Source: an uncultured Candidatus Saccharibacteria bacterium (GTDB lineage: Bacteria > Patescibacteriota > Doudnabacteria > UBA920). From it: a stretch of DNA of 63,150 nt. Positions 1-63,150 of the stretch are shown piece after piece. The number at the start of each line of letters is the position of its first letter. Within the stretch, counting starts at the first letter, position 1. Where the stretch lies: the NCBI GenBank assembly GCA_964532005.1, contig CAZHER010000006.1, forward strand, positions 1 to 63,150. Reading direction: 5' to 3'. The notes under the pieces are model-generated. The model was not told where the DNA came from and searched no databases. It was given only the letters and a program-made list of their open reading frames with translations. A program made the translations under genes and the position numbers.

Positions 1-23
1 CCAAAAAGCTGGAAAGTGATCCA

Positions 24-3000
24 GTGGGTGTAGTACAAGATTTTCATGCTGAATTGAAGCACCGTAAAGACAAGGGAATGTCCGAATATCCCTTAATCAA
101 TGACTATGAATTTAGACGAAAATTAGAAGAAAAGCTTGTCGAGATTTTTGAAACAAAACTTGAATCAGACTTAGACGAAGCACTCGATTTTTACAAACAA
201 CTAGGAGGCAAAGAAATATCGTATCAGGTTAAGGAAAGGCTCGGTAAATGGGCTGACCACAATCAGGACCGGGAGGAAGAACTCAAAGAGAAGATTTTGG
301 AATTTCCTGGACTCGCATACGATTTGTTGTATCAAAGAAGTTATTCGGGTAGAAATTTTTATAAACCAGAAGACTTGGTAGTTGTAGCCGAAAGTGCCTT
401 AGATAAAGGAGACGAAGAAGGAATAAATAAATGTATGCAGGCGCTGCGTAAGGAGCATATGTTGATTTTGTCACAGAATGAAGGTATAAGAAAAAAGATA
501 TTTGATTATTTGCTAGAAAACGATTATTTAGATAAAATCTCGGATAATTTTGAGTTTTTCCGCGAAGATTTTGAAGGATTGCCAAAATACAAAAAGGAAA
601 CACTCATAGGTAAAATGTACGAAACAAAAGGCTCTCTGCTATACAATCTTAGGGACGTTATTGCCTTAAATGAAACCCAGAAGCGTGCTATAGCAGATTC
701 TTGGTTTATGCAAGGAACGTACTATAAAATTTTGGACAGAGACAATATAGACTTTTTTGATATTAGCCAAAAAACTGTTGATGCCGCTTTGCGAATATGC
801 TTAGAAAAAGATTTAGGAGGGACTCTTGAACATTATGTTAAGACGTCAGGTGTAAAACTAACCGAAAAACAAAGAACTGAAAGTTTGGCGACACTGAGAG
901 AAAGAAAGAAATACGAACTAATTTTAAAAAGAGATGTTATTGATGCCTTAGATCTAGATCGCAGTACAGTTGAACGGGTTTTTGCGGAATTTATCGAAAT
1001 TGTGAAAAGCAGTTACGGTAGCAACTTCACGGAGGACGACCCCGAAAAAGATCAATATAGACGGAGCTTTGAGCTGGTTGAAACGTCAGCCATTCCTCCC
1101 GAAGCAATGGCGCTTTTGAACCAACTAAAAATTGAAAATTCCGGGTATCACCCGTTGCTGCAAGAGCAGTTAAAAAAACATATCTCAGGGGACAACCCAT
1201 TTTTTGCTTACCAGCGATTAAATATTATTAGCGGGAGCATGCATGAAGGACTTGACTTTAGACATGTTTATCAATCTAAAAAATTTGGGCAATTAGTAAA
1301 ACAGGATCCAGAACAAGCTCGGGCCGTAGCGGGCAAAGTCACCAAACACCAATGGCTTCTTCATCATGAATTCCAGTTTAGCGATTTTTTGGTAAGCGAT
1401 GATATTTTGAATCAGATCGAGGAAGGTATGCAAAATTTTCCTAAGATGCATCTTTCAAGAAGAAATTTAGAATCTTTACTGGAGAAACCACAGAATACTG
1501 TACGTACGGCAGAATTAATAACTAAGTTTCGTGAGTTGTCGTTGAATTCCCATAGAGAGATTGTAGATTATTTATTGGAAAAAGGAGATGGGGCTGAAAG
1601 TTCGATAAAATTTTTAGAAGCATTGCATGCAAAAGTGGACAGAATTCCAGAAAAATTCGTTCCATATATGAAATTAGTTGACAGTAATCCAGAAAGTCTA
1701 GACGCGGTATTGGAAATAGTTGACAAATCCCCAATGCTATTTACAAGTCATGAAGTTTACAAAACAATTATTGGCTATGGAAATTTTAGGGCTGGTTTTA
1801 TGATCGAGCATCCCAATGAAAGCAATTATATAAATGAGCTTCGGGATTTGGTCAATAGAGTGGGTACGCAAATTAAGTTTTCCTTTGACGATCTAGATAC
1901 AGCAGAGTCAGAAATGAACGAGCATCAGAAGGAAGAATATTATGATTATGTAGTAGATCGAATCAAGCTTGGCTATGCCGGAGAAAATATCGACTTTGTA
2001 GATATTACTCGAGTTGCTGGTATGATGGGTCGACTGACAAAAGAGCAACAACAAAAAGCCATACTAAAACTAGAGTCGCTTAGTATGCCCGAGCGTGCCA
2101 GTTACCGAATGATAAGTAGTCCAGTTGAAGAATTAAATGAACAAAACTGGAAACAAGTTTTAGCGGTTTATATTGCTATTGGAGGTGAAGATCGAACATA
2201 CCACAGTCCGGAGGTAACGAATTCAATTAAAGCATTGTTTTCTGAGGAACAGACAGAAAATAAGGAATTTTGTTTACAGAAAATTAGAGAGCAGTGGTTG
2301 ACATATTTGGAAAATCCAGAACAGGGCTTTCCTTATGACGCAGCAGTTATTGGTGATACAGTTGAAGAATACGAAGGGGCAGGACCTCTGAAATATATAG
2401 AATCCTTGTCTGGGGTAATTCATGAAATGAAAGAAATAGCAAAGTCTGGCCAAATACCTGATCGTACTAAAGATGAGATAGTTGCTGGATTAAAAATGCT
2501 GGAAGAAAGATTTAGTAAAGAAAAGTGGAGCGAAGAAGACAGAGCCGCATTCTATAATTTGTCCAAAGATGTTATAAAAGCAGCCCCTAGTCTATTTTCA
2601 AAATTTACTGAACTATTTTCTGAATTTGACCCAAAATCGTTAAAAACTTTTAACAGAGATAATTTTCCTTTATACCAAGCCGAGTTAGTAACTTTACAGA
2701 ACAGGGATACATGGAGTGAAGAAATAAAATACTCCCCTAAAGAACTGGTCGAGTTTCGTAGGATAATTGAGAATTTAATAAAAGATCTCCGATCTGCAGA
2801 GAAAGGTGAACAAAGAGGAATTTTATTTGAACATAAATCAAAGTCATTAGATAGAATTCAAAATAATTTCAAAGAACGTTTTGGGTTAGAAAAAATTCCC
2901 GAGGAGTTTGGACCCGAAAAAATTCGTGGCATCCAAAATATCATCAGATACATGGGCAATATTAATGATCGCGATGCGGATAAAGAAAATAAGTTGACTT

Positions 3001-4484
3001 TCTACTTAGGGCTGATGCTCAACGAAGAGTGGGATGACTTTAGACAAGGTAAGTCGGTAGATATAGAAAGCTATTTTTCCGGAGAAAAACTAGATTTCAT
3101 TCAAGAATTTATGAGAAGCCGGCAAGAGAAGAGCAGTCTTACCCCTGAGAATTTAGGGATTCAACCAGATCAAATGGCAGAGTTCCAAGCAATTTTACAG
3201 GATGAAATCTTGTCCCAAGTAAGGGGAAATGTTGAAACTATTGATTTGAAACTAGGGACTGTAATGAGAAGTATTGAAGATTTGTCCGATGAAGATATCT
3301 ATCAAGACGATCAAGAAAAAGCGGTTTTTAAGTTTACGCAGGAGCATGGGTCTTTAACTGGAAAAGTCTTAGCAAAATTGTATCAGCAAACCTCTGGCAA
3401 AAAGGATGCCTTTTGGACTGAAGAGGAGAGCGAGGTAAAAGACGGTCTACGGAGAATTTTTAAGATAGAATCTTGGAGTACAGAGAACATCAAGTCAGTT
3501 CAAGACAGCGTTAAAACTCCAGGGCTGGTAACAGGAATTATCCGTGATATTGAAAATAGAAATATTCCAGACATGGTTAAGGAATTAGAAGGTAGGCTAC
3601 ATCCACCTGACAGTATTGTAGAAATATTTAATCGTCTAGGAGAAGATTTTGAACAAGAGTCTGGAGCGATTGCTTTGAACCAAGACTTAGAATATTTACA
3701 TAACATTATAGTTAAAAATGAAAAGAAGCTTACACCAGAAGAGAAAGCCGACCTTGTAAGTTATTTGGATAAGATTGAGGAACAGATGGCAGTTTTAGAA
3801 AAGACGCTGGAAGATATTAAGCAATCATTTTTGAAAGTGAGCAAGTCTGCTCATACTCAAAATAATGAAATTTTACAGGATCGTCTTAAAGAAATTGAGC
3901 GGATAATTAATTCTGACAATACCTCAACTGTTATTAATACCAGAATGACTAAAGACATGAACCTGGTAATTGAAAATATGAGACAATGTCTGGGTTGTTT
4001 AAAGAAAGAAGTTAATAATGATACAACTTTGACTTTCGGCGATTCAAATAAGTTTTATCTGATGAGTCAGGGAAGCAGGGAAACAGGGAGCGTTGCTGAC
4101 CAAATAGTGTTCTTAGATCAAGTGGAACACGAAAATGGAGAGAAAGAAATGTCTTTTATCGTTGACCGCTTGTACGGAATTCGCTCAGCAGATGTTTTAA
4201 GCAGCAATGTAGTGGCAATTCACAAAAAGTATAAGTTGTTAAAACAGAGATTTCCAAATGCCAAGATAAGCATCGTCGTCACAGATGCAGCTCTAACAGG
4301 AATAGATAAGCAGTCCGTGATTAGTACATTAGAAAAAAACAGCGGTGGCGCAGTTAACGCAGTCCACGAGCCAAAAATAAATGTAAATATTTCCGCATCC
4401 GCAGCAGCTGACCACTATATAGAATTTGGCGGGGGAGCAAGGATTACTGGTTCTAGAGAAGTCGCCGGACTGGTGATACGTTAA
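24..4484 (+). CDS. Very large hypothetical protein (>=1486 aa), probably 5'-truncated by the window edge
   Basis: Long ORF. The frame is also open from position 3 to 23 (KKLESDP), so the true start may lie upstream of the window. Acidic/helical composition, with a C-terminal region carrying RQCLGC, DRLYG and DHYIEFGG. No family recognised. Confidence 0.85.
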   Translation: MGVVQDFHAELKHRKDKGMSEYPLINDYEFRRKLEEKLVEIFETKLESDLDEALDFYKQLGGKEISYQVKERLGKWADHNQDREEELKEKILEFPGLAYDLLYQRSYSGRNFYKPEDLVVVAESALDKGDEEGINKCMQALRKEHMLILSQNEGIRKKIFDYLLENDYLDKISDNFEFFREDFEGLPKYKKETLIGKMYETKGSLLYNLRDVIALNETQKRAIADSWFMQGTYYKILDRDNIDFFDISQKTVDAALRICLEKDLGGTLEHYVKTSGVKLTEKQRTESLATLRERKKYELILKRDVIDALDLDRSTVERVFAEFIEIVKSSYGSNFTEDDPEKDQYRRSFELVETSAIPPEAMALLNQLKIENSGYHPLLQEQLKKHISGDNPFFAYQRLNIISGSMHEGLDFRHVYQSKKFGQLVKQDPEQARAVAGKVTKHQWLLHHEFQFSDFLVSDDILNQIEEGMQNFPKMHLSRRNLESLLEKPQNTVRTAELITKFRELSLNSHREIVDYLLEKGDGAESSIKFLEALHAKVDRIPEKFVPYMKLVDSNPESLDAVLEIVDKSPMLFTSHEVYKTIIGYGNFRAGFMIEHPNESNYINELRDLVNRVGTQIKFSFDDLDTAESEMNEHQKEEYYDYVVDRIKLGYAGENIDFVDITRVAGMMGRLTKEQQQKAILKLESLSMPERASYRMISSPVEELNEQNWKQVLAVYIAIGGEDRTYHSPEVTNSIKALFSEEQTENKEFCLQKIREQWLTYLENPEQGFPYDAAVIGDTVEEYEGAGPLKYIESLSGVIHEMKEIAKSGQIPDRTKDEIVAGLKMLEERFSKEKWSEEDRAAFYNLSKDVIKAAPSLFSKFTELFSEFDPKSLKTFNRDNFPLYQAELVTLQNRDTWSEEIKYSPKELVEFRRIIENLIKDLRSAEKGEQRGILFEHKSKSLDRIQNNFKERFGLEKIPEEFGPEKIRGIQNIIRYMGNINDRDADKENKLTFYLGLMLNEEWDDFRQGKSVDIESYFSGEKLDFIQEFMRSRQEKSSLTPENLGIQPDQMAEFQAILQDEILSQVRGNVETIDLKLGTVMRSIEDLSDEDIYQDDQEKAVFKFTQEHGSLTGKVLAKLYQQTSGKKDAFWTEEESEVKDGLRRIFKIESWSTENIKSVQDSVKTPGLVTGIIRDIENRNIPDMVKELEGRLHPPDSIVEIFNRLGEDFEQESGAIALNQDLEYLHNIIVKNEKKLTPEEKADLVSYLDKIEEQMAVLEKTLEDIKQSFLKVSKSAHTQNNEILQDRLKEIERIINSDNTSTVINTRMTKDMNLVIENMRQCLGCLKKEVNNDTTLTFGDSNKFYLMSQGSRETGSVADQIVFLDQVEHENGEKEMSFIVDRLYGIRSADVLSSNVVAIHKKYKLLKQRFPNAKISIVVTDAALTGIDKQSVISTLEKNSGGAVNAVHEPKINVNISASAAADHYIEFGGGARITGSREVAGLVIR

Positions 4485-4515
4485 ATTTATAAAACAGGCT
4501 TATTTATAACCTTTT

Positions 4516-5085
4516 TTATTTAATTTCCGTGAATGTAAATTTTTCTAAAGACCAAATATCGATTCCATAATATTCTTTTAAAACACTAGCTGCATTTTTC
4601 AGATTTCGGTTTTTCCAGCTAAGCCCTATCATAGAAGCTCCTTTTTGAATTGCTTCTTCTGTTTCAGCCTCAATTTCTAAATACGGCGGCACATTTGGCC
4701 AGGTATCAATATCGAAACTTATATTGTCCAAGTAAAATTTGTGACGCCTTTTTTCTTGACGCCTGGTCGCTGTCCAGCCCATGGCCTCTACGAAAGCTTC
4801 TGCTTCTTGTGCGTCACTGACCTGAAATTCTATTTCTTCAACACCTATAGAAGGTACCGCAGGAAACTTTTTATGGGTTAGGAAAGTTTTTCCGTCAAAA
4901 GTTCTAATCCTTACATACTGCCCATTTTTTCTTCCATTTGGTTGACTTGAGTCCTTAAAATAAAAAATCATCTCTGAGAGGAGATGTTGGCCTTTGTCTT
5001 CAGCGCCAAGCTCTATCAACCGGGTTTTGATGATTTCGGCATTAATACCCAAAAACTTTACCTCCCGCTCAATTCCCGAAGGCAT
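4516..5085 (-). CDS. CYTH-domain protein (class IV adenylate cyclase/CyaB-like)
   Basis: N-terminal ExExK motif (IEREVKF), YVRIR, EEIEF, EKRR and YLEIE motifs typical of the CYTH tunnel fold. Confidence 0.85.
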   Translation of the reverse strand: MPSGIEREVKFLGINAEIIKTRLIELGAEDKGQHLLSEMIFYFKDSSQPNGRKNGQYVRIRTFDGKTFLTHKKFPAVPSIGVEEIEFQVSDAQEAEAFVEAMGWTATRRQEKRRHKFYLDNISFDIDTWPNVPPYLEIEAETEEAIQKGASMIGLSWKNRNLKNAASVLKEYYGIDIWSLEKFTFTEIK

Positions 5086-5087
5086 AA

Positions 5088-7181
5088 TTAAAAGCTAATA
5101 CTAAATTTTACTAAATCATTTCCATTCAAAACGTATGCTGTTTTACCTTTTTCATCAATAATGAAATCTTTTAGGTTATTAAATTGGTCGCTAACATATG
5201 TCACAGCAACAGTTCCAGCATCTTCGCCATTTTTTCTTAACACAACAATTTGGTTATTGGCACGGTCAAGTACGTACAGGTAAGTAAAGTCGTTCTGAGT
5301 GTATAACTTTACATTCGGCGAAAGAGGCGACGCCATTACTAAGTTGAAGTCCAATTGCTTTCCGGACTGAAATTTTAGGATATTGCCATCGGAAAGAGCA
5401 ATAAAAATATTTCCATCTATCGCTAAGTCAACAGCCCGTTCCAAAGCATCGTTTTCCACTGATACTACCGGGTTTGTAATTCCTTGAGGGGCAACAGCAA
5501 AGCTGGTAATTTTGCGAGCGGACTTGTCCACCACGTAAACTTTGCTGTTTATTGGATACACTTTCATCCCACCGAAGTTGTCTCGGCTAGGGACGCTGGT
5601 TGAAAAGGGCGAGCTTAAGATCCCGGTTGTCGGGTCCCAAGCAAATAATTCCTTACCGTTATACACCGCTGCCAAACTGTCGCGGATTGCTGAAGCCGCA
5701 ACAATAGACTCGCTGGACTTGTAGAAATTATCTTGAACTTTTCCATTGGATTTTGTGTAAGAAACAATATTGCGGTTGTTTTCGGTGGCCAGGGCTGACG
5801 GAAGAGCTATTAAGTTTTCCGATTCAGTTAAAGCCGCCACCGATACTGGCTGTACAGTCGTTCGGTTGTTTAGGCGGTCCTGGAGTTCAGCAAGCTGCTT
5901 GCGCAGTTCCGCTAGATCGGATTCATGCTCGGTATCATTTTTGAATTGATTTAGCTTATCAGTTAATTGTCCAGTAAGTTCGCGCGCCTTTTCCACGTCC
6001 TTGTATAAGAAAGAGGCATTAGCATCATCCGCTAGCTTTTTCATTTCTGTCAGCTGGGTCTGGAAATTTTGAACGTTTTGTGTCTGGTTTTTTTGTTGCC
6101 TAGTCAAAGCAATATTTACCACCAAAGCAATAAGGAATATTACTGCGCATGCAAGGAAAAACTTTTTCTGCCAGGAAAATCTTCTAAATGTTTCCGGTCG
6201 GAGATGGTTCCCTGCTTTGGCAAACCTTTCAGTCATCAGGCCGAGGCTCGGCTTGGTTTTGCTTACCAAGGATTTGACCCCAGACATACTGGGAGTTTTC
6301 ATGTTTTTGCCATAGGCGCGGATTGCATCCAAGCTTCGGACAGAATAATGCTTCATCCTGTTCCCCAAATGCCTCATTTTGTCTAGGGCAGTTTTGTTTT
6401 CAGTTGCAATATAGCGCTCTTCCATTTCTCCAACCGTAATTTGTGCCCGTTCATCTTGATCGCGGACAATTGGGTGAGTGATGTATTGACCAAGATCAAC
6501 CTCGCCTTCGGCTTCTTCTCCAGGCTCAATTTGCAAAGCAAAAACAGAACCAAATGCAACTTCCGGTCCGGCGTTGTCCCTCAGTATTTCAATAATCTCG
6601 GTTGCGGCTTCGCCCAACAAGGCGTCACCCAAAATATTTTGCAAACGGTCTATTGAGATATGGTTAAACAACTGATTCGTTGAAAAAATCAACAAATCAT
6701 CCAGTCTCAATGTGCCAACTGACAAACTTTCAAAAGTTTTCAATGGGTGCTTTGGCGCTTCGCTCTCAACAATGGAAGCAAATTTCCCGTCCCGCAGAAG
6801 CAGGGCAGTCATTTTGCCCGTTGATGATAAATACAAGGTGGAGCCGGTTTTAACTGCAACAATGGCATTTAGTTTTCCGATCCAGTGAGTTTTGCCCAAA
6901 CCTGCCAACTTACCGAGCTCGTCGTTTATATGCGCTAAAGTGTTTTCGAAAGTATATTCGTTAACCAATGATCGGTAGCCACGGCGCATAGCAGCGGCAA
7001 TGGCCTCGCATATTCTTTGGCAGTCAGTGCTTGCAGCAGGATTGAGCATTGGCAATTCGCATACAGCATATAGTTCACTTTCCGTAGCGTCAACTTTCTC
7101 AGCCATGACAAAAACATAGGTATTGGCCTGTCTCGGGTTGGCTATGTTTATTTTTGCGACTTGTGTTTCTAGTTCAGTCAT
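5088..7181 (-). CDS. Membrane-anchored protein: degenerate PP2C-like N-terminal domain, one TM helix, coiled coil, C-terminal NHL-like beta-propeller
   Basis: PP2C-like patterns (LYLSSTGKMTALLLRDG, DDLLIFSTNQL), TM FFLACAVIFLIALVVNIAL, propeller repeats (VYVVDK, DLAIDGNIFI, YLYVLD). ATG at 7181 is preferred over the track start at 7214. Confidence 0.7.
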   Translation of the reverse strand: MTELETQVAKINIANPRQANTYVFVMAEKVDATESELYAVCELPMLNPAASTDCQRICEAIAAAMRRGYRSLVNEYTFENTLAHINDELGKLAGLGKTHWIGKLNAIVAVKTGSTLYLSSTGKMTALLLRDGKFASIVESEAPKHPLKTFESLSVGTLRLDDLLIFSTNQLFNHISIDRLQNILGDALLGEAATEIIEILRDNAGPEVAFGSVFALQIEPGEEAEGEVDLGQYITHPIVRDQDERAQITVGEMEERYIATENKTALDKMRHLGNRMKHYSVRSLDAIRAYGKNMKTPSMSGVKSLVSKTKPSLGLMTERFAKAGNHLRPETFRRFSWQKKFFLACAVIFLIALVVNIALTRQQKNQTQNVQNFQTQLTEMKKLADDANASFLYKDVEKARELTGQLTDKLNQFKNDTEHESDLAELRKQLAELQDRLNNRTTVQPVSVAALTESENLIALPSALATENNRNIVSYTKSNGKVQDNFYKSSESIVAASAIRDSLAAVYNGKELFAWDPTTGILSSPFSTSVPSRDNFGGMKVYPINSKVYVVDKSARKITSFAVAPQGITNPVVSVENDALERAVDLAIDGNIFIALSDGNILKFQSGKQLDFNLVMASPLSPNVKLYTQNDFTYLYVLDRANNQIVVLRKNGEDAGTVAVTYVSDQFNNLKDFIIDEKGKTAYVLNGNDLVKFSISF

Positions 7182-7267
7182 ATCAGCTTTATTAATTATA
7201 CTATAAAAAGACAAGAACTGCCCAATTCCAGTAAAAATAGAGATTTATTATGCTATAATGGCTGTAT

Positions 7268-7855
7268 ATGGGTACAACACTAGCCTCTTTAGAAGTAATT
7301 TTATCTTCAACTCAAAAAACTGCACTTCTGGCATTTTTGATGGTTGCACCAGACAGGTATTACTCTGTATTGGAGCTGTCCCGCCGAATTGGTTTGTCAG
7401 GCCCAACAGTCTCTGCTTTGTTGACACAGTTTTTGCGTGACGGGCTAGTAAAAACCGCCAGTAGATCTAGAGCCAAGGTTTATGCATTTAACTCGAAGCA
7501 CCATTTGGCAGGTGATATGAAAATCTGGTTGAAAAAGCACGGCCACAAATATGAAGATGAGCTTTATACAGCAGTGTCCAAAGTAGGGGAAGTTAAAGCA
7601 GTTTTTCTTTCCGGTATTTTTTCCGGACAACCACAGCTCCCAGTAGATATACTTATAGTTGGAAAGGTCAATTTGCCAAAACTAGATACCTTCCTTCAAC
7701 AGTGCGGAAAAATGATGGGAACGGAAATCAATTACAGCATTATGTCTGCTGATGAATTTAAAATCCGGCGCGATACCTTTGACCGGTTCATAAAAGATAT
7801 TTTCGATTATCCACACATAACCGTCATGGATAAAATTTCCAAAAAGACGGAATAA
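7268..7855 (+). CDS. Winged-HTH plus nucleotidyltransferase-like domain protein (CPR-type putative regulator)
   Basis: N-terminal HTH (YYSVLELSRRIGLSGPTVSALLTQFLRDGLV) and C-terminal MNT-like segment (AVFLSGIF..PVDILIVG..EINYSIMS). Confidence 0.7.
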   Translation: MGTTLASLEVILSSTQKTALLAFLMVAPDRYYSVLELSRRIGLSGPTVSALLTQFLRDGLVKTASRSRAKVYAFNSKHHLAGDMKIWLKKHGHKYEDELYTAVSKVGEVKAVFLSGIFSGQPQLPVDILIVGKVNLPKLDTFLQQCGKMMGTEINYSIMSADEFKIRRDTFDRFIKDIFDYPHITVMDKISKKTE

Positions 7856-7866
7856 GGAAAACCAAC

Positions 7867-8115
7867 ATGGACTTTTTTAGCTTGGCAACATTTCAAAATC
7901 TTTACATGGAGTTTTTGATAAACTTTCCTCCTCCAGTACGCCCCATAATTTCACTTTTGGTTGCCGCAGCCATTGTTTATGCAGTGATACAGATAATTAG
8001 AAAAGATTTCATTTATTTAATTTTGCTTATAGTCCTACTCCCGGCGTCCATTCCGGTTTTAAAAAATATTTTTGATACTTTGGTTCAAATAATAAGATAT
8101 CTGATCCCTGGATAA
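7867..8115 (+). CDS. Small membrane protein (2-3 TM), hypothetical
   Basis: 82-aa hydrophobic ORF 11 nt after the previous stop, followed by a terminator. Confidence 0.7.
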   Translation: MDFFSLATFQNLYMEFLINFPPPVRPIISLLVAAAIVYAVIQIIRKDFIYLILLIVLLPASIPVLKNIFDTLVQIIRYLIPG

Positions 8116-8123
8116 TACAAAAC

Positions 8124-8149
8124 AAAAACCTGCCGAGAGGCAGGTTTTT
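8124..8149 (+). terminator. Intrinsic terminator
   Basis: AAAAACCTGCC-GAGA-GGCAGGTTTTT. Confidence 0.8.
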
Positions 8150-8167
8150 GTTTGTGGATAACTAGGA

Positions 8168-8197
8168 TTGACGCAGAGGTACACGATCGTGTACTAT
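8168..8197 (+). promoter_or_regulatory. lexA promoter with overlapping 16-bp palindrome (candidate LexA operator)
   Basis: TTGACG (8168-8173), 18-nt spacer, TACTAT (8192-8197). Perfect palindrome GTACACGATCGTGTAC at 8179-8194. Confidence 0.65.
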
Positions 8198-8217
8198 AAG
8201 TTTATTAACAAGAACTT

Positions 8218-8844
8218 ATGGAATTTTTTTCTGAAAACTTAACTGAAAGACAACAACAATTGCTCAAATATATAGTAAAGCAAATAAGAGAACACAGTCT
8301 CCCACCTTCGCTTTCTGAAATGGCTCAATTCCTTGGAGTAAAGTCAAAAAGAGCAGCTGCTAAGCATTTGGAAGCTCTGGAAGACGCTGGTTATGTAAAA
8401 ACCTCGGGAAAAGCAAGAGGAATTACTGTCTTAAACAGCTTGGCAGAAAGCTTGGACAAAGGACTTATCCGTGTTCCGCTCTTGGGAAGTATTCAAGCAG
8501 GGTCACCTCATTTAGCAGAAGAGCACATTGAGGACTGGATAAATCTTCCACAAACATTAGTGCGAGGTCGTAGAGATGTATTTGTTCTAAAGGTTAGGGG
8601 AGACAGTATGGTAAATGCCGGAATTTTTGAAGGGGATCTAGTCATAGTCAGACCAACCAAAGAAGCCAAAAATAACGACATAGTAGTCGCTCTTCTACAC
8701 GACGAAGCCACCGTTAAGCGGTTTATTCAAGTCAAAAATAGGGCATATCTTAAAGCAGAAAATCCCGATTATGCCAACATTTATCCTAAAGAAGAGTGGA
8801 TGATCCAAGGGAAAGTGGTGGGGGTAATAAGAAGTTTAGAATAA
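8218..8844 (+). CDS. lexA: SOS repressor LexA
   Basis: LTERQ..PPSLSEMA wHTH, VPLLGSIQAG Ala-Gly cleavage site, VRGDSM (Ser) and ATVKR (Lys) catalytic motifs. Confidence 0.96.
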   Translation: MEFFSENLTERQQQLLKYIVKQIREHSLPPSLSEMAQFLGVKSKRAAAKHLEALEDAGYVKTSGKARGITVLNSLAESLDKGLIRVPLLGSIQAGSPHLAEEHIEDWINLPQTLVRGRRDVFVLKVRGDSMVNAGIFEGDLVIVRPTKEAKNNDIVVALLHDEATVKRFIQVKNRAYLKAENPDYANIYPKEEWMIQGKVVGVIRSLE

Positions 8845-8869
8845 TAAATCAACAATTTACACAAAAAAC

Positions 8870-9049
8870 ATGTCAGAATTAGAAAAGTCGAAAAAGCAAA
8901 TAGTGACCCAGCTTCGCAACCTATGCGCTCACTGTGCTGCAGGCAGGGAGCATAACTGCCGGGTCCAACAAATTGCCAGTGAAATTAAAGCTATTTCCGG
9001 TATTCCACTATTGGTAAACAACGAGTTTAGGGGAGTGGTATGGCAATAA
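8870..9049 (+). CDS. 59-aa microprotein with CxxC-x5-HxC motif (missed by the ORF track)
   Basis: ATG 8870 to TAA 9049: MSELEKSKKQIVTQLRNLCAHCAAGREHNCRVQQIASEIKAISGIPLLVNNEFRGVVWQ. It fills the gap between lexA and the next terminator. Confidence 0.7.
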   Translation: MSELEKSKKQIVTQLRNLCAHCAAGREHNCRVQQIASEIKAISGIPLLVNNEFRGVVWQ

Positions 9050-9052
9050 GTT

Positions 9053-9077
9053 AAAAATCGCCTAAAAGGCGATTTTT
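9053..9077 (+). terminator. Intrinsic terminator after lexA and the microprotein
   Basis: AAAAATCGCC-TAAAA-GGCGATTTTT. Confidence 0.8.
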
Positions 9078-9197
9078 GTTATAAACAAGCCTTTATTTGC
9101 AAAAAAAGGTCATTTTTGGTATGATTACAAATCACGCCAATTTAATAAGGGTTTTTATATTTTTTGTCTTAAATAAGACAATATATGAAAAGTACCC

Positions 9198-9226
9198 TTG
9201 ACAAAATCTAAAAAATGATGTATATT
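9198..9226 (+). promoter_or_regulatory. Sigma70-type promoter for the large surface protein
   Basis: TTGACA-17 nt-TATATT. Confidence 0.65.
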
Positions 9227-9317
9227 AATATGATTTTATTCTGATAGTCGGTCAGAAGGAAATCATTTTGTGATAATAAACTATAGATTAATTAAGTAAA
9301 ACCTTAACCATAAAACA

Positions 9318-12300
9318 ATGAACAACAGTGTAATTGCAAACTTAATAGGTTTGAAATCCAAGGTTGCTTCCCGCATGAGCTGGAAAACTGGAGGAATTTT
9401 GCTTGCCGCTTTGGCTGCAATATTGGTCCTGGTTCCACGCTCTGGTAGCTTTACCAAAGCGGAAAGCTGTCCAAACCCTCCTGGCCACGCCGTATTAAAT
9501 TACTGGCCGGTCAGCTTTGACCAGTCTCAAACTGGCTGTACTGATTTTACCACCTTAGATGGTAAAATTGTTGGTACTCCTCGATATTCCACTAGCCAAG
9601 CAGACCACGATGATGGTTTGCAAGTTGCTGATGGACAAGAAGTATATATGCTTGCTTACGTTCACAACGGAGCTGCTGTAAACGGTGATCCAAACCAGAC
9701 TACAGCTCGCAACGTTCGTTTTAACGTGCAAATCCCTACTTCCGCTGGTTCTGATCATACTATCAACGCTTCATGGCGCGGTGACAACACTAATACTGCT
9801 AGTGGAAGTTTTACTTTGCATACTCCTGCAAACCGCACTGTTGAATTGGTTCCAAACAGCGGACAGTTGTTTGACGCTTTCGGAAATCAGATTAGCTCCG
9901 GAATTGACTTGAGCTCAGGCTCTTACACTTTGGGTGACCAAACTGCTTGTTTTGAATATGCACGTTTCTTGCGCTTCAAAGTTCGCATGGGAAACCCTCC
10001 TGGAACACCTGCCTTGACTATTACCAAACAGGTTCGCAATGTTACTCAAAATGGAACTTTCTCCGGATCTGCCAACGCAATTACCGGAAATACTGTTGGT
10101 TACCAAATTAAAGTTAAAAATACTGGAACCGCCCCTGCGCTAGCTACAACTGTTCAAGACAACGGCACTCCAGGTACTACATATGTAAATGGAAGCCTTC
10201 AGGTTTCCAACGGTGGTACTGGCAGCGGTATTCCTGGAACTATTACTTTGGGAACATTAGCTCCAAATGAAGAGGTTACTATTACTTACAGCGCCACTGT
10301 AACTGGCGGCAACGGTACGTACACCAACACTGCAACTGCACAAGCAACTTCAGTTCCTTCTGTGAATGCTAGTGCAACCGTAACTGTTACCAATATTCCT
10401 ACCAGCGACAATGCTGAATGTATCTCTGTTTCATTGAACCCTCAAAGTCCATTCGATGCCGGACAAAGTTTTACCGGTACTGTTCGTGTACGAAACAACG
10501 GCACAACCACTTGGACTTCTGGCACTTACTCTTTAGGCGCTCAGCCTAATGACAACCGTTGGGGTGTTGACCGTGTAAATCTTGTTGGTACCGTGCCTCC
10601 TGGCGGCGAAGCAACATTTACTATTTCTACTCAAGCTCCTTCCACCCCCGGAACTTATAGCTTTGGTTGGCAGATGGTAAACGGAAACACTTACTTTGGT
10701 CCTGTATGTTCTACCCCAGTGGTAGTCCGTACTCCCCCCGTTACTACTGACAATGCAGAATGTGTAGCCGTAAGTTTGGCTCCAGCATCCCCTTTGGATC
10801 CTAACCAAGGGTTTACTGGCACTATAAAAGTGCGCAACAGCGGTACCACCACCTGGGTTCCTGCCAACGGATATGCTTTAGGTTCACAAAACCCAGCTAA
10901 TAATACTACTTGGGGAACCAACCGTATTTCATTGCCTATTTCAGTAGCTCCTGGACAGGAAGTCATAATGAGTATTAACACTCAAGCTCCTGCAACCCCT
11001 GGAACATATAATTTTGCTTGGCAGATGGTAAAGAACGGCAACTTCTTTGGAGCCACTTGTGCCACACCAGTTGTAGTTAAGACACCTCCTGTGTTAACCA
11101 ATGATGCACAATGTATTGCTGTAACCTTAAACCCTGCTTCTCCTTTTGATCCTAATCAAGGGTTTACTGGCAGTATTAAGGTTCGCAATATTGGTACTAC
11201 CACCTGGGTTCCTGCCAACGGATATGCTTTAGGTTCACAAAATCCACAGGACAACAATACATGGGGAACTAATAGAATTGCTTTGCCTTACTCAGTTGCT
11301 CCTGGACAGGAAGTCATAATGAGTATTAACACTCAAGCTCCTGCAACCCCCGGAACTTACAGCTTCGCTTGGAAAATGGTTCAGAACGGCAATTTCTTTG
11401 GCCCTACTTGCGAAACTCCTGTTGTAGTTAAGACACCTCCTGTGTTGACTGACAACGCAGAATGTATTGCTACTACTTTGAGTCCAGTAGGTCCTTACAG
11501 TCCGAACCAAGGATTTATTGGAACTATTCGTGTTCGCAACAGCGGTACCACCACTTGGGCCCCCGGAACTTATGCAATTGGTTCTCAGAACCCACAGGAC
11601 AACACTACTTGGGGTACCAACAGAATTACTTTGAACTCTTCTGTAGCCCCTGGTGGTGAAGCAACCTTTACTATTTCTACCCAAGCTCCTGCAAATGCTG
11701 GTACTTACAGTTTTGCATGGCAAATGGTTAAGACCGGCGCTTTCTTCGGTGCTGTATGTCAAACCAACGTAGTTGTTCAGAATGTGGTTCCTCAAACCAC
11801 CACCTTGTCTATTACTAAGTATGTTCGCAACCTTACTGACAACACCAGTTTTGAAAAAACTGTAAATGCAGATAACGGTGACCGTGTACAATATGAAGTA
11901 AAAATTCGCAACATTGGCGATATTACTGCCAACGATGTGATTATGACTGACAACGGTACTTCTGGCACATCTTTTGTAAGCGGTTCCATTGAAATTACCG
12001 GAACCAGCAACTTGTGGTCCGGAACTATTCCTGGAACTTTGAACCTTGGCAATTTGGCCAAAGGCGCTGAAATCACCATTCGCTACACAATGACTGTAAC
12101 TGGCGGCAACGGTACTTACACCAATACCGCTACTGCTGATGCTTCTAATACCGCAAGCGTATTCGATACTGCTCGCGTAGTTGTTGACCAAGGCTGTACT
12201 TCAAATTGTGGTGGCGGAGGTGGTGGAACTTCCCGAAGATTGTCAGTGGACAAGTTGGTCCGCAACCTGACTACTGGTACCTCTTACAGAGATACCACCA

Positions 12301-13154
12301 GCGCCAGCAACGGCGACCGCGTACAGTTTGAAATCACTGTTCGCAACACATCCAGCGCTCGCATTAACGACGTAGAGCTTCGCGATACTTTGCCTAGCGG
12401 TTTGCGTTTGGAATCTGGCAGTATCGAAATCGACGGCGACGAAGTTTCATCTAACTCCTTATCTTCAATTGACCTAGGCAACCTTGCCGCTCGTGATGAA
12501 AAAGTTGTTACTTTAATAGCAATTGTTGATCGCGAAACCAGCGGTTCATGTTCTACAAGAAGCTTGCAGAACATTGCTCGTGCTACCGGCGACAATGCCC
12601 GTGCAGATCAAGATGATGCTTCTGTTACCGTAGGTTGTGTACAAGGTTCTAATGTCAACTTGTCTTTTGCCAAACGTGCTTGGAACGATACCAAGAATGT
12701 TGATGCAACTACAACCACCGCTTCTCGTGAAGACTTCATTACTTACACTTTGACCGTAACCAACACTGGCAACTCCACAGCAACCAACTTCGTAATTACT
12801 GATGACTTGTCCGGAGTACTGCCATATGCTGATATGGTTGACCGCAACGGCGGAACTTTGAATGGAAACGTGTTGAGCTTCCCAGGAATGAATATTCCTG
12901 CAGGCGCAACCGTAACTAAAACTTTCAAAGTTAGAATAAAGCACAACTTAAGCCAGTCTTTGACCTATCAGTTGCAGAACACTTATGGCAACACTGTTAC
13001 TATAAATGTAGGATCAGTTCAAGGCACAAGTATCTTTGTAGCTCCAACAACTGGGGCTGCCGGAACTTCTGCTGCAGCTTTCGCAGGACTTATGACCCTT
13101 GGGTTTGTAGCTTACAGAAAGCGTGAATTCCTGAAGCGCTTAATTATGGCCTAA
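9318..13154 (+). CDS. Large secreted/cell-surface protein: DUF11-type Ig domains, four NBR1-Ig-like repeats, C-terminal sorting-like anchor
   Basis: N-terminal signal/TM, four DUF11-like units (e.g. LTITKQVRN..VGYQIKVKNTG), four repeats with VRNxGTTTW and FxWxMV motifs, C-terminal APTTG + hydrophobic helix + RKR tail. Confidence 0.85.
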   Translation: MNNSVIANLIGLKSKVASRMSWKTGGILLAALAAILVLVPRSGSFTKAESCPNPPGHAVLNYWPVSFDQSQTGCTDFTTLDGKIVGTPRYSTSQADHDDGLQVADGQEVYMLAYVHNGAAVNGDPNQTTARNVRFNVQIPTSAGSDHTINASWRGDNTNTASGSFTLHTPANRTVELVPNSGQLFDAFGNQISSGIDLSSGSYTLGDQTACFEYARFLRFKVRMGNPPGTPALTITKQVRNVTQNGTFSGSANAITGNTVGYQIKVKNTGTAPALATTVQDNGTPGTTYVNGSLQVSNGGTGSGIPGTITLGTLAPNEEVTITYSATVTGGNGTYTNTATAQATSVPSVNASATVTVTNIPTSDNAECISVSLNPQSPFDAGQSFTGTVRVRNNGTTTWTSGTYSLGAQPNDNRWGVDRVNLVGTVPPGGEATFTISTQAPSTPGTYSFGWQMVNGNTYFGPVCSTPVVVRTPPVTTDNAECVAVSLAPASPLDPNQGFTGTIKVRNSGTTTWVPANGYALGSQNPANNTTWGTNRISLPISVAPGQEVIMSINTQAPATPGTYNFAWQMVKNGNFFGATCATPVVVKTPPVLTNDAQCIAVTLNPASPFDPNQGFTGSIKVRNIGTTTWVPANGYALGSQNPQDNNTWGTNRIALPYSVAPGQEVIMSINTQAPATPGTYSFAWKMVQNGNFFGPTCETPVVVKTPPVLTDNAECIATTLSPVGPYSPNQGFIGTIRVRNSGTTTWAPGTYAIGSQNPQDNTTWGTNRITLNSSVAPGGEATFTISTQAPANAGTYSFAWQMVKTGAFFGAVCQTNVVVQNVVPQTTTLSITKYVRNLTDNTSFEKTVNADNGDRVQYEVKIRNIGDITANDVIMTDNGTSGTSFVSGSIEITGTSNLWSGTIPGTLNLGNLAKGAEITIRYTMTVTGGNGTYTNTATADASNTASVFDTARVVVDQGCTSNCGGGGGGTSRRLSVDKLVRNLTTGTSYRDTTSASNGDRVQFEITVRNTSSARINDVELRDTLPSGLRLESGSIEIDGDEVSSNSLSSIDLGNLAARDEKVVTLIAIVDRETSGSCSTRSLQNIARATGDNARADQDDASVTVGCVQGSNVNLSFAKRAWNDTKNVDATTTTASREDFITYTLTVTNTGNSTATNFVITDDLSGVLPYADMVDRNGGTLNGNVLSFPGMNIPAGATVTKTFKVRIKHNLSQSLTYQLQNTYGNTVTINVGSVQGTSIFVAPTTGAAGTSAAAFAGLMTLGFVAYRKREFLKRLIMA
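10407..11790 (+). repeat. Four intragenic tandem domain repeats (342-351 nt period)
   Basis: Units begin at 10407, 10749, 11100 and 11451. Units 2 and 3 share long identical nucleotide blocks (e.g. CTCCTGGACAGGAAGTCATAATGAGTATTAACACTCAAGCTCCTGCAACCCC at 10948 and 11299). Confidence 0.9.
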
Positions 13155-13195
13155 GCCTTTCGAGCAAAACCATAATCAGCTTTATAGCAAATTAC

Positions 13196-13224
13196 AAAAC
13201 CCGCCCCGAAAAGGGCGGGTTTTT
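13196..13224 (+). terminator. Intrinsic terminator
   Basis: AAAACCCGCCC-CGAAAA-GGGCGGGTTTTT. Confidence 0.85.
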
Positions 13225-13349
13225 GCTGCATACAAATTTGCCATATTTTCCCCACCTGCTATACTAAAAAAAACCAAATTGTTTGAAAATAAAAACACAA
13301 CCAGCCAAAATAAATCGCGCTGGTTTTATTAATTATTTTTAACAAGCCT

Positions 13350-14474
13350 ATGGACAATCAATATTTGCATGACCTTATTGCCGAAGTTAAGCGCCGCCCA
13401 GGCGGACTCCTGCTCAGCGTAGCAGGAAATTCGGAAGCTGTTGTTTTGACCATAGATAGGTATAATGACCTTATGCAACAACTTACCCAACTCAAGGTGC
13501 TGGCCAGCCAGCCAATGACTGTATTAGTTACCGGCGGAGCAGGATACATTGGTAGTCACGTAGTTCGTCAGCTAGTTTCTGCTGGTCACAGTGTAGTGGT
13601 GGCGGATAACCTTTCCAGTGGCATTCGTGAATATGTTCCCGAAGGCGTGGTGTTTCATGAAGGGGATATAGGCAATGACCAATTTTTAGAATCAATTTTT
13701 ACCAGTTATCCCGTAGATGCGGTAATGCATTTGGCTGCTAGTATTGAAGTTGAAGAGTCCATGCGCGAACCAGAAAAGTATTTGAGTAATAATACATTAG
13801 CAACAATTACTTTGCTACGCGCCATGGACCGCCATGGTATAAAAAAAATTGTTTTTTCCTCAACCGCCGCCGTTTATGGAGAACCGGAAACTACCCCAAT
13901 TCGCGAAGATGCTATTTTAGCTCCAATCAATCCATACGGACATACTAAGCTTTTAGCAGAACAGGCTATTCAGTTTTATACAGCGTACCATGGTTTTTCT
14001 GCAGTAGTGTTTCGCTATTTTAATGCTTGCGGGTCGGATTTTGATGGCAAACTATTTTCAACCCACGATTCCCACTTAATTCCGGTGGTGATGGAAGTGG
14101 CTTCAGGTAAGCGACCGCACTTGACCGTGAATGGCAAGGACTATGACACCAAAGATGGCACTTGCGTTCGCGACTATGTTCACGTGCTCGACATTGCCGC
14201 CGCTCATTTGGCTGCGCTAACCAAAATGCCAGAGCTCACAACGTTCAGCGTATTTAATATTGGCACTGGTAAAGGATCTAGCATAGAAGAAGTTGCTCAT
14301 GTTGCAACAGAGGTGACCGGTCATATGATTCCATTGGAAATTGGTCCTCGCCGTGAGGGTGACCCTGCGGTTTTAGTGGCAGACAACAGAAAGCTTAAAG
14401 ATGAGCTAGATTTTGAATTAAAGTTTAGTGATCTTGAAACTATTATAAAAACTAGCGTTCGGCAAAAGATATAG
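13350..14474 (+). CDS. galE: UDP-glucose 4-epimerase with an N-terminal Phd/YefM-like extension
   Basis: TVLVTGGAGYIGSH, HLAASIEVEES, FSSTAAVYG, YGHTK, FRYFNACG and DGTCVRDYVHV motifs. The first ~55 aa are extra. Confidence 0.92.
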   Translation: MDNQYLHDLIAEVKRRPGGLLLSVAGNSEAVVLTIDRYNDLMQQLTQLKVLASQPMTVLVTGGAGYIGSHVVRQLVSAGHSVVVADNLSSGIREYVPEGVVFHEGDIGNDQFLESIFTSYPVDAVMHLAASIEVEESMREPEKYLSNNTLATITLLRAMDRHGIKKIVFSSTAAVYGEPETTPIREDAILAPINPYGHTKLLAEQAIQFYTAYHGFSAVVFRYFNACGSDFDGKLFSTHDSHLIPVVMEVASGKRPHLTVNGKDYDTKDGTCVRDYVHVLDIAAAHLAALTKMPELTTFSVFNIGTGKGSSIEEVAHVATEVTGHMIPLEIGPRREGDPAVLVADNRKLKDELDFELKFSDLETIIKTSVRQKI

Positions 14475-14486
14475 TATAATTAAAAC

Positions 14487-14834
14487 ATGCCATTAGATTT
14501 AAGTTCAGCCTTTTCATCGATGGGTGCCGCAGGACACCATATTTACAGCCACGGCCATGTTGCCGGAAAAATAACCGAACACGGCCATGTTCTAGACAAG
14601 ACTGGCCATAAAGTTGGAACCATTGGTCATGACGGCACTTTATGGGACAGAGCGCATCACCGTATTGGCCATGTCGGCGCAGACGGCAAAGTATACAATA
14701 AATGGAGTAGTCATGCTCAAGTTATGACCAGTGGAGATAGTATTTTAGACCATAGTGGTAAAACCATTGGCCACAGTAGCGGAGGCTCTCTAGGGGGAGC
14801 AGCTATGCTTTTGATGCTTAATAAAGATATGTAA
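14487..14834 (+). CDS. His/Gly-rich small beta-repeat protein (beta-flower-like), hypothetical
   Basis: Repeated xDxxGxxxGxI-type units (VLDKTGHKVGTI, LWDRAHHRIGHV, ILDHSGKTIGH) and a GGAAMLLML end. TATAAT lies 6 nt before the ATG. Confidence 0.7.
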   Translation: MPLDLSSAFSSMGAAGHHIYSHGHVAGKITEHGHVLDKTGHKVGTIGHDGTLWDRAHHRIGHVGADGKVYNKWSSHAQVMTSGDSILDHSGKTIGHSSGGSLGGAAMLLMLNKDM

Positions 14835-14857
14835 AGTAATTTAACTTTATATTTTTG

Positions 14858-14883
14858 AAAACAGCCTAAAAGGCTGTTTTTTT
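14858..14883 (+). terminator. Intrinsic terminator
   Basis: AAAACAGCC-TAAAA-GGCTGTTTTTTT. Confidence 0.8.
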
Positions 14884-14912
14884 GTTATAAATATGAGGTT
14901 TATATCTTAGTA

Positions 14913-14941
14913 TTGACAAATCTATTAAAATATGATATAAT
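14913..14941 (+). promoter_or_regulatory. Consensus sigma70 promoter
   Basis: TTGACA-17 nt-TATAAT. Confidence 0.75.
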
Positions 14942-15022
14942 ATTAAACAGATGATAAAACTACATTTATGTAGGTTTATCGAGTAAAAAATAGGCGACCG
15001 GCCTTTAAACGGAGGGAAAAAT

Positions 15023-15547
15023 ATGAAAATTACGAATAGGTATACGGGAACTGTTGTTTTCTTGTCGGCAGTGGGTATTGCAATTGCTCTGTTTGCATGG
15101 AGCAAAGTTCTGCCGCCGGTAACAACTTGGCTTATAGCCACCGGGACAGCAATTCTTCGTTCAGGCGAACCCACCGTGGTCGCCAAACCGGAGCTGGTGA
15201 AGCTGCAGGATGTAATCTGTGGCTACAGCAACAAAGACCGCTGCGAAGCGAGCTTTACGGATGGCGACTCAGTCGCGGAAATTACGATAGATCGGGATTA
15301 TCGTATTTTCCTGAATATCCGAGACAGCGACGGCGGTTCGACAATGTTTAGCATCGCGTTTGATGGTGTAGTCCGGGAAGCTTCATGGAAACGTCATGAA
15401 GATCATGGTTACAAAGATCAGTATTCCCAACTTGAGGAAATTGGTCTTGAACATGAAAGTGATTATCAGAGGCTCGCGAATATCAATTTGCGGACAATTC
15501 TGAATCATTACTTGACACGCCAAGCATCGCCGAAGATTTCCGTCTAA
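15023..15547 (+). CDS. Hypothetical protein with N-terminal TM/signal anchor
   Basis: GGAGG SD before the ATG, own promoter and downstream hairpin, hydrophobic N-terminus. Confidence 0.75.
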   Translation: MKITNRYTGTVVFLSAVGIAIALFAWSKVLPPVTTWLIATGTAILRSGEPTVVAKPELVKLQDVICGYSNKDRCEASFTDGDSVAEITIDRDYRIFLNIRDSDGGSTMFSIAFDGVVREASWKRHEDHGYKDQYSQLEEIGLEHESDYQRLANINLRTILNHYLTRQASPKISV

Positions 15548-15646
15548 GACATACCTTTCGCCTCGAAGACCCAAATAGCTTTTTGCTGTTTTGGGTCTTC
15601 TTGCATTTTATGGGGGATGGGGGTATAATTTCTTTATAATAAAATA

Positions 15647-15783
15647 TTTATCAAGAGTAGCGGTTAAGGAACTGACCTGTTGACCCGCTCGGCAACCTTT
15701 GCAAAAGCAAGTTGGTGCCAAGTTCAGCCCGCAAGGGACAGATAATTCACATCTTGTTTTCTGCGGTCTGCCGCAGTTTTTTA
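15647..15783 (+). promoter_or_regulatory. SAM-I (S-box) riboswitch with terminator-type expression platform
   Basis: TTATCAAGAG..GG..AAGGAACTGACC..TGACCC..GGCAACC..GGTGCCAAGTTC..CCCGCAAGGG..GATAA, followed by CTGCGG-TCTG-CCGCAG-TTTTTT, directly upstream of metK. Confidence 0.88.
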
Positions 15784-15820
15784 TTAACTAGCTTTGTGCG
15801 GCCAAAGCAGAATAATGTAT

Positions 15821-16759
15821 ATGATAAAAACAGCAGAGTTCATTACCCCAAAACATCCCGATAAAATTTGCGATTTAATAGCAGATACAATTTTAGATGC
15901 CTACATGGCAGAAGATCCATCTAGTAGGGTCGCAGTTGAGGTCATGGGCGGGCATGGAAAAGTTATGGTAACAGGAGAAGTAACCAGCGGAGCTTCTGTG
16001 AACATTGTTGATATTGTGAAATCAATTGAAGGCGATCATACCGAAGTTGATGTGCGCATTGACAAGCAAAGTCTTTTCATTGCTCAAGGGGTGGACGTGG
16101 GTGGTGCAGGCGACCAAGGCATTATGGTTGGGTATGCCTGCAGCGACACTCAAAATTTTATGCCTTTGGAATATGAAACTGCGCGAAATTTGTGCCAGAA
16201 TATTTATGAAAAATATCCATATGACGGAAAAGTACAGGTAACAATGGATGGGGAAAAAGTTTTAACGGTTGTGACGAGTTTCCAAAATTCTACAAATGCA
16301 GAATTGGAACAATTGGTACGGTCTTTGGTGGTCGCAGATAATTATTTGGTAAATCCAGCTGGAGAATGGCAGCAGGGCGGTTTTGAAGCTGATTCAGGAT
16401 TGTCTGGCCGCAAGTTGGTGGTGGACAGCTATGGACCCCAAGTTCCTATTGGTGGCGGGTCGTTTTCCGGCAAGGACTACACCAAAGTTGACAGAAGCGG
16501 AGCATATATGGCGCGTAAAATTGCTGTGGATCTATTGAGGCAGAATAACGCTAATGAGGTTGTTGTTAAATTGGCGTATGCTATAGGCAAAGCAGACCCA
16601 GTAATGGCTATGTCTGTTATCGACGGACAAATAAAAGACATTTCAGGGTATGACTTAACCCCAGCAGGAATAAAAAAAGGTTTGGGTTTAGAGCACGTAA
16701 AATATGCCAGCACAGCTGTTTGGGGTCATTTTGGGCGCGGGTTTACTTGGGATGCATAA
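15821..16759 (+). CDS. metK: S-adenosylmethionine synthetase (compact form)
   Basis: TAEFITPKHPDKICD, GAGDQG, GLSGRK, GGGSFSGKDYTKVDRSGAY and GHFGR motifs. ATG 15821 (or 15815) is preferred over the GTG at 15794. Confidence 0.95.
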   Translation: MIKTAEFITPKHPDKICDLIADTILDAYMAEDPSSRVAVEVMGGHGKVMVTGEVTSGASVNIVDIVKSIEGDHTEVDVRIDKQSLFIAQGVDVGGAGDQGIMVGYACSDTQNFMPLEYETARNLCQNIYEKYPYDGKVQVTMDGEKVLTVVTSFQNSTNAELEQLVRSLVVADNYLVNPAGEWQQGGFEADSGLSGRKLVVDSYGPQVPIGGGSFSGKDYTKVDRSGAYMARKIAVDLLRQNNANEVVVKLAYAIGKADPVMAMSVIDGQIKDISGYDLTPAGIKKGLGLEHVKYASTAVWGHFGRGFTWDA

Positions 16760-16806
16760 AAATCGGGCAAATTGGCAAAACTTATGAGTTTAGGCATAAT
16801 ATAAGT

Positions 16807-17553
16807 ATGGGAAACCCCGAACAAGAAACCCCTTATGATGAATTAGATGATAGTGTGGTTCAAGACGAACCTGCTTCAGAATCTGCTCCGGCAGATTTTT
16901 CTGATATAGATAGATCGGAAGAGTCCGGAGCTAAAATTATAGATATTGATACAAGACGTGAAATCTTCAAGCCGGTGGAAGTCTCGGACCAGCCGGAGCA
17001 TGGCAAAGAATTATTAGACGCTATTGCTTTATTGAAAAGTGATATTCAGGATCTAGATACTCAGGTGGCTAACCGATCCTTGTTTTTGTCGGAGATTGCG
17101 CAGTGGAAAAATCGCAAAGAAATGGTAAAAAGACAGTTAAAATTAAACAAGGACTTAGTAAATAAAGCTGCCCGTATAAATCGCTTAGAGCGAGAACTTA
17201 AGATGGTTGGAGAACAAAAAACCTTTTGGCGCAAAAAGCTTTTGCATCCGGAAAAATATGACGAAATAGAACGTGAGATTAGGAAAATACACGAAGAAAA
17301 AATTGCAATATGGCGAGAACGTAGAGACAGTGATGGAAATACTATTGATATTTCCAAGCTTCATCAGGAGAACAGAGATATTGAGGCAAAATTAAAGAAA
17401 AAAGCTAATGATAATAATGAATATTTTGTTGAGAATTGGGAACTGAAAATGTTAGCAGAAAACAGACAGGCTCAGAAAGAAATTCTAGAGAAGAAACAAC
17501 AAATTGAAGATCTTGAAAAGCAGTTGGCAATTTTAGAAGCTTTTAAGAGTTAA
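16807..17553 (+). CDS. Hypothetical coiled-coil protein
   Basis: Charged heptad-rich sequence. ATG 16807 lies 6 nt after CATAAT; the track start at 16720 overlaps metK. Confidence 0.75.
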   Translation: MGNPEQETPYDELDDSVVQDEPASESAPADFSDIDRSEESGAKIIDIDTRREIFKPVEVSDQPEHGKELLDAIALLKSDIQDLDTQVANRSLFLSEIAQWKNRKEMVKRQLKLNKDLVNKAARINRLERELKMVGEQKTFWRKKLLHPEKYDEIEREIRKIHEEKIAIWRERRDSDGNTIDISKLHQENRDIEAKLKKKANDNNEYFVENWELKMLAENRQAQKEILEKKQQIEDLEKQLAILEAFKS

Positions 17554-17556
17554 GTC

Positions 17557-18753
17557 ATGGAAGATATATCGGGGAAATACGGCACAGTAATCTTAAAACC
17601 TGAGCGTGACAAGCATGTCAGGAACAAGCATCCATGGGTATTCATGGGTGCTATTAAAAGCTATCCCAGCTTTGAAAATGGCAATATTTTGGCGGTTAAA
17701 ACCGCAGAAGGGGTTTTTGTTGGCTATGGCTATTTTAACCGCGATCAATCCATCGCCGGAAGAATGATCAGTTTTGCTGAGGATGACCCAATCCATACTA
17801 TTAAATCAAATATAAGCAAAGCAGTGGCTCTCAGGGATACGGTTGTTCCAGAGCAAACAAGTGCTTACAGGTTAATCAATGGCGAAGGTGATGACTTACC
17901 CGGCCTCGTTGTAGACAGATATGGGCAGATTTTGGTGATACAAGTGAACACACTGGGGATGGAGAAACTCAAGCCTGTAATTGTTGAGACCTTAACAGAA
18001 ATTTTGGGAGGGCTGCTAATTTATGAGAAATCATCTTCGCCTACACGGCGCAGAGAGGGGCTGGCCGATTTTGAAGGATGGATTCTAGGAGGTAGTCGCG
18101 ACAAAGAAAAGTTCGTTATCACGGAGCATGGTTTGAAATTTGAAGTTTTGCTTGCTGGGTCTCAGAAAACCGGGTTGTTTTTAGACCAAAGGGAGATGCG
18201 TAACCTTGTCAGAAGATATGCTCAGGGTAAACGAGTGCTAAACTGTTTTTCTTACACCGGTGGTTTTAGTGTTTATGCTAAAGCTGGTAAAGCGGCTGTT
18301 GTTGACTCTGTAGATATTTCCCAGACTGCCAACGACAGCGCCAAACATAACTTTTCTTTGAACGGTTTTGATCCCAGTGTCAGCGGATTTTATTCTCAAG
18401 ACGTGGCCGAGTTTTTAAATACCAGGACTAAACAGGGGCAATATGACTTTATAATTCTGGATCCACCGGCATTTGCCAAGAGGGCAAGTGATGTTCGCAA
18501 TGCAACCCGGGGCTATGTGGATCTGAATATGGCGGCGATGAATAAGTTAGATGAGGGAGGACTTTTATTGACCAGCTCCTGCTCTTCGCACATTGGCAAA
18601 GACTTGTTTCAAACAATTGTTTTCAATGCAGCGAAAAGAACTGGCAAGAAAGTTCGAATTTTGAGCCACCATATTTTGGCTGCAGACCACCCGGTAAACT
18701 TGTTTTATCCGGAAGGTGACTATCTTAAAAGTTTATTGTTATACTTAGGTTAA
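17557..18753 (+). CDS. rlmI: RlmI/RlmK-family class I SAM-dependent rRNA methyltransferase
   Basis: PUA N-terminus (HPWVF), YRLINGEGDDLPGLVVDRY, QKTGLFLDQR, LNCFSYTGGF, DFIILDPPAF and DHP..YLK motifs. Confidence 0.88.
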   Translation: MEDISGKYGTVILKPERDKHVRNKHPWVFMGAIKSYPSFENGNILAVKTAEGVFVGYGYFNRDQSIAGRMISFAEDDPIHTIKSNISKAVALRDTVVPEQTSAYRLINGEGDDLPGLVVDRYGQILVIQVNTLGMEKLKPVIVETLTEILGGLLIYEKSSSPTRRREGLADFEGWILGGSRDKEKFVITEHGLKFEVLLAGSQKTGLFLDQREMRNLVRRYAQGKRVLNCFSYTGGFSVYAKAGKAAVVDSVDISQTANDSAKHNFSLNGFDPSVSGFYSQDVAEFLNTRTKQGQYDFIILDPPAFAKRASDVRNATRGYVDLNMAAMNKLDEGGLLLTSSCSSHIGKDLFQTIVFNAAKRTGKKVRILSHHILAADHPVNLFYPEGDYLKSLLLYLG

Positions 18754-18754
18754 C

Positions 18755-19669
18755 ATGGAAAACTACGAAATCATACTATTTTACAAATACGTACGCATAG
18801 AAGACCCGCATGCTGTTATGAAATGGCAGAAAGAGCTGCAAACCAAACTAGGTCTGAAGGGTAGGACCATTGTGGCCTCAGAGGGTATTAATGCCACCAT
18901 GGAAGGAACAAAGGAGAGTATTCAGGCTTATTTGCAAGAGTTTTTAGCAGACCCAAGGTTTGTGAACACTCATATCAAAAGAAGCGAAGGCACAGGCTCT
19001 GCATTCCCTAAAACTTCTGTAAAGGTACGGAACGAAATTGTGACATTGGGGCTTGGGACAGTGTGCGATATTGATCCTAACCTTTTAACCGGAAAGCGTT
19101 TGTCTCCAGAGCAGCTGCACCAGTGGATTGCTGAAAGAAAAGAGTTTTATATCATTGATATGCGCAACGCATACGAACACTTGGCTGGTTATTTTGAGGG
19201 TTCTATTTTACCGCCAATGGAGAATTTTAGAGATCTTCCAAAATTCATTGAATCAATTTCGCATTTGAAAAACAAAACAGTTCTGACTGTGTGCACAGGA
19301 GGAGTGAGGTGCGAAAAGGCTTCTGGATACCTATTGTCACAAGGGTTTGAAGATGTATACCAATTAGACGGAGGTATTGTTTCGTATATGGAAAAATATC
19401 CTAATGAAAATTTCGTAGGAAAGCTTTACGTGTTTGACAATAGGATACTAATGGGATTTTATACAGATGATCCTAAACATGTCGCTGTCGGGATTTGTAG
19501 TATTTGCGGTAAACATTCGGAAAGATTTACCAACTGCGTTGATCCCGAATGTCATCGTCAGGTTATTGCCTGCCAGGAGTGCGAGATAAGCGAAGGACAG
19601 AATTTTATTTGCAAGGAAGGATGCAAAGAAGAGGCTTTGTCAGGCAAAGCACAAAGAGCTGCTAGCTAG
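18755..19669 (+). CDS. trhO: Rhodanese-domain tRNA U34 hydroxylase (TrhO/YceA family)
   Basis: LFYKY, GRTIVASEGIN, IDMRNAYE, CTGGVRCEKAS, VYQLDGGIVSY and LYVFDNR motifs, with C-terminal Cys cluster. Confidence 0.88.
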   Translation: MENYEIILFYKYVRIEDPHAVMKWQKELQTKLGLKGRTIVASEGINATMEGTKESIQAYLQEFLADPRFVNTHIKRSEGTGSAFPKTSVKVRNEIVTLGLGTVCDIDPNLLTGKRLSPEQLHQWIAERKEFYIIDMRNAYEHLAGYFEGSILPPMENFRDLPKFIESISHLKNKTVLTVCTGGVRCEKASGYLLSQGFEDVYQLDGGIVSYMEKYPNENFVGKLYVFDNRILMGFYTDDPKHVAVGICSICGKHSERFTNCVDPECHRQVIACQECEISEGQNFICKEGCKEEALSGKAQRAAS

Positions 19670-20171
19670 GATATTTATGAAACCCTAGCAGGTACGCTAG
19701 GTAGGTGAATGCCGGGTGCAGTATATAAGTTGCCGCGATTCCAAGAATAACAGTTTTTGTAGAAAAAATTTCTAAATACCAAAATATCAACCCCGCGGTA
19801 ACAATATAGTCTCCATGGTCTACCAGCGGCATAAATTGTCCGTCATAATAGCCTGCGCGCCGTTTTATAAAGCTGCCAAGAGCATGGCCCAGATAAACAC
19901 TTAAGCCTAGAATAAAACCGTTAGTCAGGTCAGAGTCGGTATAATGCGCTATCAAAAGCCCTGAAGCTAAGGCCACAATAATACCTGGTATTGTTGTGGA
20001 GTTTCCCAATATTCTTCTGGAGTCATATCGTAAGGTTCTTCCTCCGTCTAGGGGCGTGTCGAAATTTTTGAATTTTGGGAAAAATTTACCGATCACATAA
20101 AGCCCGTTTAAAGAAATATTAACTATCCAGCAGGGTGCGGCAAATAGGAGTGCATTAAAAATTAAAGCCAT
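19662..20171 (-). CDS. CDP-archaeol synthase (CarS/DUF46)-like membrane protein
   Basis: PLDGG..DSRRILGNSTTIPG, GHALGSFIKRR and GQFMPLVDHGDY match the CarS-type cytidylyltransferase signature (PxDxG..G..KT, GD..SFxKRR, P.xDQ.D), with variant residues. Confidence 0.75.
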   Translation of the reverse strand: MALIFNALLFAAPCWIVNISLNGLYVIGKFFPKFKNFDTPLDGGRTLRYDSRRILGNSTTIPGIIVALASGLLIAHYTDSDLTNGFILGLSVYLGHALGSFIKRRAGYYDGQFMPLVDHGDYIVTAGLIFWYLEIFSTKTVILGIAATYILHPAFTYLAYLLGFHKYPS

Positions 20172-21627
20172 TTTTCCCAGACAGGTTTATTACAAAAAAA
20201 GTTTTTTGGCCTTGTAATTTAAAATATTCTTCAACAACGTTTATCACTCTTGGTGTGCATCGCTTTATTGCAAACTTTATTTGATAACGGTACAGACCCG
20301 AATTTTGCCCGATTAGATTTAACTGTTTTATTGTTGCCATTCGGTTAGGGGTAAGTGTAAGCGGGAGCTCCGTAGGTGTAATAAGATCGAAAGAAATAGT
20401 TTCATCGGGGTAGGTAGGGAAGCAGTTAACCCAGGGAACATTAACAGGACCCAAGTTGCTTAGTAAGGCGTTGTCAGAAATTAATTTTTTCAAAGGAACC
20501 TGACCGTCAGGATAAGCGTTGTAGATAGAAAGATTGTTTATAGACTCAATTTTATCCCATTTGATATGGGGAGTTTTTGCAGGGAGGTTGTATAGCCCAA
20601 CGAAAGCTCCATCCGATGGCAGTTTTTGCAGAGAATTGAGGTAGCCATTAAAGTTTTGTGCTAATGGTACATATGCAAATGTAATGGATAGGATAATTAA
20701 TAAAACCCCCAATCTTTTATTGTCTCCAGATTTGTACCAATAGATAAGAGTAAGCAGTATAACAATTAAGGTGGCTGACATGTACAAATTTAAAACGTGG
20801 TCGTTGGACATTTGAGAGAAATAAAAATAAATCACAGCTGTCAGCGCGGCATAAATAATTATTGGCAAAAGACTGAGGGCAAGTTTTTCATTCTTAGGGA
20901 TTTTTTTCGTAATAAACTTACTGCTGAGCAAAATGAACATCAGAGCAGAAAGAGCAATTGGAGCTTCCCTGTTGAAAACTCCACCATCTATGAGGTTTTT
21001 TAGTAGTGTAAAAGTTGTGACCGCATATAAAACAAAGAAAACCCAGGGTCGATTTTTTTGTTCATGAAACAATTCGCTGAATTTTATAATTGACAAAATC
21101 AAGCATGCTAGACCCAGTATGCCGCCCAGCCAAAACCAGAAGTTTGGAATAAGACCAATAAAAGCCCAGCCAGTATCAATATTCTCTTGGACTTGGTAGC
21201 CAAAAAATTTCAACAAAAGGCCATTAAAGCCTTTCAGAATATGGCTGTGTAGCAGGGCGGTGCTAGAAATTTCGCCATTATTGAAGGTGATTACAAAATC
21301 AGAAATACTGACCCCGATTTTTCTAAAATAGGCAATAAGTAAGATAAGGTTGTACGCAAAAGCAGTAATAAATGAGGTTAATAACCACTCCGCTCTGATT
21401 TTATACTTTTGTAATTGCTTAGCGATATAAGGCAGAGAGACTAAGCCCAATACAAGAACGTAAATTAGAAATAAAACCACTTTTACCGTACTGCGTCCAC
21501 CAGCGAAAATGTTAACAACACCATGAATCATTACATTCCCCAGCTCCGTATATGCAAACAAAACATAAAGCAAGAGCGTTGCTCCTGCCAGTGCCATCAA
21601 TGATTTGTAGCTGTATTTTTTTATCAA
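20155..21627 (-). CDS. Polytopic membrane protein (~10 TM) with C-terminal soluble domain, hypothetical
   Basis: Multiple hydrophobic helices, polar motifs HSHILKG, NIDTG and KNLIDGG. The TTG start overlaps the pilin stop (TTGA). Confidence 0.75.
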   Translation of the reverse strand: MIKKYSYKSLMALAGATLLLYVLFAYTELGNVMIHGVVNIFAGGRSTVKVVLFLIYVLVLGLVSLPYIAKQLQKYKIRAEWLLTSFITAFAYNLILLIAYFRKIGVSISDFVITFNNGEISSTALLHSHILKGFNGLLLKFFGYQVQENIDTGWAFIGLIPNFWFWLGGILGLACLILSIIKFSELFHEQKNRPWVFFVLYAVTTFTLLKNLIDGGVFNREAPIALSALMFILLSSKFITKKIPKNEKLALSLLPIIIYAALTAVIYFYFSQMSNDHVLNLYMSATLIVILLTLIYWYKSGDNKRLGVLLIILSITFAYVPLAQNFNGYLNSLQKLPSDGAFVGLYNLPAKTPHIKWDKIESINNLSIYNAYPDGQVPLKKLISDNALLSNLGPVNVPWVNCFPTYPDETISFDLITPTELPLTLTPNRMATIKQLNLIGQNSGLYRYQIKFAIKRCTPRVINVVEEYFKLQGQKTFFVINLSGKNGFNF

Positions 21628-22181
21628 AATGAAGAGCCTAATTGGTGGTTAATAAAACCAAATGTTGGCACGCCAGCGTATGTCATGTTCCATGTACTAG
21701 ATGCAACTTCCATATTTTCTGCATACACAGCATATTCTTCTTCACCAGCAATACATCCGCACCAGTTGGAAACAGCCCCCGGCGGCATATATACATAAGA
21801 AAAATATTTACGAGTTGAGCCATCATAGCAACTTTCCCCGCACGGATCCTCGGGCAGCTTAGCTATGTATTGTGATAAATCACCTTCCAGCTCTTTCCAC
21901 GCACCAGAATTTACCTCTGTTACTGTGCTGCAACTTGAGTCTCCTCTGTCTGGGGCGCAGTTCATGGTTCCGACGTATGGAGCATGTCCATTGTCATTTA
22001 TATAAAATTGAATTGCTGTATTTAACTGCCTCAAATCAGCTACTCTTCTAGTGTCTCGAGCTTTTTTTCTAGCCCCGGTCAGTGAAGTCATAACAATAGT
22101 AGAAAGCAACCCCAAAATGGCTATTACCACCAACAATTCAACTAGGGTAAATCCTGATTGGTTTTTTTTGAGTATTCTCAT
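21624..22181 (-). CDS. Type IV pilin / pseudopilin
   Basis: Class III signal KKNQSG|FTLVELLVVIAILGLLSTIV, ARKKARDTRRVADL helix and LPEDP motif. Confidence 0.9.
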   Translation of the reverse strand: MRILKKNQSGFTLVELLVVIAILGLLSTIVMTSLTGARKKARDTRRVADLRQLNTAIQFYINDNGHAPYVGTMNCAPDRGDSSCSTVTEVNSGAWKELEGDLSQYIAKLPEDPCGESCYDGSTRKYFSYVYMPPGAVSNWCGCIAGEEEYAVYAENMEVASSTWNMTYAGVPTFGFINHQLGSSF

Positions 22182-22184
22182 AAG

Positions 22185-22523
22185 TTACTTGCCTTTGTTG
22201 GTGTTTGAATTTTTTGTCGGAACTGTTTTGCTTCCGGTGTTGCTAGATTTGCCAGAATTGCTGGCAGGCTTAGTGCTACTATTAACAGATTTGACTGGCT
22301 TTTTTACCAACTGCGGTTTTGGTGCTCTAAATGAATATGCTACCAGGACCTGAATTCCTATTAAAACTACTAAAAGACCTACCAGTAAATAAAACTTTTT
22401 TGTTAAAGCAAAACGGCTGGGAGGGGGAATGTAAGCTGCTTCCTGTTGTTGTATTTCTTGCTCGTGCTTGTCAAAGAAATGGCTGAAATCCACTTCTTTG
22501 TCTGGCGGAGGCTGTGGAGACAT
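22185..22523 (-). CDS. Small single-TM protein with Ser/Lys/Asn-rich tail, hypothetical
   Basis: TM FYLLVGLLVVLIGIQVLVAY. TATAAT lies 6 nt upstream of the ATG; first gene of the pilin operon. Confidence 0.7.
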   Translation of the reverse strand: MSPQPPPDKEVDFSHFFDKHEQEIQQQEAAYIPPPSRFALTKKFYLLVGLLVVLIGIQVLVAYSFRAPKPQLVKKPVKSVNSSTKPASNSGKSSNTGSKTVPTKNSNTNKGK

Positions 22524-22618
22524 GGACTAATTATAATAAAAAAGCGCAAAAACAACAAATTTTATGGTATAATTATATAAATTTTAGGGCCGATGCACTG
22601 ACGATGAAACAAAAATAA

Positions 22619-24040
22619 ATGCCAAATATTTCTCCATGGATCACTCAACTTAATCGTACTAGACCTGCTGACAAGCTTGTTCAGGATCTAGAAACAGACG
22701 TAGCTATTATTGGTGCTGGTATTGCAGGCGTGTTTACTGCATATTACACTTTAAAGAATACTTCAAAAAAAGTTGTGTTGATCGAAGGGTATAGAGTCGC
22801 ACACGGTGCCACCGGTCATAATGCAGGTCAGGTGGTGAGCTATTTTGAGCGGCCACTGTCCGAATTGGTCAGTGAGTTTGGTATAGAAATGACCAGCAAG
22901 GGACAACTGGCAGTTGATTCTGCATGGGGACTTTTAGAGGAAGCTTTGGAGGATGCAGGTTTACAAACCCCAGTCGTACAATTCACTGGTTATGCCGGAT
23001 ACTCCACTTTCGAACAAGTTATACATAGAATTGAAGACAGCGAGCTGAGGGTTCGAATGGGTTTGTCGTCAAAGCCAATCATGTTAGCAGAGGAGTCAGG
23101 ATTTCAAAATAAAATCCCTGAGGAATACCAAAAATTATATACTTTGTTGAAACAAAGGGATATTTTAGCTTTACTAGAATCGGACAATCTGAAGTATGTT
23201 GCTGCATCGTCTTCCCGTAAAGGCTGTACCAACAGCGCCATGCTATGTGAAGAGCTTATAGGCTACATGCTAGCCAAGTATCGAGACCGGTTTGTTTTAG
23301 CCGAAGAGACCCCGGTAAAAGTTTTACGCTTACAAAGAAAACGAGCAGTTTTGGAAGCACAGAACAATATTATTTCCGCAGAGCGAGTAGTGTTGTGCAC
23401 GAATGGGTTTGAAAATATACACATTGAAAATGAGGTGGGAGTGGACATAGATGGCAGGTACCATGAGCAAGTAGAGGGGGTAATAGGTTATATGGCAGGA
23501 TATTTGGACAGTTTAAATAAAAATCCTACAGCAATAGGTTATTTTTCAGAAAATCATTTAACTCGGCAAGATCCATATTTTTATTTAACTCGCAGAGCTT
23601 ATGAAGCCGAGGAGAATCAGCGGCATAATTTAATATGCGTAGGGGGCCCTGAAACAGTGCTAGAAGACAAAGCAATTTATTCCAGAGACCGTTTATACCC
23701 AGCTCAAGCTCAACAAGAAATCGATACATTTTTAAAAACTGATTATAAGGATAGCCCAAAAAAGGAAATCAATTATCAATTTCAGTGGCACGGTTTAATG
23801 GGTTACACAAAAAACGGAGTTAGAATGATTGGGGAAGAGCCGTGCAATAATGTGCTATTATATAACCTGGGCTGCAATGGAGTAGGTATTTTACCTTCAA
23901 TCTATGGAGGCAAAAAAATCTCCGACATTCTAGCCGGAATTCCTCAAGAAGAATCTATTTTTGATATTCGGGATTTGCGCTGTTATATAAAAAATGAACC
24001 TTTGGTAGAGACTGCAAAGAAAGTAGAAAAGAAAGAATAA
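22619..24040 (+). CDS. FAD-dependent oxidoreductase (DadA/DAO family)
   Basis: DVAIIGAGIAG, GATGHNAG, VVLCTNG, WHGLMGYT and GCNGVG motifs. Confidence 0.85.
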   Translation: MPNISPWITQLNRTRPADKLVQDLETDVAIIGAGIAGVFTAYYTLKNTSKKVVLIEGYRVAHGATGHNAGQVVSYFERPLSELVSEFGIEMTSKGQLAVDSAWGLLEEALEDAGLQTPVVQFTGYAGYSTFEQVIHRIEDSELRVRMGLSSKPIMLAEESGFQNKIPEEYQKLYTLLKQRDILALLESDNLKYVAASSSRKGCTNSAMLCEELIGYMLAKYRDRFVLAEETPVKVLRLQRKRAVLEAQNNIISAERVVLCTNGFENIHIENEVGVDIDGRYHEQVEGVIGYMAGYLDSLNKNPTAIGYFSENHLTRQDPYFYLTRRAYEAEENQRHNLICVGGPETVLEDKAIYSRDRLYPAQAQQEIDTFLKTDYKDSPKKEINYQFQWHGLMGYTKNGVRMIGEEPCNNVLLYNLGCNGVGILPSIYGGKKISDILAGIPQEESIFDIRDLRCYIKNEPLVETAKKVEKKE

Positions 24041-24043
24041 TTG

Positions 24044-24694
24044 ATGTTTGATTTAGTTACACTTATTAAAACCGTTGGCTATGTTGGATTATTCGGCATA
24101 GTTTTTTCAGAATCCGGCTTATTTATAGGTTTTTTTCTTCCGGGAGATAGTCTTCTTTTTACATCCGGCTTTTTGGCTTCACAAGGGGTATTAAATATAT
24201 GGATATTGTCACCATTGTTGTTTGTTGCAGCTGTTGCCGGGGATAGCGTAGGCTATGCGTTCGGAAAAAGGGTAGGGCCGAAAATATTTAAAAAAGAAGA
24301 TTCGTTATTTTTTCATCGAGATCATTTGCTGACAGCTCAAAAATTCTTTGAGAAACACGGTGGCAAAACCATAATCCTTGCTCGGTTTATGCCGATTGTT
24401 AGAACCTTTGCGCCAATCCTGGCTGGGGTAGGAAGAATGAACTACGCCACATTTTTGTTGTATAATATTGTTGGAGGTTTTCTGTGGTCAGTGGGGCTTT
24501 TATTTTTCGGATATTTTTTGGGAAAAACCATCCCGCATGCCGATAGGTACTTGTTGCCAATAGTAATTCTAATTATTTTATTATCCATTTCACCTTCCGT
24601 GTATCATGTAATGAAAGATAAGCCTACTCGAGAAAAGCTATTCGCATTACTTAAGCAAAAAGCAATACAGATTAAAAACAAAGTCTTTAAATAA
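24044..24694 (+). CDS. DedA/VTT family membrane protein
   Basis: FSESGLFIGFFLPGDSLLF, GDSVGY and ARFMPIVRTFAP motifs. Confidence 0.92.
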   Translation: MFDLVTLIKTVGYVGLFGIVFSESGLFIGFFLPGDSLLFTSGFLASQGVLNIWILSPLLFVAAVAGDSVGYAFGKRVGPKIFKKEDSLFFHRDHLLTAQKFFEKHGGKTIILARFMPIVRTFAPILAGVGRMNYATFLLYNIVGGFLWSVGLLFFGYFLGKTIPHADRYLLPIVILIILLSISPSVYHVMKDKPTREKLFALLKQKAIQIKNKVFK

Positions 24695-24706
24695 TTTAGT
24701 TTATTT

Positions 24707-25615
24707 ATGCCAAAAAAAAATACAAAATTTGCCAGTGTAGTCTTGCCAAATGGCAAAAGCAAAAAAGATCTGGCTTGGTCTGACAGTCAGCTCGATGAAT
24801 TGCTTGATGTGGAAAAGGGAGGGTTTTCACCTCAGAGACTGTTGCGCATAATGAAGGAGCTTGTGGCAGGATACAAGTTTGTTAGTAAATACAGCAAAAA
24901 AGCTGTAACCATTTTTGGTTCCGCGCGTTGCGGCTTTGACGAAAAAACTTATCAAGATGCCACAGATCTCGGCTATCATCTTTCCAAAGACGGTTATGCT
25001 GTTGTAACCGGAGGTGGTCCAGGAATTATGGAAGCAGCAAATAAAGGAGCTATGAAAGCCGGGGGTAGATCAGTAGGATTGAACATACAATTAGAAACAG
25101 AGCAACGCATTAACAGTTACGTAAAAGAATCAGCTTCATTCCATTATTTTTTTACTCGCAAGGTTATGCTGGCTTCTGTTTCCCAAGTCTATGTATTTTT
25201 TCCGGGAGGTTTTGGAACCATGGATGAGCTGTTTGAGATGCTTACTTTGGTTCAAACAAAAAAAGTTTCTCCAGTTGCAATTATTTTAGTAAACAGGGAA
25301 TTTTGGAAACCAATGTTGACCTGGATTGAAAGAATTGTACAAAAAAAACATCACGCAATTTCAGAACACGACACCAAATTGTATTACGTCGCAGACCACG
25401 CACCCATGGCTTTGAGAATAATCCGCAAGCTGGCCAAAGAAGGCAAGTTGCATAAACGCAGAAAGCGCCCGGATATATGGACCCATAAAGCCGAGGGGGT
25501 TATTATGCCAGGTTCTTGTCCGGTACCAGAAGGAGTACCGCAAGCACAACACAGACAGCGTGTTTCTCCAAGTGGGAAAAGCGTTAACAAATCTAAGAGA
25601 AAAAAGCTTAAATAA
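24707..25615 (+). CDS. LOG family (TIGR00730) Rossmann-fold protein
   Basis: VTIFGSAR, TGGGPGIMEAANKG, FHYFFTRK and FPGGFGTMDELFE motifs. Confidence 0.92.
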   Translation: MPKKNTKFASVVLPNGKSKKDLAWSDSQLDELLDVEKGGFSPQRLLRIMKELVAGYKFVSKYSKKAVTIFGSARCGFDEKTYQDATDLGYHLSKDGYAVVTGGGPGIMEAANKGAMKAGGRSVGLNIQLETEQRINSYVKESASFHYFFTRKVMLASVSQVYVFFPGGFGTMDELFEMLTLVQTKKVSPVAIILVNREFWKPMLTWIERIVQKKHHAISEHDTKLYYVADHAPMALRIIRKLAKEGKLHKRRKRPDIWTHKAEGVIMPGSCPVPEGVPQAQHRQRVSPSGKSVNKSKRKKLK

Positions 25616-25626
25616 GGGAGAATTAT

Positions 25627-25658
25627 AAAAAGCACAGTAGTATGCTACTGTGCTTTTT
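25627..25658. terminator. Bidirectional intrinsic terminator
   Basis: AAAAAGCACAGTAG-TATG-CTACTGTGCTTTTT between convergent genes. Confidence 0.85.
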
Positions 25659-25673
25659 AATTAATGAGAGCTG

Positions 25674-26993
25674 TTACATCATGGTCCAGCCTATGCAGCT
25701 AGCAATGATAATTAGAAGTGCTGAGACCAGGAATTTTGCTGCGAATGGCTTGGTTCCTTGTAAAAATGAATAAAATGCCTTGCTTAGCAAGTTTGTTGCG
25801 TTAACAAGAATCAAGGTCAACAAAGCAAACTGGAATGAAACCGTGCTTCCTGCCATAGTGGCTAAGTTTACTAAGATAGCATCCAGTCCAGCAAAAGAAG
25901 CTATGATCGAGCTAATTAAGAAGCCTGACTCGCCAAACAGGATAAGGCAAAGTCCAGTAACAATTTTTACCGTAATCAATAAAACGGCAAATTTGAGGGC
26001 CGGTATAAGGGAAAAAATTTGTTTGCCGTCTTTGTCGGCAATTTCTTTTTCGCTATGCGGTTTGCGCAGGAAGTAGTAGGCCACCATCCCGGCAACAATT
26101 ATTATAGCGGCCAGCGTGGGTAAAATGAATACTAGCCATTTTGTGTTCAACGGGCCAACTAAAAGAAAGATCTGAAAGAAGCTGGCCATGTTGGCAAGTA
26201 CAGCTGCACCAACAAGATAGTCTGAGATTTTCACTTTGTTGCTGCGTTGGGCTAAGGATTGAGTGGTAGAAGTTGAAGAAATAAAACCCCCAATAAAGCT
26301 GGTGAGAGTAAAACCTCTTTTAGCACCAACAAATTTGCTCAACACATAACCAATCATATCTATCCCTGTCACCAATACTACAATAAACCACATTTTGCGC
26401 GGGTTGAGCAGTTCTAGATCCATAAACCTTGTTGGGTCAATATTCATTTGCGAAAGCAAGGATTGGACCAAAGGCAAGTCGCTCAAAGTATAAGCAATAT
26501 TCGGCAGGAAAGGGAGGATGACCAGAGCAATAATAGCGTAACTGATAAACGATTCTAATTCATGCCTGCTGACTTCGGAAACAAACTCCGTTGATTTGGC
26601 TTTTAGTGAAAGTATAAGAATCATTACAACAGCTATAGCTACTATTATTTGCAGAGGAATAACTGTGGTTGTAATCGCTACACCGATAAGAAAAGTTAGT
26701 ACAAAAGATACTTCCGTTGTCAGGCCAAAATCATCTGTTCTTCTGGAGGCGATAATATAGTGTGAGGTTAAAAGGGCAACGAAACCTGCAGCCATAAATG
26801 CAAATACTAAAGACATATTGTTGGCATAAAAGATTCCGGCAATTCCTCCCAGCAGAGAGACTAGCGCAAATGTGCGCAAACCTCCTGCGGTCAGATCCTG
26901 CATTTTTTTATGGGCACTGCTTTGCCGTTCAAGACCAATTGCTGCCCCAAGGAGCAGAGCAATAAATAGCTTAACTATTGTGCTTTCAATCAT
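25674..26993 (-). CDS. MgtC/SapB + DUF4010 family membrane protein
   Basis: LGAAIGLER, AGGLRTF, GLTTE, LPFLPN and GGFISSTSTT motifs. Confidence 0.88.
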   Translation of the reverse strand: MIESTIVKLFIALLLGAAIGLERQSSAHKKMQDLTAGGLRTFALVSLLGGIAGIFYANNMSLVFAFMAAGFVALLTSHYIIASRRTDDFGLTTEVSFVLTFLIGVAITTTVIPLQIIVAIAVVMILILSLKAKSTEFVSEVSRHELESFISYAIIALVILPFLPNIAYTLSDLPLVQSLLSQMNIDPTRFMDLELLNPRKMWFIVVLVTGIDMIGYVLSKFVGAKRGFTLTSFIGGFISSTSTTQSLAQRSNKVKISDYLVGAAVLANMASFFQIFLLVGPLNTKWLVFILPTLAAIIIVAGMVAYYFLRKPHSEKEIADKDGKQIFSLIPALKFAVLLITVKIVTGLCLILFGESGFLISSIIASFAGLDAILVNLATMAGSTVSFQFALLTLILVNATNLLSKAFYSFLQGTKPFAAKFLVSALLIIIASCIGWTMM

Positions 26994-27086
26994 ATTTGGT
27001 TTCTTATTTAAGCATTTTGTTTATAGGTTAATTATACTATAAATTTCTTAAAATACCCTGTTAAAAATGCAGTAATATCGTTATTA

Positions 27087-27115
27087 TTGACAATTTTATA
27101 ATAAAATGTTATAAT
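27087..27115 (+). promoter_or_regulatory. Consensus promoter with a palindromic spacer
   Basis: TTGACA-17 nt-TATAAT. The spacer contains ATTTTAT-A-ATAAAAT (27093-27107). Confidence 0.65.
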
Positions 27116-27166
27116 TATACGACGTGCTTATGCCGTCATAAACTGAACCTGAAGGAGGGTCTTGTT

Positions 27167-27817
27167 ATGTTTTTGAAAAAACAAACGATAGCAGACCTGC
27201 TTTTCGGGGTCCAAATCGTTTGTGCCGGTGTTTTTGGTGTAAGCCAGTTTGTAAGGATGCTTACCACTTCGCAAGGAGTGAGTATTACTTGGTTTGCATT
27301 CTGGCTGATGTTTTTGGTTGTAAACTTAGTGTTAGCTGTCCGCGCTCACAAAGCTCAACCAAGCCGCGTAACCGCTCAGACAATTGCCAGTTATTCAGCT
27401 TGGACAGTTGTTATCACAGCGGATTTGATCTTGATGGTCTCCAAAGGAAACGGAGAGTGGGACCACCGCGATTACCAAACAGTTCTGTATGCCGGCCTCG
27501 GAATAGCAGTAGTATTACTGATTGCTTGGTTTAAGAAACTTGAGTACTCAGATCCTATTGTAAGAGGTTGGCTTGCAGTTTTTTTCAAAGCTGTGCCACA
27601 GCTTATGCTGGCCTACAAAATCTATTCAGTAGGCGGCGCAGGGCTTTCCGGTGTTGCCGTAATAAACGGCCACATTACTATCATGACTCGTTTGGGTCAG
27701 CTCTGTTTCTCAATCAGAGAAGCAGGGTGGGACAGAAACCGGATTGGCTCCGCAATGAGCGAAATGGCAAATGAAACGAGCTGGATGGTCGCCACGATCG
27801 TTTGGTTCACAATCTAA
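27167..27817 (+). CDS. Hypothetical integral membrane protein (~6-7 TM)
   Basis: AGGAGG SD, hydrophobic helices, own promoter and downstream hairpin. Confidence 0.75.
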   Translation: MFLKKQTIADLLFGVQIVCAGVFGVSQFVRMLTTSQGVSITWFAFWLMFLVVNLVLAVRAHKAQPSRVTAQTIASYSAWTVVITADLILMVSKGNGEWDHRDYQTVLYAGLGIAVVLLIAWFKKLEYSDPIVRGWLAVFFKAVPQLMLAYKIYSVGGAGLSGVAVINGHITIMTRLGQLCFSIREAGWDRNRIGSAMSEMANETSWMVATIVWFTI

Positions 27818-27871
27818 AGAGGCGCTAGTCGTTACGACAGCGTCTCTTAATTTTGACTTTTTGCTCTAAAA

Positions 27872-29008
27872 CTATAATTCCTCATTCATCAAACGAATGA
27901 AGTCTTGCGAGAAGTAACGAGTGGGAACTAGAGGGGCAAACAAGTTCATAAGCCAGAACAATAAAGGGGATTTCAAGGTAGCCCATGTTTTCATTTTTCT
28001 CGTGACCCTTTGAGCGTTATAAACTCTTTTTCGCCTTTTTGTTTCATAACTCTGCAAGGCTTGAGGAATTTTTGATATGTCTCTAATTTGGGCAAGTTCA
28101 TACGAGAGTACATAAGCATCTTCCAGAGCCATTGAACCACCAAGTCCTGCAAAGGGTTCAAAGGCATGAGCAGCATCGCCTAATAGAACCACATTATCTT
28201 TTACCCATGAGTTCAGTTTTACTTCTTCTAGGTCAGTTGGTAATATGTCCTCATCTTTTAGTCCTTTCAGTATTTCTTTGGTCAGAGGAGAGTCTCTAAA
28301 GATTTCTTGAAGCCGTTCAATTCTTCCTGCAGTGTCGTCATGCTGTAAGTGGTCGACGGCACAACTAAACAGCGCCAGGCTTGAATTTCCGTCATCAAAA
28401 GTGTTTAGAAATTTTCCTGGCGACAGGTATTCGGTAACAGTATGGGTTTCGGATATTCGAGTTTTGGGAATTACAAACCAACAACGCCAATTAATATATT
28501 TTTCTATATTTTCAGAAAAATACATTTTTCTGATAGAGGAGTGCACCCCGTCTGCGCCCACTACTAAGTCAAAAGTTTGCTGGTTTCCATTATTTAGGGT
28601 TGCTTCAATTCCTGACCGGGTAGACTTTAGGTTGGTTACTGTGGTTTCCATATTAATTTTTGACTGATCCACTCCGCTCAGCAACCAATCATGCAGGTCT
28701 TTGCGGTGAAGGTGGCTATAGCCGAGACCATACTGAGTATAGAAATTGCTCAAGTCGTAAGTTTTCAGAGTCCGACCGGAAAAATTTTTTATGACCAATT
28801 GACGGTTTGGTACTATTGAACGATCAAAATTTTCACCCAACCCCAACTTATAGAGGATTGCCCTGCCATTGCTCCACATACCAAGAGAATAGCCATGTTT
28901 TGTCCAATTTTTTTCCCGCTCGATTAATACATAGTCTAAGCCAATTTTTTGCAAGAAAGATGCCAAGGCCAGCCCGCCAATCCCTCCGCCAACTATTAGT
29001 ATTTTCAT
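27872..29008 (-). CDS. FAD-dependent monooxygenase (UbiH/salicylate hydroxylase-like)
   Basis: KILIVGGGIGG, DLVVGADGVHS and VVLLGDAAH..GLGGSMALEDA motifs. ATG 29008 lies 6 nt after TATAAT. Confidence 0.9.
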   Translation of the reverse strand: MKILIVGGGIGGLALASFLQKIGLDYVLIEREKNWTKHGYSLGMWSNGRAILYKLGLGENFDRSIVPNRQLVIKNFSGRTLKTYDLSNFYTQYGLGYSHLHRKDLHDWLLSGVDQSKINMETTVTNLKSTRSGIEATLNNGNQQTFDLVVGADGVHSSIRKMYFSENIEKYINWRCWFVIPKTRISETHTVTEYLSPGKFLNTFDDGNSSLALFSCAVDHLQHDDTAGRIERLQEIFRDSPLTKEILKGLKDEDILPTDLEEVKLNSWVKDNVVLLGDAAHAFEPFAGLGGSMALEDAYVLSYELAQIRDISKIPQALQSYETKRRKRVYNAQRVTRKMKTWATLKSPLLFWLMNLFAPLVPTRYFSQDFIRLMNEEL

Positions 29009-29072
29009 ATTTTGATTATACACTTGTGGTATGGCTTTTTAAAGAGGCTCGGAACGCCTTTTTAATGCTCTT

Positions 29073-29165
29073 CTAGTGGTCCTCTAGTGTATGAGGAACT
29101 AGTTGAACAGGTGGTTGAACTAGGGTTCAACTAGTACAAGAGCTGGTATATCTAAGGTTATACCA
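29073..29165. repeat. CTAG-rich short inverted/direct repeat cluster
   Basis: Perfect 11-bp inverted repeat ACTAGTTGAAC (29098-29108) / GTTCAACTAGT (29125-29135), five CTAG in 29073-29134, and a second inverted repeat CTGGTATA..TATACCAG. Confidence 0.6.
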
Positions 29166-29192
29166 GTTTTGCTAACAAAAACCCTAATTTCA

Positions 29193-29408
29193 TTACTCTT
29201 TCTCTTTTTCCGTTAGAGGAGCGGCCCATATATTATGATCTGAGAAAAGTTCAGCAATTGTTTCTCTAGAATTCACAGTCCGTGCTTTTATTAATATATC
29301 TCTTAGGTTTCCTTTTCGTCTAAGGAAATCTACGTAATAGGCATTTACCGCGTATTTGTTTAGGCGGTTCATGTATAGTTGGGGTTTAAAATAAGTACGT
29401 GTATCCAT
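29193..29408 (-). CDS. Small hypothetical protein (~71 aa)
   Basis: MDTRTYFKPQLYMNRLNKYAV... ATG 29408 is preferred over the track start at 29456. Lies in the element-remnant region. Confidence 0.5.
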   Translation of the reverse strand: MDTRTYFKPQLYMNRLNKYAVNAYYVDFLRRKGNLRDILIKARTVNSRETIAELFSDHNIWAAPLTEKEKE

Positions 29409-29474
29409 AAGTTGAGCATAACAAAAAATACCTGCAAGTAACAGGTGTTTTTTCAAATATTAATAACTATTGCT

Positions 29475-29762
29475 CTGTCTTTCAAACGAGACAAGATCAC
29501 CAGACTGCTTTCCAATCCAATTTGTTAAGGTCTATTCCAATTCAGTGGTGAACTCTATCAGGGAGATCACGAACCCATTGTCTTAAAACAGTTATTCGAT
29601 ACTGTTCAGAAAGTCCTCAAAGGCGAGTCCAGACCTCACAAACAACCTACAAACAAGCCCCAAGCCCTTTGTGGCTTGCTAGCTTGTGGTGAGTGCAATC
29701 GAGCGATTACTGCAGAAGTAAAGATAAAGACCCAACAGAATGGTAAAAATCTTAATATTTGA
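29475..29762 (+). pseudogene. Fragment of a large serine recombinase (recombinase domain end and Zn-ribbon start)
   Basis: Manual translation: LSFKRDKITRLLSNPIC*GLFQFSGELYQGDHEPIVLKQLFDTVQKVLKGESRPHKQPTNKPQALCGLLACGECNRAITAEVKIKTQQNGKNLNI*. It matches the LxNPxYxG..GxHEPI..FxxVQ..L.GLxxCGxC pattern. In-frame TAA at 29526, no start, truncated. Confidence 0.8.
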
Positions 29763-29787
29763 CTTTTTCTCCCATTTATGCTACAAT
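29759..29787 (+). promoter_or_regulatory. Sigma70 promoter with extended -10
   Basis: TTGACT-17 nt-TACAAT with TG at 29779-29780. The -35 box coincides with the point where recombinase similarity ends. Confidence 0.6.
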
Positions 29788-29891
29788 CTTAAGCCTCCAT
29801 ATATTTTAGGAGATCCTCACACCTCGGGGCTAGGGGTAGATAGTTTGGGCGATCAAAAGTCTAAACTTTGTGGAAAAGGAGGAATTTTCCA

Positions 29892-30812
29892 ATGTCAGAC
29901 ATTAAAAGTGTTAAAGATATCAATGGCCATCATATCGAGGCCTTCGTTAACAAGCTGGGCGGAATTGAGAATTTTGTTCTTGGCTTGCGTCACGACTGCG
30001 ATTTGATTTTACAACCACGGTTTCCGAAATATTTTGACAAGAATGGTCATGGTATTCCTGAGAATCTCACGGCTACGGTTTGTGATTCTAATAAGGATTA
30101 CACACTGACTCAGCCTGATGTTCTATCGAACGTGTTTCTGGCCGGATGCTTCGTGCGAGCCAAAAACTACTTGGGCGACTACCTCGGGCGTGGTATGATC
30201 TCTTACGGCTCCTATCAGGAGCTTGTGAATATACAGGTGGCTAAGCTCAAAGCCGACGAATCCGTAGCTAACCTTCTGAAAGGAGTTTGGCTTCCCATCA
30301 TTATTCCGCCAATGGTGATCGACGATATTGGCAGGAGCGTTGAAACTATCGTTGAAGCCGCTGGCGCGTCATACAAGGATCAATACCAAAATCGTAAGTG
30401 GGAGAATGAGCTAAAGGGCAAGCTTGCTGGAAACGTGACAATCATTGAAGGCACTCGTCACGACCGGCTTATCTCACAGATCGCTGAAAACTCAGTTGTG
30501 GGGATTTACTTCCCAAATGCTTTACAGGGCTTTTCAGTGAATGCTCAACGGGAATTCGTTCAGCGGCTGCCGGAAGGGTTTTCTCTTACTGGGGCCATTG
30601 AGCCTTCGGTGGCACTGGCGATGTATCCCACTGTGCTGGCTCACGGCAACAAGACCCCTGTATACGACTGCTCAGCACTTCAATATAAGCCTACGTACGC
30701 CGAGCAGTCGTTCTACTTCGGGGCTAATGATGGCAGGCTGGAGTTCGACCACAAGGTCGGTCTCATCTTTGAGAACGGGACCCATTCCGGTGGCTTGCTC
30801 TTCGTTGGGTAG
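29892..30812 (+). CDS. Hypothetical protein with a C-terminus resembling CPR C-type-lectin-like/DGR-target ends
   Basis: AGGAGG SD before ATG 29892. Ends SFYFGANDGRLEFDHKVGLIFENGTHSGGLLFVG, followed by a terminator-like hairpin at ~30899-30933. Confidence 0.75.
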   Translation: MSDIKSVKDINGHHIEAFVNKLGGIENFVLGLRHDCDLILQPRFPKYFDKNGHGIPENLTATVCDSNKDYTLTQPDVLSNVFLAGCFVRAKNYLGDYLGRGMISYGSYQELVNIQVAKLKADESVANLLKGVWLPIIIPPMVIDDIGRSVETIVEAAGASYKDQYQNRKWENELKGKLAGNVTIIEGTRHDRLISQIAENSVVGIYFPNALQGFSVNAQREFVQRLPEGFSLTGAIEPSVALAMYPTVLAHGNKTPVYDCSALQYKPTYAEQSFYFGANDGRLEFDHKVGLIFENGTHSGGLLFVG

Positions 30813-31030
30813 TGAGGACTTTGGAATTTGGAGATTTGTTTTTGGATCTGGTCTTTTGCTTTTTGCCCTTGGTCTTTTCCCCAAAGCAATTTCTCAAGCG
30901 AGATACAATGAATTTTATTGTAGCTCGTTTTTTGTTATATTTTTGAGATTAGGTTAATGCACTGTCGTTCACGGATTACAGTCGCCGAAATCCTATACTA
31001 CTTCAATAAGTATTAGAGTTGGTAGTGTTA

Positions 31031-31105
31031 TGGTAGCGCCACGGGGAATCGAACCCCGGTTCCATGGATGAGAACCATGTGTCCTAACCACTAGACGATG
31101 GCGCC
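31031..31105 (-). tRNA. tRNA-Glu(CTC)
   Basis: Reverse complement GGCGCCATCGTCTAGTGGTTAGGACACATGGTTCTCATCCATGGAACCGGGGTTCGATTCCCCGTGGCGCTACCA; cloverleaf, anticodon CTC, encoded CCA. Confidence 0.96.
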
Positions 31106-31205
31106 GCACTTAAAATTCCTGTATATTATAGCTATTTTAAGCAGTTCAATCAACCTGCTGGACAGCAAACACCTTTATGCTATACTACAAATCCAGAATA
31201 CATAT

Positions 31206-31328
31206 ATGGCTAAATTTTTCTTAATTTTCATTACAATTGTTTTTCTTGCCGCTGGTTGTGGAGGGGTTACTTTAGAAAAAAACGAACCGACCGTACATCA
31301 GGATTCTTATGAACCATTACCAAAATAA
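31206..31328 (+). CDS. 40-aa putative lipoprotein
   Basis: MAKFFLIFITIVFLAAG|CGGVTLEKNEPTVHQDSYEPLPK: signal peptide with LAAGC lipobox. TATACT upstream and a hairpin plus T-tract downstream. Confidence 0.6.
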   Translation: MAKFFLIFITIVFLAAGCGGVTLEKNEPTVHQDSYEPLPK

Positions 31329-31384
31329 ATAAAAATAAATGCGCCCAAGAGCGCGTTTTTAGTGCCAAATTGTCGGAGGAATGA

Positions 31385-31606
31385 TAAAGCACAAACGATT
31401 TAAGTTTACAGGAATGTGTCTATCCCGCGGTTGCGAGCGGGGATAAACTGCGTGAGTTAGGCTCTAGTTAGCGGGGGTCAAAACAAAGTGGTTGGAAAGA
31501 CTGTCCGCCTTGTGTGGGGGAGGCTTGCCATGTTAATACAAGCCAACATTTCTGTAATAAGCACGGGCGCGCTCAATATGCTGATGAGCCGCCCGTTGTT
31601 TTTTTT
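31385..31606 (+). ncRNA. Candidate structured non-coding RNA of unknown class
   Basis: GC-rich and ORF-poor. Long-range stem TTACAGGAATGT (31406-31417) / ACATTTCTGTAA (31546-31557), internal hairpins, then a hairpin at 31563-31596 with a T-tract on the + strand. Confidence 0.4.
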
Positions 31607-32201
31607 ATTCCTCGGTATTAAGATTTTCTTCTGAGAGCTCTTCGGGGTTTTGGTTTTCTTTCAAGGTTTCGTTGGCTTCGGGAGTTTCTGGGAGTTTGAT
31701 AGCTTTGGTCAAGCTTTCGAAATCTGGTAGATCCTCTATTGAGTTTAACCCTAAATGTTGCAAGAACTCAGTAGTCACCTGGTAAAGTGAGCCGCGGGCA
31801 TCGTGGGGGTTGGGTATTTTTTCTACCAGCCCTCTCATGAGCAAAGCCCGCAAGCTGTATTGAGAGTTAACCCCGCGAATTGCTTCTACTTCCGCTTTAG
31901 AGATAGGTTGTCTGTAGGCAATAATAGATAAAACTTCGACTGTAGCGTCAGTCAGTTTTTCTCTTAGATCCGCATTAAGGAAGGACTTTACAAGATCACT
32001 ATTTTCACTGTTGGTGGCCATTTGGTAGCTCCCATTGGCTTCTAAAATGACCACACCGCTCTCTCTGCGATCATTTACCAGTTCCGCAGCAGCTTGTCTT
32101 ATCTTTACTTCTGGTTCACCTGTAAACTTAGCCAGAGCTTTATACGACAAGGGCTTACTGGAAACAAAAAGCAGACTTTCAATTTTATGTTTGATATCCA
32201 T
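31605..32201 (-). CDS. scpB: SMC-Scp complex subunit ScpB
   Basis: IESLLFVS, YQMAT, EVLSIIAYRQPISKAEVEAIRGVNS and TTEFLQHLGL motifs. Confidence 0.95.
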   Translation of the reverse strand: MDIKHKIESLLFVSSKPLSYKALAKFTGEPEVKIRQAAAELVNDRRESGVVILEANGSYQMATNSENSDLVKSFLNADLREKLTDATVEVLSIIAYRQPISKAEVEAIRGVNSQYSLRALLMRGLVEKIPNPHDARGSLYQVTTEFLQHLGLNSIEDLPDFESLTKAIKLPETPEANETLKENQNPEELSEENLNTEE

Positions 32202-32932
32202 TAGTTTTCTTCAATGCTAATTACTGCTGTTGGTTGGTATTTGCGAATTGTAATGTCAGTAAATAAGTCTTCTTGTTCAACAGATAATAATCTTTGCTTG
32301 GTTAGTTCCAATAAAGCTAGAAAAGTAATAATCACCTCGGGTTTGCTCTTGGCAGTTTTTAACAGGTCGTTAAGGTTTGTTTCTATTTTATCAGAAAGCA
32401 GTACTTGCAGTTCCTTTATTTTGTCTTGAATAGAAATTGCTTCTCGAATTTGGGCTTTCGGCAGGTTGTCCAGCTCTTTCAAAATTTGGACAATTCCACC
32501 TGCTGCCTTTTGCAGATCTGGCGGTGTTAATTCCGGATCAGGCAGAAAACTAATGCGCTCCGAAAATACCAATGTCCGAATGAAGCTTTGTTTCCTCTTG
32601 GCGTCCTGCGACTTTAACCATTTTGCGGTCTCTTTAAATTGTTGATACAAAATTAATCGTTGTGCCAAATCTTCGCCAGTTTCTTCTTCCAAGTTCTCTA
32701 CTTCTAGGCTCGGGAGTATGGCTTTTGACTTAATTACCAACAATTTGGCTGCAATGGATAAATAGTCTGCCAGGGCAGTGGCATCGACATTTTCCAGATC
32801 TTTGACGTACGACAAAAACTGCTCAGTCACTTCGGACAAAGCTAGCTCTGTAATATTAAGTTTTTGTTCCTGAATGAGGGAGAGCAATAAGTCTAGTGGC
32901 CCTTCAAACTGGTGGAGTTTTACTTGCTGCAT
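32201..32932 (-). CDS. scpA: Segregation/condensation protein ScpA
   Basis: FEGPLDLLLSLI, LLVIKSKAILP and FLALLEL motifs. Confidence 0.95.
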   Translation of the reverse strand: MQQVKLHQFEGPLDLLLSLIQEQKLNITELALSEVTEQFLSYVKDLENVDATALADYLSIAAKLLVIKSKAILPSLEVENLEEETGEDLAQRLILYQQFKETAKWLKSQDAKRKQSFIRTLVFSERISFLPDPELTPPDLQKAAGGIVQILKELDNLPKAQIREAISIQDKIKELQVLLSDKIETNLNDLLKTAKSKPEVIITFLALLELTKQRLLSVEQEDLFTDITIRKYQPTAVISIEEN

Positions 32933-32948
32933 TAGCAGTTTTGTTTTT

Positions 32949-34736
32949 TTATTTCTTTTCTTCGGGCAGATCCAACTTTATGCTCAATTCTTTTAATTGA
33001 TAGTCGTCCACAGTGCTTGGTGCATTCATCATCACATCCTGGGCTGAACCATTTTTGGGAAAAGCAATTACTTCGCGAATGTTAGGTTCGTTTTCAAAGA
33101 GCATCAGCATTCGGTCTATTCCCGGAGCAAACCCTCCTGAAGGCGGTGCACCGAATTCGAAAGCGCGAATCATGGCCCCAAACTTGGAATCCACAGTTTC
33201 TTTGTTGATCCCAACTATATTAAAGGCTTTGTACATGATATCGGGGTTGAAATTCCGAATGGCACCCGATGAAAGCTCCAGTCCATTGGCAATAATGTCA
33301 TATTGGTCAGCAAGAATTTCCAAGGGGTCTTGAGTTTCCAAAGCTTCCAGCCCGCCTTTGGGCATTGAGAATGGGTTGTGCATGAAGTCGATTTTCTTTT
33401 CCTTGGCATCATACTCATACAAAGGGAAGTCTGTAATCCAAGCCCAGGCCACAACATTTGGGTCTTTTAGATTGAATTTGTCACCCAGAACATCGCGCAA
33501 TTTACCAAGGACTTTGTTTACTATTGCTCTGTCGTCAGCGCCAAAAAATACAATGTCGCCCGTTTTTGCTCCCATTGTAGATTGAATAGCAGCCATTTCG
33601 GTTTCACTCATAAATTTGGCAATTGGGGATTTTGGACCTTCGTCGGAGTAGGTAATATAGGCCAATCCACCCGCACCTTCTTTTTTGGCAATTTCGGTGA
33701 GCTCATCTATTTGACCGCGGGACATTGTAGCGCCTCCTTCAAGACAAATAGCTTTAACACACCCACCGTTCTTTATTGCGTTGGCAAAAACCGTGAATTC
33801 TGTATTTTGTAGATACTCGGTTAATTCGGTCAGTTCCATACCATAGCGCAAGTCCGGACGATCGCTACCGTACTTTTCCATTGCTTCCTTAAATGGAATG
33901 CGGGGAAATATTTCGTCCTTCAACTTTTTATTGGCGAATTCTTTGGTCAATTTTACAAACAACGGCTCTAGTTCTTGAAACACAATTTCGCTTGTATCGG
34001 CAAAAGCAATTTCCAAGTCAAGCTGATAAAACTCCCCAGGGCTTCGGTCGGCACGGGGATCTTCATCGCGAAAACATGGGGCAATTTGAAAATATTTTGG
34101 CACCCCGCCAACCATGAGCAACTGCTTGAATTGCTGGGGAGCTTGGGGTAGGGCATAAAATTTTCCGGGATGAAGTCGGGAAGGAACCAGAAAGTCTCGC
34201 GCGCCTTCAGGAGAGGAGTTGGCTAATATCGGAGTATTTATTTCAATGAATTCGTGCTCGTCCATGTAATCACGGATCATCTTTATCATTAAGTGGCGGC
34301 GTTTTAGCATGCTTTGCATTTTGTCTCGGCGCAAGTCCAGGAATCTATACTTCAAACGAATTTCTTCGTTAACTTCATCTGTGGCGTGGTTGATCTGAAA
34401 GGGGAGAGCTTTGCTCTTATTGAGTACTGTAATTTCAGAAACAACGACTTCTACGGAACCGGTGGGGATGTTTGGGTTGACCAGCCCAGCATCGCGATTT
34501 TTTACGATTCCTTTTATTTGAACAACAAATTCGTCGCGCAAAGAGTTGGCAATGTCAAATACTGAACCAGCATCCGGATTTATGGTCAACTGAACAATTC
34601 CAGTATGGTCTCTCAAGTCAATAAAAATAAGACCGCCATGGTCTCTAGAGGAGGCTACCCAGCCGGACAGAGTAACTTCTTGTCCGACTTTGTCTAATGT
34701 TTCAATTGCTAGTGTTCTGCTTTGTTGGTGGGCCAT
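32949..34736 (-). CDS. aspS: Aspartate--tRNA ligase
   Basis: RDHGGLIFIDLRD, LKYRFLDLRR, ALPQAPQQFKQLLM, CFRDED, motif 3 GAPPSGGFAPGIDR. Confidence 0.97.
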   Translation of the reverse strand: MAHQQSRTLAIETLDKVGQEVTLSGWVASSRDHGGLIFIDLRDHTGIVQLTINPDAGSVFDIANSLRDEFVVQIKGIVKNRDAGLVNPNIPTGSVEVVVSEITVLNKSKALPFQINHATDEVNEEIRLKYRFLDLRRDKMQSMLKRRHLMIKMIRDYMDEHEFIEINTPILANSSPEGARDFLVPSRLHPGKFYALPQAPQQFKQLLMVGGVPKYFQIAPCFRDEDPRADRSPGEFYQLDLEIAFADTSEIVFQELEPLFVKLTKEFANKKLKDEIFPRIPFKEAMEKYGSDRPDLRYGMELTELTEYLQNTEFTVFANAIKNGGCVKAICLEGGATMSRGQIDELTEIAKKEGAGGLAYITYSDEGPKSPIAKFMSETEMAAIQSTMGAKTGDIVFFGADDRAIVNKVLGKLRDVLGDKFNLKDPNVVAWAWITDFPLYEYDAKEKKIDFMHNPFSMPKGGLEALETQDPLEILADQYDIIANGLELSSGAIRNFNPDIMYKAFNIVGINKETVDSKFGAMIRAFEFGAPPSGGFAPGIDRMLMLFENEPNIREVIAFPKNGSAQDVMMNAPSTVDDYQLKELSIKLDLPEEKK

Positions 34737-34903
34737 AAATACGAATAAATAAATAAAATAGTGTTTAAATCTTGCTGAATTATACCAAATTGCCTAAAAA
34801 TAAGCAAAAATCAAAGTTGTATATTATAACATATTCTATTAATTTTGTCAATAATTGAAATAGGGAAGAGGTGGTAAAAAAGCGATAGTGTATAATTAAA
34901 GTT

Positions 34904-35482
34904 ATGTTGAAAAAAATTGTACTTGATCTTGAGACACAAAAAGAATTTGCAGAAGTTGGCGGTCGCGGTAAAAATCATTTGTTGAAAATTTCAGTTTGTG
35001 GTATTTATGATTATTCGACCAAAAAATATTCCATTTATGAGGAGCATGAAATTCCCAAATTGGCGGGGATTCTCCAAACTGCAGATCAAATTATTGGTTA
35101 TAACATAAAAGATTTTGATTTTGAAGTCCTGCAGCCATATCTAAATTTTGATATATTTGAAATTCCGTATTGCGACCTATTACAGGAGGTTGCTGCTGTG
35201 CTGGGGCACCGGATAAAACTGGAAGATATTGCCCAAGGTACTATTGGGATGGGCAAGTCCGGCAACGGAAAACAAGCAATAATGTTTTGGAAAAATGGGC
35301 GACTGGATTTGCTAAAAAAATATTGTTTGGATGATGTGAAGGTAACAAAAATGGTTTACGATTACGCTTTGACCAACCAGAAACTTTTATACCGCGATTT
35401 TTTCAAAATGAAAGAAATTAAGTTAAAAATAAACGAACCCGACCCGCGAGTAGGAGTGATGCATCAATCGGTTTTATTTTAA
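34904..35482 (+). CDS. RNase H-like (DEDD-type) domain protein
   Basis: IVLDLET, IIGYNIKDFD, KLEDIA and YCLDDVKVT motifs. Confidence 0.8.
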   Translation: MLKKIVLDLETQKEFAEVGGRGKNHLLKISVCGIYDYSTKKYSIYEEHEIPKLAGILQTADQIIGYNIKDFDFEVLQPYLNFDIFEIPYCDLLQEVAAVLGHRIKLEDIAQGTIGMGKSGNGKQAIMFWKNGRLDLLKKYCLDDVKVTKMVYDYALTNQKLLYRDFFKMKEIKLKINEPDPRVGVMHQSVLF

Positions 35483-35486
35483 AAAT

Positions 35487-36383
35487 ATGACCAGATTCAT
35501 TAAGCACCCAACAGCTTCGAACCTATACCCTACTGCGATTTTACTTTTTGCCGGCGTGGTTTTAGTGGTTTCCATTCTGGGATTTTTGCGTCCCGTGTTC
35601 TCCGGTTCAGTTGTTTTACCCCAAGAACTGAGTTTGGGCTTCTTGAGAATCCATTATTATGGATTGATACTCGCAGCAGCTGTGTTGACAGCCAGGTTTT
35701 TTGCTTTGAGGAGAGCAGAGCAATATGGTTTGACCAGAGACAGGGCAGACAATATTATTTTAGTTACGATCTTGGCTGGTTTACTCGGTGCTCGTCTGTA
35801 TCACGTGGCCTCGGAGATTCAATTTTATTTTGCCAATCCCCAATTCATTTTTGCTTTCTGGCGCGGTGGGCTGAGCATTTATGGGGCTGTGTTAGGCGGA
35901 GCTTTAAGCTTGGCTTTTTTTGCTTGGAGGTCGGGGTGGTCTTGGTTACGGTTCAACAATTATTTGAATTGGCTGACTTTTAGCATTTTGGCAGGGCAGG
36001 TATTAGGACGACTAGGAAATTTGTTCAACTATGAAGCTTATGGTATTCCTACTGCATTGCCTTGGAAAATGTTTGTGCCAATAGAATTTCGATTGCCACA
36101 AATGTTGTTGGACCCATTTTATCATCCATGGTTTTTGTATGAATCTTTGGCCAATTTGGTGATTTTCTTTGTTCTCTTAAGATGGAAGCGAGACTCTGCT
36201 CAGCTTTTCTTGTGGTATTTGCTGCTGTATAATACAGTCAGATTCGGGCTTGAATTTTTAAGGATTGATAGTGTTTTTGTTGGCCCAATCAGGCTGAACA
36301 CCTTGGTTAGCTTAGGGTTGGCCTTGGTAGCAGGAGCTCTGCTAATTAAATTTACAAATGGAACAGATCGCAAAATATCATAA
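35487..36383 (+). CDS. lgt: Prolipoprotein diacylglyceryl transferase
   Basis: IHYYG, GARLYHV, RGGLSIYGA, GRLGNLFNYEAYG, HPWFLYES and RFGLEFLR motifs. Confidence 0.93.
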   Translation: MTRFIKHPTASNLYPTAILLFAGVVLVVSILGFLRPVFSGSVVLPQELSLGFLRIHYYGLILAAAVLTARFFALRRAEQYGLTRDRADNIILVTILAGLLGARLYHVASEIQFYFANPQFIFAFWRGGLSIYGAVLGGALSLAFFAWRSGWSWLRFNNYLNWLTFSILAGQVLGRLGNLFNYEAYGIPTALPWKMFVPIEFRLPQMLLDPFYHPWFLYESLANLVIFFVLLRWKRDSAQLFLWYLLLYNTVRFGLEFLRIDSVFVGPIRLNTLVSLGLALVAGALLIKFTNGTDRKIS

Positions 36384-37113
36384 ATATGCCAGCATCCTAT
36401 TGAGCGTGGCTTTTGTGGTTGTGGTGCAAATGTTTGCCGCTCCTCTCCCCGTTTTTCGGTATTTAATACCGGCGTTTGTTTTCTATGTCGGGGCTGTGAC
36501 CGCTTACAATATTTGGTATTTAAAAGCAATAGGCCATTACAATTTGTGGTGGTGGGTGAGACCGGCTTTATTTATTGCTGCTTGGTTCGGAATATTTTTT
36601 ATTTTACCGAACGAAATCTGGCGAGGTTTGTTTTTGCTTCTGGGTTTGCCAGTAATTTATCTGGTGGAATTGCTTATTGGCAATTCGGGGCAACAGCTTC
36701 TGTTGAATGAGACGTTGCTGACAGCTTTTGGTATATTTATGGCTTTGACATCGTTTAGCCATACTTTTGCAGCTGTGCCAGGAGTGGTTTATTTGGCAAT
36801 CTGTTTTCTAGCAACAATGATTTTGGTTCGGGCATCATATGAAGCGGTTCCCAGGCCTGGTCCCGCCCGCTGGTATGCCGCAGCGATTTTGGCTCTGCTG
36901 ACAACAGAATTTTTTTTGGCGTTGAGCTTTTTGCCTTTACACTTCTCAGCGCTCGGATTGATTTTATTTAACGCATTCTACTTTTGCTGGGTTTTGTATT
37001 ATTATGCTTTATATGACCACTTAAACATTAAGCAGGTGCAATACCATATTGCTTTGGCTGTCATTTTTACAGCTCTCATCTTGTTGGTAACACCTTGGCA
37101 GATTTTAACTTAA
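36358..37113 (+). CDS. Hypothetical polytopic membrane protein
   Basis: About 8 hydrophobic helices; overlaps the lgt end. Confidence 0.8.
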   Translation: MEQIAKYHKYASILLSVAFVVVVQMFAAPLPVFRYLIPAFVFYVGAVTAYNIWYLKAIGHYNLWWWVRPALFIAAWFGIFFILPNEIWRGLFLLLGLPVIYLVELLIGNSGQQLLLNETLLTAFGIFMALTSFSHTFAAVPGVVYLAICFLATMILVRASYEAVPRPGPARWYAAAILALLTTEFFLALSFLPLHFSALGLILFNAFYFCWVLYYYALYDHLNIKQVQYHIALAVIFTALILLVTPWQILT

Positions 37114-37119
37114 TATTTT

Positions 37120-38193
37120 ATGACAAAAAAACTTGCAATATTCGTAGTTGTAACTGTAGCACTTAGTCTTTTGGTAAACATTTTTGCGGGCCCTTGGATT
37201 TCGGCTAAACTTTCCAGCTTAACTTTGTTTGAGAAGTACAGAATTTTGAATCCTCAAGCCCCAATCGTTATCAGCAAGCGTGAAGAACCTAAAGCTGGCG
37301 ACCCTACCGATATGCAAGGTGCGGTTATTAAAGTTAAGTCGCGTCTTAGTTCAATTGCAACAATTTCCGAGAATAATGTGGCAATTACAGGCAGTGCCAT
37401 TAATTTGTCCGCAGACGGATATTTTTTGACTGTTCAATCTGCTTTGACTGCCGCCAAAGATGCCAGTCCAGCAGTTCGGCAATATGTAATTTTGAATAAT
37501 GGACAGAAAGCACAGATTAGCCAAATGTGGGGAGAGACCGGGACCAATTTGGTAATTGTTAAAGCAGATCTATCAAACGTTCCTGTTGCTGAGTTTGGTT
37601 CCAGTAAGTCTTTATCCACTGCTCAGAAAATCGGGTTTGTGCACAGTGCAGGGCTTACTTCCGGCGCAGCTTTTTTCCAAGAAAGCTTTGTGACCTCAGT
37701 TCAGAGTGATAACAAAGGTAAAGTCTTCAGCTCCGATACTCCTGCCAGAGCTTTTGGAGCACAAGCAGTTGGCGGGCTAGTTTTCGGCGATGCTGTTATT
37801 AATATCGACGGAAAATTTATGGGAATTTGGGATGGCAAGTCAATAGTTTCCAGCGATGTTGCCAGCGATACTGTAAAAACTTTTTTTGCAAATGGTCAAA
37901 CAATGATCAGCCGGCCGCAATTCCGTTTTAGCTATAGAAACATTGGTTTGGTAGAAAGCGATCTATTTCAAATTCCAGGTGGCGCTTTGGTGGTGGCAGT
38001 AGATCCAGCCGGCGCTTCACAATCCGGCGGTCTGAAAGCAGGTGATAGCATTACTGCAGTAGGCGGGCAGGATATTAACGAAGATACAAGCTTAGAAGAA
38101 ATTTTACAGTCTAGAAAACCAGGGGAGGCTGTAGGATTTACTGTTGTCAGGGAAAAGAAGCTAATGACGATAACAATTACTCCTCAAATATAG
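37120..38193 (+). CDS. HtrA-like trypsin + PDZ protein with degenerate catalytic triad
   Basis: N-terminal TM, SADGYFLT, INIDGKFMGI and PDZ (GALVVAVDPAGASQSGGLKAGDSI). Lacks TNxH and GNSGG. Confidence 0.8.
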   Translation: MTKKLAIFVVVTVALSLLVNIFAGPWISAKLSSLTLFEKYRILNPQAPIVISKREEPKAGDPTDMQGAVIKVKSRLSSIATISENNVAITGSAINLSADGYFLTVQSALTAAKDASPAVRQYVILNNGQKAQISQMWGETGTNLVIVKADLSNVPVAEFGSSKSLSTAQKIGFVHSAGLTSGAAFFQESFVTSVQSDNKGKVFSSDTPARAFGAQAVGGLVFGDAVINIDGKFMGIWDGKSIVSSDVASDTVKTFFANGQTMISRPQFRFSYRNIGLVESDLFQIPGGALVVAVDPAGASQSGGLKAGDSITAVGGQDINEDTSLEEILQSRKPGEAVGFTVVREKKLMTITITPQI

Positions 38194-38199
38194 ATTCTA

Positions 38200-38224
38200 A
38201 AAACCGCCCTACCCGGGCGGTTTT
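38200..38224. terminator. Bidirectional terminator
   Basis: AAAACCGCCC-TACCC-GGGCGGTTTT between convergent genes. Confidence 0.75.
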
Positions 38225-38227
38225 AAA

Positions 38228-38827
38228 TTAGTATTCTCTTCGTCCTTCCAATGCGCGAGACAAGGTAATTTCATCAGCGTACTCAAGATCTCCGCCCATT
38301 GGCAGTCCCCTAGCGATTCTGGTAATTTTGACTCCCCTGCCATTAAGAATTTTGGAAATATATGAGGCAGTTGTTTCGCCTTCCAAGGTTGGGTTGGTTG
38401 CCACTATCACCTCTTCTATCCCCAACTTTTGGACTCTTTCCGGCAGATCAGCCAGGTTTAGTTGTTCTGGGCCGATTCCTTCCATGGGATTGAGAACTCC
38501 GCCTAGGACATGGAACAGGCCAGGGAATTGGCGCGTTCTGTCCAGTGCCAAGGCATCTAAGGGTTCTTCTACCACACATAGAAGTTTTTGGTTACGGGTT
38601 TGGTCAGAGCATACATCACACGGATCTGCTTCTACCATATTGTGACATTGGCTACAAAAAACAACCCCAGATTTTAGGTTGGCAATTGCCTCCGACAAGC
38701 TGTTGAGGTCGATATTGTCTTTTTTAAGCAAGTAAAAAGTCAGGCGCTGGGCTGATTTTGGCCCAATGCCGGGAAGCTTACTCAACTCGTTAATAGCTTT
38801 TTCTAGAGATGCGGGGAGTTTTACCAC
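38228..38827 (-). CDS. recR: Recombination mediator RecR
   Basis: LPGIGPKSAQR, C4 zinc finger, FHVLGG, TNPTLEGETTA and GGDLEYADEITL motifs. Confidence 0.97.
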   Translation of the reverse strand: MVKLPASLEKAINELSKLPGIGPKSAQRLTFYLLKKDNIDLNSLSEAIANLKSGVVFCSQCHNMVEADPCDVCSDQTRNQKLLCVVEEPLDALALDRTRQFPGLFHVLGGVLNPMEGIGPEQLNLADLPERVQKLGIEEVIVATNPTLEGETTASYISKILNGRGVKITRIARGLPMGGDLEYADEITLSRALEGRREY

Positions 38828-38831
38828 GATA

Positions 38832-40235
38832 TTATTCTATTTCGTCAGGCCCACTTTGCCCAATGCTTTGCATTACGGTTTGGGGACTGGTATCAAAGGT
38901 TTGATCTAGGGTTCGGAAAGAAGTTTTACTTTCGTCAAAGAACAGGTCAACTTGCCCGGTAGGGCCGTTGCGGTGTTTTTTAATGTGTATTTCAGCAATG
39001 TTTGGCCTAGAAGATTCGCGGCCTCGGTACATATCTTCACGGTAAATGAACATTACAACATCAGCATCCTGCTCAATGCTACCGGACTCGCGCAAGTCTG
39101 CCAATTGGGGAACTTTGTCAGGCCGGTTTTCTACACCGCGAGAAAGCTGAGATAGGGCAATAACAGGAATGTTAAGTTCGCGGGCAAGAATTTTAAGACT
39201 TCGCGAAATTTCGCTGACTTCCTGGACGCGATTGTCGGTATTTCTTCCAGCCATAAGTTGGAGATAGTCTATTACAATAAGCCCAAGATTGTGTTCGGAT
39301 TGAAGTCTGCGAGCTTTGGTCCGAACTTCCATGATGTTTGCTCCAGCAGCATCGTCTATATACAACGGAGCTTCGGAAAGTGCCCCCATGCCATAGTTCA
39401 ACTTTTCAAAGTCTTCTTCTGTTAGGTTGCCAGTTCTAATTTTCCACAAGTCAACATCGGACTGAGAGGCAAGCAAGCGGTCAACCAATTGGTCTTTGCT
39501 CATTTCCAAAGAAAAAATTCCAGTCGGCACTTTAGCAACTGTTGAAATGTGACGGATTATGTCTAAGGCCATGGCTGTCTTACCCATAGACGGGCGAGCA
39601 GCCAAAATAACTAGATCAGATTTTTGTAATCCGCCAAGTTTTTTATCTAAGTCAGTAAAGCCAGTGGAAAGTCCGCGCAGTTTGCCTTTGTCGCGGTGTA
39701 GTTCATCGATACGTTCAAAAGTTTCATGCAAAATGCTTTTGACCGGTATAAAATTTTGTTTTAACTGGTGCTGGGACACCCCAAACAGTTTTTGCTCCGC
39801 AGTATCTAAAATATCTTCAATATCTCCTTCTTCACTAAAAGCAATGGAAGATATTTCATTGGCACTTTTAATGAGCCGGCGCAAAGTTCCTTTTTTGCGA
39901 ACAATGGTAGCGTAGTAAGCGATATGAGTTGCCGAAGGTACTGTGTTAACGAGCTGGCTTAGATAGCTGGCGCCACCAACTTTTTCCAATTCCTTCTTTT
40001 CTTCTAAATGGTTCGAAACTGTGAGTATGTCTATTGAAACACTGCGTTCAAACAGTTCCTGCATTGTTTCGTATATAAGTTGGTGCCTGTTGTCGTAAAA
40101 GTCTTCCGGAGTGACAATGTCGGCAACTTTTATAATTGCATCTTTATCCAACATTAAAGCTCCGAGTATGGATTGCTCGGCTTCAATGTTCTGAGGTGGC
40201 ATTCTATCCAATGAAGATTGGGTTAAGGATTCCAT
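38832..40235 (-). CDS. dnaB: Replicative DNA helicase
   Basis: PPQNIEAEQS, Walker A AARPSMGKT, IVIDYLQL, ALSQLSR and LRESGSIEQDAD motifs. No intein. Confidence 0.97.
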   Translation of the reverse strand: MESLTQSSLDRMPPQNIEAEQSILGALMLDKDAIIKVADIVTPEDFYDNRHQLIYETMQELFERSVSIDILTVSNHLEEKKELEKVGGASYLSQLVNTVPSATHIAYYATIVRKKGTLRRLIKSANEISSIAFSEEGDIEDILDTAEQKLFGVSQHQLKQNFIPVKSILHETFERIDELHRDKGKLRGLSTGFTDLDKKLGGLQKSDLVILAARPSMGKTAMALDIIRHISTVAKVPTGIFSLEMSKDQLVDRLLASQSDVDLWKIRTGNLTEEDFEKLNYGMGALSEAPLYIDDAAGANIMEVRTKARRLQSEHNLGLIVIDYLQLMAGRNTDNRVQEVSEISRSLKILARELNIPVIALSQLSRGVENRPDKVPQLADLRESGSIEQDADVVMFIYREDMYRGRESSRPNIAEIHIKKHRNGPTGQVDLFFDESKTSFRTLDQTFDTSPQTVMQSIGQSGPDEIE

Positions 40236-40499
40236 GGTCGTTGGTCATACTATATTAACACAAATTAGCAATAAAAATAACCCTAAAAATAGGGTACAAC
40301 CTGGGGAATTTAGGTTGAAAACTTGCTTTAATTTAGAGGTATTTAAGAATAAGGGATTGACAAAACCCTAATTTTGATGTATAATTACACCATAGCCTCA
40401 ATCGTGAGGTTTGTTTATTTGCAGGACTTGAGGGTTTTGCATGTGGTAAAGGTAAACCCGCTGAGCAATTGGCGGACTAGATTGATGGAGGACTTTTTT

Positions 40500-40985
40500 A
40501 TGAACTTAAACAATGGCGCCGCTACAGGAGCGGCGATTGGCATGGTGCCAATAAGCAAGGTAGAGCGTCTGAGCAAGGACAAAACCATTGCTTGGAAGCA
40601 ATGTATCGAACGGCTTTACAGGCTCAAAGTGTCGGTGGACGCAGCCAACGACAAGGCAAACGAAACCGGCGAAAAAGCTGAAAAATCCTATGCCAGGTCG
40701 GTCGGACACGGCATAACCGTTATCCTTGGCGAGATGGAGGGCATAGCAAGGACGATGCCGATGTCGTTGGATCGTGCAGACCGGAAGTTTTTTGTCGAAC
40801 TCGGTTTCGACGCTACAAAGGACACGGGCGACCGCCACAACCCTCCCACCCACATGAAGGCATTCCCAGCGATCTGGGGATTGGTCGTTCAGCCGAAGAA
40901 CGATGTACATCTACTTCATCTGCCCCTGACTTACTCAGGGCATCTGAACACCGATGGCAACGGTTTCCGAAAGCCTATCTACTAA
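40500..40985 (+). CDS. Hypothetical protein
   Basis: GGAGG SD at 40487-40491 before ATG 40500. Promoter TTGACA-16 nt-TATAAT at 40357-40384 and a terminator at ~41010-41050. Confidence 0.7.
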   Translation: MNLNNGAATGAAIGMVPISKVERLSKDKTIAWKQCIERLYRLKVSVDAANDKANETGEKAEKSYARSVGHGITVILGEMEGIARTMPMSLDRADRKFFVELGFDATKDTGDRHNPPTHMKAFPAIWGLVVQPKNDVHLLHLPLTYSGHLNTDGNGFRKPIY

Positions 40986-41053
40986 GTTCATGCTGCGTTG
41001 TTTGCGGCAAAAGCAAGAAGACTCGAGATGTGTTTTACTCGGGTCTTCTTTGT

Positions 41054-42442
41054 TTATTTTTTGCTTACTTTTTGTCCTTCAGGAGTGTCTTGTAGTTCAT
41101 AACCTCCCGATTCAATTTGCAGTCTTAGTTGGTCTGCCAACTCAAAGTTTTTTTGCTGCTTTGCTTCCGCACGCTTATCTAAGAGTTCTTGAATTTCTGC
41201 AGGGATAGGGTCTGGGGCTTTGTGTTCGGATGCGCCCAAGTTAAGAGCTAAAACTTTATCGAAAGTTTTCAAAGTAGCAATTTTTTCATTTATGTTATGG
41301 TCTTGGTCTTTTAGAAGCTCCCAAGCTAGAGCAACTGCTTTTGGTATGTTTAAGTTCTCATTGATATATTCATTGAATCTCTCAAGGTAGCCAGAAACGG
41401 GTTCCGCAGATTTATTTTCCTGAGCCGCAAAAGCTGACAATTTTTCTCTGGCTTGCTTGGCAGCTTTCAGGCTCTCCCATGTAAAGTTCAACTGAGTATT
41501 CCAGTTGGCCGTTAAACATAAATAACGGAAGTCCAAAGGAGAAAATCCTTTTTCAATAATTGTATCTAAGGTGTAAGCATTGCCTTCGCTTTTACCCATT
41601 CTTCCTTCGTCAATAAGTAAAAATTCACCATGCATCCAATAATTTGCTAGCGGCAAACCAAACGCCGCTTCGCTTTGGGCAATTTCATTGGTGTGGTGAG
41701 TGCCAATATGGTCAACTCCGCCAGTATGGATGTCAAACGGCTGTCCTAGAATTTTTCTCGAAATAGCTGAACATTCAATATGCCATCCTGGGAAACCTTT
41801 ACCCCATGGGGAGTCCCACTGTAATACATGGTTTTCGTAGCGACCAGTGAGGAAAAACCATAGTGCAAAATCTTGAGGGTTTTTCTTTGACGAGTCAATA
41901 ACTACGTCTTCTCTGGCCCCAATTTTTTTGTCTCCGAGTTTTTGTCCGGACAGCTTTCCATAGTCCGGTAGCTTGCTGGTGTCAAAGTAAATGGCTGAGC
42001 TGTCTCGGTAGGTAAATCCTTTATCTTCAAGAAGCTGTATGATTTCAATTTGTTCGGCAATGGTGTCAGTAGCTCTAACTAAAGTACGGGCGCGTTGGAT
42101 GTTCAACTTGTCGGTATCTTCAAGAAATTTTCTTTCGTAAAATTTGGCAATTTCTAGAGGGTGTTTTCCTTCCCGTTTTGCCCCAACTTCCAACTTGTCC
42201 TCTCCGTCATCACCATCGCCGACTAAATGGCCCACGTCAGTAATATTCATGCCGTGCACGACTTCTACTCCGTCATATTCCAGTACTCGCCGCAGAATAT
42301 CGCTGAATATATATGTCCGTAAGTTTCCAATATGGGCGAAATGGTATACTGTTGGACCGCAGGTATAGAGCTTAATTTGGTCTTGGTTTATAGGTTTAAG
42401 CTCGGTGACCTGCTTGGAAAGGGTGTCGTAAATTTTAAGCAT
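41054..42442 (-). CDS. cysS: Cysteine--tRNA ligase
   Basis: YTCGPTVY, HIGN, NITDVGH, GFPGWHIEC, DIHTGGVDH and MGKSEGN motifs. Confidence 0.97.
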   Translation of the reverse strand: MLKIYDTLSKQVTELKPINQDQIKLYTCGPTVYHFAHIGNLRTYIFSDILRRVLEYDGVEVVHGMNITDVGHLVGDGDDGEDKLEVGAKREGKHPLEIAKFYERKFLEDTDKLNIQRARTLVRATDTIAEQIEIIQLLEDKGFTYRDSSAIYFDTSKLPDYGKLSGQKLGDKKIGAREDVVIDSSKKNPQDFALWFFLTGRYENHVLQWDSPWGKGFPGWHIECSAISRKILGQPFDIHTGGVDHIGTHHTNEIAQSEAAFGLPLANYWMHGEFLLIDEGRMGKSEGNAYTLDTIIEKGFSPLDFRYLCLTANWNTQLNFTWESLKAAKQAREKLSAFAAQENKSAEPVSGYLERFNEYINENLNIPKAVALAWELLKDQDHNINEKIATLKTFDKVLALNLGASEHKAPDPIPAEIQELLDKRAEAKQQKNFELADQLRLQIESGGYELQDTPEGQKVSKK

Positions 42443-42467
42443 GCACGAATTATATCACGGAAAAGCT

Positions 42468-44168
42468 TTACTCGGAATTGCCTGCTCGTAAAGTTTTGAG
42501 GTGTTGGTTTTTCAGTTTGTTTAGGCTTTGGCCAAGCTTTTCGTGGCGCAAAATATCGGCAATATGCTGACCGCCAACAAAGTGAGGCAGAAGAGCATAA
42601 TCGATTTTTTCTTTGTAAAGCATTAACGCTTCTTCCTCGTTCATTGCAGTCATGATTATTCTAGCTTTAACTCTTTTCTTTTTCATTGCCTCAAGCAGGG
42701 CGTGGTTATCATTTGCATCCGGTACCGTCGAAACTATTAAGGTTGCTTTATTCATCCGAGCAATTTCTTGTACATGTGGATCGGTAATATCACCGCATAT
42801 GGCATTCATCCCTTGGTGACGATATTTGTCTATAACCTCCGGGTCATGGTCAATTATGATGAAATCCAGCTTCATTTTTGCTACGGCCTCAACAATATGG
42901 TGCCCTAACCTGTGCGCCCCAGCAATGATGATATGGTTGCTTAAGCTAATTTCATGTAAGCCCTTTTCTGCACTACCTCTGCGCCAGTCAAACCACGCTA
43001 GGATTCCTCGAAGCTTGGTGTAGAAATATTCGGATTGTACTATAAAATATGATGAAACCGCCATGCTGATAATTGCGGCAAGAGTCAACAGGCTGGCAGT
43101 ATCCTGATTTAGATAGCCCGTTTTTAAGCCAAGTGCGGCTAGAATGAGACTAAACTCGGAAATTTGTCCCATGCTGGTTGCGGTGAAAAAAGATGTTCTA
43201 GGCTTGAATCCCAAAACGGACATAGTAACCATAACCAGCAAAGGTTTTACTATGAGAATGAAACCGGTGATTAGTAGAGCAGGTACAAAAATTTGTTTGG
43301 GGTTTGAGAATATTAATGAAGCACCTAGTGTGATAAAGAAAATTATTATAAAAAAGTCGCGCAACGAACGAATTTTTGAGCTGATTTCGAAATGAACAGC
43401 GCTTTTTGCTAGGGCCAGTCCGGCCAAGAACCCGCCAATCTCAACATTAAACCCGATAGGAGGCAGCGATACTAAAGCAGCGAGGCCAAATGCCCAGGCC
43501 AGCGACAGGACTGTAAGTAATTCTTCGGATTTCCCAACAAGTTTTAAAACTTTTGGAATGACAAAAACACTATGCCAGTGGATTATCCAAACCAACACCC
43601 CAGCCTTTATTAAGGTTAGGAAAATATTTTGCCAGGCCGGGAGATTGCCGAATATTGAACTGGAATTACCAGCAAAGAAAATCAACAGAAGAATGGCGGC
43701 AAAGTCTTGGAGCAACAACATTGCAACAGCAATTTTGCCATATAAGCTGTGAAGGTCTCGCTTTTCGGTCAACAGTTTTATTACAATTACAGTAGAAGAA
43801 AAAGTCAGGGCAGCAGACAGTATTCCGGCAGAAGTATTATCAAAACCCAAAGCTTTCAATAATACAAATGCTAAAACAGAAGTGCCTACGACTTGAGTCA
43901 GAGCAGCAAGCATAGCGCTACGGCCAATTTTTCTTATGCTGGAAATGTCCAATTCGAGGCCTACTAAGAACAACAGTAAGGTAATTCCAATTTCGGATAG
44001 ACCTTGCAAGGCTTCGCTGTGCTGAAGACTGTAATAACCAAGAGGGCCGACTATGAGGCCGGTCAGAAGATAGGCTATAATGGCGGGCTGTTTTAGAAAA
44101 CTGATGAATGTTGCAATTAACCCTGCCGCTATGAGCACTATGGTTAATTCAAGAAATATGTTGCTCAA
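42468..44168 (-). CDS. CPA2/Kef-type cation:proton antiporter with TrkA-N domain
   Basis: LLFLVGLE, SSTVIVIKLL, LLQD, IGGFLAG and QISEFS motifs, C-terminal GAHRLG..CGD Rossmann domain. Confidence 0.9.
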   Translation of the reverse strand: MSNIFLELTIVLIAAGLIATFISFLKQPAIIAYLLTGLIVGPLGYYSLQHSEALQGLSEIGITLLLFLVGLELDISSIRKIGRSAMLAALTQVVGTSVLAFVLLKALGFDNTSAGILSAALTFSSTVIVIKLLTEKRDLHSLYGKIAVAMLLLQDFAAILLLIFFAGNSSSIFGNLPAWQNIFLTLIKAGVLVWIIHWHSVFVIPKVLKLVGKSEELLTVLSLAWAFGLAALVSLPPIGFNVEIGGFLAGLALAKSAVHFEISSKIRSLRDFFIIIFFITLGASLIFSNPKQIFVPALLITGFILIVKPLLVMVTMSVLGFKPRTSFFTATSMGQISEFSLILAALGLKTGYLNQDTASLLTLAAIISMAVSSYFIVQSEYFYTKLRGILAWFDWRRGSAEKGLHEISLSNHIIIAGAHRLGHHIVEAVAKMKLDFIIIDHDPEVIDKYRHQGMNAICGDITDPHVQEIARMNKATLIVSTVPDANDNHALLEAMKKKRVKARIIMTAMNEEEALMLYKEKIDYALLPHFVGGQHIADILRHEKLGQSLNKLKNQHLKTLRAGNSE

Positions 44169-44305
44169 ACTAGTTTTGTTTTAGATATTTATTTCAAAAA
44201 ATTTGTTGGGAATATCGGTTTTATTGTAGCAGAAAAAGCTATTTTAATAAATTTCTGCGTCTTTTGCCCCTTTCACAAAACCGGAAAAATATATACAATA
44301 CCAAT

Positions 44306-44884
44306 ATGAATTTAGACGCAGTTTTTCTGATAGGGCCGCAAGGTTCAGGCAAAGGGACTCAAGCCAGGATTTTGGCTGAAAAGCATAATTTATTTTATTG
44401 GGAGATGGGCGGCGTGCTAAGAAATTTAGCAACTGAACTTACTCCTTTAGGACAGGAAGTAAAAGAGCTAATTAATAGCGGTGTTTTATTGACCGATGAT
44501 TTACTATTGTCGGTTTTTAGGGATCGTATGAGCGTGATTCCAAACAACAAAGGTGTAATTTTCGACGGGGTTCCTCGCCGTATCGGACAGGCAGAATTTG
44601 TTCTGAGTTTTTTGAAGGAACAGGGCAGGTCTAAGTTTGCAACTTTGTTCATAGATCTGCCAAAAGAGGAGTCAATGAGCCGTTTATTATTACGAGCACA
44701 AAAGGAAGGTCGTAAAGATGACACAAAAGAGGCAATAGCATATCGTTTACAGCAATATGAGGAAGACACGGTACCGGTCTTGGACTTTTTAAAATTAAAT
44801 TCGGATTTTATAACAATTGATGGAAACCAGCCAATAGAAAAAGTCACGCTAGATATAGAGCAGGCTTTGGCCAAATATGAATAA
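44306..44884 (+). CDS. adk: Adenylate kinase family protein (LID-less), copy 1
   Basis: GPQGSGKGTQA, FDGVPR, R..RKDD motifs. ATG 44306 lies 6 nt after TACAAT. Confidence 0.8.
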   Translation: MNLDAVFLIGPQGSGKGTQARILAEKHNLFYWEMGGVLRNLATELTPLGQEVKELINSGVLLTDDLLLSVFRDRMSVIPNNKGVIFDGVPRRIGQAEFVLSFLKEQGRSKFATLFIDLPKEESMSRLLLRAQKEGRKDDTKEAIAYRLQQYEEDTVPVLDFLKLNSDFITIDGNQPIEKVTLDIEQALAKYE

Positions 44885-45506
44885 AACACAAAAGCATCCC
44901 CCCATCACCATAATTCTTTTAGGAGATCCTGCTGCCGGCAAAGCCACACAGGCTGAATTTATATCTAGTGAATACAATTTACTAGATTTTGACATGGGAA
45001 AAGAGCTCGCTAAGCTTAGACGGCGCGATGCAAAAGTTAACAAAAACTTACAAACCAATAACGACAAAGGAAAGCTAACTCCTACCATAATTGTGAGAAA
45101 TATTTTGAAGGAAACCATTGCAAAAGTACCAGCTAAAAAAGGAATTTTGTTCGATGGTCATCCAAAGATGCTGGGAGAAGCGCAATTGGTTAGCCGGCTC
45201 TTGAAAAAGCAGGGGAGAATAGCACCTTTGGTAATATATTTATCTATTCCTATTGAAGAAACAATAAAACGAATGGAAGATCGTGTTGGCTATTTTTCAG
45301 GGAAATATGGTAAAAGGGCAGACGACAGCAATCAGGCAATGAAAAACAGAATTAAATACTATAGAACAAATATTGCTGAGGTTATAGATTTTTTTTCAAA
45401 GAAATATGAATATCATAAAATTAGTGCTTTGGGTACCAGAAAGCAAGTTCGTACCCGGTTGGAAAAAATTATCAAAGCATATCTCACAAATTTAAGCCAT
45501 GAGTAA
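44877..45506 (+). CDS. Adenylate kinase family protein, copy 2 (divergent P-loop)
   Basis: GDPAAGKATQA, FDGHPK and RADD motifs. Confidence 0.78.
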   Translation: MNKTQKHPPITIILLGDPAAGKATQAEFISSEYNLLDFDMGKELAKLRRRDAKVNKNLQTNNDKGKLTPTIIVRNILKETIAKVPAKKGILFDGHPKMLGEAQLVSRLLKKQGRIAPLVIYLSIPIEETIKRMEDRVGYFSGKYGKRADDSNQAMKNRIKYYRTNIAEVIDFFSKKYEYHKISALGTRKQVRTRLEKIIKAYLTNLSHE

Positions 45507-46263
45507 AGTAAAATATGTCAAAACTGAAAATGAAATCCGGCTTCTTTCAGAAGGCGGAAAAATTTTACGAAGAATTCTTGGCGACTTGGCAACAATGGCA
45601 AAACCGGGAGTAAGTACAGGGGATTTAAACCAGTACGCAGAACAGGAAATAATAAAAGCCGGAGGGCGACCAAGTTTTATCAATTATGGTCCGAAGGACA
45701 ACCCTTTTCCGGCTGGCTTGTGTACTTCAATAAATAATGTTGTGGTCCATGGTATCCCCTCTTTTGATGAAATTTTGAGAGAAGGCGATATAATTGGTTT
45801 GGATATCGGAATGGAGTACAAAGGGCTATATACTGATACCGCAATCACTGTACCTGTAGGCACAATCCCCCCCGACACAAAAAAACTTATTGATACAACT
45901 AGAGAATGTCTGGATTCCGCAATTAAAGTTGCAGTAGTTGGCAGTAAGGTCGGGGACATAGGTAACGCAATCCAGTCTTTGGCAGAAAAAAATGGTTTCT
46001 CTGTAGTTCGAGATCTAGTTGGTCATGGTGTTGGGTATGATGTTCATGAAGATCCTATGATTCCAGGGTATGGTAAGGCCGGCACAGGCTTAACTTTAAC
46101 CGAAGGCATGGTTCTAGCGATTGAGCCGATGATCTGTGAAAAAGATTACCGCGTACATGTTGAGGATGACGGTTGGACGATTACTACCAAAGATGGGAGT
46201 TTGTCAGCCCATTTTGAGCATACTATAGCTGTAGGGAAGAAAAGCTCTGAAATTTTAACATAA
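45499..46263 (+). CDS. map: Type I methionine aminopeptidase
   Basis: CTSINNVVVHGIP, DIG..YTDTA, GHGVG..HEDP, IEPM and SAHFEHT motifs. Confidence 0.97.
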   Translation: MSKVKYVKTENEIRLLSEGGKILRRILGDLATMAKPGVSTGDLNQYAEQEIIKAGGRPSFINYGPKDNPFPAGLCTSINNVVVHGIPSFDEILREGDIIGLDIGMEYKGLYTDTAITVPVGTIPPDTKKLIDTTRECLDSAIKVAVVGSKVGDIGNAIQSLAEKNGFSVVRDLVGHGVGYDVHEDPMIPGYGKAGTGLTLTEGMVLAIEPMICEKDYRVHVEDDGWTITTKDGSLSAHFEHTIAVGKKSSEILT

Positions 46264-46291
46264 AAAACCTCTCGTGAATGAGAGGTTTTTT
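46263..46291. terminator. Bidirectional terminator
   Basis: AAAAACCTCTC-GTGAAT-GAGAGGTTTTTT between map and thrS. Confidence 0.75.
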
Positions 46292-46300
46292 ATACGAAGA

Positions 46301-48115
46301 TTACTTTTTTGTAAAGATTTCTGCTTGTAAATGCTCAACAAACTGCTGGATGCTAATCGACCCCAGATCTTTCTCATTTCTACCTCTGACCGCCACATTG
46401 CCAGATTCAGTCTCTTTGTCGCCGATTACAGCCATATATGGGATTTTTTCACTGCTGGCATCACGGATCTTTTTACCTATAGATTCTGCTCTATCATCAA
46501 TCTCTATTCTAAGATTTTCATTAGCCGCTATTAATTTCTGCTTTACTTCATGTGCACGCTGGATGTGCCTGTCGGCTATTGGAATAATTTTTATCTGGAC
46601 TGGTGAAAGCCACAAAGGAAACGCACCGGCATAGTGTTCAATTAAAATTCCAATAAATCTTTCTAGTGAACCGTATATTACTCTGTGTATCGCGACTGGT
46701 CGCTGCCTGCTACCATCAGCTGCTGTGTACTCTAAGTTAAATTGGCGCGGTTGTTGGAAATCTAGTTGAATTGTTCCCATCTGCCATTCACGACCAAGCA
46801 CATCTTTCATTAATATGTCTACTTTGGGGCCATAGAATGCGCCATCACCTTCTTCTATATAGTACTCTTTACCGCTTTTTTCTAGTATTCTTTTGAGGGC
46901 ATCTTCTGCTTTATTCCAAGTCTCTACATCGCCTAAAAAGCTTTCTGGTCTCGTTCCCAGCCGGAATTTATAGCTTAGATTAAATATTCCATAGAATTTT
47001 TCGGTAATTTCAAAAATTCTTTCATACTCTTCTTCTATTTGATCTTCTGTAATGAAGTTGTGCGAATCGTCTTGTCTGAAAGATCGGACTCGAAATAGAC
47101 CGTTTAATGCGCCGGCAAGTTCATAGCGATGTAAAGTATCTGTATCGGAAAGTCTTAATGGTAAATCGCGATAGCTTCTACTTTTCGATTCAAATACCAA
47201 CATGGCATTTGGACAGTTCATGGCTTTAACACCATATGTCTCGTTGTCATCGCGTTGGGCAATGAACATATTTTCTTGGTAATGGTCCCAATGCCCAGAA
47301 GTCTCCCAAAGCTCCTTTTTATTTACTAAAGGAGCGGAAATTTCTTGGTAGTCTCTCTTTTTATGCTCTTTTCTCCAAAAATCAATCAGTTCATTCATTA
47401 TAGTCATACCCTTAGGGAGCCAATATGGCATACCCGGAGCCGTAGGATGAAACATAAAAAGCTCTAATTGTGGACCTAGTTTTTTGTGGTCTCGCTTTTC
47501 CGCTTCTTCCAAAAGGTTTAAATGATTTTTTAAAGCTTCTTTATTTTCAAAAGCAAGTCCGTAAATACGCTGCAGTTGCGGCTTTTCCTGGTCCCCTCTC
47601 CAATATGCACCGGAAATTTTATACAACATAAATGAACCTTCAGCAATTTCATTGGTGTTGTTAACATGACCACCTCTACATAAGTCAATAAATTTGCCCG
47701 TTTTGTATAGACTTACAACTGGATTTTTTTCTGAGGTATCTTCGAACTTGCCCAAGGAATCGTCACTGTTTAAAATTTGATCTGCTTTGGTTGTGCCAAA
47801 TTTTTCAATATCTGAGATGAGTTCTATTTTGAAAGGCTGGTTTTTTTCCTCAAAAAACCTTTTTGCCTCATCAGTGCTCATTTCTTGACGTTCAAAATCG
47901 AGGTTTTGAGCTGCCAACTCTTGCATCCGTTTTTCTAATTTTGGAAGATCTTCAGGTGTAAGCGGTCTTGGAAGCAAGAAGTCATAATAAAATCCAGACT
48001 CAATAACAGGTCCTACACCTAATTTTGCTTCGGGAAATTGCTCTGTCACTGCCGTTGCAAGCAGGTGAGCAAGCGAGTGTCTCTGGTTATTTAATTGCTC
48101 ATTATTATTTGGCAT
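46301..48115 (-). CDS. thrS: Threonine--tRNA ligase
   Basis: RHSLAH, FYYDF, DLCRGGH, RDHKKLG, KAMNCP, GAFYGPK, TIQLDF and HRVIYGSLERF motifs. ATG 48115 is preferred over the track start at 48157. Confidence 0.97.
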   Translation of the reverse strand: MPNNNEQLNNQRHSLAHLLATAVTEQFPEAKLGVGPVIESGFYYDFLLPRPLTPEDLPKLEKRMQELAAQNLDFERQEMSTDEAKRFFEEKNQPFKIELISDIEKFGTTKADQILNSDDSLGKFEDTSEKNPVVSLYKTGKFIDLCRGGHVNNTNEIAEGSFMLYKISGAYWRGDQEKPQLQRIYGLAFENKEALKNHLNLLEEAEKRDHKKLGPQLELFMFHPTAPGMPYWLPKGMTIMNELIDFWRKEHKKRDYQEISAPLVNKKELWETSGHWDHYQENMFIAQRDDNETYGVKAMNCPNAMLVFESKSRSYRDLPLRLSDTDTLHRYELAGALNGLFRVRSFRQDDSHNFITEDQIEEEYERIFEITEKFYGIFNLSYKFRLGTRPESFLGDVETWNKAEDALKRILEKSGKEYYIEEGDGAFYGPKVDILMKDVLGREWQMGTIQLDFQQPRQFNLEYTAADGSRQRPVAIHRVIYGSLERFIGILIEHYAGAFPLWLSPVQIKIIPIADRHIQRAHEVKQKLIAANENLRIEIDDRAESIGKKIRDASSEKIPYMAVIGDKETESGNVAVRGRNEKDLGSISIQQFVEHLQAEIFTKK

Positions 48116-48276
48116 ATGTTTTATTGTGTTATAGTATAAATTTGAAAATTTGGCCAAAGTGGGGGAAGGATGAAAAGTTATGACATTTTCGCTGTCATTG
48201 TCGGGCTAATTTCGGAAACGACGCTAGTTGTTAGCCGTCTGGTGCATTTCGTTTCACGATTGTTTTAGCTCTTGGC

Positions 48277-48446
48277 AAAAAAAGACCCCAGAACCGTTTT
48301 CGTTATAACGAAAATTTGGTTCTGGGGTCTAACATTTGAGTATAGACGGTTCCGTCCCAGTCCGTTGGCGCTAGGCCAACCTTTTTGAGGTTATGTACTT
48401 AACTCAGTCTCTCCGGTTGGTAGCCGTGTCTTAAACTGAATGTGCT
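48277..48446 (-). promoter_or_regulatory. T-box-like attenuator leader upstream of thrS
   Basis: Antiterminator CUGGG-ACGGAACC-GUCUA..UAGAC-CCCAG overlapping the terminator AGACCCCAGAACC..GGUUCUGGGGUCU-UUUUUU. An ACC (Thr) codon sits in a 5' hairpin loop; TATAAT at 48453-48458. Confidence 0.6.
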
Positions 48447-48458
48447 AAATGTATTATA

Positions 48459-51400
48459 TCACTGTCCGCTGACCTTTGCAATTTGGGGCAAGTTTCGAAG
48501 CGCTTTTATAAAATCGGGATTTACTCTGACTTGAGAATTAGTTTTAAGCTTTTTCTCCCCCGAAGGGCCTGTGATGCTTAGATAGACCTGCGCATATCCT
48601 GGGAAAGCCTCAATTATATCTTTGATCTTCAACAAAGTTTGTTGTGAGCTGTCTGTTAGATGAATAACAACTTCCTTATTTTTTTCCATTTCCGCAAGTG
48701 CCATGCTATACAAGTCGTCATTTGGTAGAGGGGATATATTTTCGGCAATTATTTTAAATTCACCGTCTTTGTCAGAAATTTTGCCAGAAACTTGAACTAT
48801 TTTATCTAGGTCCAGATAGGGCATGGCTTCTGCCATAACTTTTGGAAAAACCAAGACCTCTACATTTCCCGAAGGATCCTGTAAAGTGAAAAAAGCCATT
48901 GGATCGTTTTTTTTCGTTAAAGTTCGCTTGTATTTTGTTATTAATCCACCTATTTCTAGAGTGCTATTTGTAGGCAATTCCGCCAGAGCAGCAATTTTTG
49001 TATAACCTGACAGCACCGTTTGGTAGCTGTCTAGCGGATGCGCTGAAACATACAATCCCAGATATTCTTTTTCCCACACTAGTTTTTGATCCATAGGAGC
49101 TTGTTCGGTATCCTTTAGGATAATTTTTCCAAAATTGGAATTTGCTCCAAACAAGGATGCTTGCTGGCTTTTGCTTTCCTGGGTGTGTTCACGTAGAAAA
49201 TTGAGAACTGTTTCAGTGTTAAATAATAGCTGGTTTCTTTCCCCAAACTTATCCATAGCCCCAGATTTAACAAGTGCTTCCCAAGATTTTTTGTTAAGAT
49301 TTTTTGTTTGGCACTTAATGAGAAAATCTTGCAGATTTTCGAATTTGATCCCAGCCTTATGGCAAGAAATTATTTTTTCAACTACGTCAGATCCAAGATT
49401 TTTAACTGCATTCAGACCGAACCGGATTGTTTTTTCGTTTATTACGGTAAAGTTGTCGTAAGATTCAGTTACATCCGGTGGCAAAACATCTATTCCTAAA
49501 TTTCGACACTCTTCTACTGCTGCGTAAATCTTTTCTTCATCACCAGACTCAGCCGTCATGACAGCAGCCATGAATTCAACCGAATAATTGGCTTTCATAA
49601 AGGCTGTCTGATACGACACAACCGCATATGATGCGGAATGCGCTTTATTGAAACCATATGCCGCAAATGGTTCTATCCAGTTCCATACTTCATTAGCTTT
49701 GGCATGGCTCCAGCCGCTGGTATCCTGGCAACCTTGGATGAATTTAATTTTTTGCTTTGCCATTTCAGCAGGTATTTTCTTTCCAACTGCTTTTCGAAAT
49801 TTATCTACCTCTTCCAAAGTATACCCCGCCAAGTCGTGGGCAATTGTTAACAGATCGTCTTGGTAAACCAAGATTCCATAAGACCGTTGCAGGATTTTTT
49901 CGAGTGCCGGATCTAAATAGGTAACTAGGTCCGGATTGTTCTTTCTCCTAATGTAGTCGGGTAGGAATTGCATAGGACCTGGCCGGTACAAAGCTATCAT
50001 GGCCATGATTTCGAAGATTGTATTTGGCTTCAGGTCGCGTAAATAATGGGTCATTCCTGACGATCCAAGTTGGAAAACCCCAAAGGTTAACCCATCTGAT
50101 AGTAGTTTGAAAGTTTTGGGATCAGGGTGTGGAAGATTGTAAATATCAACATCAACTTTGTGTCGTATTCTTACTAATTTTACAGCTTCTTCAAGAATGG
50201 AAAGGTTTCGAATTCCGAGAAGATCCAGCTTGATAACTCCAATAGCATCCCCTTTGGCGTTAACATCCAAGGAGTACATGTCGTATTGTGTAATTTGTCT
50301 GTCGCCGTCAGGTTCGCGTTGTAGCGGCATGTACTGAGTTAACGGTTCCGGTGTGATTACTATCCCAGCCGCGTGAATAGAGGCATGCCTTGCACAACCC
50401 TCCAGTTTCTTTGCAATGTCCAATATTTTGTGGGTTTCTGGATCTTGGGTATAAACCTGCTTCAATTCTTGATTCATATCCAAAGCTTTATCCAGTGTCA
50501 TATCAAAACCTTGTTTGCCAAGAGGAATCATTTTGGCAATCCTATCGCACTTACTGTATGAAACTCCTAGAGCTCGTCCAACATCACGTACCGCAGCCCT
50601 TGCCTTCATTGTCCCAAAAGTTATTATTTGGGCAACTTTTTCCTTTCCAAACTCATTTGTCATCCACTCAATAACTTCATCCCGGCGGTTATCAGCAATA
50701 TCCAGGTCAATATCCGGGGGAGTGGGACGGTGCAAAGTCAGAAAACGTTCAAATGGCAGTTCGTAGTATAAAGGGTCAACATTGGTAATTCCTAGGATTT
50801 TTCCGACAATACTCCCGGCTGCGGAGCCTCTGGTGTTGGTGAACGCTTTCAGGTCACGCGCCCCTTCTACTACACGGGCCACCATTAAAAAATATGGGGC
50901 AAATCCTTTGGTGCAAATAATATCCAGCTCGTAATTGATCCGTTCTAGCACTTTTTCCGGAACCACGCTATTTTGTCCGTTGTATGAAATTTGTGCTTTC
51001 TCAAGAACAATTTTTCTAAGGTAGTCTTCTGAAGTGGTTCCGGCAGGAATTTTTACTTTTGGGAAATAGCGTTGGTTTGTAGGGATTTCCAATTCACACT
51101 GTTCAGCAATAATTTGAGTATTTGCTAAGGCTTCTGGTATGTCCGAAAATAATTGTTCCATTTCTTCTATGCTTCTGAACGATAAGTTGTGCGTCCTCAT
51201 ATCAAGACGGTTAGGATCATCTACTGTTTTTCCGGTCCCAATGCACACCATCACATCCTGTGCTTCCGCATCATCTTCGTGAATATAATGACTATCTGCA
51301 GTTGCCACTATCCCTACATTATGAATTTTTCCTAACTTGATGAGTTTGTTGTTGAGTTCGTCTTGTGCAGATTTATCTGCAGAATCAAGCGCATTTCGCT

Positions 51401-51920
51401 GGATTTCCAAGTAAAAATTTTCCCGACCAAAAATTTGTAAATACAGGTTCAGCTTTTTGCCTGCTTCCTGCTCGGAAATTCCTATAGCCTTAGGAATCTC
51501 TCCCGTTTGACATCCGGACAGCGCAATCAATCCATCACTGTATTTGCTGAGTACTTCTTTGTCCACTCTAGGTTTGTAGTAGAATCCTTCAGTACTGGCA
51601 ATAGTTGCGAGTTTCATTAAGTTCAGGTAACCTTGATAATTTTTTGCCAGCAAAGTCAGATGGAAATAATTTGCATCCTGGCGTCCTTCCTTGTCGTTCA
51701 GACTCCTGGGCGCAATGTAAGCTTCCATTCCAATTATAGGTTTGATGTTTGCTGTTTTGCAGGCGTTGTAAAATTCGATCGCACCATACATTGATCCATG
51801 ATCCGTTATGGCAATGGCTTCCATTCCTTTTTCCGAGGCAGCCTGAACCAGGTCGTCAATTTTAGACAGACCGTCTAGAAGCGAGTAATGAGTATGACAG
51901 TGAAGGTGAGTGAATGACAT
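48459..51920 (-). CDS. dnaE: DNA polymerase III alpha subunit
   Basis: PHP HLHCHTHYSLLDG, RGSAAGS, PDIDLD, IKLDLLG, YGFNKAHS motifs and OB fold. No intein. Confidence 0.97.
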   Translation of the reverse strand: MSFTHLHCHTHYSLLDGLSKIDDLVQAASEKGMEAIAITDHGSMYGAIEFYNACKTANIKPIIGMEAYIAPRSLNDKEGRQDANYFHLTLLAKNYQGYLNLMKLATIASTEGFYYKPRVDKEVLSKYSDGLIALSGCQTGEIPKAIGISEQEAGKKLNLYLQIFGRENFYLEIQRNALDSADKSAQDELNNKLIKLGKIHNVGIVATADSHYIHEDDAEAQDVMVCIGTGKTVDDPNRLDMRTHNLSFRSIEEMEQLFSDIPEALANTQIIAEQCELEIPTNQRYFPKVKIPAGTTSEDYLRKIVLEKAQISYNGQNSVVPEKVLERINYELDIICTKGFAPYFLMVARVVEGARDLKAFTNTRGSAAGSIVGKILGITNVDPLYYELPFERFLTLHRPTPPDIDLDIADNRRDEVIEWMTNEFGKEKVAQIITFGTMKARAAVRDVGRALGVSYSKCDRIAKMIPLGKQGFDMTLDKALDMNQELKQVYTQDPETHKILDIAKKLEGCARHASIHAAGIVITPEPLTQYMPLQREPDGDRQITQYDMYSLDVNAKGDAIGVIKLDLLGIRNLSILEEAVKLVRIRHKVDVDIYNLPHPDPKTFKLLSDGLTFGVFQLGSSGMTHYLRDLKPNTIFEIMAMIALYRPGPMQFLPDYIRRKNNPDLVTYLDPALEKILQRSYGILVYQDDLLTIAHDLAGYTLEEVDKFRKAVGKKIPAEMAKQKIKFIQGCQDTSGWSHAKANEVWNWIEPFAAYGFNKAHSASYAVVSYQTAFMKANYSVEFMAAVMTAESGDEEKIYAAVEECRNLGIDVLPPDVTESYDNFTVINEKTIRFGLNAVKNLGSDVVEKIISCHKAGIKFENLQDFLIKCQTKNLNKKSWEALVKSGAMDKFGERNQLLFNTETVLNFLREHTQESKSQQASLFGANSNFGKIILKDTEQAPMDQKLVWEKEYLGLYVSAHPLDSYQTVLSGYTKIAALAELPTNSTLEIGGLITKYKRTLTKKNDPMAFFTLQDPSGNVEVLVFPKVMAEAMPYLDLDKIVQVSGKISDKDGEFKIIAENISPLPNDDLYSMALAEMEKNKEVVIHLTDSSQQTLLKIKDIIEAFPGYAQVYLSITGPSGEKKLKTNSQVRVNPDFIKALRNLPQIAKVSGQ

Positions 51921-51965
51921 TCGATATAACTATTTGCTATACTATAGCTATAATAACATAACAGG

Positions 51966-52853
51966 ATGTCTGAAATACAAGACAAATTAAAGGTGGCAGC
52001 AGAGACTGCGGTAATTGCCGGAGAAGAGTCGGGATTAGCCGTAAAAGGATTTTTTACTTCTATGGCCCGGTGGCAGAAAATTGTTTTTTTTGCCGGATTA
52101 ATTTTGATTATTCCGGCTTATTACGGCGCTTACTATAGCTCTCACTATTTTGCCAAATCTAGTTTGAACGACAAGCTAATAAAAGCCCATACAGCTCATA
52201 TTGAAACCAGGAATGTTTCTGTCACAGAGGTAACAATCCTACCTGTCACAGCAAATCAATATACCGCTTATTTTCAAGTGACAAATCCAAATTTGGATCT
52301 GGGCGCCGTCAATGTTCCATATACCGTTGATTTTTATAATGAGAATAAGGAACAGATTTATTCTGCTAACGGAACTTTTTACATAATACCTGACCAAAAA
52401 AAATATGTTGTCGTACCAAGAATTGATAGTACAGAGGAGATAGCCAAAGCTGAAGTAAAATTGGGTGATGTTAAATGGCAAAAGAAGCCTGATTTACCCA
52501 AAGTTGAATTTAAAACTCCGAACCCTGAAATATTCGACCAGGATATTACCACTGTGTCTCAACTGACAGTTGAAGGGTCTATTATCAACGATAGCGAGTA
52601 TAAAATCAAAAAGACAAGCATTGTTTTATTGGTTTATGGTAAGACCAATAGGATCGTGGGCATAAATGTTAGGGAAGAAAGAGATATTGTAGCTTTTGGC
52701 AGAAGGGCATACAAACAAACGTGGCCGAATCTGTCCTCATCCGATATAAGCAGGGTTGAAGTTTACACTGATGTCAATATATTGGACAAATCAAATTTAG
52801 AGTTGAGCAGTGATAATTTAACTCCAGTCTCAGATATTCCTGACCTAAGGTAG
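51966..52853 (+). CDS. Membrane-anchored protein with Ig-like (FxLYD-type) domains, hypothetical
   Basis: N-terminal TM, VTNPN..YTVDFY and VEGSIINDS..IVLLVYG beta patterns. Confidence 0.65.
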   Translation: MSEIQDKLKVAAETAVIAGEESGLAVKGFFTSMARWQKIVFFAGLILIIPAYYGAYYSSHYFAKSSLNDKLIKAHTAHIETRNVSVTEVTILPVTANQYTAYFQVTNPNLDLGAVNVPYTVDFYNENKEQIYSANGTFYIIPDQKKYVVVPRIDSTEEIAKAEVKLGDVKWQKKPDLPKVEFKTPNPEIFDQDITTVSQLTVEGSIINDSEYKIKKTSIVLLVYGKTNRIVGINVREERDIVAFGRRAYKQTWPNLSSSDISRVEVYTDVNILDKSNLELSSDNLTPVSDIPDLR

Positions 52854-52863
52854 GGATTTTGGA

Positions 52864-53964
52864 ATGAAAACTTTTTTTGAAAGATTTAAATATTTTGACT
52901 TACCACTGCTGATAATCAGCAGTTTGCTAATTTTGGCAGGATTGGCTGTTTTGTATGCGACTTCGCGTTCGGGAGACACAATGGAAATTTTCTACAGACA
53001 GTCGGTGTATGTTGCTGTTGGGATCGTTTTATTTATATTGTTTTCATGGTCCAACTACCAGCAATTAGCAAAGTTAAACCGTGTTGCCTACGTTGTGCTT
53101 TTGTTTTTGTTGGCCTATTTAATTATTTTTGGAGATCCTATTAGAGGAAGCGCTAGGTGGATTGATTTAGGAGTATTTAACTTCCAGCCTGCTGAGTTTG
53201 CAAAACTCGTTGCAATATTGGGGCTGGCGCGTTGGTTGTATTTGAGACGTGGACAGATAAATTCCTTTTCTAGCATAATTTTGACTTTTATCTATGCGGT
53301 TGTGCCAGCGGTTCTGATTTTTCTTGAACCAGACTTAGGGTCAGCATCTGTTATCATGGTTATTTGGTTTGGTATGCTCTACATTAGTAAAATTAAAAAA
53401 TTATATTTAGTGGCAGTGATACTCCTCGTTGTTTTGGCAGCTGCTTTTAGCTGGGAGTTTGTCTTGCATGATTATCAAAAAAATCGAGTGGAAGTATTTT
53501 TAAACCCTTCATTGGATCTTAAAGACACTGGTTATAATGTCAGGCAGGCTATTATTGCGGTTGGTAGCGGGCAGCTTACTGGGCGGGGACTAGGCAAGGG
53601 ACTTCAGAGCCAATTAAAATTTTTACCAGAACGTCAGACCGATTTTATTTTTGCTTCCGCTTCTGAAGAGATAGGATTCGTTGGGTGCGTCGGACTGCTG
53701 GCACTGTATTATATGTTTGCTTGGAGGCTTATTGTAATTATGCGAAGAGCTAAGGATGATTTAGGGTACTATATTGTGGGTGGTGCTTTGTTTATGTTTT
53801 TTACCCAAGTTACTGTCAATATCGGAATAAACTTAGGTTTAGTACCAGTAACCGGCATTCCTCTGCCGTTCTTGAGTTACGGGGGTAGTTCTTTAATGGT
53901 AATGATGATAGCTATGGGACTGGTTCAGAGCGTGGTCCGGCAATCTAAGGTTTTGAGGTTTTAG
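52864..53964 (+). CDS. rodA: Rod shape-determining protein RodA (SEDS)
   Basis: RGSARWI..FQPAEFAK, EPDLG, HDYQKNR, GYNVRQ, PERQTDFIF and TGIPLPFLSYGGSS motifs. Confidence 0.93.
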   Translation: MKTFFERFKYFDLPLLIISSLLILAGLAVLYATSRSGDTMEIFYRQSVYVAVGIVLFILFSWSNYQQLAKLNRVAYVVLLFLLAYLIIFGDPIRGSARWIDLGVFNFQPAEFAKLVAILGLARWLYLRRGQINSFSSIILTFIYAVVPAVLIFLEPDLGSASVIMVIWFGMLYISKIKKLYLVAVILLVVLAAAFSWEFVLHDYQKNRVEVFLNPSLDLKDTGYNVRQAIIAVGSGQLTGRGLGKGLQSQLKFLPERQTDFIFASASEEIGFVGCVGLLALYYMFAWRLIVIMRRAKDDLGYYIVGGALFMFFTQVTVNIGINLGLVPVTGIPLPFLSYGGSSLMVMMIAMGLVQSVVRQSKVLRF

Positions 53965-53989
53965 TGGCTGATGGTATAATATAGCTAAT

Positions 53990-54349
53990 ATGATGAAAAA
54001 TATGGATTTTAAAAAGGTTATTGCATGGCTTGGGCTAATTTTGCGCTGTCCGATTTGTAATCAGAAATATGACCTTGGCAAGATCGATCTTCTTGAAAGT
54101 GATCACGGTGAAGAAGGTGATACTCATTTATTGATTCATTCAGATTGCAACAGGTGCAAAAGCTCAGTTATGTTCAACATAGATATTAACGGGCCCGAGG
54201 TATACAGTGTTGGTATGATTACAGATTTAACCAGCAAGGACAGTGCAAAATTCAGCAAATACCAACCATTGAATATTGATGATTGCATTGCCATACACAG
54301 GGGTCTAAAAAACTTTCAAGGTGACCTGGTAAAAGCCATTGGAAATTAG
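53990..54349 (+). CDS. Hypothetical Zn-binding protein (CPxC..HxxCxxC)
   Basis: RCPIC and HSDCNRC motifs; TATAAT just upstream. Confidence 0.75.
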   Translation: MMKNMDFKKVIAWLGLILRCPICNQKYDLGKIDLLESDHGEEGDTHLLIHSDCNRCKSSVMFNIDINGPEVYSVGMITDLTSKDSAKFSKYQPLNIDDCIAIHRGLKNFQGDLVKAIGN

Positions 54350-54465
54350 CTTTTAGTTGAGAGAATTTAAAAAAAGCTCTTAATTTAGAGCTTTTTTTAT
54401 TTACCACTTGCATATTTTAGTGAAAATTGGTAAAATATCGCAGTATTTACTAAATTATTTCTCAG

Positions 54466-55131
54466 ATGGAAAAAATTCAAATTGAAGGTCAAGCGCGAGA
54501 CCTTGAGACTACTGTAGTCAAGCAGATGCGCCAAGAGGGGATGATCCCGGCTGAATTGTACGGACATAATGTACCAAACGTTCACTTGAGCATAAATCAA
54601 AATACTTTTGAAAAAGTTTTGCGTAAAGCCGGTGAAAGTACCATTATTGAATTAAAAGACCCAGAGGGTAAGGTCCATAATGTACTAATTCAAGAAGTGC
54701 AGAAACATTATTTGACCAGCAAGCCTATTCACGTTGACTTTTATGAAGTTAAAATGACCGAAAAGTTGACCGCTACCGTTGAATTACAATTTACTGGTGA
54801 AGCAAAAGCAGTCCGTGAATTGGGTGGTACATTGGTTAAAGTTATTAATGAAGTAGAAGTAGAGTGCTTACCTGCGGATCTACCGAGTCATATTGAAGTA
54901 GACATTGCAAAGCTGCAAACTTTTGAGGATGCTATTTTAATCAAAGATCTCGCTGTTGACAGTAAGGTTTCAATTAATGCAGACCCTGAAGAAGTGGTTG
55001 CCAAAGTTCAACCTCCAAGAGATGTTGAAGCAGAGCTTTCAGAACCTGTTGGTGAAATTGACATCAGTAAAGTAGAAGGTGTTGCCGAGGCTTCAGCAGG
55101 AGAAGAGGCGCCAGCTGAAGAGAAAAAGTAA
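54466..55131 (+). CDS. rplY: 50S ribosomal protein L25 (Ctc type)
   Basis: IPAELYGH, IHVDFY, ECLPADLP motifs and acidic tail. Confidence 0.95.
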   Translation: MEKIQIEGQARDLETTVVKQMRQEGMIPAELYGHNVPNVHLSINQNTFEKVLRKAGESTIIELKDPEGKVHNVLIQEVQKHYLTSKPIHVDFYEVKMTEKLTATVELQFTGEAKAVRELGGTLVKVINEVEVECLPADLPSHIEVDIAKLQTFEDAILIKDLAVDSKVSINADPEEVVAKVQPPRDVEAELSEPVGEIDISKVEGVAEASAGEEAPAEEKK

Positions 55132-55211
55132 TTTCTTAAAATAAATTTTTAAACTCCCGCAAAATGCGGGAGTTTTTATAATGTGTGGTAAAAGTTTGAT
55201 AGAATATATAT

Positions 55212-55538
55212 ATGACCCACCCACAAGCGCACATAACTAAAAGAAAAATAAGTAAATTAAAACCATATCCGAGCAATGACAGGCGAGTTCGCATTTTAGA
55301 TAAAGTAATATATGTCGTAGGAGTTTTGGGTCCGATAATGACTATACCACAAGTTTGGCAAATTTGGATGCTCGGAAAGTATGATGGCGTATCCATAACA
55401 ACCTGGTCGGCGTATCTGCTTTTTTCCTTGGCATGGACTTTATATGGTTATGTTCACAAAGAATTAGCCATTGTAGTTTCTAGTGCCCTCAGCTTGGCAG
55501 TTCAACTACTAGTTGTTATGGGGATTTTGTTCCTATGA
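55212..55538 (+). CDS. SemiSWEET/PQ-loop family small transporter
   Basis: GPIMTIPQVWQIW, GVSITTW and WTLYG motifs. Confidence 0.8.
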   Translation: MTHPQAHITKRKISKLKPYPSNDRRVRILDKVIYVVGVLGPIMTIPQVWQIWMLGKYDGVSITTWSAYLLFSLAWTLYGYVHKELAIVVSSALSLAVQLLVVMGILFL

Positions 55539-56342
55539 TAAGCTGATTTTTGCGTATCTGACCAAATGATTGTAGTCTTTGAAAAAATCAGCCTTTAAAG
55601 GGAGATTTTTTTTCTTTATATGGTTCTTTATATATTTTTTGCTAGTTGGATCCAACTCAACAAAAGCTAGTCCCTCGGGCTCCAAATGAGAGATTAGCTG
55701 ATCTAGCAACTTAGTAATAAGTTTATTATTGTTTGAACCATCTGTTAAAGCTGAGACAGGTTCATATTTTAAATTTTTATACAGTTTTTTGAAATCTACC
55801 ATCGGCACATAGGGTAGGTTTGCGGTAATTAGATGAAATTTTCCCGGTATATTTTGAAACAGATTGCTGTGGGTAAATTGTATTTTTGCTTTGTAAACTT
55901 TGCTATTGTGCTTTGCCACCCGCAATGAACCGGTAGAAATATCAGAAGCATAATACTTTGCCTTACTCCCCATATTTTTGGCAATACTGATAATAATATT
56001 TCCCGAGCCTGTACCAATATCTAAAATTTTGGGTTTTTTGTGTTTTTTCTTTGCGCATTCAATAGCTTGATCTACTAACCATTCGCTCTCCGGGCGGGGG
56101 ATTAACACATTTTTATTTACTTTAAAATCTAGTCCGTAGAATCCCTTGTGTCCTACAATATAGGCTAGTGGAATTCCTTTTTTAAGGTCTAGATACTTTC
56201 GAGAAAAGATTCTTAATTTATTTGTTGGGATCGGTCTTCGAGGGTTCAAATATAAGAACTCCCTTGGTTGCTTTAGCGTATGGGCCAATAGGAGTTCTGT
56301 ATCAGGAAGCTTATATTTTTTTAATACTTGAGCAATGGTCAC
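55533..56342 (-). CDS. prmC: Release factor glutamine methyltransferase
   Basis: GIPLAYIVG, VLIPRPESE, LDIGTGSG and ANLPY motifs. Confidence 0.93.
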   Translation of the reverse strand: MTIAQVLKKYKLPDTELLLAHTLKQPREFLYLNPRRPIPTNKLRIFSRKYLDLKKGIPLAYIVGHKGFYGLDFKVNKNVLIPRPESEWLVDQAIECAKKKHKKPKILDIGTGSGNIIISIAKNMGSKAKYYASDISTGSLRVAKHNSKVYKAKIQFTHSNLFQNIPGKFHLITANLPYVPMVDFKKLYKNLKYEPVSALTDGSNNNKLITKLLDQLISHLEPEGLAFVELDPTSKKYIKNHIKKKNLPLKADFFKDYNHLVRYAKISLS

Positions 56343-56352
56343 ACAATTTCCT

Positions 56353-57423
56353 TTATAGAGTCAAATGTTCCTTGCGCAAATTTAGTTCAGCGGCACGTAA
56401 GGAGTTAACAATATCCTCCAATTTCCCTTCCATTATTAAATTGATTTGGTTGAAGTTTTGGTTAATTCTATGGTCAGTAACGCGGTCTTGGGGAAAATTG
56501 TATGTACGAATTTTTTCACTTCGATCGCCAGTACCAATTTGGCTCCGCCGTTGGTCTTTTAACTTTCTTTCTTCAATTTCCCTGTAGTAGGCTGCTACGC
56601 GTGCTCTGATGACTGCCATGGCTTTTTCCTTGTTTTGGGTTTGGCTACGTTCGTCTTGGCATTGAGCAGTGATGCCTGTGGGGATATGAACAATTCGAAT
56701 GGCTGAATAAGTGGTGTTAACGCTTTGTCCGCCATGTCCAGATGAAGTAGTGGCTTCAATTTTCAGGTCATTTGTATCCAACTCAAAATCTTTTTCTTCA
56801 ATTTCGGGCAAAACTGCCACAGTTATGGTTGATGTATGCACACGGCCGGATTTTTCAGTTTCGGGTACGCGTTGAACTCTGTGAACCCCAGACTCAAATT
56901 TGAAATAGCTGTATGGACCATCTTGAGAATTACCTTTACCATTGATTTCAAAAATAATTTCTTTAAAGCCGCCAACTTCACTTTTTGAGCTTGAAACTAT
57001 GTGTATGGAAAAACCCAACCCCTCAGCATATTTTCCATATGCTCTGAACAATTCTGCAGAAAATAAAGTTGACTCGTCTCCTCCAGCCCCAGCACGCATT
57101 TCTACTAGAATGTTGTTAGCGTCTAAAGGGTCTTTAGGAATGAGATCATTTTCTATCTCTTCATTTAGCGCACCTGCAAGCTCGTGCTGGTGCTTCAATT
57201 CTTCTTCAGCCATAGCTTTTATTTGTGGGTCGGAGTCATTGGACATTTCAGTATTGTCCTCAATCGCTTTTTCCAATTGCTCCAGTTGCTGGATTTTTGA
57301 AACTACACTCTGTATTTCCGATTGTCTTTTTCCTAATTGAACAAGTTGATCCGGGCTGGCTGAGCTAATTTGCTCATTCAGTTTATCGTATTCTTGTACA
57401 ACTTTAATAAATGCTGGATTCAT
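56353..57423 (-). CDS. prfA: Peptide chain release factor 1
   Basis: [21 protein letters not shown] (PET/PxT), GHGGQSVN and [15 protein letters not shown] motifs. Confidence 0.97.
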
Positions 57424-57486
57424 GATCTAAGTATAATACAAAACCACCCTTAGTAGGATGGCTTTATTAAATAAGTTATGACAATG

Positions 57487-57744
57487 TTAAGCCTTGGCTT
57501 GGCGTGTCTTGCGAGGCTTTTTTTCGGTTTTTAATGTTTTAGCAGCCAGTTCAACCCGTTTTTTGAACTTATCTACATTTCCGGTTGCGTCAATAAGTTT
57601 TTGTTTGCCAGTAAAGAACGGGTGGCAATTGCTGCAGATTTCGGTGTAAATTTCTTCAGAAGTTGAGCCAGTAACAAAAGAGTTACCGCAAGCGCAGCTA
57701 ACCTTTACAGCTGTATTGAATTGAGGATGGATACCGTTTTTCAT
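57487..57744 (-). CDS. rpmE: 50S ribosomal protein L31 (Zn-binding form)
   Basis: [28 protein letters not shown] 57744. Confidence 0.95.
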
Positions 57745-57838
57745 TATTTTGCTTAAATTTAACAATAGTTGACTTATTATAGTAAGATTTGCATTTTTCG
57801 TCAAGGGGTGCTATAATTTGTGCATTATTAATCTAACA

Positions 57839-57935
57839 TATTTCGCACTAATTCCTGTCCCTATTTTCTGCCTTTGCTAGTCAATGGAGTTAAATAGTCG
57901 GATCCGCGAAATAGAAGTAGAAAGGAAGCATACCT
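57839..57935 (+). promoter_or_regulatory. Structured rpsB 5' leader (possible S2 autoregulatory element)
   Basis: ~110-nt leader after TTGCAT..TATAAT, closed by the ATTTCGC / GCGAAAT long-range stem. Confidence 0.35.
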
Positions 57936-58670
57936 ATGCCAGATTTAAGTCTTTTGGACTTGCTCCAAAGCGGGGCCCATTTTGGACACAAAACATCCAG
58001 ATGGAACCCAAAAATGAAACCGTATATTTATACGGTTCGTAACGACATCCATATTTTGGATTTGGAAAAAACCAAAAAGGGTTTGCTAAAAGCTGCTAAT
58101 GCCGCTGCTGAAATTGTATCTAAAGGTGGCAATATTTTGTTCATTGGCACTAAGCGCCAAGCTCGCGACATTGTGAAGAAGCATGCGGTGGATGCAGGAA
58201 TGCCATTTATTAATGTCCGTTGGTTGGGCGGAACTTTTACCAATTTCAAAACTATTCAAAAAACAGTCCGTAAATTGGAAAAACTTCACGACTTAAAAAA
58301 TAGCGGCGAGTTGGAAACTCGCTATACGAAAAAAGAACGTTTGCTGATAGAGAGAGAAATAGAAAAATTAGAAAAGTTGTTTGAAGGAATTAAAGGGATG
58401 CGCCGTCTGCCAGAAGCAGTATTTATTGCCGATGTAAATTACGATGATATTGCATTGACCGAAGCCAAAAAAGCCGGGGTAAAAATCATAGCTATTGCCG
58501 ATAGCAACAGCAACCCCGATGCAATTGATTTTGTAATTCCTTGTAATGACGATGCTACACAAGCAATAGAGCTAGTAATAGGTCATGTAGCAAAAGCAGT
58601 CAAAGATGCTAAAACTACACAAGTCGTTGCCAAGACAGAAGAAGGCAACAAAACAGAGTCAGTTGAGTAA
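57936..58670 (+). CDS. rpsB: 30S ribosomal protein S2
   Basis: GAHFGHKTSRWNPKM, FIGTKRQA, RWLGGTFTNF and IPCNDD motifs. Confidence 0.97.
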   Translation: MPDLSLLDLLQSGAHFGHKTSRWNPKMKPYIYTVRNDIHILDLEKTKKGLLKAANAAAEIVSKGGNILFIGTKRQARDIVKKHAVDAGMPFINVRWLGGTFTNFKTIQKTVRKLEKLHDLKNSGELETRYTKKERLLIEREIEKLEKLFEGIKGMRRLPEAVFIADVNYDDIALTEAKKAGVKIIAIADSNSNPDAIDFVIPCNDDATQAIELVIGHVAKAVKDAKTTQVVAKTEEGNKTESVE

Positions 58671-58696
58671 AATTAAGTTATTAAAATAAATTACCA

Positions 58697-59281
58697 ATGA
58701 ACGAAAACGAACTCATAAAAGAGCTCCGCGAAATGACCGGAGTCGGGATGATGGATATAAAGAAAGCAATTACCGAAGCTGGCGGGGACAAAGATAAAGC
58801 TTTAGAAATTTTGCGGAAAAGCGGTATGGCAAAATTGGCTAAAAAAGCAGATCGTCTTGCCAAAGAAGGTGTTATTGAAAGTTATATCCACGCTGGAGGA
58901 AGAGTTGGAGTTTTGCTAGAATTAAACTGCGAAACCGACTTCGTCGGTCGCACTGACGACTTTAAAAATTTGGCCAAAGAGCTTGCCTTGCATATTGCAG
59001 CTTCCAACCCTTTGTATGTTTCGAGAGAAGATGTGCCAGCAGAAGTGTTGGAAAAAGAACGTGAAATATACAAAGAGCAATCTAAAGACAAGCCATCTGA
59101 TGTCATGGAAAAAATGATTGAAGGTAAGGTGGAAAAATATTATGAAGAAGCCTGTTTAATGGATCAAGGTTTTGTTAAAGATCCAAGCGTGAAAATTTCT
59201 CAACTTATTGCCGACCGTGCGGCAAAAATGGGAGAAAACGTACAGGTTAGTCGATTTGTAAGGTACGTCCTGGGTAACTAG
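58697..59281 (+). CDS. tsf: Elongation factor Ts (short form)
   Basis: IKELREMTGVGMMDIKKA, EGVIESYIH and ELNCETDFV motifs. Confidence 0.96.
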   Translation: MNENELIKELREMTGVGMMDIKKAITEAGGDKDKALEILRKSGMAKLAKKADRLAKEGVIESYIHAGGRVGVLLELNCETDFVGRTDDFKNLAKELALHIAASNPLYVSREDVPAEVLEKEREIYKEQSKDKPSDVMEKMIEGKVEKYYEEACLMDQGFVKDPSVKISQLIADRAAKMGENVQVSRFVRYVLGN

Positions 59282-59308
59282 CCCTTTTATAAAATAAAAC
59301 TAACCTAC

Positions 59309-60049
59309 GTGTCTTTTCAGATACTGCCAAATTTAATATTTTTGTTTGCCGTGCTCGGGATCATTATTTTGATTTTGCGCAGAATTCCTGAAGCTACTGG
59401 ATCAACCCCACTGCCAGGAATAAATCATGATCCCGAGCAATTAAAAGAGGCAGGCTCTGAATTAAGAGATAAGGGTGTCCCTGTAGCGGCGCTGTCTAAA
59501 ACCAGACAAGTAATTGTGGCGGCTGGAAAAAAAGTTTGGCGGTTTATTCTTGAAGCCAAAGGTTTGAGCCAAGCACCAAGAGTGAATTACAAGATAAACA
59601 AGATTTTGGGTCGGTCAGAAAGCGAAGAAAAGACCAATGTTGTGCTGGATGAAAATTATTACATTGACCAAATAAAACGATTTCCCAAAGATTGGCAGCA
59701 CTACAATAATCTAGGGCAGTACTATTTGGATAGCAGAAGCTATGAAGATGCTTTGGGAGTTTATGAATATTTAACAAAACAAGATGCAGCAAATGATGAT
59801 TTTTGGGCTCGTCTCGGGTTTGCTAAATTCGGAAAAAATGACTATAAAGGCGCAGTAGAAAGTTATGGCAAGGCTATAGAACTTGATCAAAGTCATCCAA
59901 ATCGGTATTATAATCTAGGTTTGGCATATCTTGAGTTAAAACAAATTGACAAAGCAGTCGCAGCTTTGGAAAAAGCCATCCAGTTAGAACCAGAAAATAG
60001 CAAATATACGGAAGCCCTAACAGAAGCAAAAAACTTGATCAAAAATTGA
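59309..60049 (+). CDS. Membrane-anchored TPR protein
   Basis: N-terminal TM and TPR repeats (YNNLGQYY, WARLGFA, YYNLGLAY). Confidence 0.85.
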   Translation: MSFQILPNLIFLFAVLGIIILILRRIPEATGSTPLPGINHDPEQLKEAGSELRDKGVPVAALSKTRQVIVAAGKKVWRFILEAKGLSQAPRVNYKINKILGRSESEEKTNVVLDENYYIDQIKRFPKDWQHYNNLGQYYLDSRSYEDALGVYEYLTKQDAANDDFWARLGFAKFGKNDYKGAVESYGKAIELDQSHPNRYYNLGLAYLELKQIDKAVAALEKAIQLEPENSKYTEALTEAKNLIKN

Positions 60050-60054
60050 TTTAT

Positions 60055-60130
60055 GCCGTTGTAGCTCAGTAGGTAGAGCATCTCCATGGTAAGGAGAAGG
60101 TCTGCGGTTCGATCCCGCACAACGGCTCCA
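60055..60130 (+). tRNA. tRNA-Thr(GGT)
   Basis: GCCGTTGTAGCTCAG..CATGGTAAG..GGTTCGATCCC..AACGGCTCCA. Confidence 0.96.
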
Positions 60131-60138
60131 TAAAATTA

Positions 60139-60224
60139 GGGTAGGTACTCAAGTGGTCAACGAGGGCTGACTGTAAATCAGCTGGCTTATGCCTTCACAG
60201 GTTCGAATCCTGTCCTGCCCACCA
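60139..60224 (+). tRNA. tRNA-Tyr(GTA)
   Basis: GGGTAGG..GACTGTAAATC..long variable arm..GGTTCGAATCC..CCTGCCCACCA. Confidence 0.96.
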
Positions 60225-60298
60225 AAAGAAAGAGTGAGCCTTGCATTTTAGGCTCATTTGTGCGATAATGTGGTTTATAAGAGCATTGCTCTAAACGC

Positions 60299-60374
60299 GC
60301 CGGCTTAGCTCATCTGGTAGAGCAACGGTTTTGTAAACCGTAGGTGGCCGGTTCGAGCCCGGCAGCCGGCTCCA
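60299..60374 (+). tRNA. tRNA-Thr(TGT)
   Basis: GCCGGCTTAGCTCA..TTTTGTAAAC..GGTTCGAGCCC..GCCGGCTCCA. Confidence 0.96.
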
Positions 60375-60406
60375 TAAATTTTTATACATTAATTTGAAAA
60401 TACAGT

Positions 60407-60562
60407 ATGTCACAAGACAATCGCATTGATATGGAATGCACTGAGTGTAAAAGAATTACTCATCAGACGAACAAGAACAAGAAGAATACTCCGAAGCGTC
60501 TTGAGCTGATGAAGTTTTGCAAATTTTGCAAGAAAAAGACTTTACATAAGGAAACTAAGTAG
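60407..60562 (+). CDS. rpmG: 50S ribosomal protein L33 (missed by the ORF track)
   Basis: [51 protein letters not shown]. Confidence 0.95.
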
Positions 60563-60640
60563 ACCTCGCGCAAGCCGCGAGGTTTGCTATAATAGGAATG
60601 GTCAGGCAGGTAACTGCTTGACCCCTAAATACCCAATTGT

Positions 60641-60714
60641 GGGGGCGTCGTATAATGGTAGTACAGCGGTCTCCAAAACCGCTTGCGTGGGTTCGATTCC
60701 TACCGCCCCTGCCA
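60641..60714 (+). tRNA. tRNA-Trp(CCA)
   Basis: GGGGGCGTCGTATAATGGTAGTACAGCGGTCTCCAAAACCGCTTGCGTGGGTTCGATTCCTACCGCCCCTGCCA. Confidence 0.95.
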
Positions 60715-60783
60715 GACAAATTCACCCAAGATTATTGGGTGTTTTTGTTTGAGGGCAGAGTAGAATCGAACTGGTGTATAATA
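60707..60783 (+). repeat. tRNA-Trp-anchored direct repeat, copy 1
   Basis: CCCTGCCAGACAAATTCACCCAAGATTATTGGGTGTTTTTGTTTGAGGGCAGAGTAGAATCGAACTGGTGTATAATA; about 73/78 identical to copy 2. Confidence 0.92.
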
Positions 60784-60788
60784 AGCGT

Positions 60789-61346
60789 ATGCCCACAAAA
60801 TACATATTAAATGGTGGCTCTAATATTGATAGCCCAGAAAAGAATAACAACGAATTTTATTCAGAAATTTTGAAAGATGCACCTATGTCTTTAAAAATAT
60901 TATTGGTTATGTTTGCTAATGAGAAGGAACGATGGGAACCAAAGACGGAGAGGGTTATATCTGAATTTAATCAAAACACTACCACTCAAAAGCTTTCATT
61001 CGAAGTTGCTAACGAGGAAGATTTTATAGAGCAAATTCAGAAGTCAGATGTTATATATTTTGCTGGAGGCAAAACTGTGAAGTTATTAGAAGCGTTGAAT
61101 CGTTTTCTCGATCTAGGCAAGTATCTAAACGGCAAGATTGTTGCTGGGGAATCAGCCGGAGCAAATATTATGGCTAAATATTGCTATAGTCCTAATGCAG
61201 ATAAAGTACTTGAAGGATTGGGAATACTAACAATTAAGCTCATTGTGCATTATCAAGAAAAATATAAAGGTAAGCTTGATGCTGTAGGTACGGAGCTTGA
61301 ACTTGTTTTATTACAAGAGTATAAAAATAAGATTTTTCAAGCATAA
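60789..61346 (+). CDS. Type 1 glutamine-amidotransferase-like / peptidase S51 family protein
   Basis: YILNGG, DVIYFAGGKT, IVAGESAGA and EGLG..VHY motifs. ATG 60789. Confidence 0.8.
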   Translation: MPTKYILNGGSNIDSPEKNNNEFYSEILKDAPMSLKILLVMFANEKERWEPKTERVISEFNQNTTTQKLSFEVANEEDFIEQIQKSDVIYFAGGKTVKLLEALNRFLDLGKYLNGKIVAGESAGANIMAKYCYSPNADKVLEGLGILTIKLIVHYQEKYKGKLDAVGTELELVLLQEYKNKIFQA

Positions 61347-61349
61347 TAT

Positions 61350-61871
61350 ATGCTACTAGTAGTTGTAAATGATAAAGATGAAGTAATTGGCTCCAAAGAC
61401 CGAGCAGAGGAAAATAAGGATGACATTACTCGTGTTGCGGGGCTTTGGATTATTAACTCTAACAGCGAGATGTTGATTGCCCAAAGGTCGTTTAACAAAG
61501 AGCACGATCCAGGGAAATGGGGTCCAGCCGCTGCTGGTACTGTCGAAGAAGGGGAAACTTATATCTCCAATGTTATTAAGGAAGCAGGAGAAGAACTGGG
61601 AATTACAATCAAGGAAGAGCAATTAATCACAGGTAGTCATAAATTTAGGGAAACAAGCCATAAATATTTTAGTCAATCATTTATCGTCAAGTTGGATATT
61701 CCTATTGAGGACTTTACGATTCAAAGAGTAGAAGTAGAAAGTATTCGCTGGGTTCCAATCGAAGAATTAACTTTATGGATTAAAGAAAAGCCCCAAGATT
61801 TTATAGCGTCATTTCCTGATTCGTTTGAGGGACACAAAGATTTAATTAATAATTTGATAATTGGTAAATAA
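61350..61871 (+). CDS. NUDIX hydrolase (IPP isomerase type 1-like)
   Basis: VVNDKDEVIG, LIAQRS..K..PGKWG, GTVEEGETY..KEAGEELGI motifs. Confidence 0.85.
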   Translation: MLLVVVNDKDEVIGSKDRAEENKDDITRVAGLWIINSNSEMLIAQRSFNKEHDPGKWGPAAAGTVEEGETYISNVIKEAGEELGITIKEEQLITGSHKFRETSHKYFSQSFIVKLDIPIEDFTIQRVEVESIRWVPIEELTLWIKEKPQDFIASFPDSFEGHKDLINNLIIGK

Positions 61872-61891
61872 TTCTAACATCCTCTACCACG

Positions 61892-61969
61892 CCCTGCCAG
61901 ACAAATTCACCCAAGTTTATTGGGTGTTTTTGTTTGAGGGGCAGACAGGAATCGAACTGGTGTATAATA
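61892..61969 (+). repeat. tRNA-Trp-anchored direct repeat, copy 2
   Basis: CCCTGCCAGACAAATTCACCCAAGTTTATTGGGTGTTTTTGTTTGAGGGGCAGACAGGAATCGAACTGGTGTATAATA. Confidence 0.92.
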
Positions 61970-61974
61970 TTGCT

Positions 61975-62841
61975 ATGAATAATAAGCGCATTACCGCAAC
62001 CATTGTACTCATTTTTGCATGCTTAATTTGGGGCTCATCCTTCTTTGTAACTAAGGATAGTTTAAATGGCGTTGCACCGTTAACATTTTTAACTTTCAGA
62101 TTTCTTATAGCTACCGGTGCTACTGCGATAATAGCTTTGTTTCTTAAGAAGAAACTGTTTGATGATTGGCCGATAGGTTCCGCTTTAGGGGTGATTTTAT
62201 GGCTCTGTTATCTAACTCAAACAATAGGACTTCAATATACCACACCTTCTAACTCTGGCTTCATCACCGGGTTATTTGTTGTCTTTGTGCCGCTAATTGC
62301 CTTCATTCTAAATAGTCGAATACCAAAATATTTAGATATAGTGGCAGTAGTACTTTCACTTGTCGGTTTGTATATTCTTACTGGCGGGCATGATGGAATA
62401 AACAAGGGTGATCTAATAACGATTTTCGCCGCCCTAACACAGGCAATTTATATATTAGTTGTGGGGAAATACTCAAAAGATTCTATTGATCCCATTAGAG
62501 CTCTTTTTCAGCAATTCTTTGTTATGACTATTTTAAGTTTTCTTGCAGCTGTTCTTTTAGATGCTCCTTTATCAATTTCTAATAATTCTGTTTGGTCAGC
62601 TTTAATATACCTGGCCATTTTCCCTTCCACCGTAGCTTTTTTAATTCAATTGTACTCTCAGAAGCTTGTGCCAGCTTTCCAAACATCAATGATTTTAACT
62701 TCTATAGCACTCTTTGCCGCAATGCTTTCTTGGTTATTTCATAAAGAACCCATCACTGTTCATGGGGTTATGGGAGGCCTGTTAATGCTCATAGCGATGG
62801 TTATGTCTCAATGGAAGAATCACGCATATCAACAAGAATAG
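61975..62841 (+). CDS. DMT/EamA family transporter
   Basis: IWGSSF, RFLIA, GLQYTT..NSGFITGL and two EamA halves. True ATG is 61975; the track extension runs through the repeat. Confidence 0.92.
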   Translation: MNNKRITATIVLIFACLIWGSSFFVTKDSLNGVAPLTFLTFRFLIATGATAIIALFLKKKLFDDWPIGSALGVILWLCYLTQTIGLQYTTPSNSGFITGLFVVFVPLIAFILNSRIPKYLDIVAVVLSLVGLYILTGGHDGINKGDLITIFAALTQAIYILVVGKYSKDSIDPIRALFQQFFVMTILSFLAAVLLDAPLSISNNSVWSALIYLAIFPSTVAFLIQLYSQKLVPAFQTSMILTSIALFAAMLSWLFHKEPITVHGVMGGLLMLIAMVMSQWKNHAYQQE

Positions 62842-62873
62842 TCTAAATATCCTTCACTATACTCTGCCAACGT

Positions 62874-63150
62874 ATGAATCCAATAATCATTTTAATACTG
62901 GCTCAGCTACTGTTCACTATCAGCGATCTGATAGGTAGGAAATACATGTTGTTGTACGGCTTCAATTTACAAGCCTTCTTTTCCTTATGGTTTTTTTGTT
63001 ATTTTGTATTACGTATGGTTGCTATGTTCGCCCAACTTTACATCTTCAGTAAACTCGAACTTGGTGCAACTATGGCTTTGTTTGGTGCCGTGTCAATTAT
63101 ATTGGCCAACTTGCTAGGACTCCTTTTACTAAAAGAAATACTCACAGCCA
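62874..63150 (+). CDS. Small DMT/SMR-like membrane protein, 3'-truncated by the window (missed by the ORF track)
   Basis: MNPIIILILAQLLFTISDLIGRKYMLLYGF..LELGATMALFGAVSIILANLLGLLLLKEILT; open to the window end. Confidence 0.75.
   Translation, partial: MNPIIILILAQLLFTISDLIGRKYMLLYGFNLQAFFSLWFFCYFVLRMVAMFAQLYIFSKLELGATMALFGAVSIILANLLGLLLLKEILTA

Follow-up and report, generated by a model that had tools for sequence, protein, structure and literature searches.

Pseudomonas aeruginosa TfpO (PilO) and Neisseria PglL are pilin O-oligosaccharyltransferases that work at the outer face of the membrane with a lipid-carried donor; in P. aeruginosa strain 1244, the acceptor of TfpO is the C-terminal Ser of the pilin. 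In the Pseudomonas pilA-tfpO and pilA-tfpW arrangements, the pilin gene is followed by the gene of a polytopic membrane enzyme. PptA and EptA are outer-face transferases that move a phospholipid head group onto pilin or envelope, and in the eptA (mcr-3)-dgkA pairing an inner-face lipid enzyme recycles the lipid by-product. To our knowledge, neither TfpO nor PglL has a CarS-like partner.

The operon described here comes from an ultrasmall Saccharibacteria bacterium of wastewater, and its sequence was found in DNA runs from wastewater only. As for TfpO and PglL, the gene of a polytopic membrane protein, here termed X, lies directly downstream of a type IV pilin gene, and like tfpW of the P. aeruginosa group IV pilins it is a neighbour of that gene. 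The pilins concerned keep a C-terminal Ser-Phe/Tyr, a candidate counterpart of the C-terminal acceptor Ser of strain 1244. In contrast to TfpO and PglL, X lacks a Wzy_C domain, and neither its sequence nor its fold matches these enzymes. It resembles GT-C enzymes (EmbC, ArnT, PglB) as a multi-helix protein with a soluble domain predicted to lie outside and with acidic residues conserved in predicted outer loops, but it matches no GT-C Pfam family (PMT_2, YfhO, ArnT-like and others), has nine helices and misses the acidic first-loop motif. The pairing of X, an outer-face candidate transferase, with a predicted inner-face lipid enzyme may parallel PptA/EptA and dgkA, and the X homologue P0158 is fused to a domain of the alkaline-phosphatase superfamily, as in EptA/PptA. 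Unlike EptA, PptA and LtaS, however, the X studied here carries no sulfatase or alkaline-phosphatase domain, and unlike the eptA-dgkA case its partner belongs to the CTP-transferase superfamily instead of being a DgkA-type kinase. This partner shares with CarS (Aeropyrum pernix, 5GUF) and CdsA (Thermotoga maritima) the PF01864 family, five helices, an SFxKRR...DxxD core and basic cytoplasmic loops. It differs from CarS in scoring under the equivalog cut-off, in replacing a Lys by Thr and the Asp of 'GD' by His, and in being tied to X and a pilin, with the archaeal lipid context missing.

Operon architecture and the pilin

Four minus-strand genes with operon-like packing occupy positions 19662-22523 of the window, the whole stretch of 63,150 nucleotides that was analysed. 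The features are, in the direction of transcription:

22530..22535, minus strand: TATAAT −10-like box, read directly from the sequence
22185..22523, minus strand: gene of a small single-pass membrane protein, 112 aa
21624..22181, minus strand: type IV prepilin gene, 185 aa
20155..21627, minus strand: protein X gene, 490 aa, TTG start
19662..20171, minus strand: CarS-like gene, 169 aa
19634..19650, minus strand: weak terminator-like hairpin, from a consensus scan only

The tight junctions described in the sequence-only reading are all found in the ORF list and the raw sequence: a 3-nt gap (22182-22184) separates the 112-aa gene from the pilin gene, the pilin and X genes share a TTGA start/stop overlap at 21624-21627, and the X and CarS-like genes overlap by 17 nt at 20155-20171. 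The TATAAT box that it had placed 6 nt ahead of the first ATG is also there, and the related locus L001 has an identical box with equal spacing to its ATG; in L006, TGATATAAT lies 7 nt ahead of the first ATG. A sigma-70 consensus scan at the operon start yielded no −35 element and no −35/−10 pair, and the promoter call is therefore the −10 box alone. A box this near the ATG would leave the transcript with a 5′ leader that is very short or absent. At the other end, the hairpin lies directly past the CarS-like gene, within the 3′ end of a convergent plus-strand rhodanese-family gene, which runs to 19669 and thereby shares 8 nt with the CarS-like gene at its stop.

The 185-aa protein is a type IV pilin, as had been claimed. 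It scores 38.9 bits with Pfam N_methyl (PF07963; cut-off 21.2) and 32 bits with TIGR02532 (cut-off 16.3), and it carries the prepilin cleavage/methylation site QSG|FTLVE, which has the G|F-x-x-x-E pattern and is followed by a hydrophobic helix (N-terminal site QSG|FTLVELLVVIAILGLL). The protein is GspG-like, with 49.9 bits to the GspG model, a value under the GspG cut-off, and ends in ...GSSF. Pilins adjacent to X form one orthologous group in which HAP, DPCG..C and two earlier Cys residues are all invariant; in each of the 11 sequences read, S-[FY] falls among the three final residues, the remaining tail being divergent. The 185-aa protein is the sole prepilin of the window, and neither a prepilin peptidase nor an assembly ATPase or platform was found among the ORFs scanned there (as far as 48 kb, those of 100 aa or more; beyond it, 51966-52853). 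With a mean identity of 45%, the pilin is the most conserved of three operon products, ahead of the CarS-like protein (43%) and X (29%).

Protein X and its CarS-like partner

The TTG start of X is backed by the L001 orthologue, which begins MKKYNYTSL from an ATG where the window protein reads MIKKYSYKSL; the 480-aa version in the database, which starts at Met11, is probably too short. Residue numbers below follow the 480-aa numbering. X has nine helices and belongs to an unnamed family with 399 representatives at E<=1e-3 in a 50%-clustered metagenome library. It matches nothing in Pfam, NCBIfam, PHROGs or PADLOC, nor any PDB entry by sequence, and none of the 57 relatives scanned matches a GT-C family or Wzy_C. 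An AlphaFold2 model built from 112 sequences reached a pLDDT of 95.1 and a pTM of 0.93, and Foldseek with this model returned nothing significant in the PDB (E<=1e-3) or BFVD. The top PDB match was EmbC (E=0.024, probability 0.14, TM 0.10), which for a model of pLDDT 95 is at the level of noise. The GT-C-like transferase suggested by the sequence-only reading is thus supported neither by profiles in X or its 57 relatives nor by a PDB match at E<=1e-3, and the Foldseek comparison that it had called for leaves the GT-C fold unsupported. X is a new family without a known fold match.

All 112 family members examined share K122 and D204-G205-G206, and H117, H119, D141, G143, C392 and C447 are conserved in at least 97%. 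Signatures HxHxxK, DxG and DGG result, and their His-x-His, Lys and Asp-Gly-Gly are kept in members with as little as 17% identity to the query. The residues of these signatures are precisely those held by the loop motifs HSHILKG, NIDTG and KNLIDGG to which the earlier reading had drawn attention. X is predicted to have its N-terminus inside and its C-terminus outside, and to end in an outer α/β domain of ~160 aa with two conserved Cys residues. Loops 2, 4, 6 and 8 are positively charged family-wide and loops 3 and 5 and the C-terminal domain negatively, and from this bias the conserved residues and the Cys pair are predicted to face outward, where the pilin head also lies. The first outer loop reads H..N.FAGGRS..K, without an acidic DxD/ExD motif, and the conserved acidic residues sit in the predicted outer loops 3 and 5. 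No internal repeat of the transporter type was detected in X. Since X has no recognisable catalytic fold, it is conservation that argues for calling it an enzyme. The 882-aa relative P0158 carries at its C-terminus a domain of the alkaline-phosphatase superfamily (Phosphodiest, 45 bits), and no other relative scanned has a domain of the sulfatase/alkaline-phosphatase kind; enzymes of this type transfer or cleave phospho-groups outside the cell.

The 169-aa protein matches the CarS-like family PF01864 over residues 2-165 (66.9 bits, cut-off 22), has five helices and aligns to A. pernix CarS 5GUF with E=5.5e-11. It falls in an 'H-type' subclade of the CTP-transferase superfamily, and its active site is predicted to be cytoplasmic from the basic conserved loops. 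The earlier assignment as CarS-like holds for the family, but a true CarS is not supported: the score to the NCBIfam CarS equivalog NF003114, whose cut-off of 148 stands for the same function as characterised CarS, is 79.8 bits, and two active-site residues are replaced. SFIKRR and the DxxD sequence DHGD are retained, whereas throughout the clade of the window protein Thr ('NSTT') takes the place of the Lys in the Lys-Thr motif, and His ('GHALGSF') that of the Asp in GDxxxSFxKRR. Both canonical residues are kept in 5GUF, in P0046, P0048 and P0049 and in the CarS partner at L011. We infer that the Asp of the CarS 'GD', here His, corresponds to TmCdsA Asp219, a member of the Mg/K dyad (PMC7018664). 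The chemistry of the Saccharibacteria-type clade might hence not be cytidylyl transfer.

Linkage across genomes and proposed role

X adjoins a CarS-like gene in 10 of 11 distinct genomic contexts, mostly with overlap; by starting gene, the counts are 5/5 from X and 7/8 from the CarS-like gene, and partner identity was confirmed with the family profile (E 6e-78 to 4e-144). The linkage survives a reversal of gene order, different flanking genes and a drop in X identity to 25%, and it extends over two Patescibacteria classes. X precedes CarS in the window, in L001, L002, L003, L004, L005, L006, L008, L014 and L015 and in one further place; CarS precedes X in L007 and L011-13, where no pilin is present, the CarS partner is canonical and the pair lies beside secreted or giant surface proteins. 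In 8 of the 11 contexts a neighbouring gene encodes a pilin of the single orthologous group, in one of them downstream of the pair, and in L004 the pair stands beside an anchored protein that is not a pilin. At L016, a close CarS-like homologue has no X within 5 kb, and the entries listed in the annotation table of the cultivated Saccharibacterium S. epibionticum include no PF01864. Because it recurs in unrelated flanking contexts, the four-gene arrangement is not due to chance. The sequence-only reading would have fallen had the membrane protein and the carS homologue not co-occurred elsewhere, or had the pilin linkage been unique to this genome; both linkages are conserved beyond it, so neither objection applies. 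The operon is a conserved Patescibacteria module with X and a small CarS-like enzyme as its core. In Saccharibacteria-type genomes a single type IV pilin dedicated to the module has been added to this core, and a subclade also has the small membrane protein.

We tentatively propose, as a reading that is possible but short of probable, that X modifies the pilin or the cell surface at the outer face with a lipid-borne donor, and that the CarS-like protein makes or recycles that lipid. Of the readings considered this is the best, and it retains the central idea of the sequence-only reading, in which a CTP-dependent lipid enzyme and a membrane enzyme would together attach a lipid-derived group to pilin or surface. 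The CarS-like enzyme, with its conserved loops in the cytoplasm, would use CTP to make or regenerate a membrane-lipid intermediate, for which a CDP-activated or phosphorylated glycerolipid or polyprenol is a candidate. The intermediate would then reach the outer leaflet; as the predicted active sites lie on opposite membrane faces, a flipping step would be required. X, with its conserved residues and disulfide-type C-terminal domain outside, would spend the lipid on modifying an extracytoplasmic target. Where present, the co-encoded pilin would be the most likely target, probably at its C-terminal Ser-Phe/Tyr; the X-CarS pair also occurs without a pilin, which therefore cannot be the universal substrate. 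We infer, in this proposal, that X is enzymatic, that X and the CarS-like protein share one lipid, that the pilin is a substrate and that a group is transferred.

Saccharibacteria are lipid-dependent, and this dependence brings in lipid salvage for membrane building, which we consider unlikely: X would take up, flip or trim lipid of the host at the outer face, and CTP-dependent re-activation by the CarS-like protein would then make this lipid available to the phospholipid synthesis of the bacterium itself. The pilin would be co-regulated and not a substrate, because the pilin and the X-CarS pair would both serve host contact. The pilin-less pairs of L007 and L011-13 with their canonical CarS partner agree with salvage, as does a convergent CDP-alcohol phosphatidyltransferase gene ~600 bp away in L015. 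Salvage leaves unexplained, however, a pilin with a fixed Ser-Phe/Tyr end that stays in 8 of 11 contexts despite reordering. It is also at odds with the missing transporter-like repeat in X, with an outer domain, Cys pair and His/Asp/Lys constellation that resemble catalysis or macromolecule binding more, and with the changed active-site residues of the pilin-linked CarS-like clade, which are unexpected for a housekeeping CDP-lipid synthase.

It is quite unlikely that X, as a strongly diverged GT-C-like or O-oligosaccharyltransferase-like enzyme, passes sugar from polyprenyl phosphate to the pilin, with the CarS-like protein as a CTP-dependent polyprenol kinase that supplies the carrier. GT-C enzymes usually have 11-13 helices, compared with nine in X, and the FAGGRS loop without DxD/ExD, the absence of Pfam GT-C or Wzy_C matches in the query and 57 relatives, and the lack of glycosyltransferase or flippase genes across the 11 contexts all speak against glycosylation. 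The gene layout does match pilA-tfpO and pilA-tfpW, the conserved face and C-terminal domain of X are predicted to lie outside in a GT-C-like manner, and the superfamily of the CarS-like protein includes CTP-dependent lipid kinases such as dolichol kinase. The top Foldseek match, non-significant, is a GT-C enzyme too, but at the noise-level values given above for EmbC.

We find it highly improbable that X is non-enzymatic and that the pilin has in it a membrane chaperone, anchor or assembly platform of its own, with the CarS-like protein adjusting the lipids nearby or acting as a structural partner. Such a role would suit an unusually conserved pilin that is alone in the window and away from pilus machinery genes, an X that matches no known catalytic fold and a CarS-like protein that has lost two canonical residues. 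Yet the Lys, Asp-Gly-Gly and His-x-His of X, conserved to 17% identity, are typical of an active or metal site and not of scaffolds, SFIKRR and DHGD are strongly constrained in the CarS-like clade, and the pair persists in loci without a pilin.

The archaeal-type lipid-handling module that had been raised, with the 169-aa protein as a genuine CDP-archaeol synthase for isoprenoid ether lipid and with X handling an archaeal-type lipid, can be set aside as barely credible: CarS models and the CarS crystal structure are the best named matches and one source names a homologue 'CDP-archaeol synthase', but the equivalog score is below its cut-off, the Lys and Asp substitutions separate the protein from canonical CarS, no GGGPS- or DGGGPS-type gene occurs in any locus or among the window ORFs scanned (those of 100 aa or more as far as 48 kb, and 51966-52853), and the hosts of Saccharibacteria are Actinobacteria, which have ester lipids.

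The small membrane protein

In the 112-aa product of the first gene, the N-terminal part is acidic and bears a conserved D-[FL]-S-[HN] motif; a single transmembrane helix and a variable tail rich in Lys, Ser, Thr and Asn make up the rest. The protein matched no family in Pfam, NCBIfam and further family searches. No orthologue is found at L002, L005, L006 and L014. In L001, L003, L008 and L015 its orthologues lie immediately upstream of the pilin; the protein is an accessory part confined to a subclade.

Architecture and borders of the cassette

As determined from the ORF list and the raw sequence, the cassette consists of four genes, given here from first to last:

22523..22185, minus strand: 112-aa protein
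22181..21624, minus strand: type IV prepilin, 185 aa
21627..20155, minus strand: protein X, a membrane protein of 490 aa with a TTG start
20171..19662, minus strand: CarS-like protein, 169 aa

The junctions described in the sequence-only reading are confirmed: the first two genes stand 3 nt apart, the stop of the prepilin gene and the start of X overlap in a TTGA (21624-21627), and X shares 17 nt with the CarS-like gene (20155-20171). The TATAAT box at 22535-22530, 6 nt ahead of the first ATG, is confirmed as well. The TTG start of X is supported by its orthologue in the closely related locus L001, which begins at an ATG (MKKYNYTSL, versus MIKKYSYKSL in the window). The 480-aa database call of X, whose residue numbering is kept below, is probably too short.

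An identical -10 box with the same spacing precedes the cassette in L001, and the related locus L006 carries TGATATAAT 7 nt ahead of the first ATG of its cassette. As a simple promoter scan returned no -35/-10 pair at the cassette start, the promoter call comprises a -10 element only. No Shine-Dalgarno sequence is present at the first cassette gene (window 22524-22540 and the upstream regions of L001 and L006), which, together with a -10 box only 6-7 nt from the ATG, suggests that transcripts of this lineage have no leader or almost none. The cassette is bounded on one side by a divergent FAD-oxidoreductase gene (start 22619) and on the other by a convergent rhodanese-family gene that overlaps the last stop codon, that of the CarS-like gene, by 8 nt. 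Matches to the cassette sequence were found in wastewater metagenome DNA runs only, with no transcript run among them.

Conservation of the gene pair and its pilin

The sequence-only reading had made its proposal depend on X and the CarS-like gene occurring together elsewhere. This linkage holds: the two genes are adjacent in 10 of 11 distinct contexts, a context being distinct if its flanking genes differ. Starting from X homologues (P0002, P0003, P0008, P0166 and L008), a CarS-like gene was adjacent in all five cases; starting from CarS-like homologues (P0013, P0026, P0033, P0044, P0039, P0041, P0031 and P0020), X was adjacent in seven of eight, and un-annotated partners were confirmed as X by a profile of 112 family members (E 6e-78 to 4e-144). 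X precedes CarS in Saccharibacteria-type loci, one of which, L008, is syntenic with the window, and the order is reversed in L007 and L011-13; the cluster of the L011-13 protein includes a member named from a Minisyncoccia MAG. A locus search with a narrower alignment yielded one genome locus and two short metagenome loci, and a third, word-indexed homologue search added one new protein. The sole exception to the linkage is L016, in which a CarS-like gene (49% identical) stands alone. This gene (L016:5001-5519) is of the H-type subclade, like that of the window, and lies between recX and an M48 peptidase/LemA pair, with no X or pilin within 5 kb.

An N_methyl match of 38.9 bits and the cleavage site QSG/FTLVE identify the 185-aa product as a type IV prepilin; its best named model is GspG, for which it scores under the cut-off. 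The 63-kb window encodes no second prepilin, and the ORFs scanned in it (those of at least 100 aa up to 48 kb, and 51966-52853) include no gene for pilus machinery. A prepilin adjoins the X/CarS pair in 8 of the 11 contexts; in one it follows the pair, and in L006 it is present in duplicate. The X-adjacent pilins form one orthologous group, with 41-75% identity to the window pilin and with HAP and DPCG..C invariant. In each of the 11 pilin sequences read, Ser-Phe or Ser-Tyr falls within the final three residues (four end in GSSF, two in AGSF, and one each in FSSF, FSSFR, FGSY, ATSF and NSYN), and the tail before these ends diverges. Mean pairwise identity is 45% for the pilin, 43% for the CarS-like protein and 29% for X, which makes the pilin the most conserved of the three. 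Such conservation of a pilin above its partners is unusual and the opposite of what is common for exposed major pilins.

Loci without a pilin have neighbours of another kind: secreted or giant surface proteins in L007 and L011, and a non-pilin anchored protein in L004. The latter (L004:3004-3540; GCA_034680565.1, 349-kb contig) is a 178-aa signal-anchored, Glu/Asn-rich protein encoded upstream of X-CarS and devoid of a prepilin motif; standing in the pilin's place, it may be an alternative substrate. The small 112-aa protein, which spans the membrane with a single helix and matches no family, recurs in one subclade only (L001, L008, L003 and L015). In L015, a CDP-alcohol phosphatidyltransferase gene (6131-6775, minus strand; 214 aa) lies convergent to the CarS-like gene of the pilin-X-CarS cassette at a distance of about 600 bp, with a Cys-rich lipoprotein-like gene between the two.

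Protein X and its CarS-like partner

X represents a real, widespread and unnamed family. The protein has no match in Pfam, NCBIfam, PHROGs, PADLOC or PDB sequence profiles, and searching 1.84 billion cluster representatives with a profile retrieved 399 proteins at E<=1e-3, 263 of them at E<=1e-10, with most of the relatives listed being full length (400-510 aa). Comparison of 57 diverse relatives with Pfam assigned no family and gave scattered single weak hits and one fusion. This fusion, the 882-aa X homologue P0158 from outside the window, carries a C-terminal Phosphodiest/alkaline-phosphatase-superfamily domain (45 bits) and is either a Rosetta-stone clue that phospho-groups are handled at the outer face or the product of two merged gene calls.

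Two AlphaFold2 models of X were built, from 8 sequences (pLDDT 74.8) and from 112 sequences (pLDDT 95.1, pTM 0.93). The latter visualizes nine membrane helices, a long third loop with a β-hairpin and a helix, and a C-terminal α/β domain of about 160 residues. Foldseek returned nothing at E<=1e-3 in the PDB (two runs, with the shallow and the deep model) and nothing in BFVD (one run), and a GT-C or other known fold was therefore rejected at this threshold. The GT-C-like transferase suggested in the sequence-only reading is thus not supported: X matches no GT-C sequence family, and its best PDB match, the GT-C enzyme EmbC, reaches only E=0.024 (probability 0.14, TM 0.10). Weak ferredoxin-like matches (NikR, eEF1B-alpha, ACT-like) originate from the C-terminal domain only. 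As all-helical membrane folds are hard for Foldseek, a very remote relation of X to a known fold is possible. No internal repeat was detected in the membrane domain by hhalign on halves and thirds (probability <=2.3%); X hence lacks a detected repeat of the kind typical for transporters.

Across the 112 sequences, K122, D204, G205 and G206 are invariant, and H117, H119, D141, G143, C392 and C447 are at least 97% conserved; all but the two Cys fall within the loop motifs singled out from the sequence at the outset. Family-wide, loops 2, 4, 6 and 8 are positively charged, and loops 3 and 5 and the C-terminal domain are negative. Hydropathy and this charge count predict a topology with the N-terminus inside and the C-terminus outside, so that the Cys pair and the conserved polar residues would lie outside, where a pilin has its globular head. 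X is probably an outer-face enzyme or a metal/ligand site.

By its profile scores, the 169-aa partner belongs to the CarS-like Pfam family (PF01864, 66.9 bits versus a cut-off of 22), and it aligns to the A. pernix CarS structure 5GUF (E=5.5e-11). The NCBIfam CarS model, whose equivalog cut-off is 148 bits, nevertheless gives it only 79.8 bits, and it falls outside the CarS equivalog. Alignment with canonical members (P0046, P0048, P0049 and the L011 partner) and a 5GUF fragment reveals that SFIKRR and DHGD, the core, are retained in the pilin-linked clade, which has Thr for Lys in the Lys-Thr loop motif ('NSTT') and His for Asp in 'GDxxxSFxKRR' ('GHALGSF'). From its position, we infer that the replaced Asp is the counterpart of T. 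maritima CdsA Asp219, which pairs with a second Asp in the dyad holding the Mg/K centre (PMC7018664). Active eukaryotic enzymes have Gly at the equivalent site, and in S. mitis mutation of this residue to Asn gives a loss-of-function allele (PMC7018664). Given the Gly of the active enzymes, the Asp-to-His change need not abolish activity, but it marks a distinct subfamily. CarS and CdsA use CTP at a cytoplasmic cavity (review, PMC9385802), and the conserved basic loops of the CarS-like protein are consistent with a cytoplasmic site. The CarS partner in the Minisyncoccia-type locus L011 retains all canonical residues, which implies that the CarS-X partnership is older than the Lys and Asp substitutions. 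The annotation table of S. epibionticum (Tn-seq) has no PF01864 entry among the entries listed.

Proposed function and competing explanations

Patescibacteria make up a very large and mostly uncultured share of bacterial diversity. Attached to other microbes and incapable of lipid synthesis, they depend on the lipids of the host, which they contact by means of type IV pili. Three features form the basis of our model: the tightly coupled, conserved X/CarS-like gene pair; a predicted cytoplasmic CTP-type lipid site in the CarS-like protein versus a predicted conserved outer-face site in X; and the dedicated pilin of Saccharibacteria-type genomes, which is unusually conserved and has a fixed Ser-aromatic end. 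Put tentatively, the simplest model is one of lipid-carrier logic. The CarS-like enzyme would make or regenerate a lipid intermediate, which X would draw on at the outer face to modify the pilin, or other surface targets in loci lacking a pilin gene. X might transfer a head group taken from a phospholipid, the leftover lipid being recycled at the expense of CTP (compare the eptA-dgkA pairs). Other candidates are a phosphatidyl or lipid-phosphate moiety and a sugar supplied on a polyprenyl carrier. A more specific version is doubtful: X as an outer-face transferase family of new fold that acts jointly with a re-tooled enzyme of CarS type and covalently attaches a lipid moiety activated by CTP (for example, phosphatidyl or another lipid-phosphate) to the penultimate Ser of a dedicated pilin and, elsewhere in Patescibacteria, to other surface proteins. 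The general idea of a link between lipid and pilin, as first read from the sequence, is retained in this interpretation together with the gene linkage, and its GT-C and archaeal-lipid components are given up.

Among known systems, Pseudomonas pilA-tfpO and pilA-tfpW and the Neisseria pilin phosphoform transferases come closest in layout and logic. In every domain, family and fold test run, however, X falls outside these families, with no Wzy_C, GT-C or sulfatase domain. We file the cassette as a variant of pilin/surface modification systems built from a new protein family. No paper describing the pilin-X-CarS-like cassette was found in the literature searched; the 'novel pilus system in CPR' of a preprint (PMC13278184) is one of donor-strand pili and is unrelated.

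Alternatively, the pair could be a lipid-salvage module with which the pilin is merely co-regulated; we regard this as unlikely. Glycosylation by a divergent GT-C/OTase-like enzyme together with a polyprenol kinase has in its favour the non-significant EmbC match, and against it the missing GT-C family assignment; its chances appear slim. A non-enzymatic role of X as pilin chaperone or anchor would accord with the unusually conserved pilin, less so with the conserved polar residues of X, and is slightly less probable still. A true archaeal-lipid pathway is not upheld by a partner scoring under the CarS equivalog cut-off and is highly improbable.

The cassette unites a conserved pilin, an un-annotated family (about 400 sequence clusters, no detectable known fold) and an altered archaeal-type lipid-activating enzyme. 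If the module, as in the lipid-carrier model, modifies pilin or surface with a lipid-derived group, X would be a new enzyme family in protein modification, and the cassette a concrete handle on the use of scavenged lipid at the host interface. Attachment to the penultimate Ser, if true, would be a hitherto unknown kind of protein lipidation and would show the archaeal-type CTP-transferase fold in a new role in bacteria without lipid synthesis of their own. Even under another function the X family merits a name and experiment, and its conserved His, Lys and Asp residues and obligatory CarS-like partner make it directly testable.

Several other genes were noted in the window. A clear prolipoprotein diacylglyceryl transferase (Lgt; 35487-36383, plus strand; 190 bits) implies that this lipid-dependent bacterium spends phosphatidylglycerol on lipoprotein anchoring. 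Two adjacent, overlapping ADK-family genes (44264-44884 and 44877-45506, plus strand; 100 and 92 bits) are tandem paralogues, perhaps with differing nucleotide specificities; CMP/CTP supply would matter for a CTP-using lipid enzyme. Two giant proteins are encoded on the plus strand: one of 1486 aa (24-4484) without a Pfam match, and one of 1278 aa (9318-13154) with repeated N_BRCA1_IG, DUF11 and CARDB domains, which is likely a surface protein.

Follow-up and report, generated by a model that had tools for sequence, protein, structure and literature searches.

The window, by which we mean the whole stretch of DNA analysed here (63,150 nucleotides), comes from a wastewater Saccharibacteria-like bacterium of the Patescibacteria; the sequencing runs found to contain the locus are wastewater DNA runs, with no RNA run among them. 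On its minus strand, dnaE (NF004226, 1202 bits), a structured leader and thrS follow each other in this order (Table 1). The thrS product is 604 amino acids long when read from the ATG at 48115, and the frame remains open as far upstream as a TTG at 48157. The dnaE-leader-thrS order is common to the related loci L201, L203, L204, L209 and L212, and in L202, L205, L206 and L207 the element accompanies thrS despite genes inserted between them or a dnaE gene that is not adjacent.

The TATAAT that a previous reading made from the letters alone (hereafter, the sequence-only reading) had noted on the minus strand is present, and it forms part of a near-consensus promoter. A TG lies one base 5' of this -10 element, and the -10 region overlaps the stop codon of dnaE (TGA, 48461-48459). 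In the promoter region, TGATATAAT is invariant across the window, L201 and L001, the latter two being the closest relatives. The distance from the terminator of the leader to the thrS ATG is ~25-40 nt in L201 and L001 versus ~160 nt in the window. No second copy of this spacer was found in the rest of the window or among the loci compared. Inspection of the spacer by eye revealed a weak promoter-like sequence (TTGGCC...TACTAT/TATAAC) that falls below the threshold of the promoter scan, so that some thrS transcription might bypass the switch described below.

Table 1. Positions of the leader elements, the regulated gene and the predicted ligand in the window
Feature	Position	Strand	Basis or remark
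thrS (threonine--tRNA ligase), gene regulated	46301-48115	-	TIGR00418, 676 bits, E 4.8e-203
Spacer from terminator to thrS ATG, ~160 nt	48116-48276	-	Specific to the window genome
Intrinsic terminator AGACCCCAGAACC...GGUUCUGGGGUCU; inner hairpin UUUUCGU/ACGAAAA (48330-48283), U7 (48282-48277)	48277-48330	-	Folding; overlap with antiterminator
Antiterminator	48322-48360	-	Pairing and covariation on 12 leaders
T-box bulge, variant ACGGAACC, 8 nt	48348-48355	-	UGGGACGGAA invariant in 12 leaders
Stem III, GUUGGC-CUAGC-GCCAAC	48364-48380	-	Folding and compensatory changes; hairpin also reported on the + strand
Single-stranded linker, 22 nt, where relatives have a putative Stem II	48381-48402	-	3' end AAAAG (48385-48381)
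Ultrashort Stem I, 38 nt	48403-48440	-	Sequence, folding, covariation
Specifier ACC (Thr codon), apical-loop positions 3-5, then AA	48419-48421	-	ACCAA invariant in 20 of 20 family leaders
Leader promoter: -35 TTGCAA (48481-48476), 17-nt spacer, -10 TATAAT (48458-48453)	48453-48481	-	10 of 12 consensus matches
tRNA-Thr(GGU), predicted ligand	60055-60130	+	Anticodon GGU complementary to specifier ACC

Stem I and the specifier loop

The 5' domain of the leader is an ultrashort Stem I, which consists of a 7-bp basal stem (UUCAGUU/GACUGAG), a putative K-turn and a 3-bp apical hairpin (CGG/CCG) closing the 7-nt loop CUACCAA (48423-48417). The stem ends in this loop, so the specifier is apical and there is no distal elbow platform. 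The K-turn at the base is indicated at the sequence level by a 3-nt bulge UAA followed by GA (48430-48429) opposite GA (48411-48410); G12, A13, G31 and A32 are invariant in the alignment, and the stems on either side show covariation. The specifier is a codon for the amino acid of the regulated synthetase and has a purine, A, directly on its 3' side.

An alignment of nine sequences supported this structure: 92.9% of the cells were paired and 9 of the 11 pairs showed compensatory changes, a result equalled by none of 500 shuffles, with at most 47.5% of cells paired in slid controls. With 17 sequences, the values rose to 95.6% and 10 of 11 pairs. The short Stem I-like domain with an apical CGG-CUACCAA-CCG that the sequence-only reading had described is therefore real as a covarying structure (48440-48403). 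The alignment of Patescibacteria thrS leaders which that reading had proposed as a check also came out in its favour, since both Stem I and the antiterminator covary and the ACC loop is found in all 20 leaders. Its description of the loop as 'anticodon-like' can be kept only in part: all family members have ACCAA, but any of the four bases (U, G, C or A) can occupy loop position 2, and a U33-type U-turn is therefore not conserved.

Linker and Stem III

Between Stems I and III, the window contains a linker, with neither a Stem II (S-turn) nor a Stem IIA/B pseudoknot; nine relatives carry an extra hairpin with the invariant loop UUCUAGAG at this place. T-box discriminators have a purine string, RRRxG, 5' of Stem III and AA 3' of it (PMC7583486). 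The AAAAG at the end of the linker fits this motif and is retained in the relatives, and on the other side the purines GGA (48363-48361), instead of AA, directly follow Stem III. The GUUGGC/GCCAAC hairpin listed in the sequence-only reading corresponds to Stem III and is kept with compensatory changes in L201 (GCCGGC/GCUGGU) and L001 (GCGGCG/CGCCGC). A second hairpin proposed in the same reading, AACCU/AGGUU, was rejected as a conserved element, because it overlaps with Stem III and L001 lacks an equivalent.

Antiterminator, variant bulge and terminator

The antiterminator is formed by helix A1, in which CUGGG (48360-48356) pairs with CCCAG (48326-48322), and helix A2, in which GUCUA (48347-48343) pairs with UAGAC (48331-48327) around an 11-nt loop. 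These are the helices that had been proposed from the letters. Pairs were counted on the set of 12 variant-bulge leaders alone (the window and 11 relatives), because a joint MAFFT alignment of variant and canonical leaders shifts helix A1 by one column; in this set, 100% of the cells are paired and compensatory changes occur at 4 of the 10 pairs. Leaders share no sequence in the upper part of A2, yet pairing there is maintained. The terminal pair of A2 in the window is G-C, not G-U.

The bulge between the two helices does not have the 7-nt form UGGNACC with UGGN adjoining A1. As the sequence-only reading had correctly stated, it is 8 nt long and has C in place of U; more exactly, AC stands in place of the canonical U that pairs with A76 of the tRNA, and this is so in all 12 variant leaders. 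The bulge bases GGA are complementary to U73-C74-C75 of tRNA-Thr. In the resulting geometry, C would face A76, leaving it with no Watson-Crick partner, and one additional A would set the tRNA-bulge helix off from A1.

A strong terminator with a U-tract that excludes the antiterminator had also been predicted, and we found it as described. Its local folding energy is -30.5 kcal/mol, and its 5' strand consists of the 3' strands of A2 and A1 in all 15 leaders that were parsed, so that the two structures are mutually exclusive. The terminator state (-47.3 kcal/mol) is favoured over the antiterminator state (-26.2 kcal/mol), and OFF is therefore the default. The folding of the leader beats 200 of 200 shuffles (z = -4.6). 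The switch spans ~125 nt from Stem I through the antiterminator, or ~170 nt if the terminator is included. The expression platform is not one that hides a Shine-Dalgarno sequence: the hairpin and U7 are ~165 nt away from the ATG, and the structure includes no SD-like sequence.

A small competing hairpin, GGACG-GAAC-CGUCU (-4.5 to -5.6 kcal/mol), can form from the bulge and the 5' strand of A2 and would hide GGA. It is possible in all 12 variant leaders, with 95.8% of the cells paired, but covariation speaks neither for nor against it because its 5' side never varies. The canonical-bulge relatives are also able to form other small hairpins. As a side possibility, the AC in the bulge may have been selected because it allows, together with the 5' strand of A2, a GACG-GAAN-CGUC hairpin in which the acceptor-binding bases are masked when the switch is OFF.

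Related leaders and homology searches

We identified 19 related thrS leaders in Patescibacteria that share the plan of the window leader and show strong covariation. Eight have a canonical bulge, UGGAA(C/A)C, and 11 have the type seen in the window, ACGGAA(A/C/U)C. Ten of the 12 variant-bulge leaders fall in one clade of the ThrS tree. Across the variant-bulge leaders, ThrS identity to the window protein is 61-87%, and UGGGACGGAA is invariant, unlike the linker, bulge position 7 and the A2 loop, which vary freely. The eight canonical relatives (L027, L028, L204, L206, L212, L213, L022 and L009) combine a GGGUGGAACC T-box, in the context GGUGGAA(C/A)C, with the same ultrashort Stem I, and thereby link the element of the window to ordinary T-boxes.

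Sequence searches pointed in the same direction. With nhmmer, the window leader matches L001 (E 3e-18); CGGCUACCAACCG and CUGGGACGGAA are kept and the basal stem is compensated. The Stem I model R1 found three leaders outside its seed (L205, L206 and L207; E 1e-11 to 5e-8), each of which has a T-box discriminator and a terminator 3' of Stem I.

The search with the Rfam T-box model RF00230, which the sequence-only reading had also proposed, went the other way: positions 48050-48560 gave no match even at E<=10, and the whole window gave none at the gathering score (93 bits). A permissive search with this model yielded no match to L001, L002, L003 or L028 and weak matches to L022 (22 bits) and L027 (20 bits). 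Even thrS leaders with a long Stem I remained below the gathering score (L006, 71 bits; L024, 63 bits; L063, 49 bits), and it is because of this high score that no T-box match was obtained at the Rfam gathering score in 40 thrS loci. A match to Plastid-psbA-2 (36 bits, gathering score 55.8) covers only the terminator hairpin and was rejected. A metagenome scan with the pattern TGGGACGGAANCGTC returned 120 stretches, none encoding ThrS or having an A1/A2 context; all are thus chance matches to a 15-mer.

Interpretation and proposed mechanism

We conclude that the leader is very probably a T-box that acts on transcription and senses uncharged tRNA-Thr(GGU) with no elbow platform, no Stem II and a bulge that breaks the canonical rule. 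This conclusion draws on the structural elements and their covariation, the strands shared by antiterminator and terminator, the match of codon and bulge to the tRNA-Thr gene in the window, and the homology to canonical leaders, all of which were computed here. The divergent transcriptional T-box for tRNA-Thr(GGU) suggested by the sequence-only reading thus gains comparative support. The predicted ligand is encoded in the window itself: the tRNA-Thr(GGU) gene specifies the anticodon loop AUGGUAA and a gene-encoded 3' end of GGC-U73-CCA. The window contains two tRNA-Thr genes, each with U73-CCA at its 3' end, and the A of the bulge GGA matches U73 of both, as had been noticed previously.

Binding of the tRNA, rejection of its charged form and relief of termination are the three steps that we infer from these features. 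Transcription would start ~7 nt after TATAAT (near 48446), and the nascent RNA would fold the ultrashort Stem I, presenting the Thr codon ACC in the 7-nt apical loop. Stem III would fold next, between the purines AAAAG on its 5' side and GGA on its 3' side. By default, the strong terminator would then form and transcription would halt at the U-tract (48282-48277). When threonine charging is low, the anticodon of uncharged tRNA-Thr(GGU) would pair with ACC, and its 3' end U73-C74-C75 would pair with the bulge GGA. The bound tRNA would keep helices A1 and A2 together; since these helices would take up the 5' strand of the terminator, RNA polymerase is proposed to read through into thrS. Capture of the acceptor end may be weak or may work differently, because the A76-pairing U is missing and an extra A is present. 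The variant bulge appears to add to the miniature thrS T-box family a form in which the base that pairs with the last tRNA base is replaced by two others. The further proposition that this clade-wide variant discriminator (U to AC, with three Watson-Crick pairs between GGA and U73-C74-C75) operates in a working switch lacking both platform and Stem II is more tentative, and we regard it as possible without favouring it.

The same peculiarities could mean that the element is a T-box in decay, which has lost 3'-end capture and acts as an attenuator that is constitutive or under some other control, or as a sensor of the tRNA-Thr anticodon that is blind to charging. The U that would pair with A76 is gone and the tRNA-bulge helix is set apart from A1 by an additional A, whereas the T-box reviews consulted describe the pairing of the bulge U with A76 as invariant, never seen replaced and mechanistically central; moreover, no elbow platform or Stem II is present to add affinity, and the competing small hairpin can bury GGA in all 12 variant leaders. 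However, UGGGACGGAA has remained invariant in these leaders while ThrS diverged to 61-87% identity and neighbouring positions were free to vary, GGA is still complementary to U73-C74-C75, and A1/A2 is completely paired with compensatory changes. Retention of A1/A2 would be pointless unless it is stabilized against a terminator ~20 kcal/mol stronger, which also counts against decay. We therefore consider this explanation unlikely.

Two other explanations deny a tRNA sensor altogether. In one, the hairpin and U-tract are simply the terminator of dnaE, thrS is transcribed from a promoter in the 160-nt spacer, and the other hairpins are incidental parts of a 3'-UTR. The terminator does lie 130-180 nt beyond the dnaE stop codon, where dnaE transcripts would end as well, and the long spacer contains the weak promoter-like sequence seen by eye and unreported by the promoter scan. 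Yet a conserved near-consensus promoter lies directly 5' of the element; in the closest relatives, only ~25-40 nt separate the terminator from the thrS ATG, too few to accommodate a promoter for thrS alone; each of the elements (codon loop, K-turn, purine motif, bulge, antiterminator) is conserved or covaries; and the element stays with thrS where genes intervene or dnaE is not adjacent (L202, L205, L206 and L207). These points make the absence of a regulatory role highly improbable. Less probable still is a protein operator. In Escherichia coli, ThrRS autoregulates thrS via tRNA-like operator hairpins, and a 7-nt apical loop shaped like an anticodon loop could be taken for such an anticodon-arm mimic in the synthetase's own leader. 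ThrRS reads the anticodon bases G35 and U36, however, and the loop, which shows the codon ACC and none of the Thr anticodons (GGU, UGU, CGU), lacks them; on this ground, an operator was rejected. In addition, the hairpin is ~300 nt from the start codon, and the remaining leader consists of a T-box discriminator, antiterminator and terminator rather than an operator at a ribosome-binding site. Leader-peptide attenuation was also discarded as a candidate: the sole AUG in the leader opens a frame of 10 codons, which contains one Thr codon and is absent from L201.

Comparison with known systems

The T-box that we propose resembles class II transcriptional T-boxes of the glyQS type (Bacillus subtilis glyQS; RF00230) in having a Stem I with a basal K-turn, a linker replacing Stem II, a Stem III with flanking purines, and an A1-bulge-A2 antiterminator that competes with an intrinsic terminator. 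In both, the specifier matches the regulated synthetase and the variable base of the bulge matches the tRNA discriminator. In contrast to glyQS-type T-boxes, Stem I of the window lacks a distal helix, an AG bulge and the double T-loop platform for the elbow, and it presents the specifier in its apical loop rather than in an internal one. The 8-nt bulge ACGGAACC takes the place of the 7-nt UGGNACC, A2 has a terminal G-C pair instead of G-U, threonine replaces glycine as the amino acid, and RF00230 does not detect the leader at E<=10.

An apical specifier in a short Stem I has a precedent in actinobacterial ileS T-boxes, which the sequence-only reading had cited and the reviews confirm (PMC7583486; PMC10482949). 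These class III T-boxes, found in Nocardia farcinica and Mycobacterium tuberculosis, share with the window leader a short, platform-less Stem I with a basal K-turn and an apical-loop specifier followed by a purine (PMC7583486; PMC10482949). They have a loop of 5 or 6 nt, require the Stem II S-turn and the IIA/B pseudoknot, and act on translation by hiding the Shine-Dalgarno sequence (PMC10482949), unlike the window leader with its 7-nt loop, absence of Stem II and transcription terminator. They also keep a UGGN bulge, and they occur in a different phylum and before a different gene. Binding of the tRNA is considered to need the elbow platform, the Stem II S-turn or both, and transcriptional T-boxes generally to need a long Stem I (PMC7583486; PMC10482949). 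The window leader has neither the long Stem I platform nor the Stem II S-turn that this literature demands.

A third comparison is with the miniature thrS T-boxes of other Patescibacteria that have a canonical bulge (L027, L028, L204, L206, L212 and L213), five of which form the sister clade in the ThrS tree. They have the same Stem I (R1, 40-48 bits), the ACCAA loop, the same antiterminator/terminator plan and the same gene, and differ in that their bulge is the 7-nt UGGAACC or UGGAAAC versus ACGGAANC in the window clade. The L15 loop of RNase P RNA and the ribosomal P-loop pair with C74 and C75 (in RNase P also with position 73) via GG(U), and A76 has no Watson-Crick partner. By analogy only, the variant bulge would leave A76 unpaired in the same manner; these RNAs are unrelated to the leader, and they neither sense aminoacylation nor contain an antiterminator switch.

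T-boxes are the textbook example of an RNA that reads the identity and charging state of another RNA. In the current structural model, they combine an extra grip on the tRNA (elbow platform or Stem II), a UGGN-NCCA helix stacked directly on A1, and a G-U pair that adjoins A76 and serves as a steric sieve. The leader and its relatives preserve the T-box logic although each of these three features is missing or altered in them, and they may serve as natural tests of what is required for sensing aminoacylation and for winning the kinetic race against the terminator. If charging is still sensed, the steric sieve and the stacking geometry would differ from those of the solved glyQS and ileS T-boxes. 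The findings also point to T-box control of an essential synthetase in ultrasmall, host-dependent Patescibacteria that is invisible to standard annotation (Rfam RF00230). If the variant discriminator does operate in a working switch, the leader would be the smallest natural tRNA-sensing transcription switch. The sensor of ~125 nt (~170 nt with the terminator) could become a compact part for engineered tRNA sensors.

Architecture of the thrS leader and its putative ligand

The 343-nt gap between dnaE and thrS on the minus strand of the window holds a leader, and all of the leader features listed in the sequence-only reading were found in it on checking. The K-turn signature of its Stem I consists of a 3-nt bulge and GA opposite GA. 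The fold energy of the leader was better than that of all 200 shuffled sequences (z = −4.6). The terminator state (−47.3 kcal/mol) is favoured over the antiterminator state (−26.2 kcal/mol) by about 21 kcal/mol, and therefore OFF is the default of the leader. The −10 region of the promoter overlaps the dnaE stop codon, and TGATATAAT in the promoter region is unchanged in the two closest relatives.

Features of the thrS locus and its putative tRNA ligand, with full-length thrS T-boxes of other genomes
Feature	Position	Strand	Details
dnaE	48459..51920	minus	NF004226, 1202 bits
Promoter	48481-48453	minus	TTGCAA-17-TATAAT, TG one base upstream; 10/12 consensus positions
Stem I	48440-48403	minus	7-bp UUCAGUU/GACUGAG; K-turn signature; CGG/CCG closing loop CUACCAA
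Linker, 22 nt	between Stem I and Stem III	minus	3' end AAAAG
Stem III	48380-48364 (hairpin)	minus	GUUGGC-CUAGC-GCCAAC, then GGA
Antiterminator helix A1	48360-48356 with 48326-48322	minus	CUGGG with CCCAG
Antiterminator bulge	48355-48348	minus	ACGGAACC
Antiterminator helix A2		minus	GUCUA with UAGAC
Terminator	48330-48283	minus	U7 at 48282-48277; built on 3' strands of A2 and A1
thrS (from ATG)	46301..48115	minus	TIGR00418, 676 bits, E 4.8e-203
tRNA-Thr(GGU)	60055-60130	plus	anticodon loop AUGGUAA; 3' end GGC-U-CCA
Full-length thrS T-boxes	L006:1136-1382; L024:1150-1398; L063:1096-1384		Chloroflexi-like and Gracilibacteria genomes; RF00230 71, 63 and 49 bits

The specifier ACC is complementary to the anticodon GGU of tRNA-Thr(GGU). 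The earlier proposal that the variable A of the bulge fits the discriminator base also holds: the A of GGA pairs with U73, and both tRNA-Thr genes, including that for tRNA-Thr(UGU), end in UCCA. These genes lie in a plus-strand tRNA cluster (60055-60714) comprising Thr(GGU), Tyr(GUA), Thr(UGU) and Trp(CCA), with CCA gene-encoded in both Thr genes. As for the anticodon-like loop, its size and the position of the triplet stood, but all four bases (U, G, C and A) occur at its second position within the family, and a U-turn mimic is therefore not conserved. Conservation of the hairpin AACCU/AGGUU was not borne out among relatives.

In the four-class scheme of T-boxes (PMC10482949), the transcriptional classes I and II are characterized by a long Stem I that bears an elbow-binding platform. 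In class III, Stem I is short, the codon sits in an apical loop of 5-6 nt, Stem II is required and control is translational. The window's leader departs from this scheme, because its Stem I is short, its loop has 7 nt and it lacks Stem II, yet it carries a terminator. The AAAAG preceding its Stem III fits the RRRxG of the purine string 5'-RRRxG-Stem III-AA-3', a hallmark of the T-box discriminator (PMC7583486).

A family of probable miniature thrS T-boxes

Comparison of 80 thrS loci from species genomes and 13 more obtained via close ThrS homologues yielded one leader family of 20 members, window included. The nearest relative in the species genomes, L001 (leader match E 3e-18), retains CGGCUACCAACCG and CUGGGACGGAA unchanged and has a basal stem altered on both strands. 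Twelve leaders carry the variant 8-nt bulge ACGGAA(A/C/U)C (window, L201, L001, L202, L203, L205, L207, L208, L209, L210, L002 and L003), and the other eight combine the same small Stem I with the canonical 7-nt UGGAACC or UGGAAAC (L204, L206, L212, L213, L027, L028, L022 and L009).

The covariation check on Patescibacteria thrS leaders found compensation in Stem I, the antiterminator and Stem III. In a gap-free Stem I alignment of nine leaders, 92.9% of cells were paired and 9 of the 11 pairs had changed on both sides; none of 500 shuffles was as good, and slid controls reached at most 47.5% paired. R1, a covariance model built on this alignment, found 17 sites, three of them outside the seed (L205, L206 and L207), and all three are followed by a T-box discriminator and a terminator. 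Over the 17 sites, 95.6% of cells were paired and 10 of 11 pairs were compensatory. The antiterminator of the 12 variant leaders was fully paired (100% of cells; 4 of 10 pairs compensatory), with an invariant GGG/CCC core, as in other T-boxes; beyond the fifth pair of A2, sequences are unrelated between leaders and pairing is retained. A terminator overlapping the 3' strands of A2 and A1 was present in every leader parsed, and Stem III showed compensatory changes in L201 and L001. A metagenome scan by sequence pattern gave chance matches only.

The Infernal search with the Rfam T-box model RF00230, proposed in the sequence-only reading, gave no T-box match to the window's leader, either at the gathering score (93 bits) or, in the 511-nt leader region, even at E ≤ 10. 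The only match of that region, to a plastid 3'-UTR hairpin family, was dismissed as meaningless because it covers the terminator stem alone. Two canonical-bulge miniature leaders gave weak matches (22 and 20 bits). All thrS leader scores, including those of leaders with a full-length Stem I, fall under the gathering score, and therefore routine Rfam annotation would miss the full-length T-boxes too. The shared small Stem I, the canonical bulges and the RF00230 scores of the relatives point to a series leading from an ordinary T-box, through a miniature T-box with a canonical bulge, to one with the variant bulge.

Several members have further peculiarities. Stem I and Stem III are separated by an additional hairpin in nine relatives (L002, L003, L202, L203, L205, L207, L208, L209 and L210); its stem covaries freely and its loop contains UUCUAGAG in all nine, with a UUCUA that fits the T-loop consensus. 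This hairpin has been lost in the window's subgroup (window, L201 and L001). In L205, Stem III is roughly 20 bp long and its loop is enlarged by an insert of about 260 nt (L205:600-905). Stem III is absent from some members (L208:190-210, L209:1305-1320, L027:1365-1385 and L213:1380-1400), in which AAAG and 5 nt are followed by A1; according to a T-box review, appreciable tRNA binding by the antiterminator is impossible without Stem III. In three members, a gene is inserted between the terminator and thrS (L205:1062-1457, L206:681-1496 and L207:504-1220), encoding a PDDEXK_3 protein, an Asp/Glu racemase and a protein of no known kind, respectively; the T-box would there control a two-gene unit.

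The variant bulge

The variant bulge has AC in place of the canonical U. According to the T-box review literature, the switch is driven by stacking of A76 on helix A1. In the variant, GGA can still pair with U73-C74-C75; A76 would then lie opposite C, with an extra A separating the helix so formed from A1. Helix A2 differs at its terminal pair, which is the G-U 'steric sensor' in solved T-box structures and G-C throughout this family.

All 12 variant leaders share UGGGACGGAA without change, amid a linker, bulge position 7 and an A2 loop that all vary, and the ThrS proteins of these genomes are only 61-87% identical to that of the window. This invariance argues that the variant bulge is probably under selection, rather than a product of error or decay. 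In the ThrS tree, 10 variant leaders group in a single clade (support 95/69) whose sister group consists of five canonical-bulge leaders (99/96); the node joining the two has support 100/100. The tree places L002 and L003 in a poorly supported region, and therefore the variant bulge arose once or twice.

The AC of the bulge is complementary to the GU at the start of A2, and therefore the strand can fold into (G)GACG-GAAN-CGUC(U). This small hairpin is possible in all 12 variant leaders (−5.3 to −9.0 kcal/mol), and its 5' side is without variation; other small hairpins can form in the canonical-bulge relatives. Possibly, the hairpin would mask GGA in the OFF state.

Interpretation and alternatives

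The relatives with a canonical bulge, the covariation, the terminator overlap and the ligand fit support the proposed divergent transcriptional T-box reading tRNA-Thr(GGU), and we infer that the leader binds tRNA and senses its charge. Among miniature Patescibacteria thrS T-boxes, the window's clade carries a conserved non-canonical bulge, predicted to bind the tRNA acceptor end. In the literature library searched, we found no paper treating T-box riboswitches together with Patescibacteria.

That the leader is a decayed T-box, unable to read the tRNA 3' end, is improbable, given that the bulge is invariant and the antiterminator has been maintained. Considerably less credible is the view that the terminator simply serves dnaE and that thrS has its own promoter, because the promoter ahead of the leader is conserved, the leader covaries and the terminator lies only about 25-40 nt 5' of the ATG in the closest relatives. 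An operator of the Escherichia coli ThrRS type has the least to recommend it, since the loop displays the codon instead of the anticodon. Leader-peptide attenuation of thrS was excluded.

The surrounding locus

The ThrS relatives place the organism within Saccharibacteria-like Patescibacteria. The sequencing runs matching the window's DNA are wastewater metagenomes, none of them RNA runs. The spacer between the terminator and the thrS ATG (48116-48276) is about 160 nt in the window versus about 25-40 nt in L201 and L001, and a second copy of the extra stretch is absent from the rest of the window and all fetched loci. A plus-strand ORF of 32 codons in this spacer (48170-48268; MKSYDIFAVIVGLISETTLVVSRLVHFVSRLF), directly 3' of GGGGGAAGG and antisense to the thrS 5' UTR, has no Pfam match. 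In several relatives, the corresponding spacer (L003:1400-1500, L209:1400-1500 and L202:1385-1480) is full of short repeats and their complements (ACGAAU/AUUCGU and CCGAAU/AUUCGG), which form hairpin modules. Elsewhere in the window, a SAM (S-box) riboswitch on the plus strand (15645-15748; 52.4 bits, over the gathering score) lies directly 5' of metK (15794-16759, plus strand; TIGR01034, 236 bits, under the model's 309-bit cut-off), and this pairing is an ordinary arrangement.

Follow-up and report, generated by a model that had tools for sequence, protein, structure and literature searches.

Patescibacteria (CPR bacteria) have very small genomes, and to our knowledge few mobile elements have been described for them; gene gain in this group is therefore poorly understood. 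Our literature search found no paper on tRNA-linked islands in Patescibacteria. Here we ask whether the DNA downstream of a tRNA-Trp gene in one such genome gains genes as discrete units, and which sequence marks those units. The window is the 63,150-nt contig CAZHER010000006.1 of an uncultured Patescibacteria bacterium, and the related loci compared with it are designated by L-numbers. An earlier note on this DNA had proposed that a repeat of about 78 bp, anchored at tRNA-Trp, delimits and drives accessory gene cassettes. The following features define the locus.

60641..60714, + strand: tRNA-Trp(CCA), the anchor of the array (ARAGORN; Rfam tRNA, 62.1 bits)
60707..60798, + strand: repeat copy 1, the tRNA end with the trailer of the S51 cassette (core 60707-60783, extended by further homology)
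60789..61346, + strand: Peptidase_S51-family gene, gene 1 of cassette 1 (Pfam E = 6.6e-13)
61350..61871, + strand: NUDIX hydrolase gene, gene 2 of cassette 1 (Pfam E = 3.2e-16)
61892..61999, + strand: repeat copy 2, a duplicate of the S51 trailer ahead of DMT (core 61892-61969; 1-nt and 15-nt insertions)
61975..62841, + strand: EamA/DMT transporter gene, cassette 2 (Pfam E = 5.6e-37)
62874..63150, + strand: small membrane-protein ORF, the next unit of the array, running off the contig end (gene call in L001)

The tRNA-Trp gene is intact according to both ARAGORN and Rfam, and cassette 1 follows it directly. The tRNA-Trp of L005 is 100% identical to it. The pair of direct repeats that the earlier note had placed at 60707-60783 and 61892-61969, with about 73 of 78 positions identical, was recovered in full: global alignment gives 73/78 identical columns and one 1-nt indel. 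The parts ascribed to each copy (tRNA end, hairpin, inverted fragment, and a box 6 nt before the ATG) are likewise present, and Pfam confirms the S51 and NUDIX genes between the repeats and the DMT gene after copy 2. Copy 1 begins with the final 8 nt of tRNA-Trp, CCCTGCCA. When a 15-nt indel in copy 2 is allowed, the homology reaches 60798 and 61999 (84/92 positions identical) and enters the S51 reading frame by about 10 nt; DMT codons 6-9 (ATTACCGCAA) align with S51 codons 1-3 plus one base (ATGCCCACAA). The longest exact run common to both copies does not exceed 24 nt. With up to 3 mismatches allowed, the window has exactly two occurrences of the first 49 nt of the repeat, and 0 of 100 shuffles matched. 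The 78-bp repeat has no further copy in the 63-kb contig, and a search for the exact repeat pattern in JGI metagenomes gave no matches. The repeat as such appears to be private to this lineage. The left boundary of the repeat falls at a motif that is conserved across eight genomes. The right edge of the repeat lies 10 nt inside a reading frame, as in an ordinary duplication, which counts against site-specific exchange.

The surroundings of the repeat were compared among relatives. Upstream synteny (DnaE ... S2-EF-Ts-TPR) is kept in every relative examined, and the gene content 3' of the tRNA array differs in every one of them. The same layout, anchored at tRNA-Trp and carrying differing genes, occurs in at least seven related genomes. 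The earlier proposal of a variable cassette region at tRNA-Trp thus holds: the flank is syntenic, the downstream content differs, and the boundary motif described below has homologues in seven other genomes. Identical gene order in relatives, which would speak against such a region, was looked for, and each relative differs. The DNA downstream of tRNA-Trp appears to be a hot spot that gains genes block by block.

The closest relatives by the TPR protein (83% and 72% identity; also one at 58%) are represented by contigs that stop just past TPR, before the tRNA array. Neither an empty site nor a circular form was found among the contigs searched. Two candidate markers of the ancestral site were given up. 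A HAD gene lies after tRNA-Trp in L005 and deeper in the array in L041; the two proteins are 18% identical and non-orthologous. DMT orthologues were dropped as well, there being no homologue above 44% identity.

The conserved unit of the locus is a 28-nt boundary motif (BM) that resembles a tRNA 3' end and terminates in CTGCCA, and not the 78-bp repeat. Two such sites occur in the window.

61872..61899, + strand: BM1, TTCTAACATCCTCTACCACGCCCTGCCA, directly 3' of the NUDIX stop codon, ending in CCCTGCCA
62842..62869, + strand: BM2 (weak), TCTAAATATCCTTCACTATACTCTGCCA, directly 3' of the DMT stop codon, the second-best matrix match

With a matrix built from other genomes only, BM1 is the best match in the window (34.6 bits; the largest shuffle value is 15.5). 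It is identical to a site in L025 at 24 of 28 positions and homologous to sites in L036, L033, L041, L029, L028 and L046; those of L029, L028 and L046 were detected by matrices built without them. BM2 corresponds to the third tRNA-end-like site of the earlier note. A site is indeed present there, and it is weak: 13-14 bits, which is marginal against shuffled-window maxima of 8.6 +/- 2.8 (largest 15.5). BM2 keeps the same register to the preceding stop codon as BM1, and 20/31 positions match without gaps when counted by eye from the stop codon; an alignment pairs the same columns. Neither a terminator nor an arm was found downstream of BM2.

The 12 strong BMs, found in eight genomes, all lie on the strand of tRNA-Trp, 0.7-3.2 kb downstream of it, and BMs divide the array into blocks of 1-3 genes with unrelated cargo. 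On the opposite strand no BM was found in 384 kb scanned; there was one marginal match elsewhere. In the window, BMs are confined to the tRNA-Trp locus (63 kb scanned). The compared loci were chosen for tRNA-Trp or S51, and the position of BMs in relatives is a statement on those loci. The edges of the motif are sharp: the cargo on the left is unrelated, and the trailers on the right diverge from the first base after CTGCCA. The orientation of BMs is unchanged beside opposite-strand cargo genes in L029, L036 and L041. Since the orientation does not depend on the cargo strand, a DNA-level boundary is favoured over a 3'-UTR element.

Compared with the tRNA itself, the motif is tRNA-like with an insertion of roughly 5 nt that is common across genomes, and its exactly tRNA-identical part is about 6-9 nt long. 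At the distal boundaries of the units, the tRNA 3'-end repeat is CCCTGCCA within BM1 and CTCTGCCA within BM2. Exact tRNA repeats of 15-20 nt occur in L009, L011, L029, L034, L037 and L046, and one of 47 nt occurs in L027. Two scans of viral contigs gave no match to the tRNA-Trp 3' end or to BM, and no phage attP candidate. Core sites of serine or tyrosine recombinases are expected to have dyad symmetry; such symmetry was not seen around the presumed crossover.

The sequence to the right of the tRNA end has its own structure, which we call the trailer.

60723..60751, + strand: intrinsic-terminator-like hairpin CACCCAAGATTATTGGGTG with a T-run (terminator scan, fold)
60751..60771, + strand: inverted tRNA-3'-like (T-arm-like) arm GAGGGCAGAGTAGAATCGAAC; the copy 2 counterpart is 61936-61957
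60775..60782, + strand: extended -10 box TGTATAAT, 6 nt before the S51 ATG at 60789 (from sequence)

Both copies contain CCCTGCCA, and in both the terminator scan flags a 7-bp hairpin with a T-run behind it (60723-60741 and 61908-61926). The sole substitution between the copies within the first 49 nt is at a loop position of this hairpin (A at 60731, T at 61916); copy 2 also has an extra G, and AGTAG of copy 1 is replaced by ACAGG in copy 2. The segment 60715-60760 folds with -16.4 kcal/mol (z = -3.8). The arm, together with the T-arm and acceptor strand of the tRNA, makes a long imperfect palindrome around the terminator, and the segment 60685-60790 folds with -45.9 kcal/mol (z = -6.6). The arm (..AGGAATCGAA..) is also present 3' of the tRNA-Trp terminator in L009, L011, L015, L029, L034, L036 and L037. 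In relatives the inverted fragment forms the 5' arm of a small structured element. That it might be left over from a convergent tRNA or tmRNA was considered and rejected: neither ARAGORN nor Rfam, also at permissive E-values, detects a gene of this kind in the window, L009, L011 or L015.

The box TGTATAAT recurs in copy 2 at 61961-61968, again 6 nt before an ATG, that of DMT at 61975. A -10 box so close to the ATG suggests a start of the leaderless type. At about ten other genes of the window a -10 box, perfect or nearly so, stands 6-9 nt ahead of the ATG, so that TATAAT-6 nt-ATG is the usual gene start of this genome and no device of the cassettes. The claim that each unit insulates its cargo by a terminator and expresses it from a promoter is not sustained, as both elements are generic in this genome.

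In the window, L041 and L046 alike, the S51 gene keeps its trailer (..GGGTGTTTTTGTTT..GAACTGGTGTATAATA..ATG) upstream. This left-end trailer of the S51 cassette makes up most of the repeat, and copy 2 is a secondary duplicate, through which about the first 10 coding bases of S51 have come into the DMT gene. The 78-bp repeat therefore does not stand as the recurring unit: only its first 8 nt (CCCTGCCA) lie within the conserved boundary motif, and the remainder is the upstream region of S51 itself, conserved in L041 and L046 and duplicated once before DMT. What survives of the cassette-accretion reading is the variable hot spot and the recurring boundary sites; the repeat as a unit and the device that drives and insulates the cargo fall away.

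The cassettes of the window have a G+C content of 0.34-0.37, compared with 0.41 for the window, and the cassettes of the array are about 0.65-1.5 kb long with 1-3 genes. An S51 orthologue lies directly after tRNA-Trp in L041 (69% identity) and downstream of tRNA-Trp after a short intervening piece in L046 (59% identity). In L046 the trailer of S51 follows this short intervening element and a 15-nt tRNA repeat, and the position of S51 in the array therefore differs. The NUDIX gene is missing from the S51 cassettes of L041 and L046. A NUDIX-S51 fusion protein occurs elsewhere (P0189). The closest homologue of DMT anywhere is 44% identical, and neither NUDIX nor DMT was found in the sampled related loci. 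The small membrane-protein ORF at 62874-63150 has no Pfam match. In relatives the cargo varies widely and is for the most part a single gene; it includes His phosphatase, C39 peptidase, APH, HD_3 and several hypothetical proteins.

No recombinase gene was found in or beside the array in the DNA examined of the window, L041, L046, L029 and L036, in a screen for large serine recombinases. Three or four relatives have large serine recombinases (Resolvase + Recombinase) near tRNA-Trp. The gene of L010, encoded on the reverse strand, runs into the 3' end of tRNA-Trp, and L018 has a fragment of a recombinase of the L010 type. The gene of L023 lies 1.4 kb downstream of tRNA-Trp, and that of L037 lies 0.23 kb downstream, its 3' end overlapping tRNA-Glu. 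A zinc ribbon was found in the recombinases of L010 and L023 and not in that of L037. The window itself retains one trace of such a gene.

29466-29744: decayed homologue of a large serine recombinase

No tRNA-Glu 3'-end repeat was found around this decayed gene. No BM was found in the recombinase-bearing loci L010, L023 and L037, and the link between recombinase and BM is therefore circumstantial. Given the serine recombinases of relatives and the decayed homologue in the window, it is plausible that a recombinase acts in trans.

On balance we consider it somewhat probable that the locus is a tandem array of small recombinase-less cassettes built at the 3' end of tRNA-Trp. A cassette would consist of a left-end trailer with a terminator hairpin and its own promoter, 1-3 cargo genes and a right-end 28-nt BM, which would imitate the tRNA-Trp 3' end and finish in CTGCCA. 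Circular cassettes would integrate site-specifically at CTGCCA, where the tRNA or an earlier BM ends, and each integration would restore the tRNA and push older cassettes downstream. Restoring integration that shifts older units is the route by which tandem islands targeted to tRNA or tmRNA genes are formed. The recombinase would be supplied in trans, the best candidates being large serine recombinases. The repeat, the BM family with its fixed strand and position, the variability of the cargo and the trailer specific to S51 are observed; the integration of circles, the exact point of crossover and the identity of the recombinase are the parts of this model that we infer. In favour of the model, the trailer behind the tRNA and the one behind BM1 are 94-100% alike in the window and likewise in L041, and the window and L041 differ from one another. 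The repeat pair might have arisen in two ways. An S51-NUDIX cassette may have been re-inserted from a closely related strain beside a resident copy of the same trailer, behind which the S51 gene had already been replaced by DMT. Alternatively, unequal recombination between the tRNA end and BM1 may have duplicated the cassette, and DMT may then have replaced the second copy.

A different origin of the array is conceivable, by local evolution with no dedicated recombinase. BMs would then be relics of one or a few old duplications of the tRNA 3' end, spread within the locus by unequal homologous recombination, tandem duplication and gene conversion, and the 78-bp repeat would be a one-off segmental duplication of the S51 upstream region. 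We regard this as a minor possibility. Such an origin would account for the right boundary of the repeat inside the S51 coding sequence, for the 15-nt internal duplication carried by copy 2 and for arrays that have no recombinase. It also agrees with trailers that are homogenised within a genome and different between genomes, the stretch common to the trailers of one genome being 37 nt in L041 and 78-92 nt in the window. Two boundary-type sites of L029, one of them a full BM and the other with a 30-nt insertion, also resemble each other over about 32 nt on their upstream side, as expected from duplication of a larger block. However, BM and its insertion of about 5 nt are conserved even though the S51 proteins are only 59-69% identical between genomes, and BM stands beside unrelated cargo with sharp 28-nt edges. 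Moreover, duplication alone leaves the presence of unrelated foreign genes between the sites (DMT, best homologue 44%) unexplained. That the repeat is instead an assembly artefact, in which two strains or loci were wrongly joined where coverage was low, appears extremely unlikely. The k-mer coverage of the contig is only 1.43, and a Logan contig stops inside copy 2, which would suit an artefact; but the copies differ at 5 positions and by indels, with no exact run above 24 nt, a Logan contig recorded separately has the same NUDIX-BM1-copy 2 junction, the S51-NUDIX-DMT order is found in three contigs of 50-200 kb, and homologous architecture occurs in the unrelated assemblies L041 and L046.

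The other readings concern what the boundary does. In integrons, the complementary R'' (RYYYAAC) and R' (GTTRRRY) boxes of attC flank an imperfect palindrome. The locus could be an integron-like platform, with tRNA-Trp as the primary insertion site and BM plus hairpin as a folded attC-like site, joined in S51-type trailers by the inverted arm, which a recombinase would recognise. The size of the cassettes (about 0.65-1.5 kb, 1-3 genes) is that of integron cassettes, and BM, directly after stop codons, opens with TTCTAAC, which matches the inverse core RYYYAAC at 6/7 positions. The S51 trailer of L046 has the exact complement GTTAGAA about 85 nt from the BM position in a circularised cassette, and the junction of tRNA end, hairpin and inverted arm is a long imperfect palindrome (z = -6.6). 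This palindrome is, however, restricted to S51-type trailers, and no GTTRRRY partner follows BM at 12/13 junctions; within 170 nt of the BM start, the search for GTTRRRY or the exact complement gave one chance GTTRRRY, at offset 135 from a BM of L029. We therefore rejected the reading of BM as an integron attC site. Neither an integron-type nor any intact integrase was seen beside the array, each cassette has its own promoter, and the platform as a whole is improbable. A role at the level of RNA is very improbable: BM and the terminator would mimic the tRNA-Trp end, transcripts would be trimmed to a stable ...CUGCCA 3' end, and the repeat would be conserved for expression and not for recombination. 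The terminator-like hairpin is always 3' of BM on the tRNA strand, BM often abuts a stop codon, and the pairing of the terminator is kept despite differing sequences, all as such a module would have it. Yet the orientation of BM is constant beside opposite-strand cargo, the 63-kb window has BM at the tRNA-Trp locus only, and the variable gene content would go unexplained.

Arrays of self-promoted minimal cassettes with a conserved boundary recur at tRNA-Trp in several lineages, and they point to a concrete and testable mechanism of gene gain. Genomes of Patescibacteria can be searched for a signature, namely BM and then a hairpin on the downstream side of tRNA-Trp. Should a recombinase be matched to BM, the two would form a compact system for site-specific integration at a defined tRNA target. 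A broader view, which we hold only tentatively and as rather doubtful, is that of an undescribed integron-like capture platform carried by Patescibacteria, with tRNA-Trp as the insertion site, a conserved 28-nt tRNA mimic plus hairpin as the recombination site of the cassettes, and a recombinase encoded elsewhere that shuffles self-expressed, leaderless cassettes of one gene each. If true, it would rank among the chief ways in which these reduced genomes gain genes.

Several known systems resemble the array. Integrons and CALINs string together cassettes of roughly 1 kb, most of them with a single gene and of unknown function, and have a structured site at the stop codon; integrons have the IntI tyrosine recombinase, attI and the Pc promoter at their head, and their cassettes have no promoter of their own. 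The array shares with them small cassettes, a repeated structured site at the stop codon and the expectation that new cassettes lie beside the anchor. Unlike integrons, it has a tRNA-gene anchor, no IntI was found at this locus, no R''/R' pair is present, and its head is L33 followed by tRNA-Trp in place of IntI, attI and Pc, with cassettes that have their own -10 boxes. Staphylococcal SCC composite islands at orfX/rlmH are tandem cassettes at one chromosomal site with short direct repeats, and pseudo-SCC elements without recombinase genes depend on the large serine recombinases CcrAB from another element. Tandem cassettes at a single site, short direct repeats and the lack of a recombinase in some cassettes are common to SCC and the array; SCC differs in its target, the 3' end of a protein gene, in its size of tens of kb and in unrelated site sequences.

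The Tycheposons of Prochlorococcus are islands of a streamlined genome that adjoin tRNA genes. Full and partial tRNAs mark their borders, serial integrations push older elements inward, and degenerate remnants are left; the elements are multi-kb and carry replication genes and integrases, which are tyrosine or large serine recombinases (bioRxiv 10.1101/2020.12.28.424599). The streamlined genome, the islands adjoining a tRNA and the partial tRNAs at borders are shared, whereas the array has minimal cassettes only and a distinct conserved 28-nt motif. Among known systems, the nearest are tandem tRNA/tmRNA island arrays, for example the ssrA islands of Dehalococcoides. These lie in tandem downstream of a single small RNA gene and are bounded by a short direct repeat of the 3' end of that gene, with a conserved motif not derived from ssrA just upstream of each repeat and a CcrB-like large serine recombinase on the reverse strand beside attL; some of the islands have no integration module and are read as cis-mobilisable (McMurdie et al. 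2011, PMC3146451). The left part of BM is comparable to the motif upstream of the ssrA repeats, and the recombinase of L010 is also on the reverse strand beside the RNA gene. In contrast to Dehalococcoides, the target is tRNA-Trp and not tmRNA, the lineage is Patescibacteria, the units are far smaller (0.65-1.5 kb, 1-3 genes), those of the window, L041, L046, L029 and L036 have no integration module, and BM is exactly identical to the tRNA over only about 6-9 nt. The array would be best described as a variant of the tandem tRNA/tmRNA island arrays already known.

Relatives were compared through orthologues of the TPR protein whose gene lies shortly before the tRNA array (their loci and contigs carry L numbers below). 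The block DnaE ... L25-PrmC-RF1-L31-S2-EF-Ts-TPR is kept across relatives, and the gene content past the tRNA array is different in each genome compared. The earlier note had proposed cassette accretion at tRNA-Trp, against which the same gene order downstream of this tRNA in relatives would speak. The opposite was found, and accretion is supported at the comparative level. The exact tRNA-Trp 3' end of the window also occurs in MAG loci labelled Doudnabacteria, Saccharibacteria, Buchananbacteria or Patescibacteria.

The tRNA cluster as a whole is a hot spot of rearrangement. Protein-coding genes lie between tRNAs of the Thr-Tyr-Thr-Trp array (L004:10861-12671, L005:10905-11954), and in L009, L011, L014 and L015 the tRNA-Trp block has the opposite orientation to the rest of the array. 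The contigs L003, L006, L039 and L040, which include the two closest by TPR identity, stop 34-53 nt past the TPR gene, before the tRNA array. These shared stops fit strain variation or repeats breaking assemblies at the locus. On the minus strand of L016 a second tRNA-like sequence directly follows tRNA-Trp, ~100 nt on, with a ~55-nt GC-rich insertion in the anticodon-loop region.

The window spans a complete metagenome contig of a Patescibacteria bacterium (ENA ERZ15185866, NODE_119; 63,150 bp; k-mer coverage 1.43). Its features at the locus are as follows.

60641-60714, tRNA-Trp, preceded by tRNA-Thr, tRNA-Tyr, tRNA-Thr and the L33 gene
60707-60783, copy 1 of the direct repeat
61872-61899, BM1, a 28-nt boundary motif (BM) resembling the tRNA-Trp 3' end
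61892-61969, copy 2 of the direct repeat
62842-62869, BM2, a weak boundary motif

The two direct repeats are real: the copies are identical at 73/78 aligned positions and carry the elements described for them. In each, CCCTGCCA is accompanied by a 7-bp hairpin and T-run, a tRNA-like stretch in inverted orientation, and TGTATAAT, which ends 6 nt before an ATG. Peptidase_S51, NUDIX and EamA/DMT genes flank the copies. No further copy was found in the contig, and shuffles gave 0 matches. If a 15-nt insertion is allowed in copy 2, the homology extends to 60798/61999 (84/92 identical) and pairs ATGCCCACAA of S51 with ATTACCGCAA (DMT codons 6-9). An assembly artefact is an unlikely source of the repeat, because the copies differ, their longest common exact run is at most 24 nt, and other sequence records show the junctions too. 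Elsewhere in the window, near-identical ~60-nt coding stretches (..GGTACCACCACCTGGGTTCCTGCCAACGGATATGCTTTAGGTTCACAAAA..) at 10820-10910 and 11170-11260, 351 nt apart, are probably tandem domain repeats in one protein.

The unit of the system is not the 78-bp repeat, as had been claimed, but the 28-nt BM, which is found in eight genomes. BM1 (TTCTAACATCCTCTACCACGCCCTGCCA) starts right behind the NUDIX stop codon and adjoins copy 2 on its left. It is identical at 24/28 positions to a site downstream of tRNA-Trp in L025. Further relatives of BM1 downstream of tRNA-Trp are the following.

L036, two
L033, one
L041, two strong and a weaker third

With a position matrix trained without any window sequence, BM1 was the top match of the whole window (34.6 bits; shuffled-window maxima 8.6 +/- 2.8, largest 15.5). 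BM2, the third site of the earlier note, was second-best at 14.0 bits, below the largest shuffle maximum of 15.5. Successive matrices found sites in L029, L028 and L046, none of which was in the training sets. The final count was 12 strong BMs in 8 genomes, all 12 on the tRNA-Trp strand and 0.7-3.2 kb downstream of the tRNA. Among the 384 kb scanned there was no BM on the opposite strand and one marginal match elsewhere; within the 63-kb window none was found outside the tRNA-Trp region.

Both edges of the BM are sharp. Unrelated cargo lies beyond the left one, and beyond the right one lie hairpin-containing trailers that differ from the first base past CTGCCA. BM orientation is unchanged where a cargo gene sits on the other strand. 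In our alignment all BMs have in common ~5 bases that the tRNA-Trp 3' end lacks, which suggests descent from a common BM and not from independently decayed tRNA ends.

Three genomes have an S51 gene downstream of tRNA-Trp, arranged as follows.

Window: tRNA-Trp, trailer, S51, NUDIX, BM1, duplicated trailer, DMT, BM2
L041 (S51 69% identical to the window): tRNA-Trp, trailer, S51, BM, 37 nt, APH gene, further BM-bounded units
L046 (S51 59% identical to the window): tRNA-Trp, terminator, ~95-nt piece, 15-nt tRNA repeat, S51-type trailer, S51, BM (41 bits), two small genes, BM (26 bits), HD_3 gene

All three have a homologous trailer in front of S51 (..GGGTGTTTTTGTTT..inverted arm..GAACTGGTGTATAATA..ATG; trailer alignment A5), so this trailer belongs to the S51 cassette. 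Copy 2 of the window is a secondary duplicate of the S51 trailer, with the first codons of S51 carried along. In L041 the 37 nt after the BM are identical to its own tRNA trailer. Trailers after the tRNA and after the BM are 94-100% alike within the window and within L041, with differences between the two genomes; this implies unequal recombination, gene conversion, or an exchange that took place recently between close strains. A 315-aa protein (P0189) has fused NUDIX and S51 domains, and at L043:8001-9863 the neighbours of S51 are an EamA transporter and a nucleoside 2-deoxyribosyltransferase. These arrangements raise the possibility that S51, a nucleotide-handling enzyme and an EamA exporter share a functional link and are not cargo acquired independently.

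The repeat had also been regarded as a dedicated device that insulates and expresses its cargo. This is not borne out: terminator plus promoter is the normal gene-start architecture of the organism, because a perfect or near-perfect TATAAT stands 6-9 nt before the ATG of ~10 other window genes (for example starts at 7268, 13473, 14487, 22523, 29008, 34904, 42442, 51966, 53990 and 55212; clear at 14487, 22523, 29008, 34904 and 42442) and intergenic terminator-plus-promoter modules recur in relatives. Many of the TATAAT-headed window genes have no Shine-Dalgarno sequence, suggesting widespread leaderless transcripts. A second trailer type, AAAATCGCCG....GGCGGTTTTTTGTTATGCTTTAAC..ATG, also terminator plus promoter, lies between variable-region genes of several genomes in several copies per genome (L005:12518-15591; L041:3606-3643, 4170-4211; L046:4398-4440; L012 after tRNA-Trp).

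The inverted fragment was considered as a convergent tRNA/tmRNA remnant, and this was rejected. The arm in the window, together with the 3' half of the tRNA, makes up a long imperfect palindrome (z = -6.6) that encloses the terminator. The same arm (..AGGAATCGAA..) stands behind the tRNA-Trp terminator in seven relatives, where a ~100-nt structured element separates this terminator from a second tRNA-Trp 3' end.

L009:413-520
L011:3302-3397
L015:1199-1321(-)
L029:8503-8609(-)
L034:1054-1157(-)
L036:4187-4321(-)
L037:7584-7688(-)

A covariance model search added a core without arms at L037:188-306(-). Helix P1 is invariant, the inner helices P2 and P3 have compensatory changes (in seven sequences only), and the loop UCGGAG is conserved. 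The element had no match in Rfam and may be either a gene for a small RNA or an integrative element of minimal size.

There are no recombinase genes inside the arrays. Large serine recombinases occur close to tRNA-Trp in several relatives, and the window has a decayed one.

L010, reverse strand, large serine recombinase, 3' end overlapping the tRNA
L018, fragment of the L010 kind near tRNA-Trp
L023, large serine recombinase 1.4 kb downstream of tRNA-Trp
L037, large serine recombinase 0.23 kb downstream of tRNA-Trp, 3' end overlapping tRNA-Glu
Window 29466-29744 (+), decayed large serine recombinase gene with an in-frame stop, without the N-terminal catalytic domain

The decayed gene has 33-36% identity over 78-96 residues to the L010 and L023 recombinases and lies 1.3 kb from tRNA-Glu(CTC), 31031-31105 (-); the tRNA-Glu 3' end was not found repeated around it. 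For the array, we infer both the recombination mechanism and the enzyme.

At L027:2431-3960 (-), tRNA-Trp is followed by one 395-aa gene, which by our reading of its sequence resembles RtcB, and by an exact 47-nt tRNA repeat from the anticodon stem onward, which reads as a classical att duplication around a single gene. In another Patescibacteria lineage (L048:501-700), two tandem units of 58 nt come after tRNA-Ala, with an S51 gene behind them. Each unit closes with a new tRNA-Ala 3' end, which makes three such ends when the tRNA is counted, and the repeats start in the T-loop; thus the same kind of tRNA-end duplication also occurs at a different tRNA.

An integron identity was rejected, since the R' core is absent at 12/13 junctions (the one match is a chance one), no IntI was found, and the cassettes, in contrast to those of an integron, carry promoters. 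That the array is a dedicated integron-like platform seems unlikely. In the tandem ssrA islands of Dehalococcoides, the 3' end of the RNA gene recurs as a short repeat, each repeat is immediately preceded by a conserved motif foreign to the gene, attL has a reverse-strand CcrB-like serine recombinase beside it, and units without an integration module were interpreted as cis-mobilisable elements (PMC3146451). The anatomy of the tRNA-Trp array matches these islands, with the counterpart of the recombinase being that of L010, and it also resembles tRNA-flanked islands built by tycheposons. The array differs from known islands in that a recombinase gene is missing from every unit seen, in its target (tRNA-Trp), in its lineage (Patescibacteria), and in units of minimal size with their own promoters.
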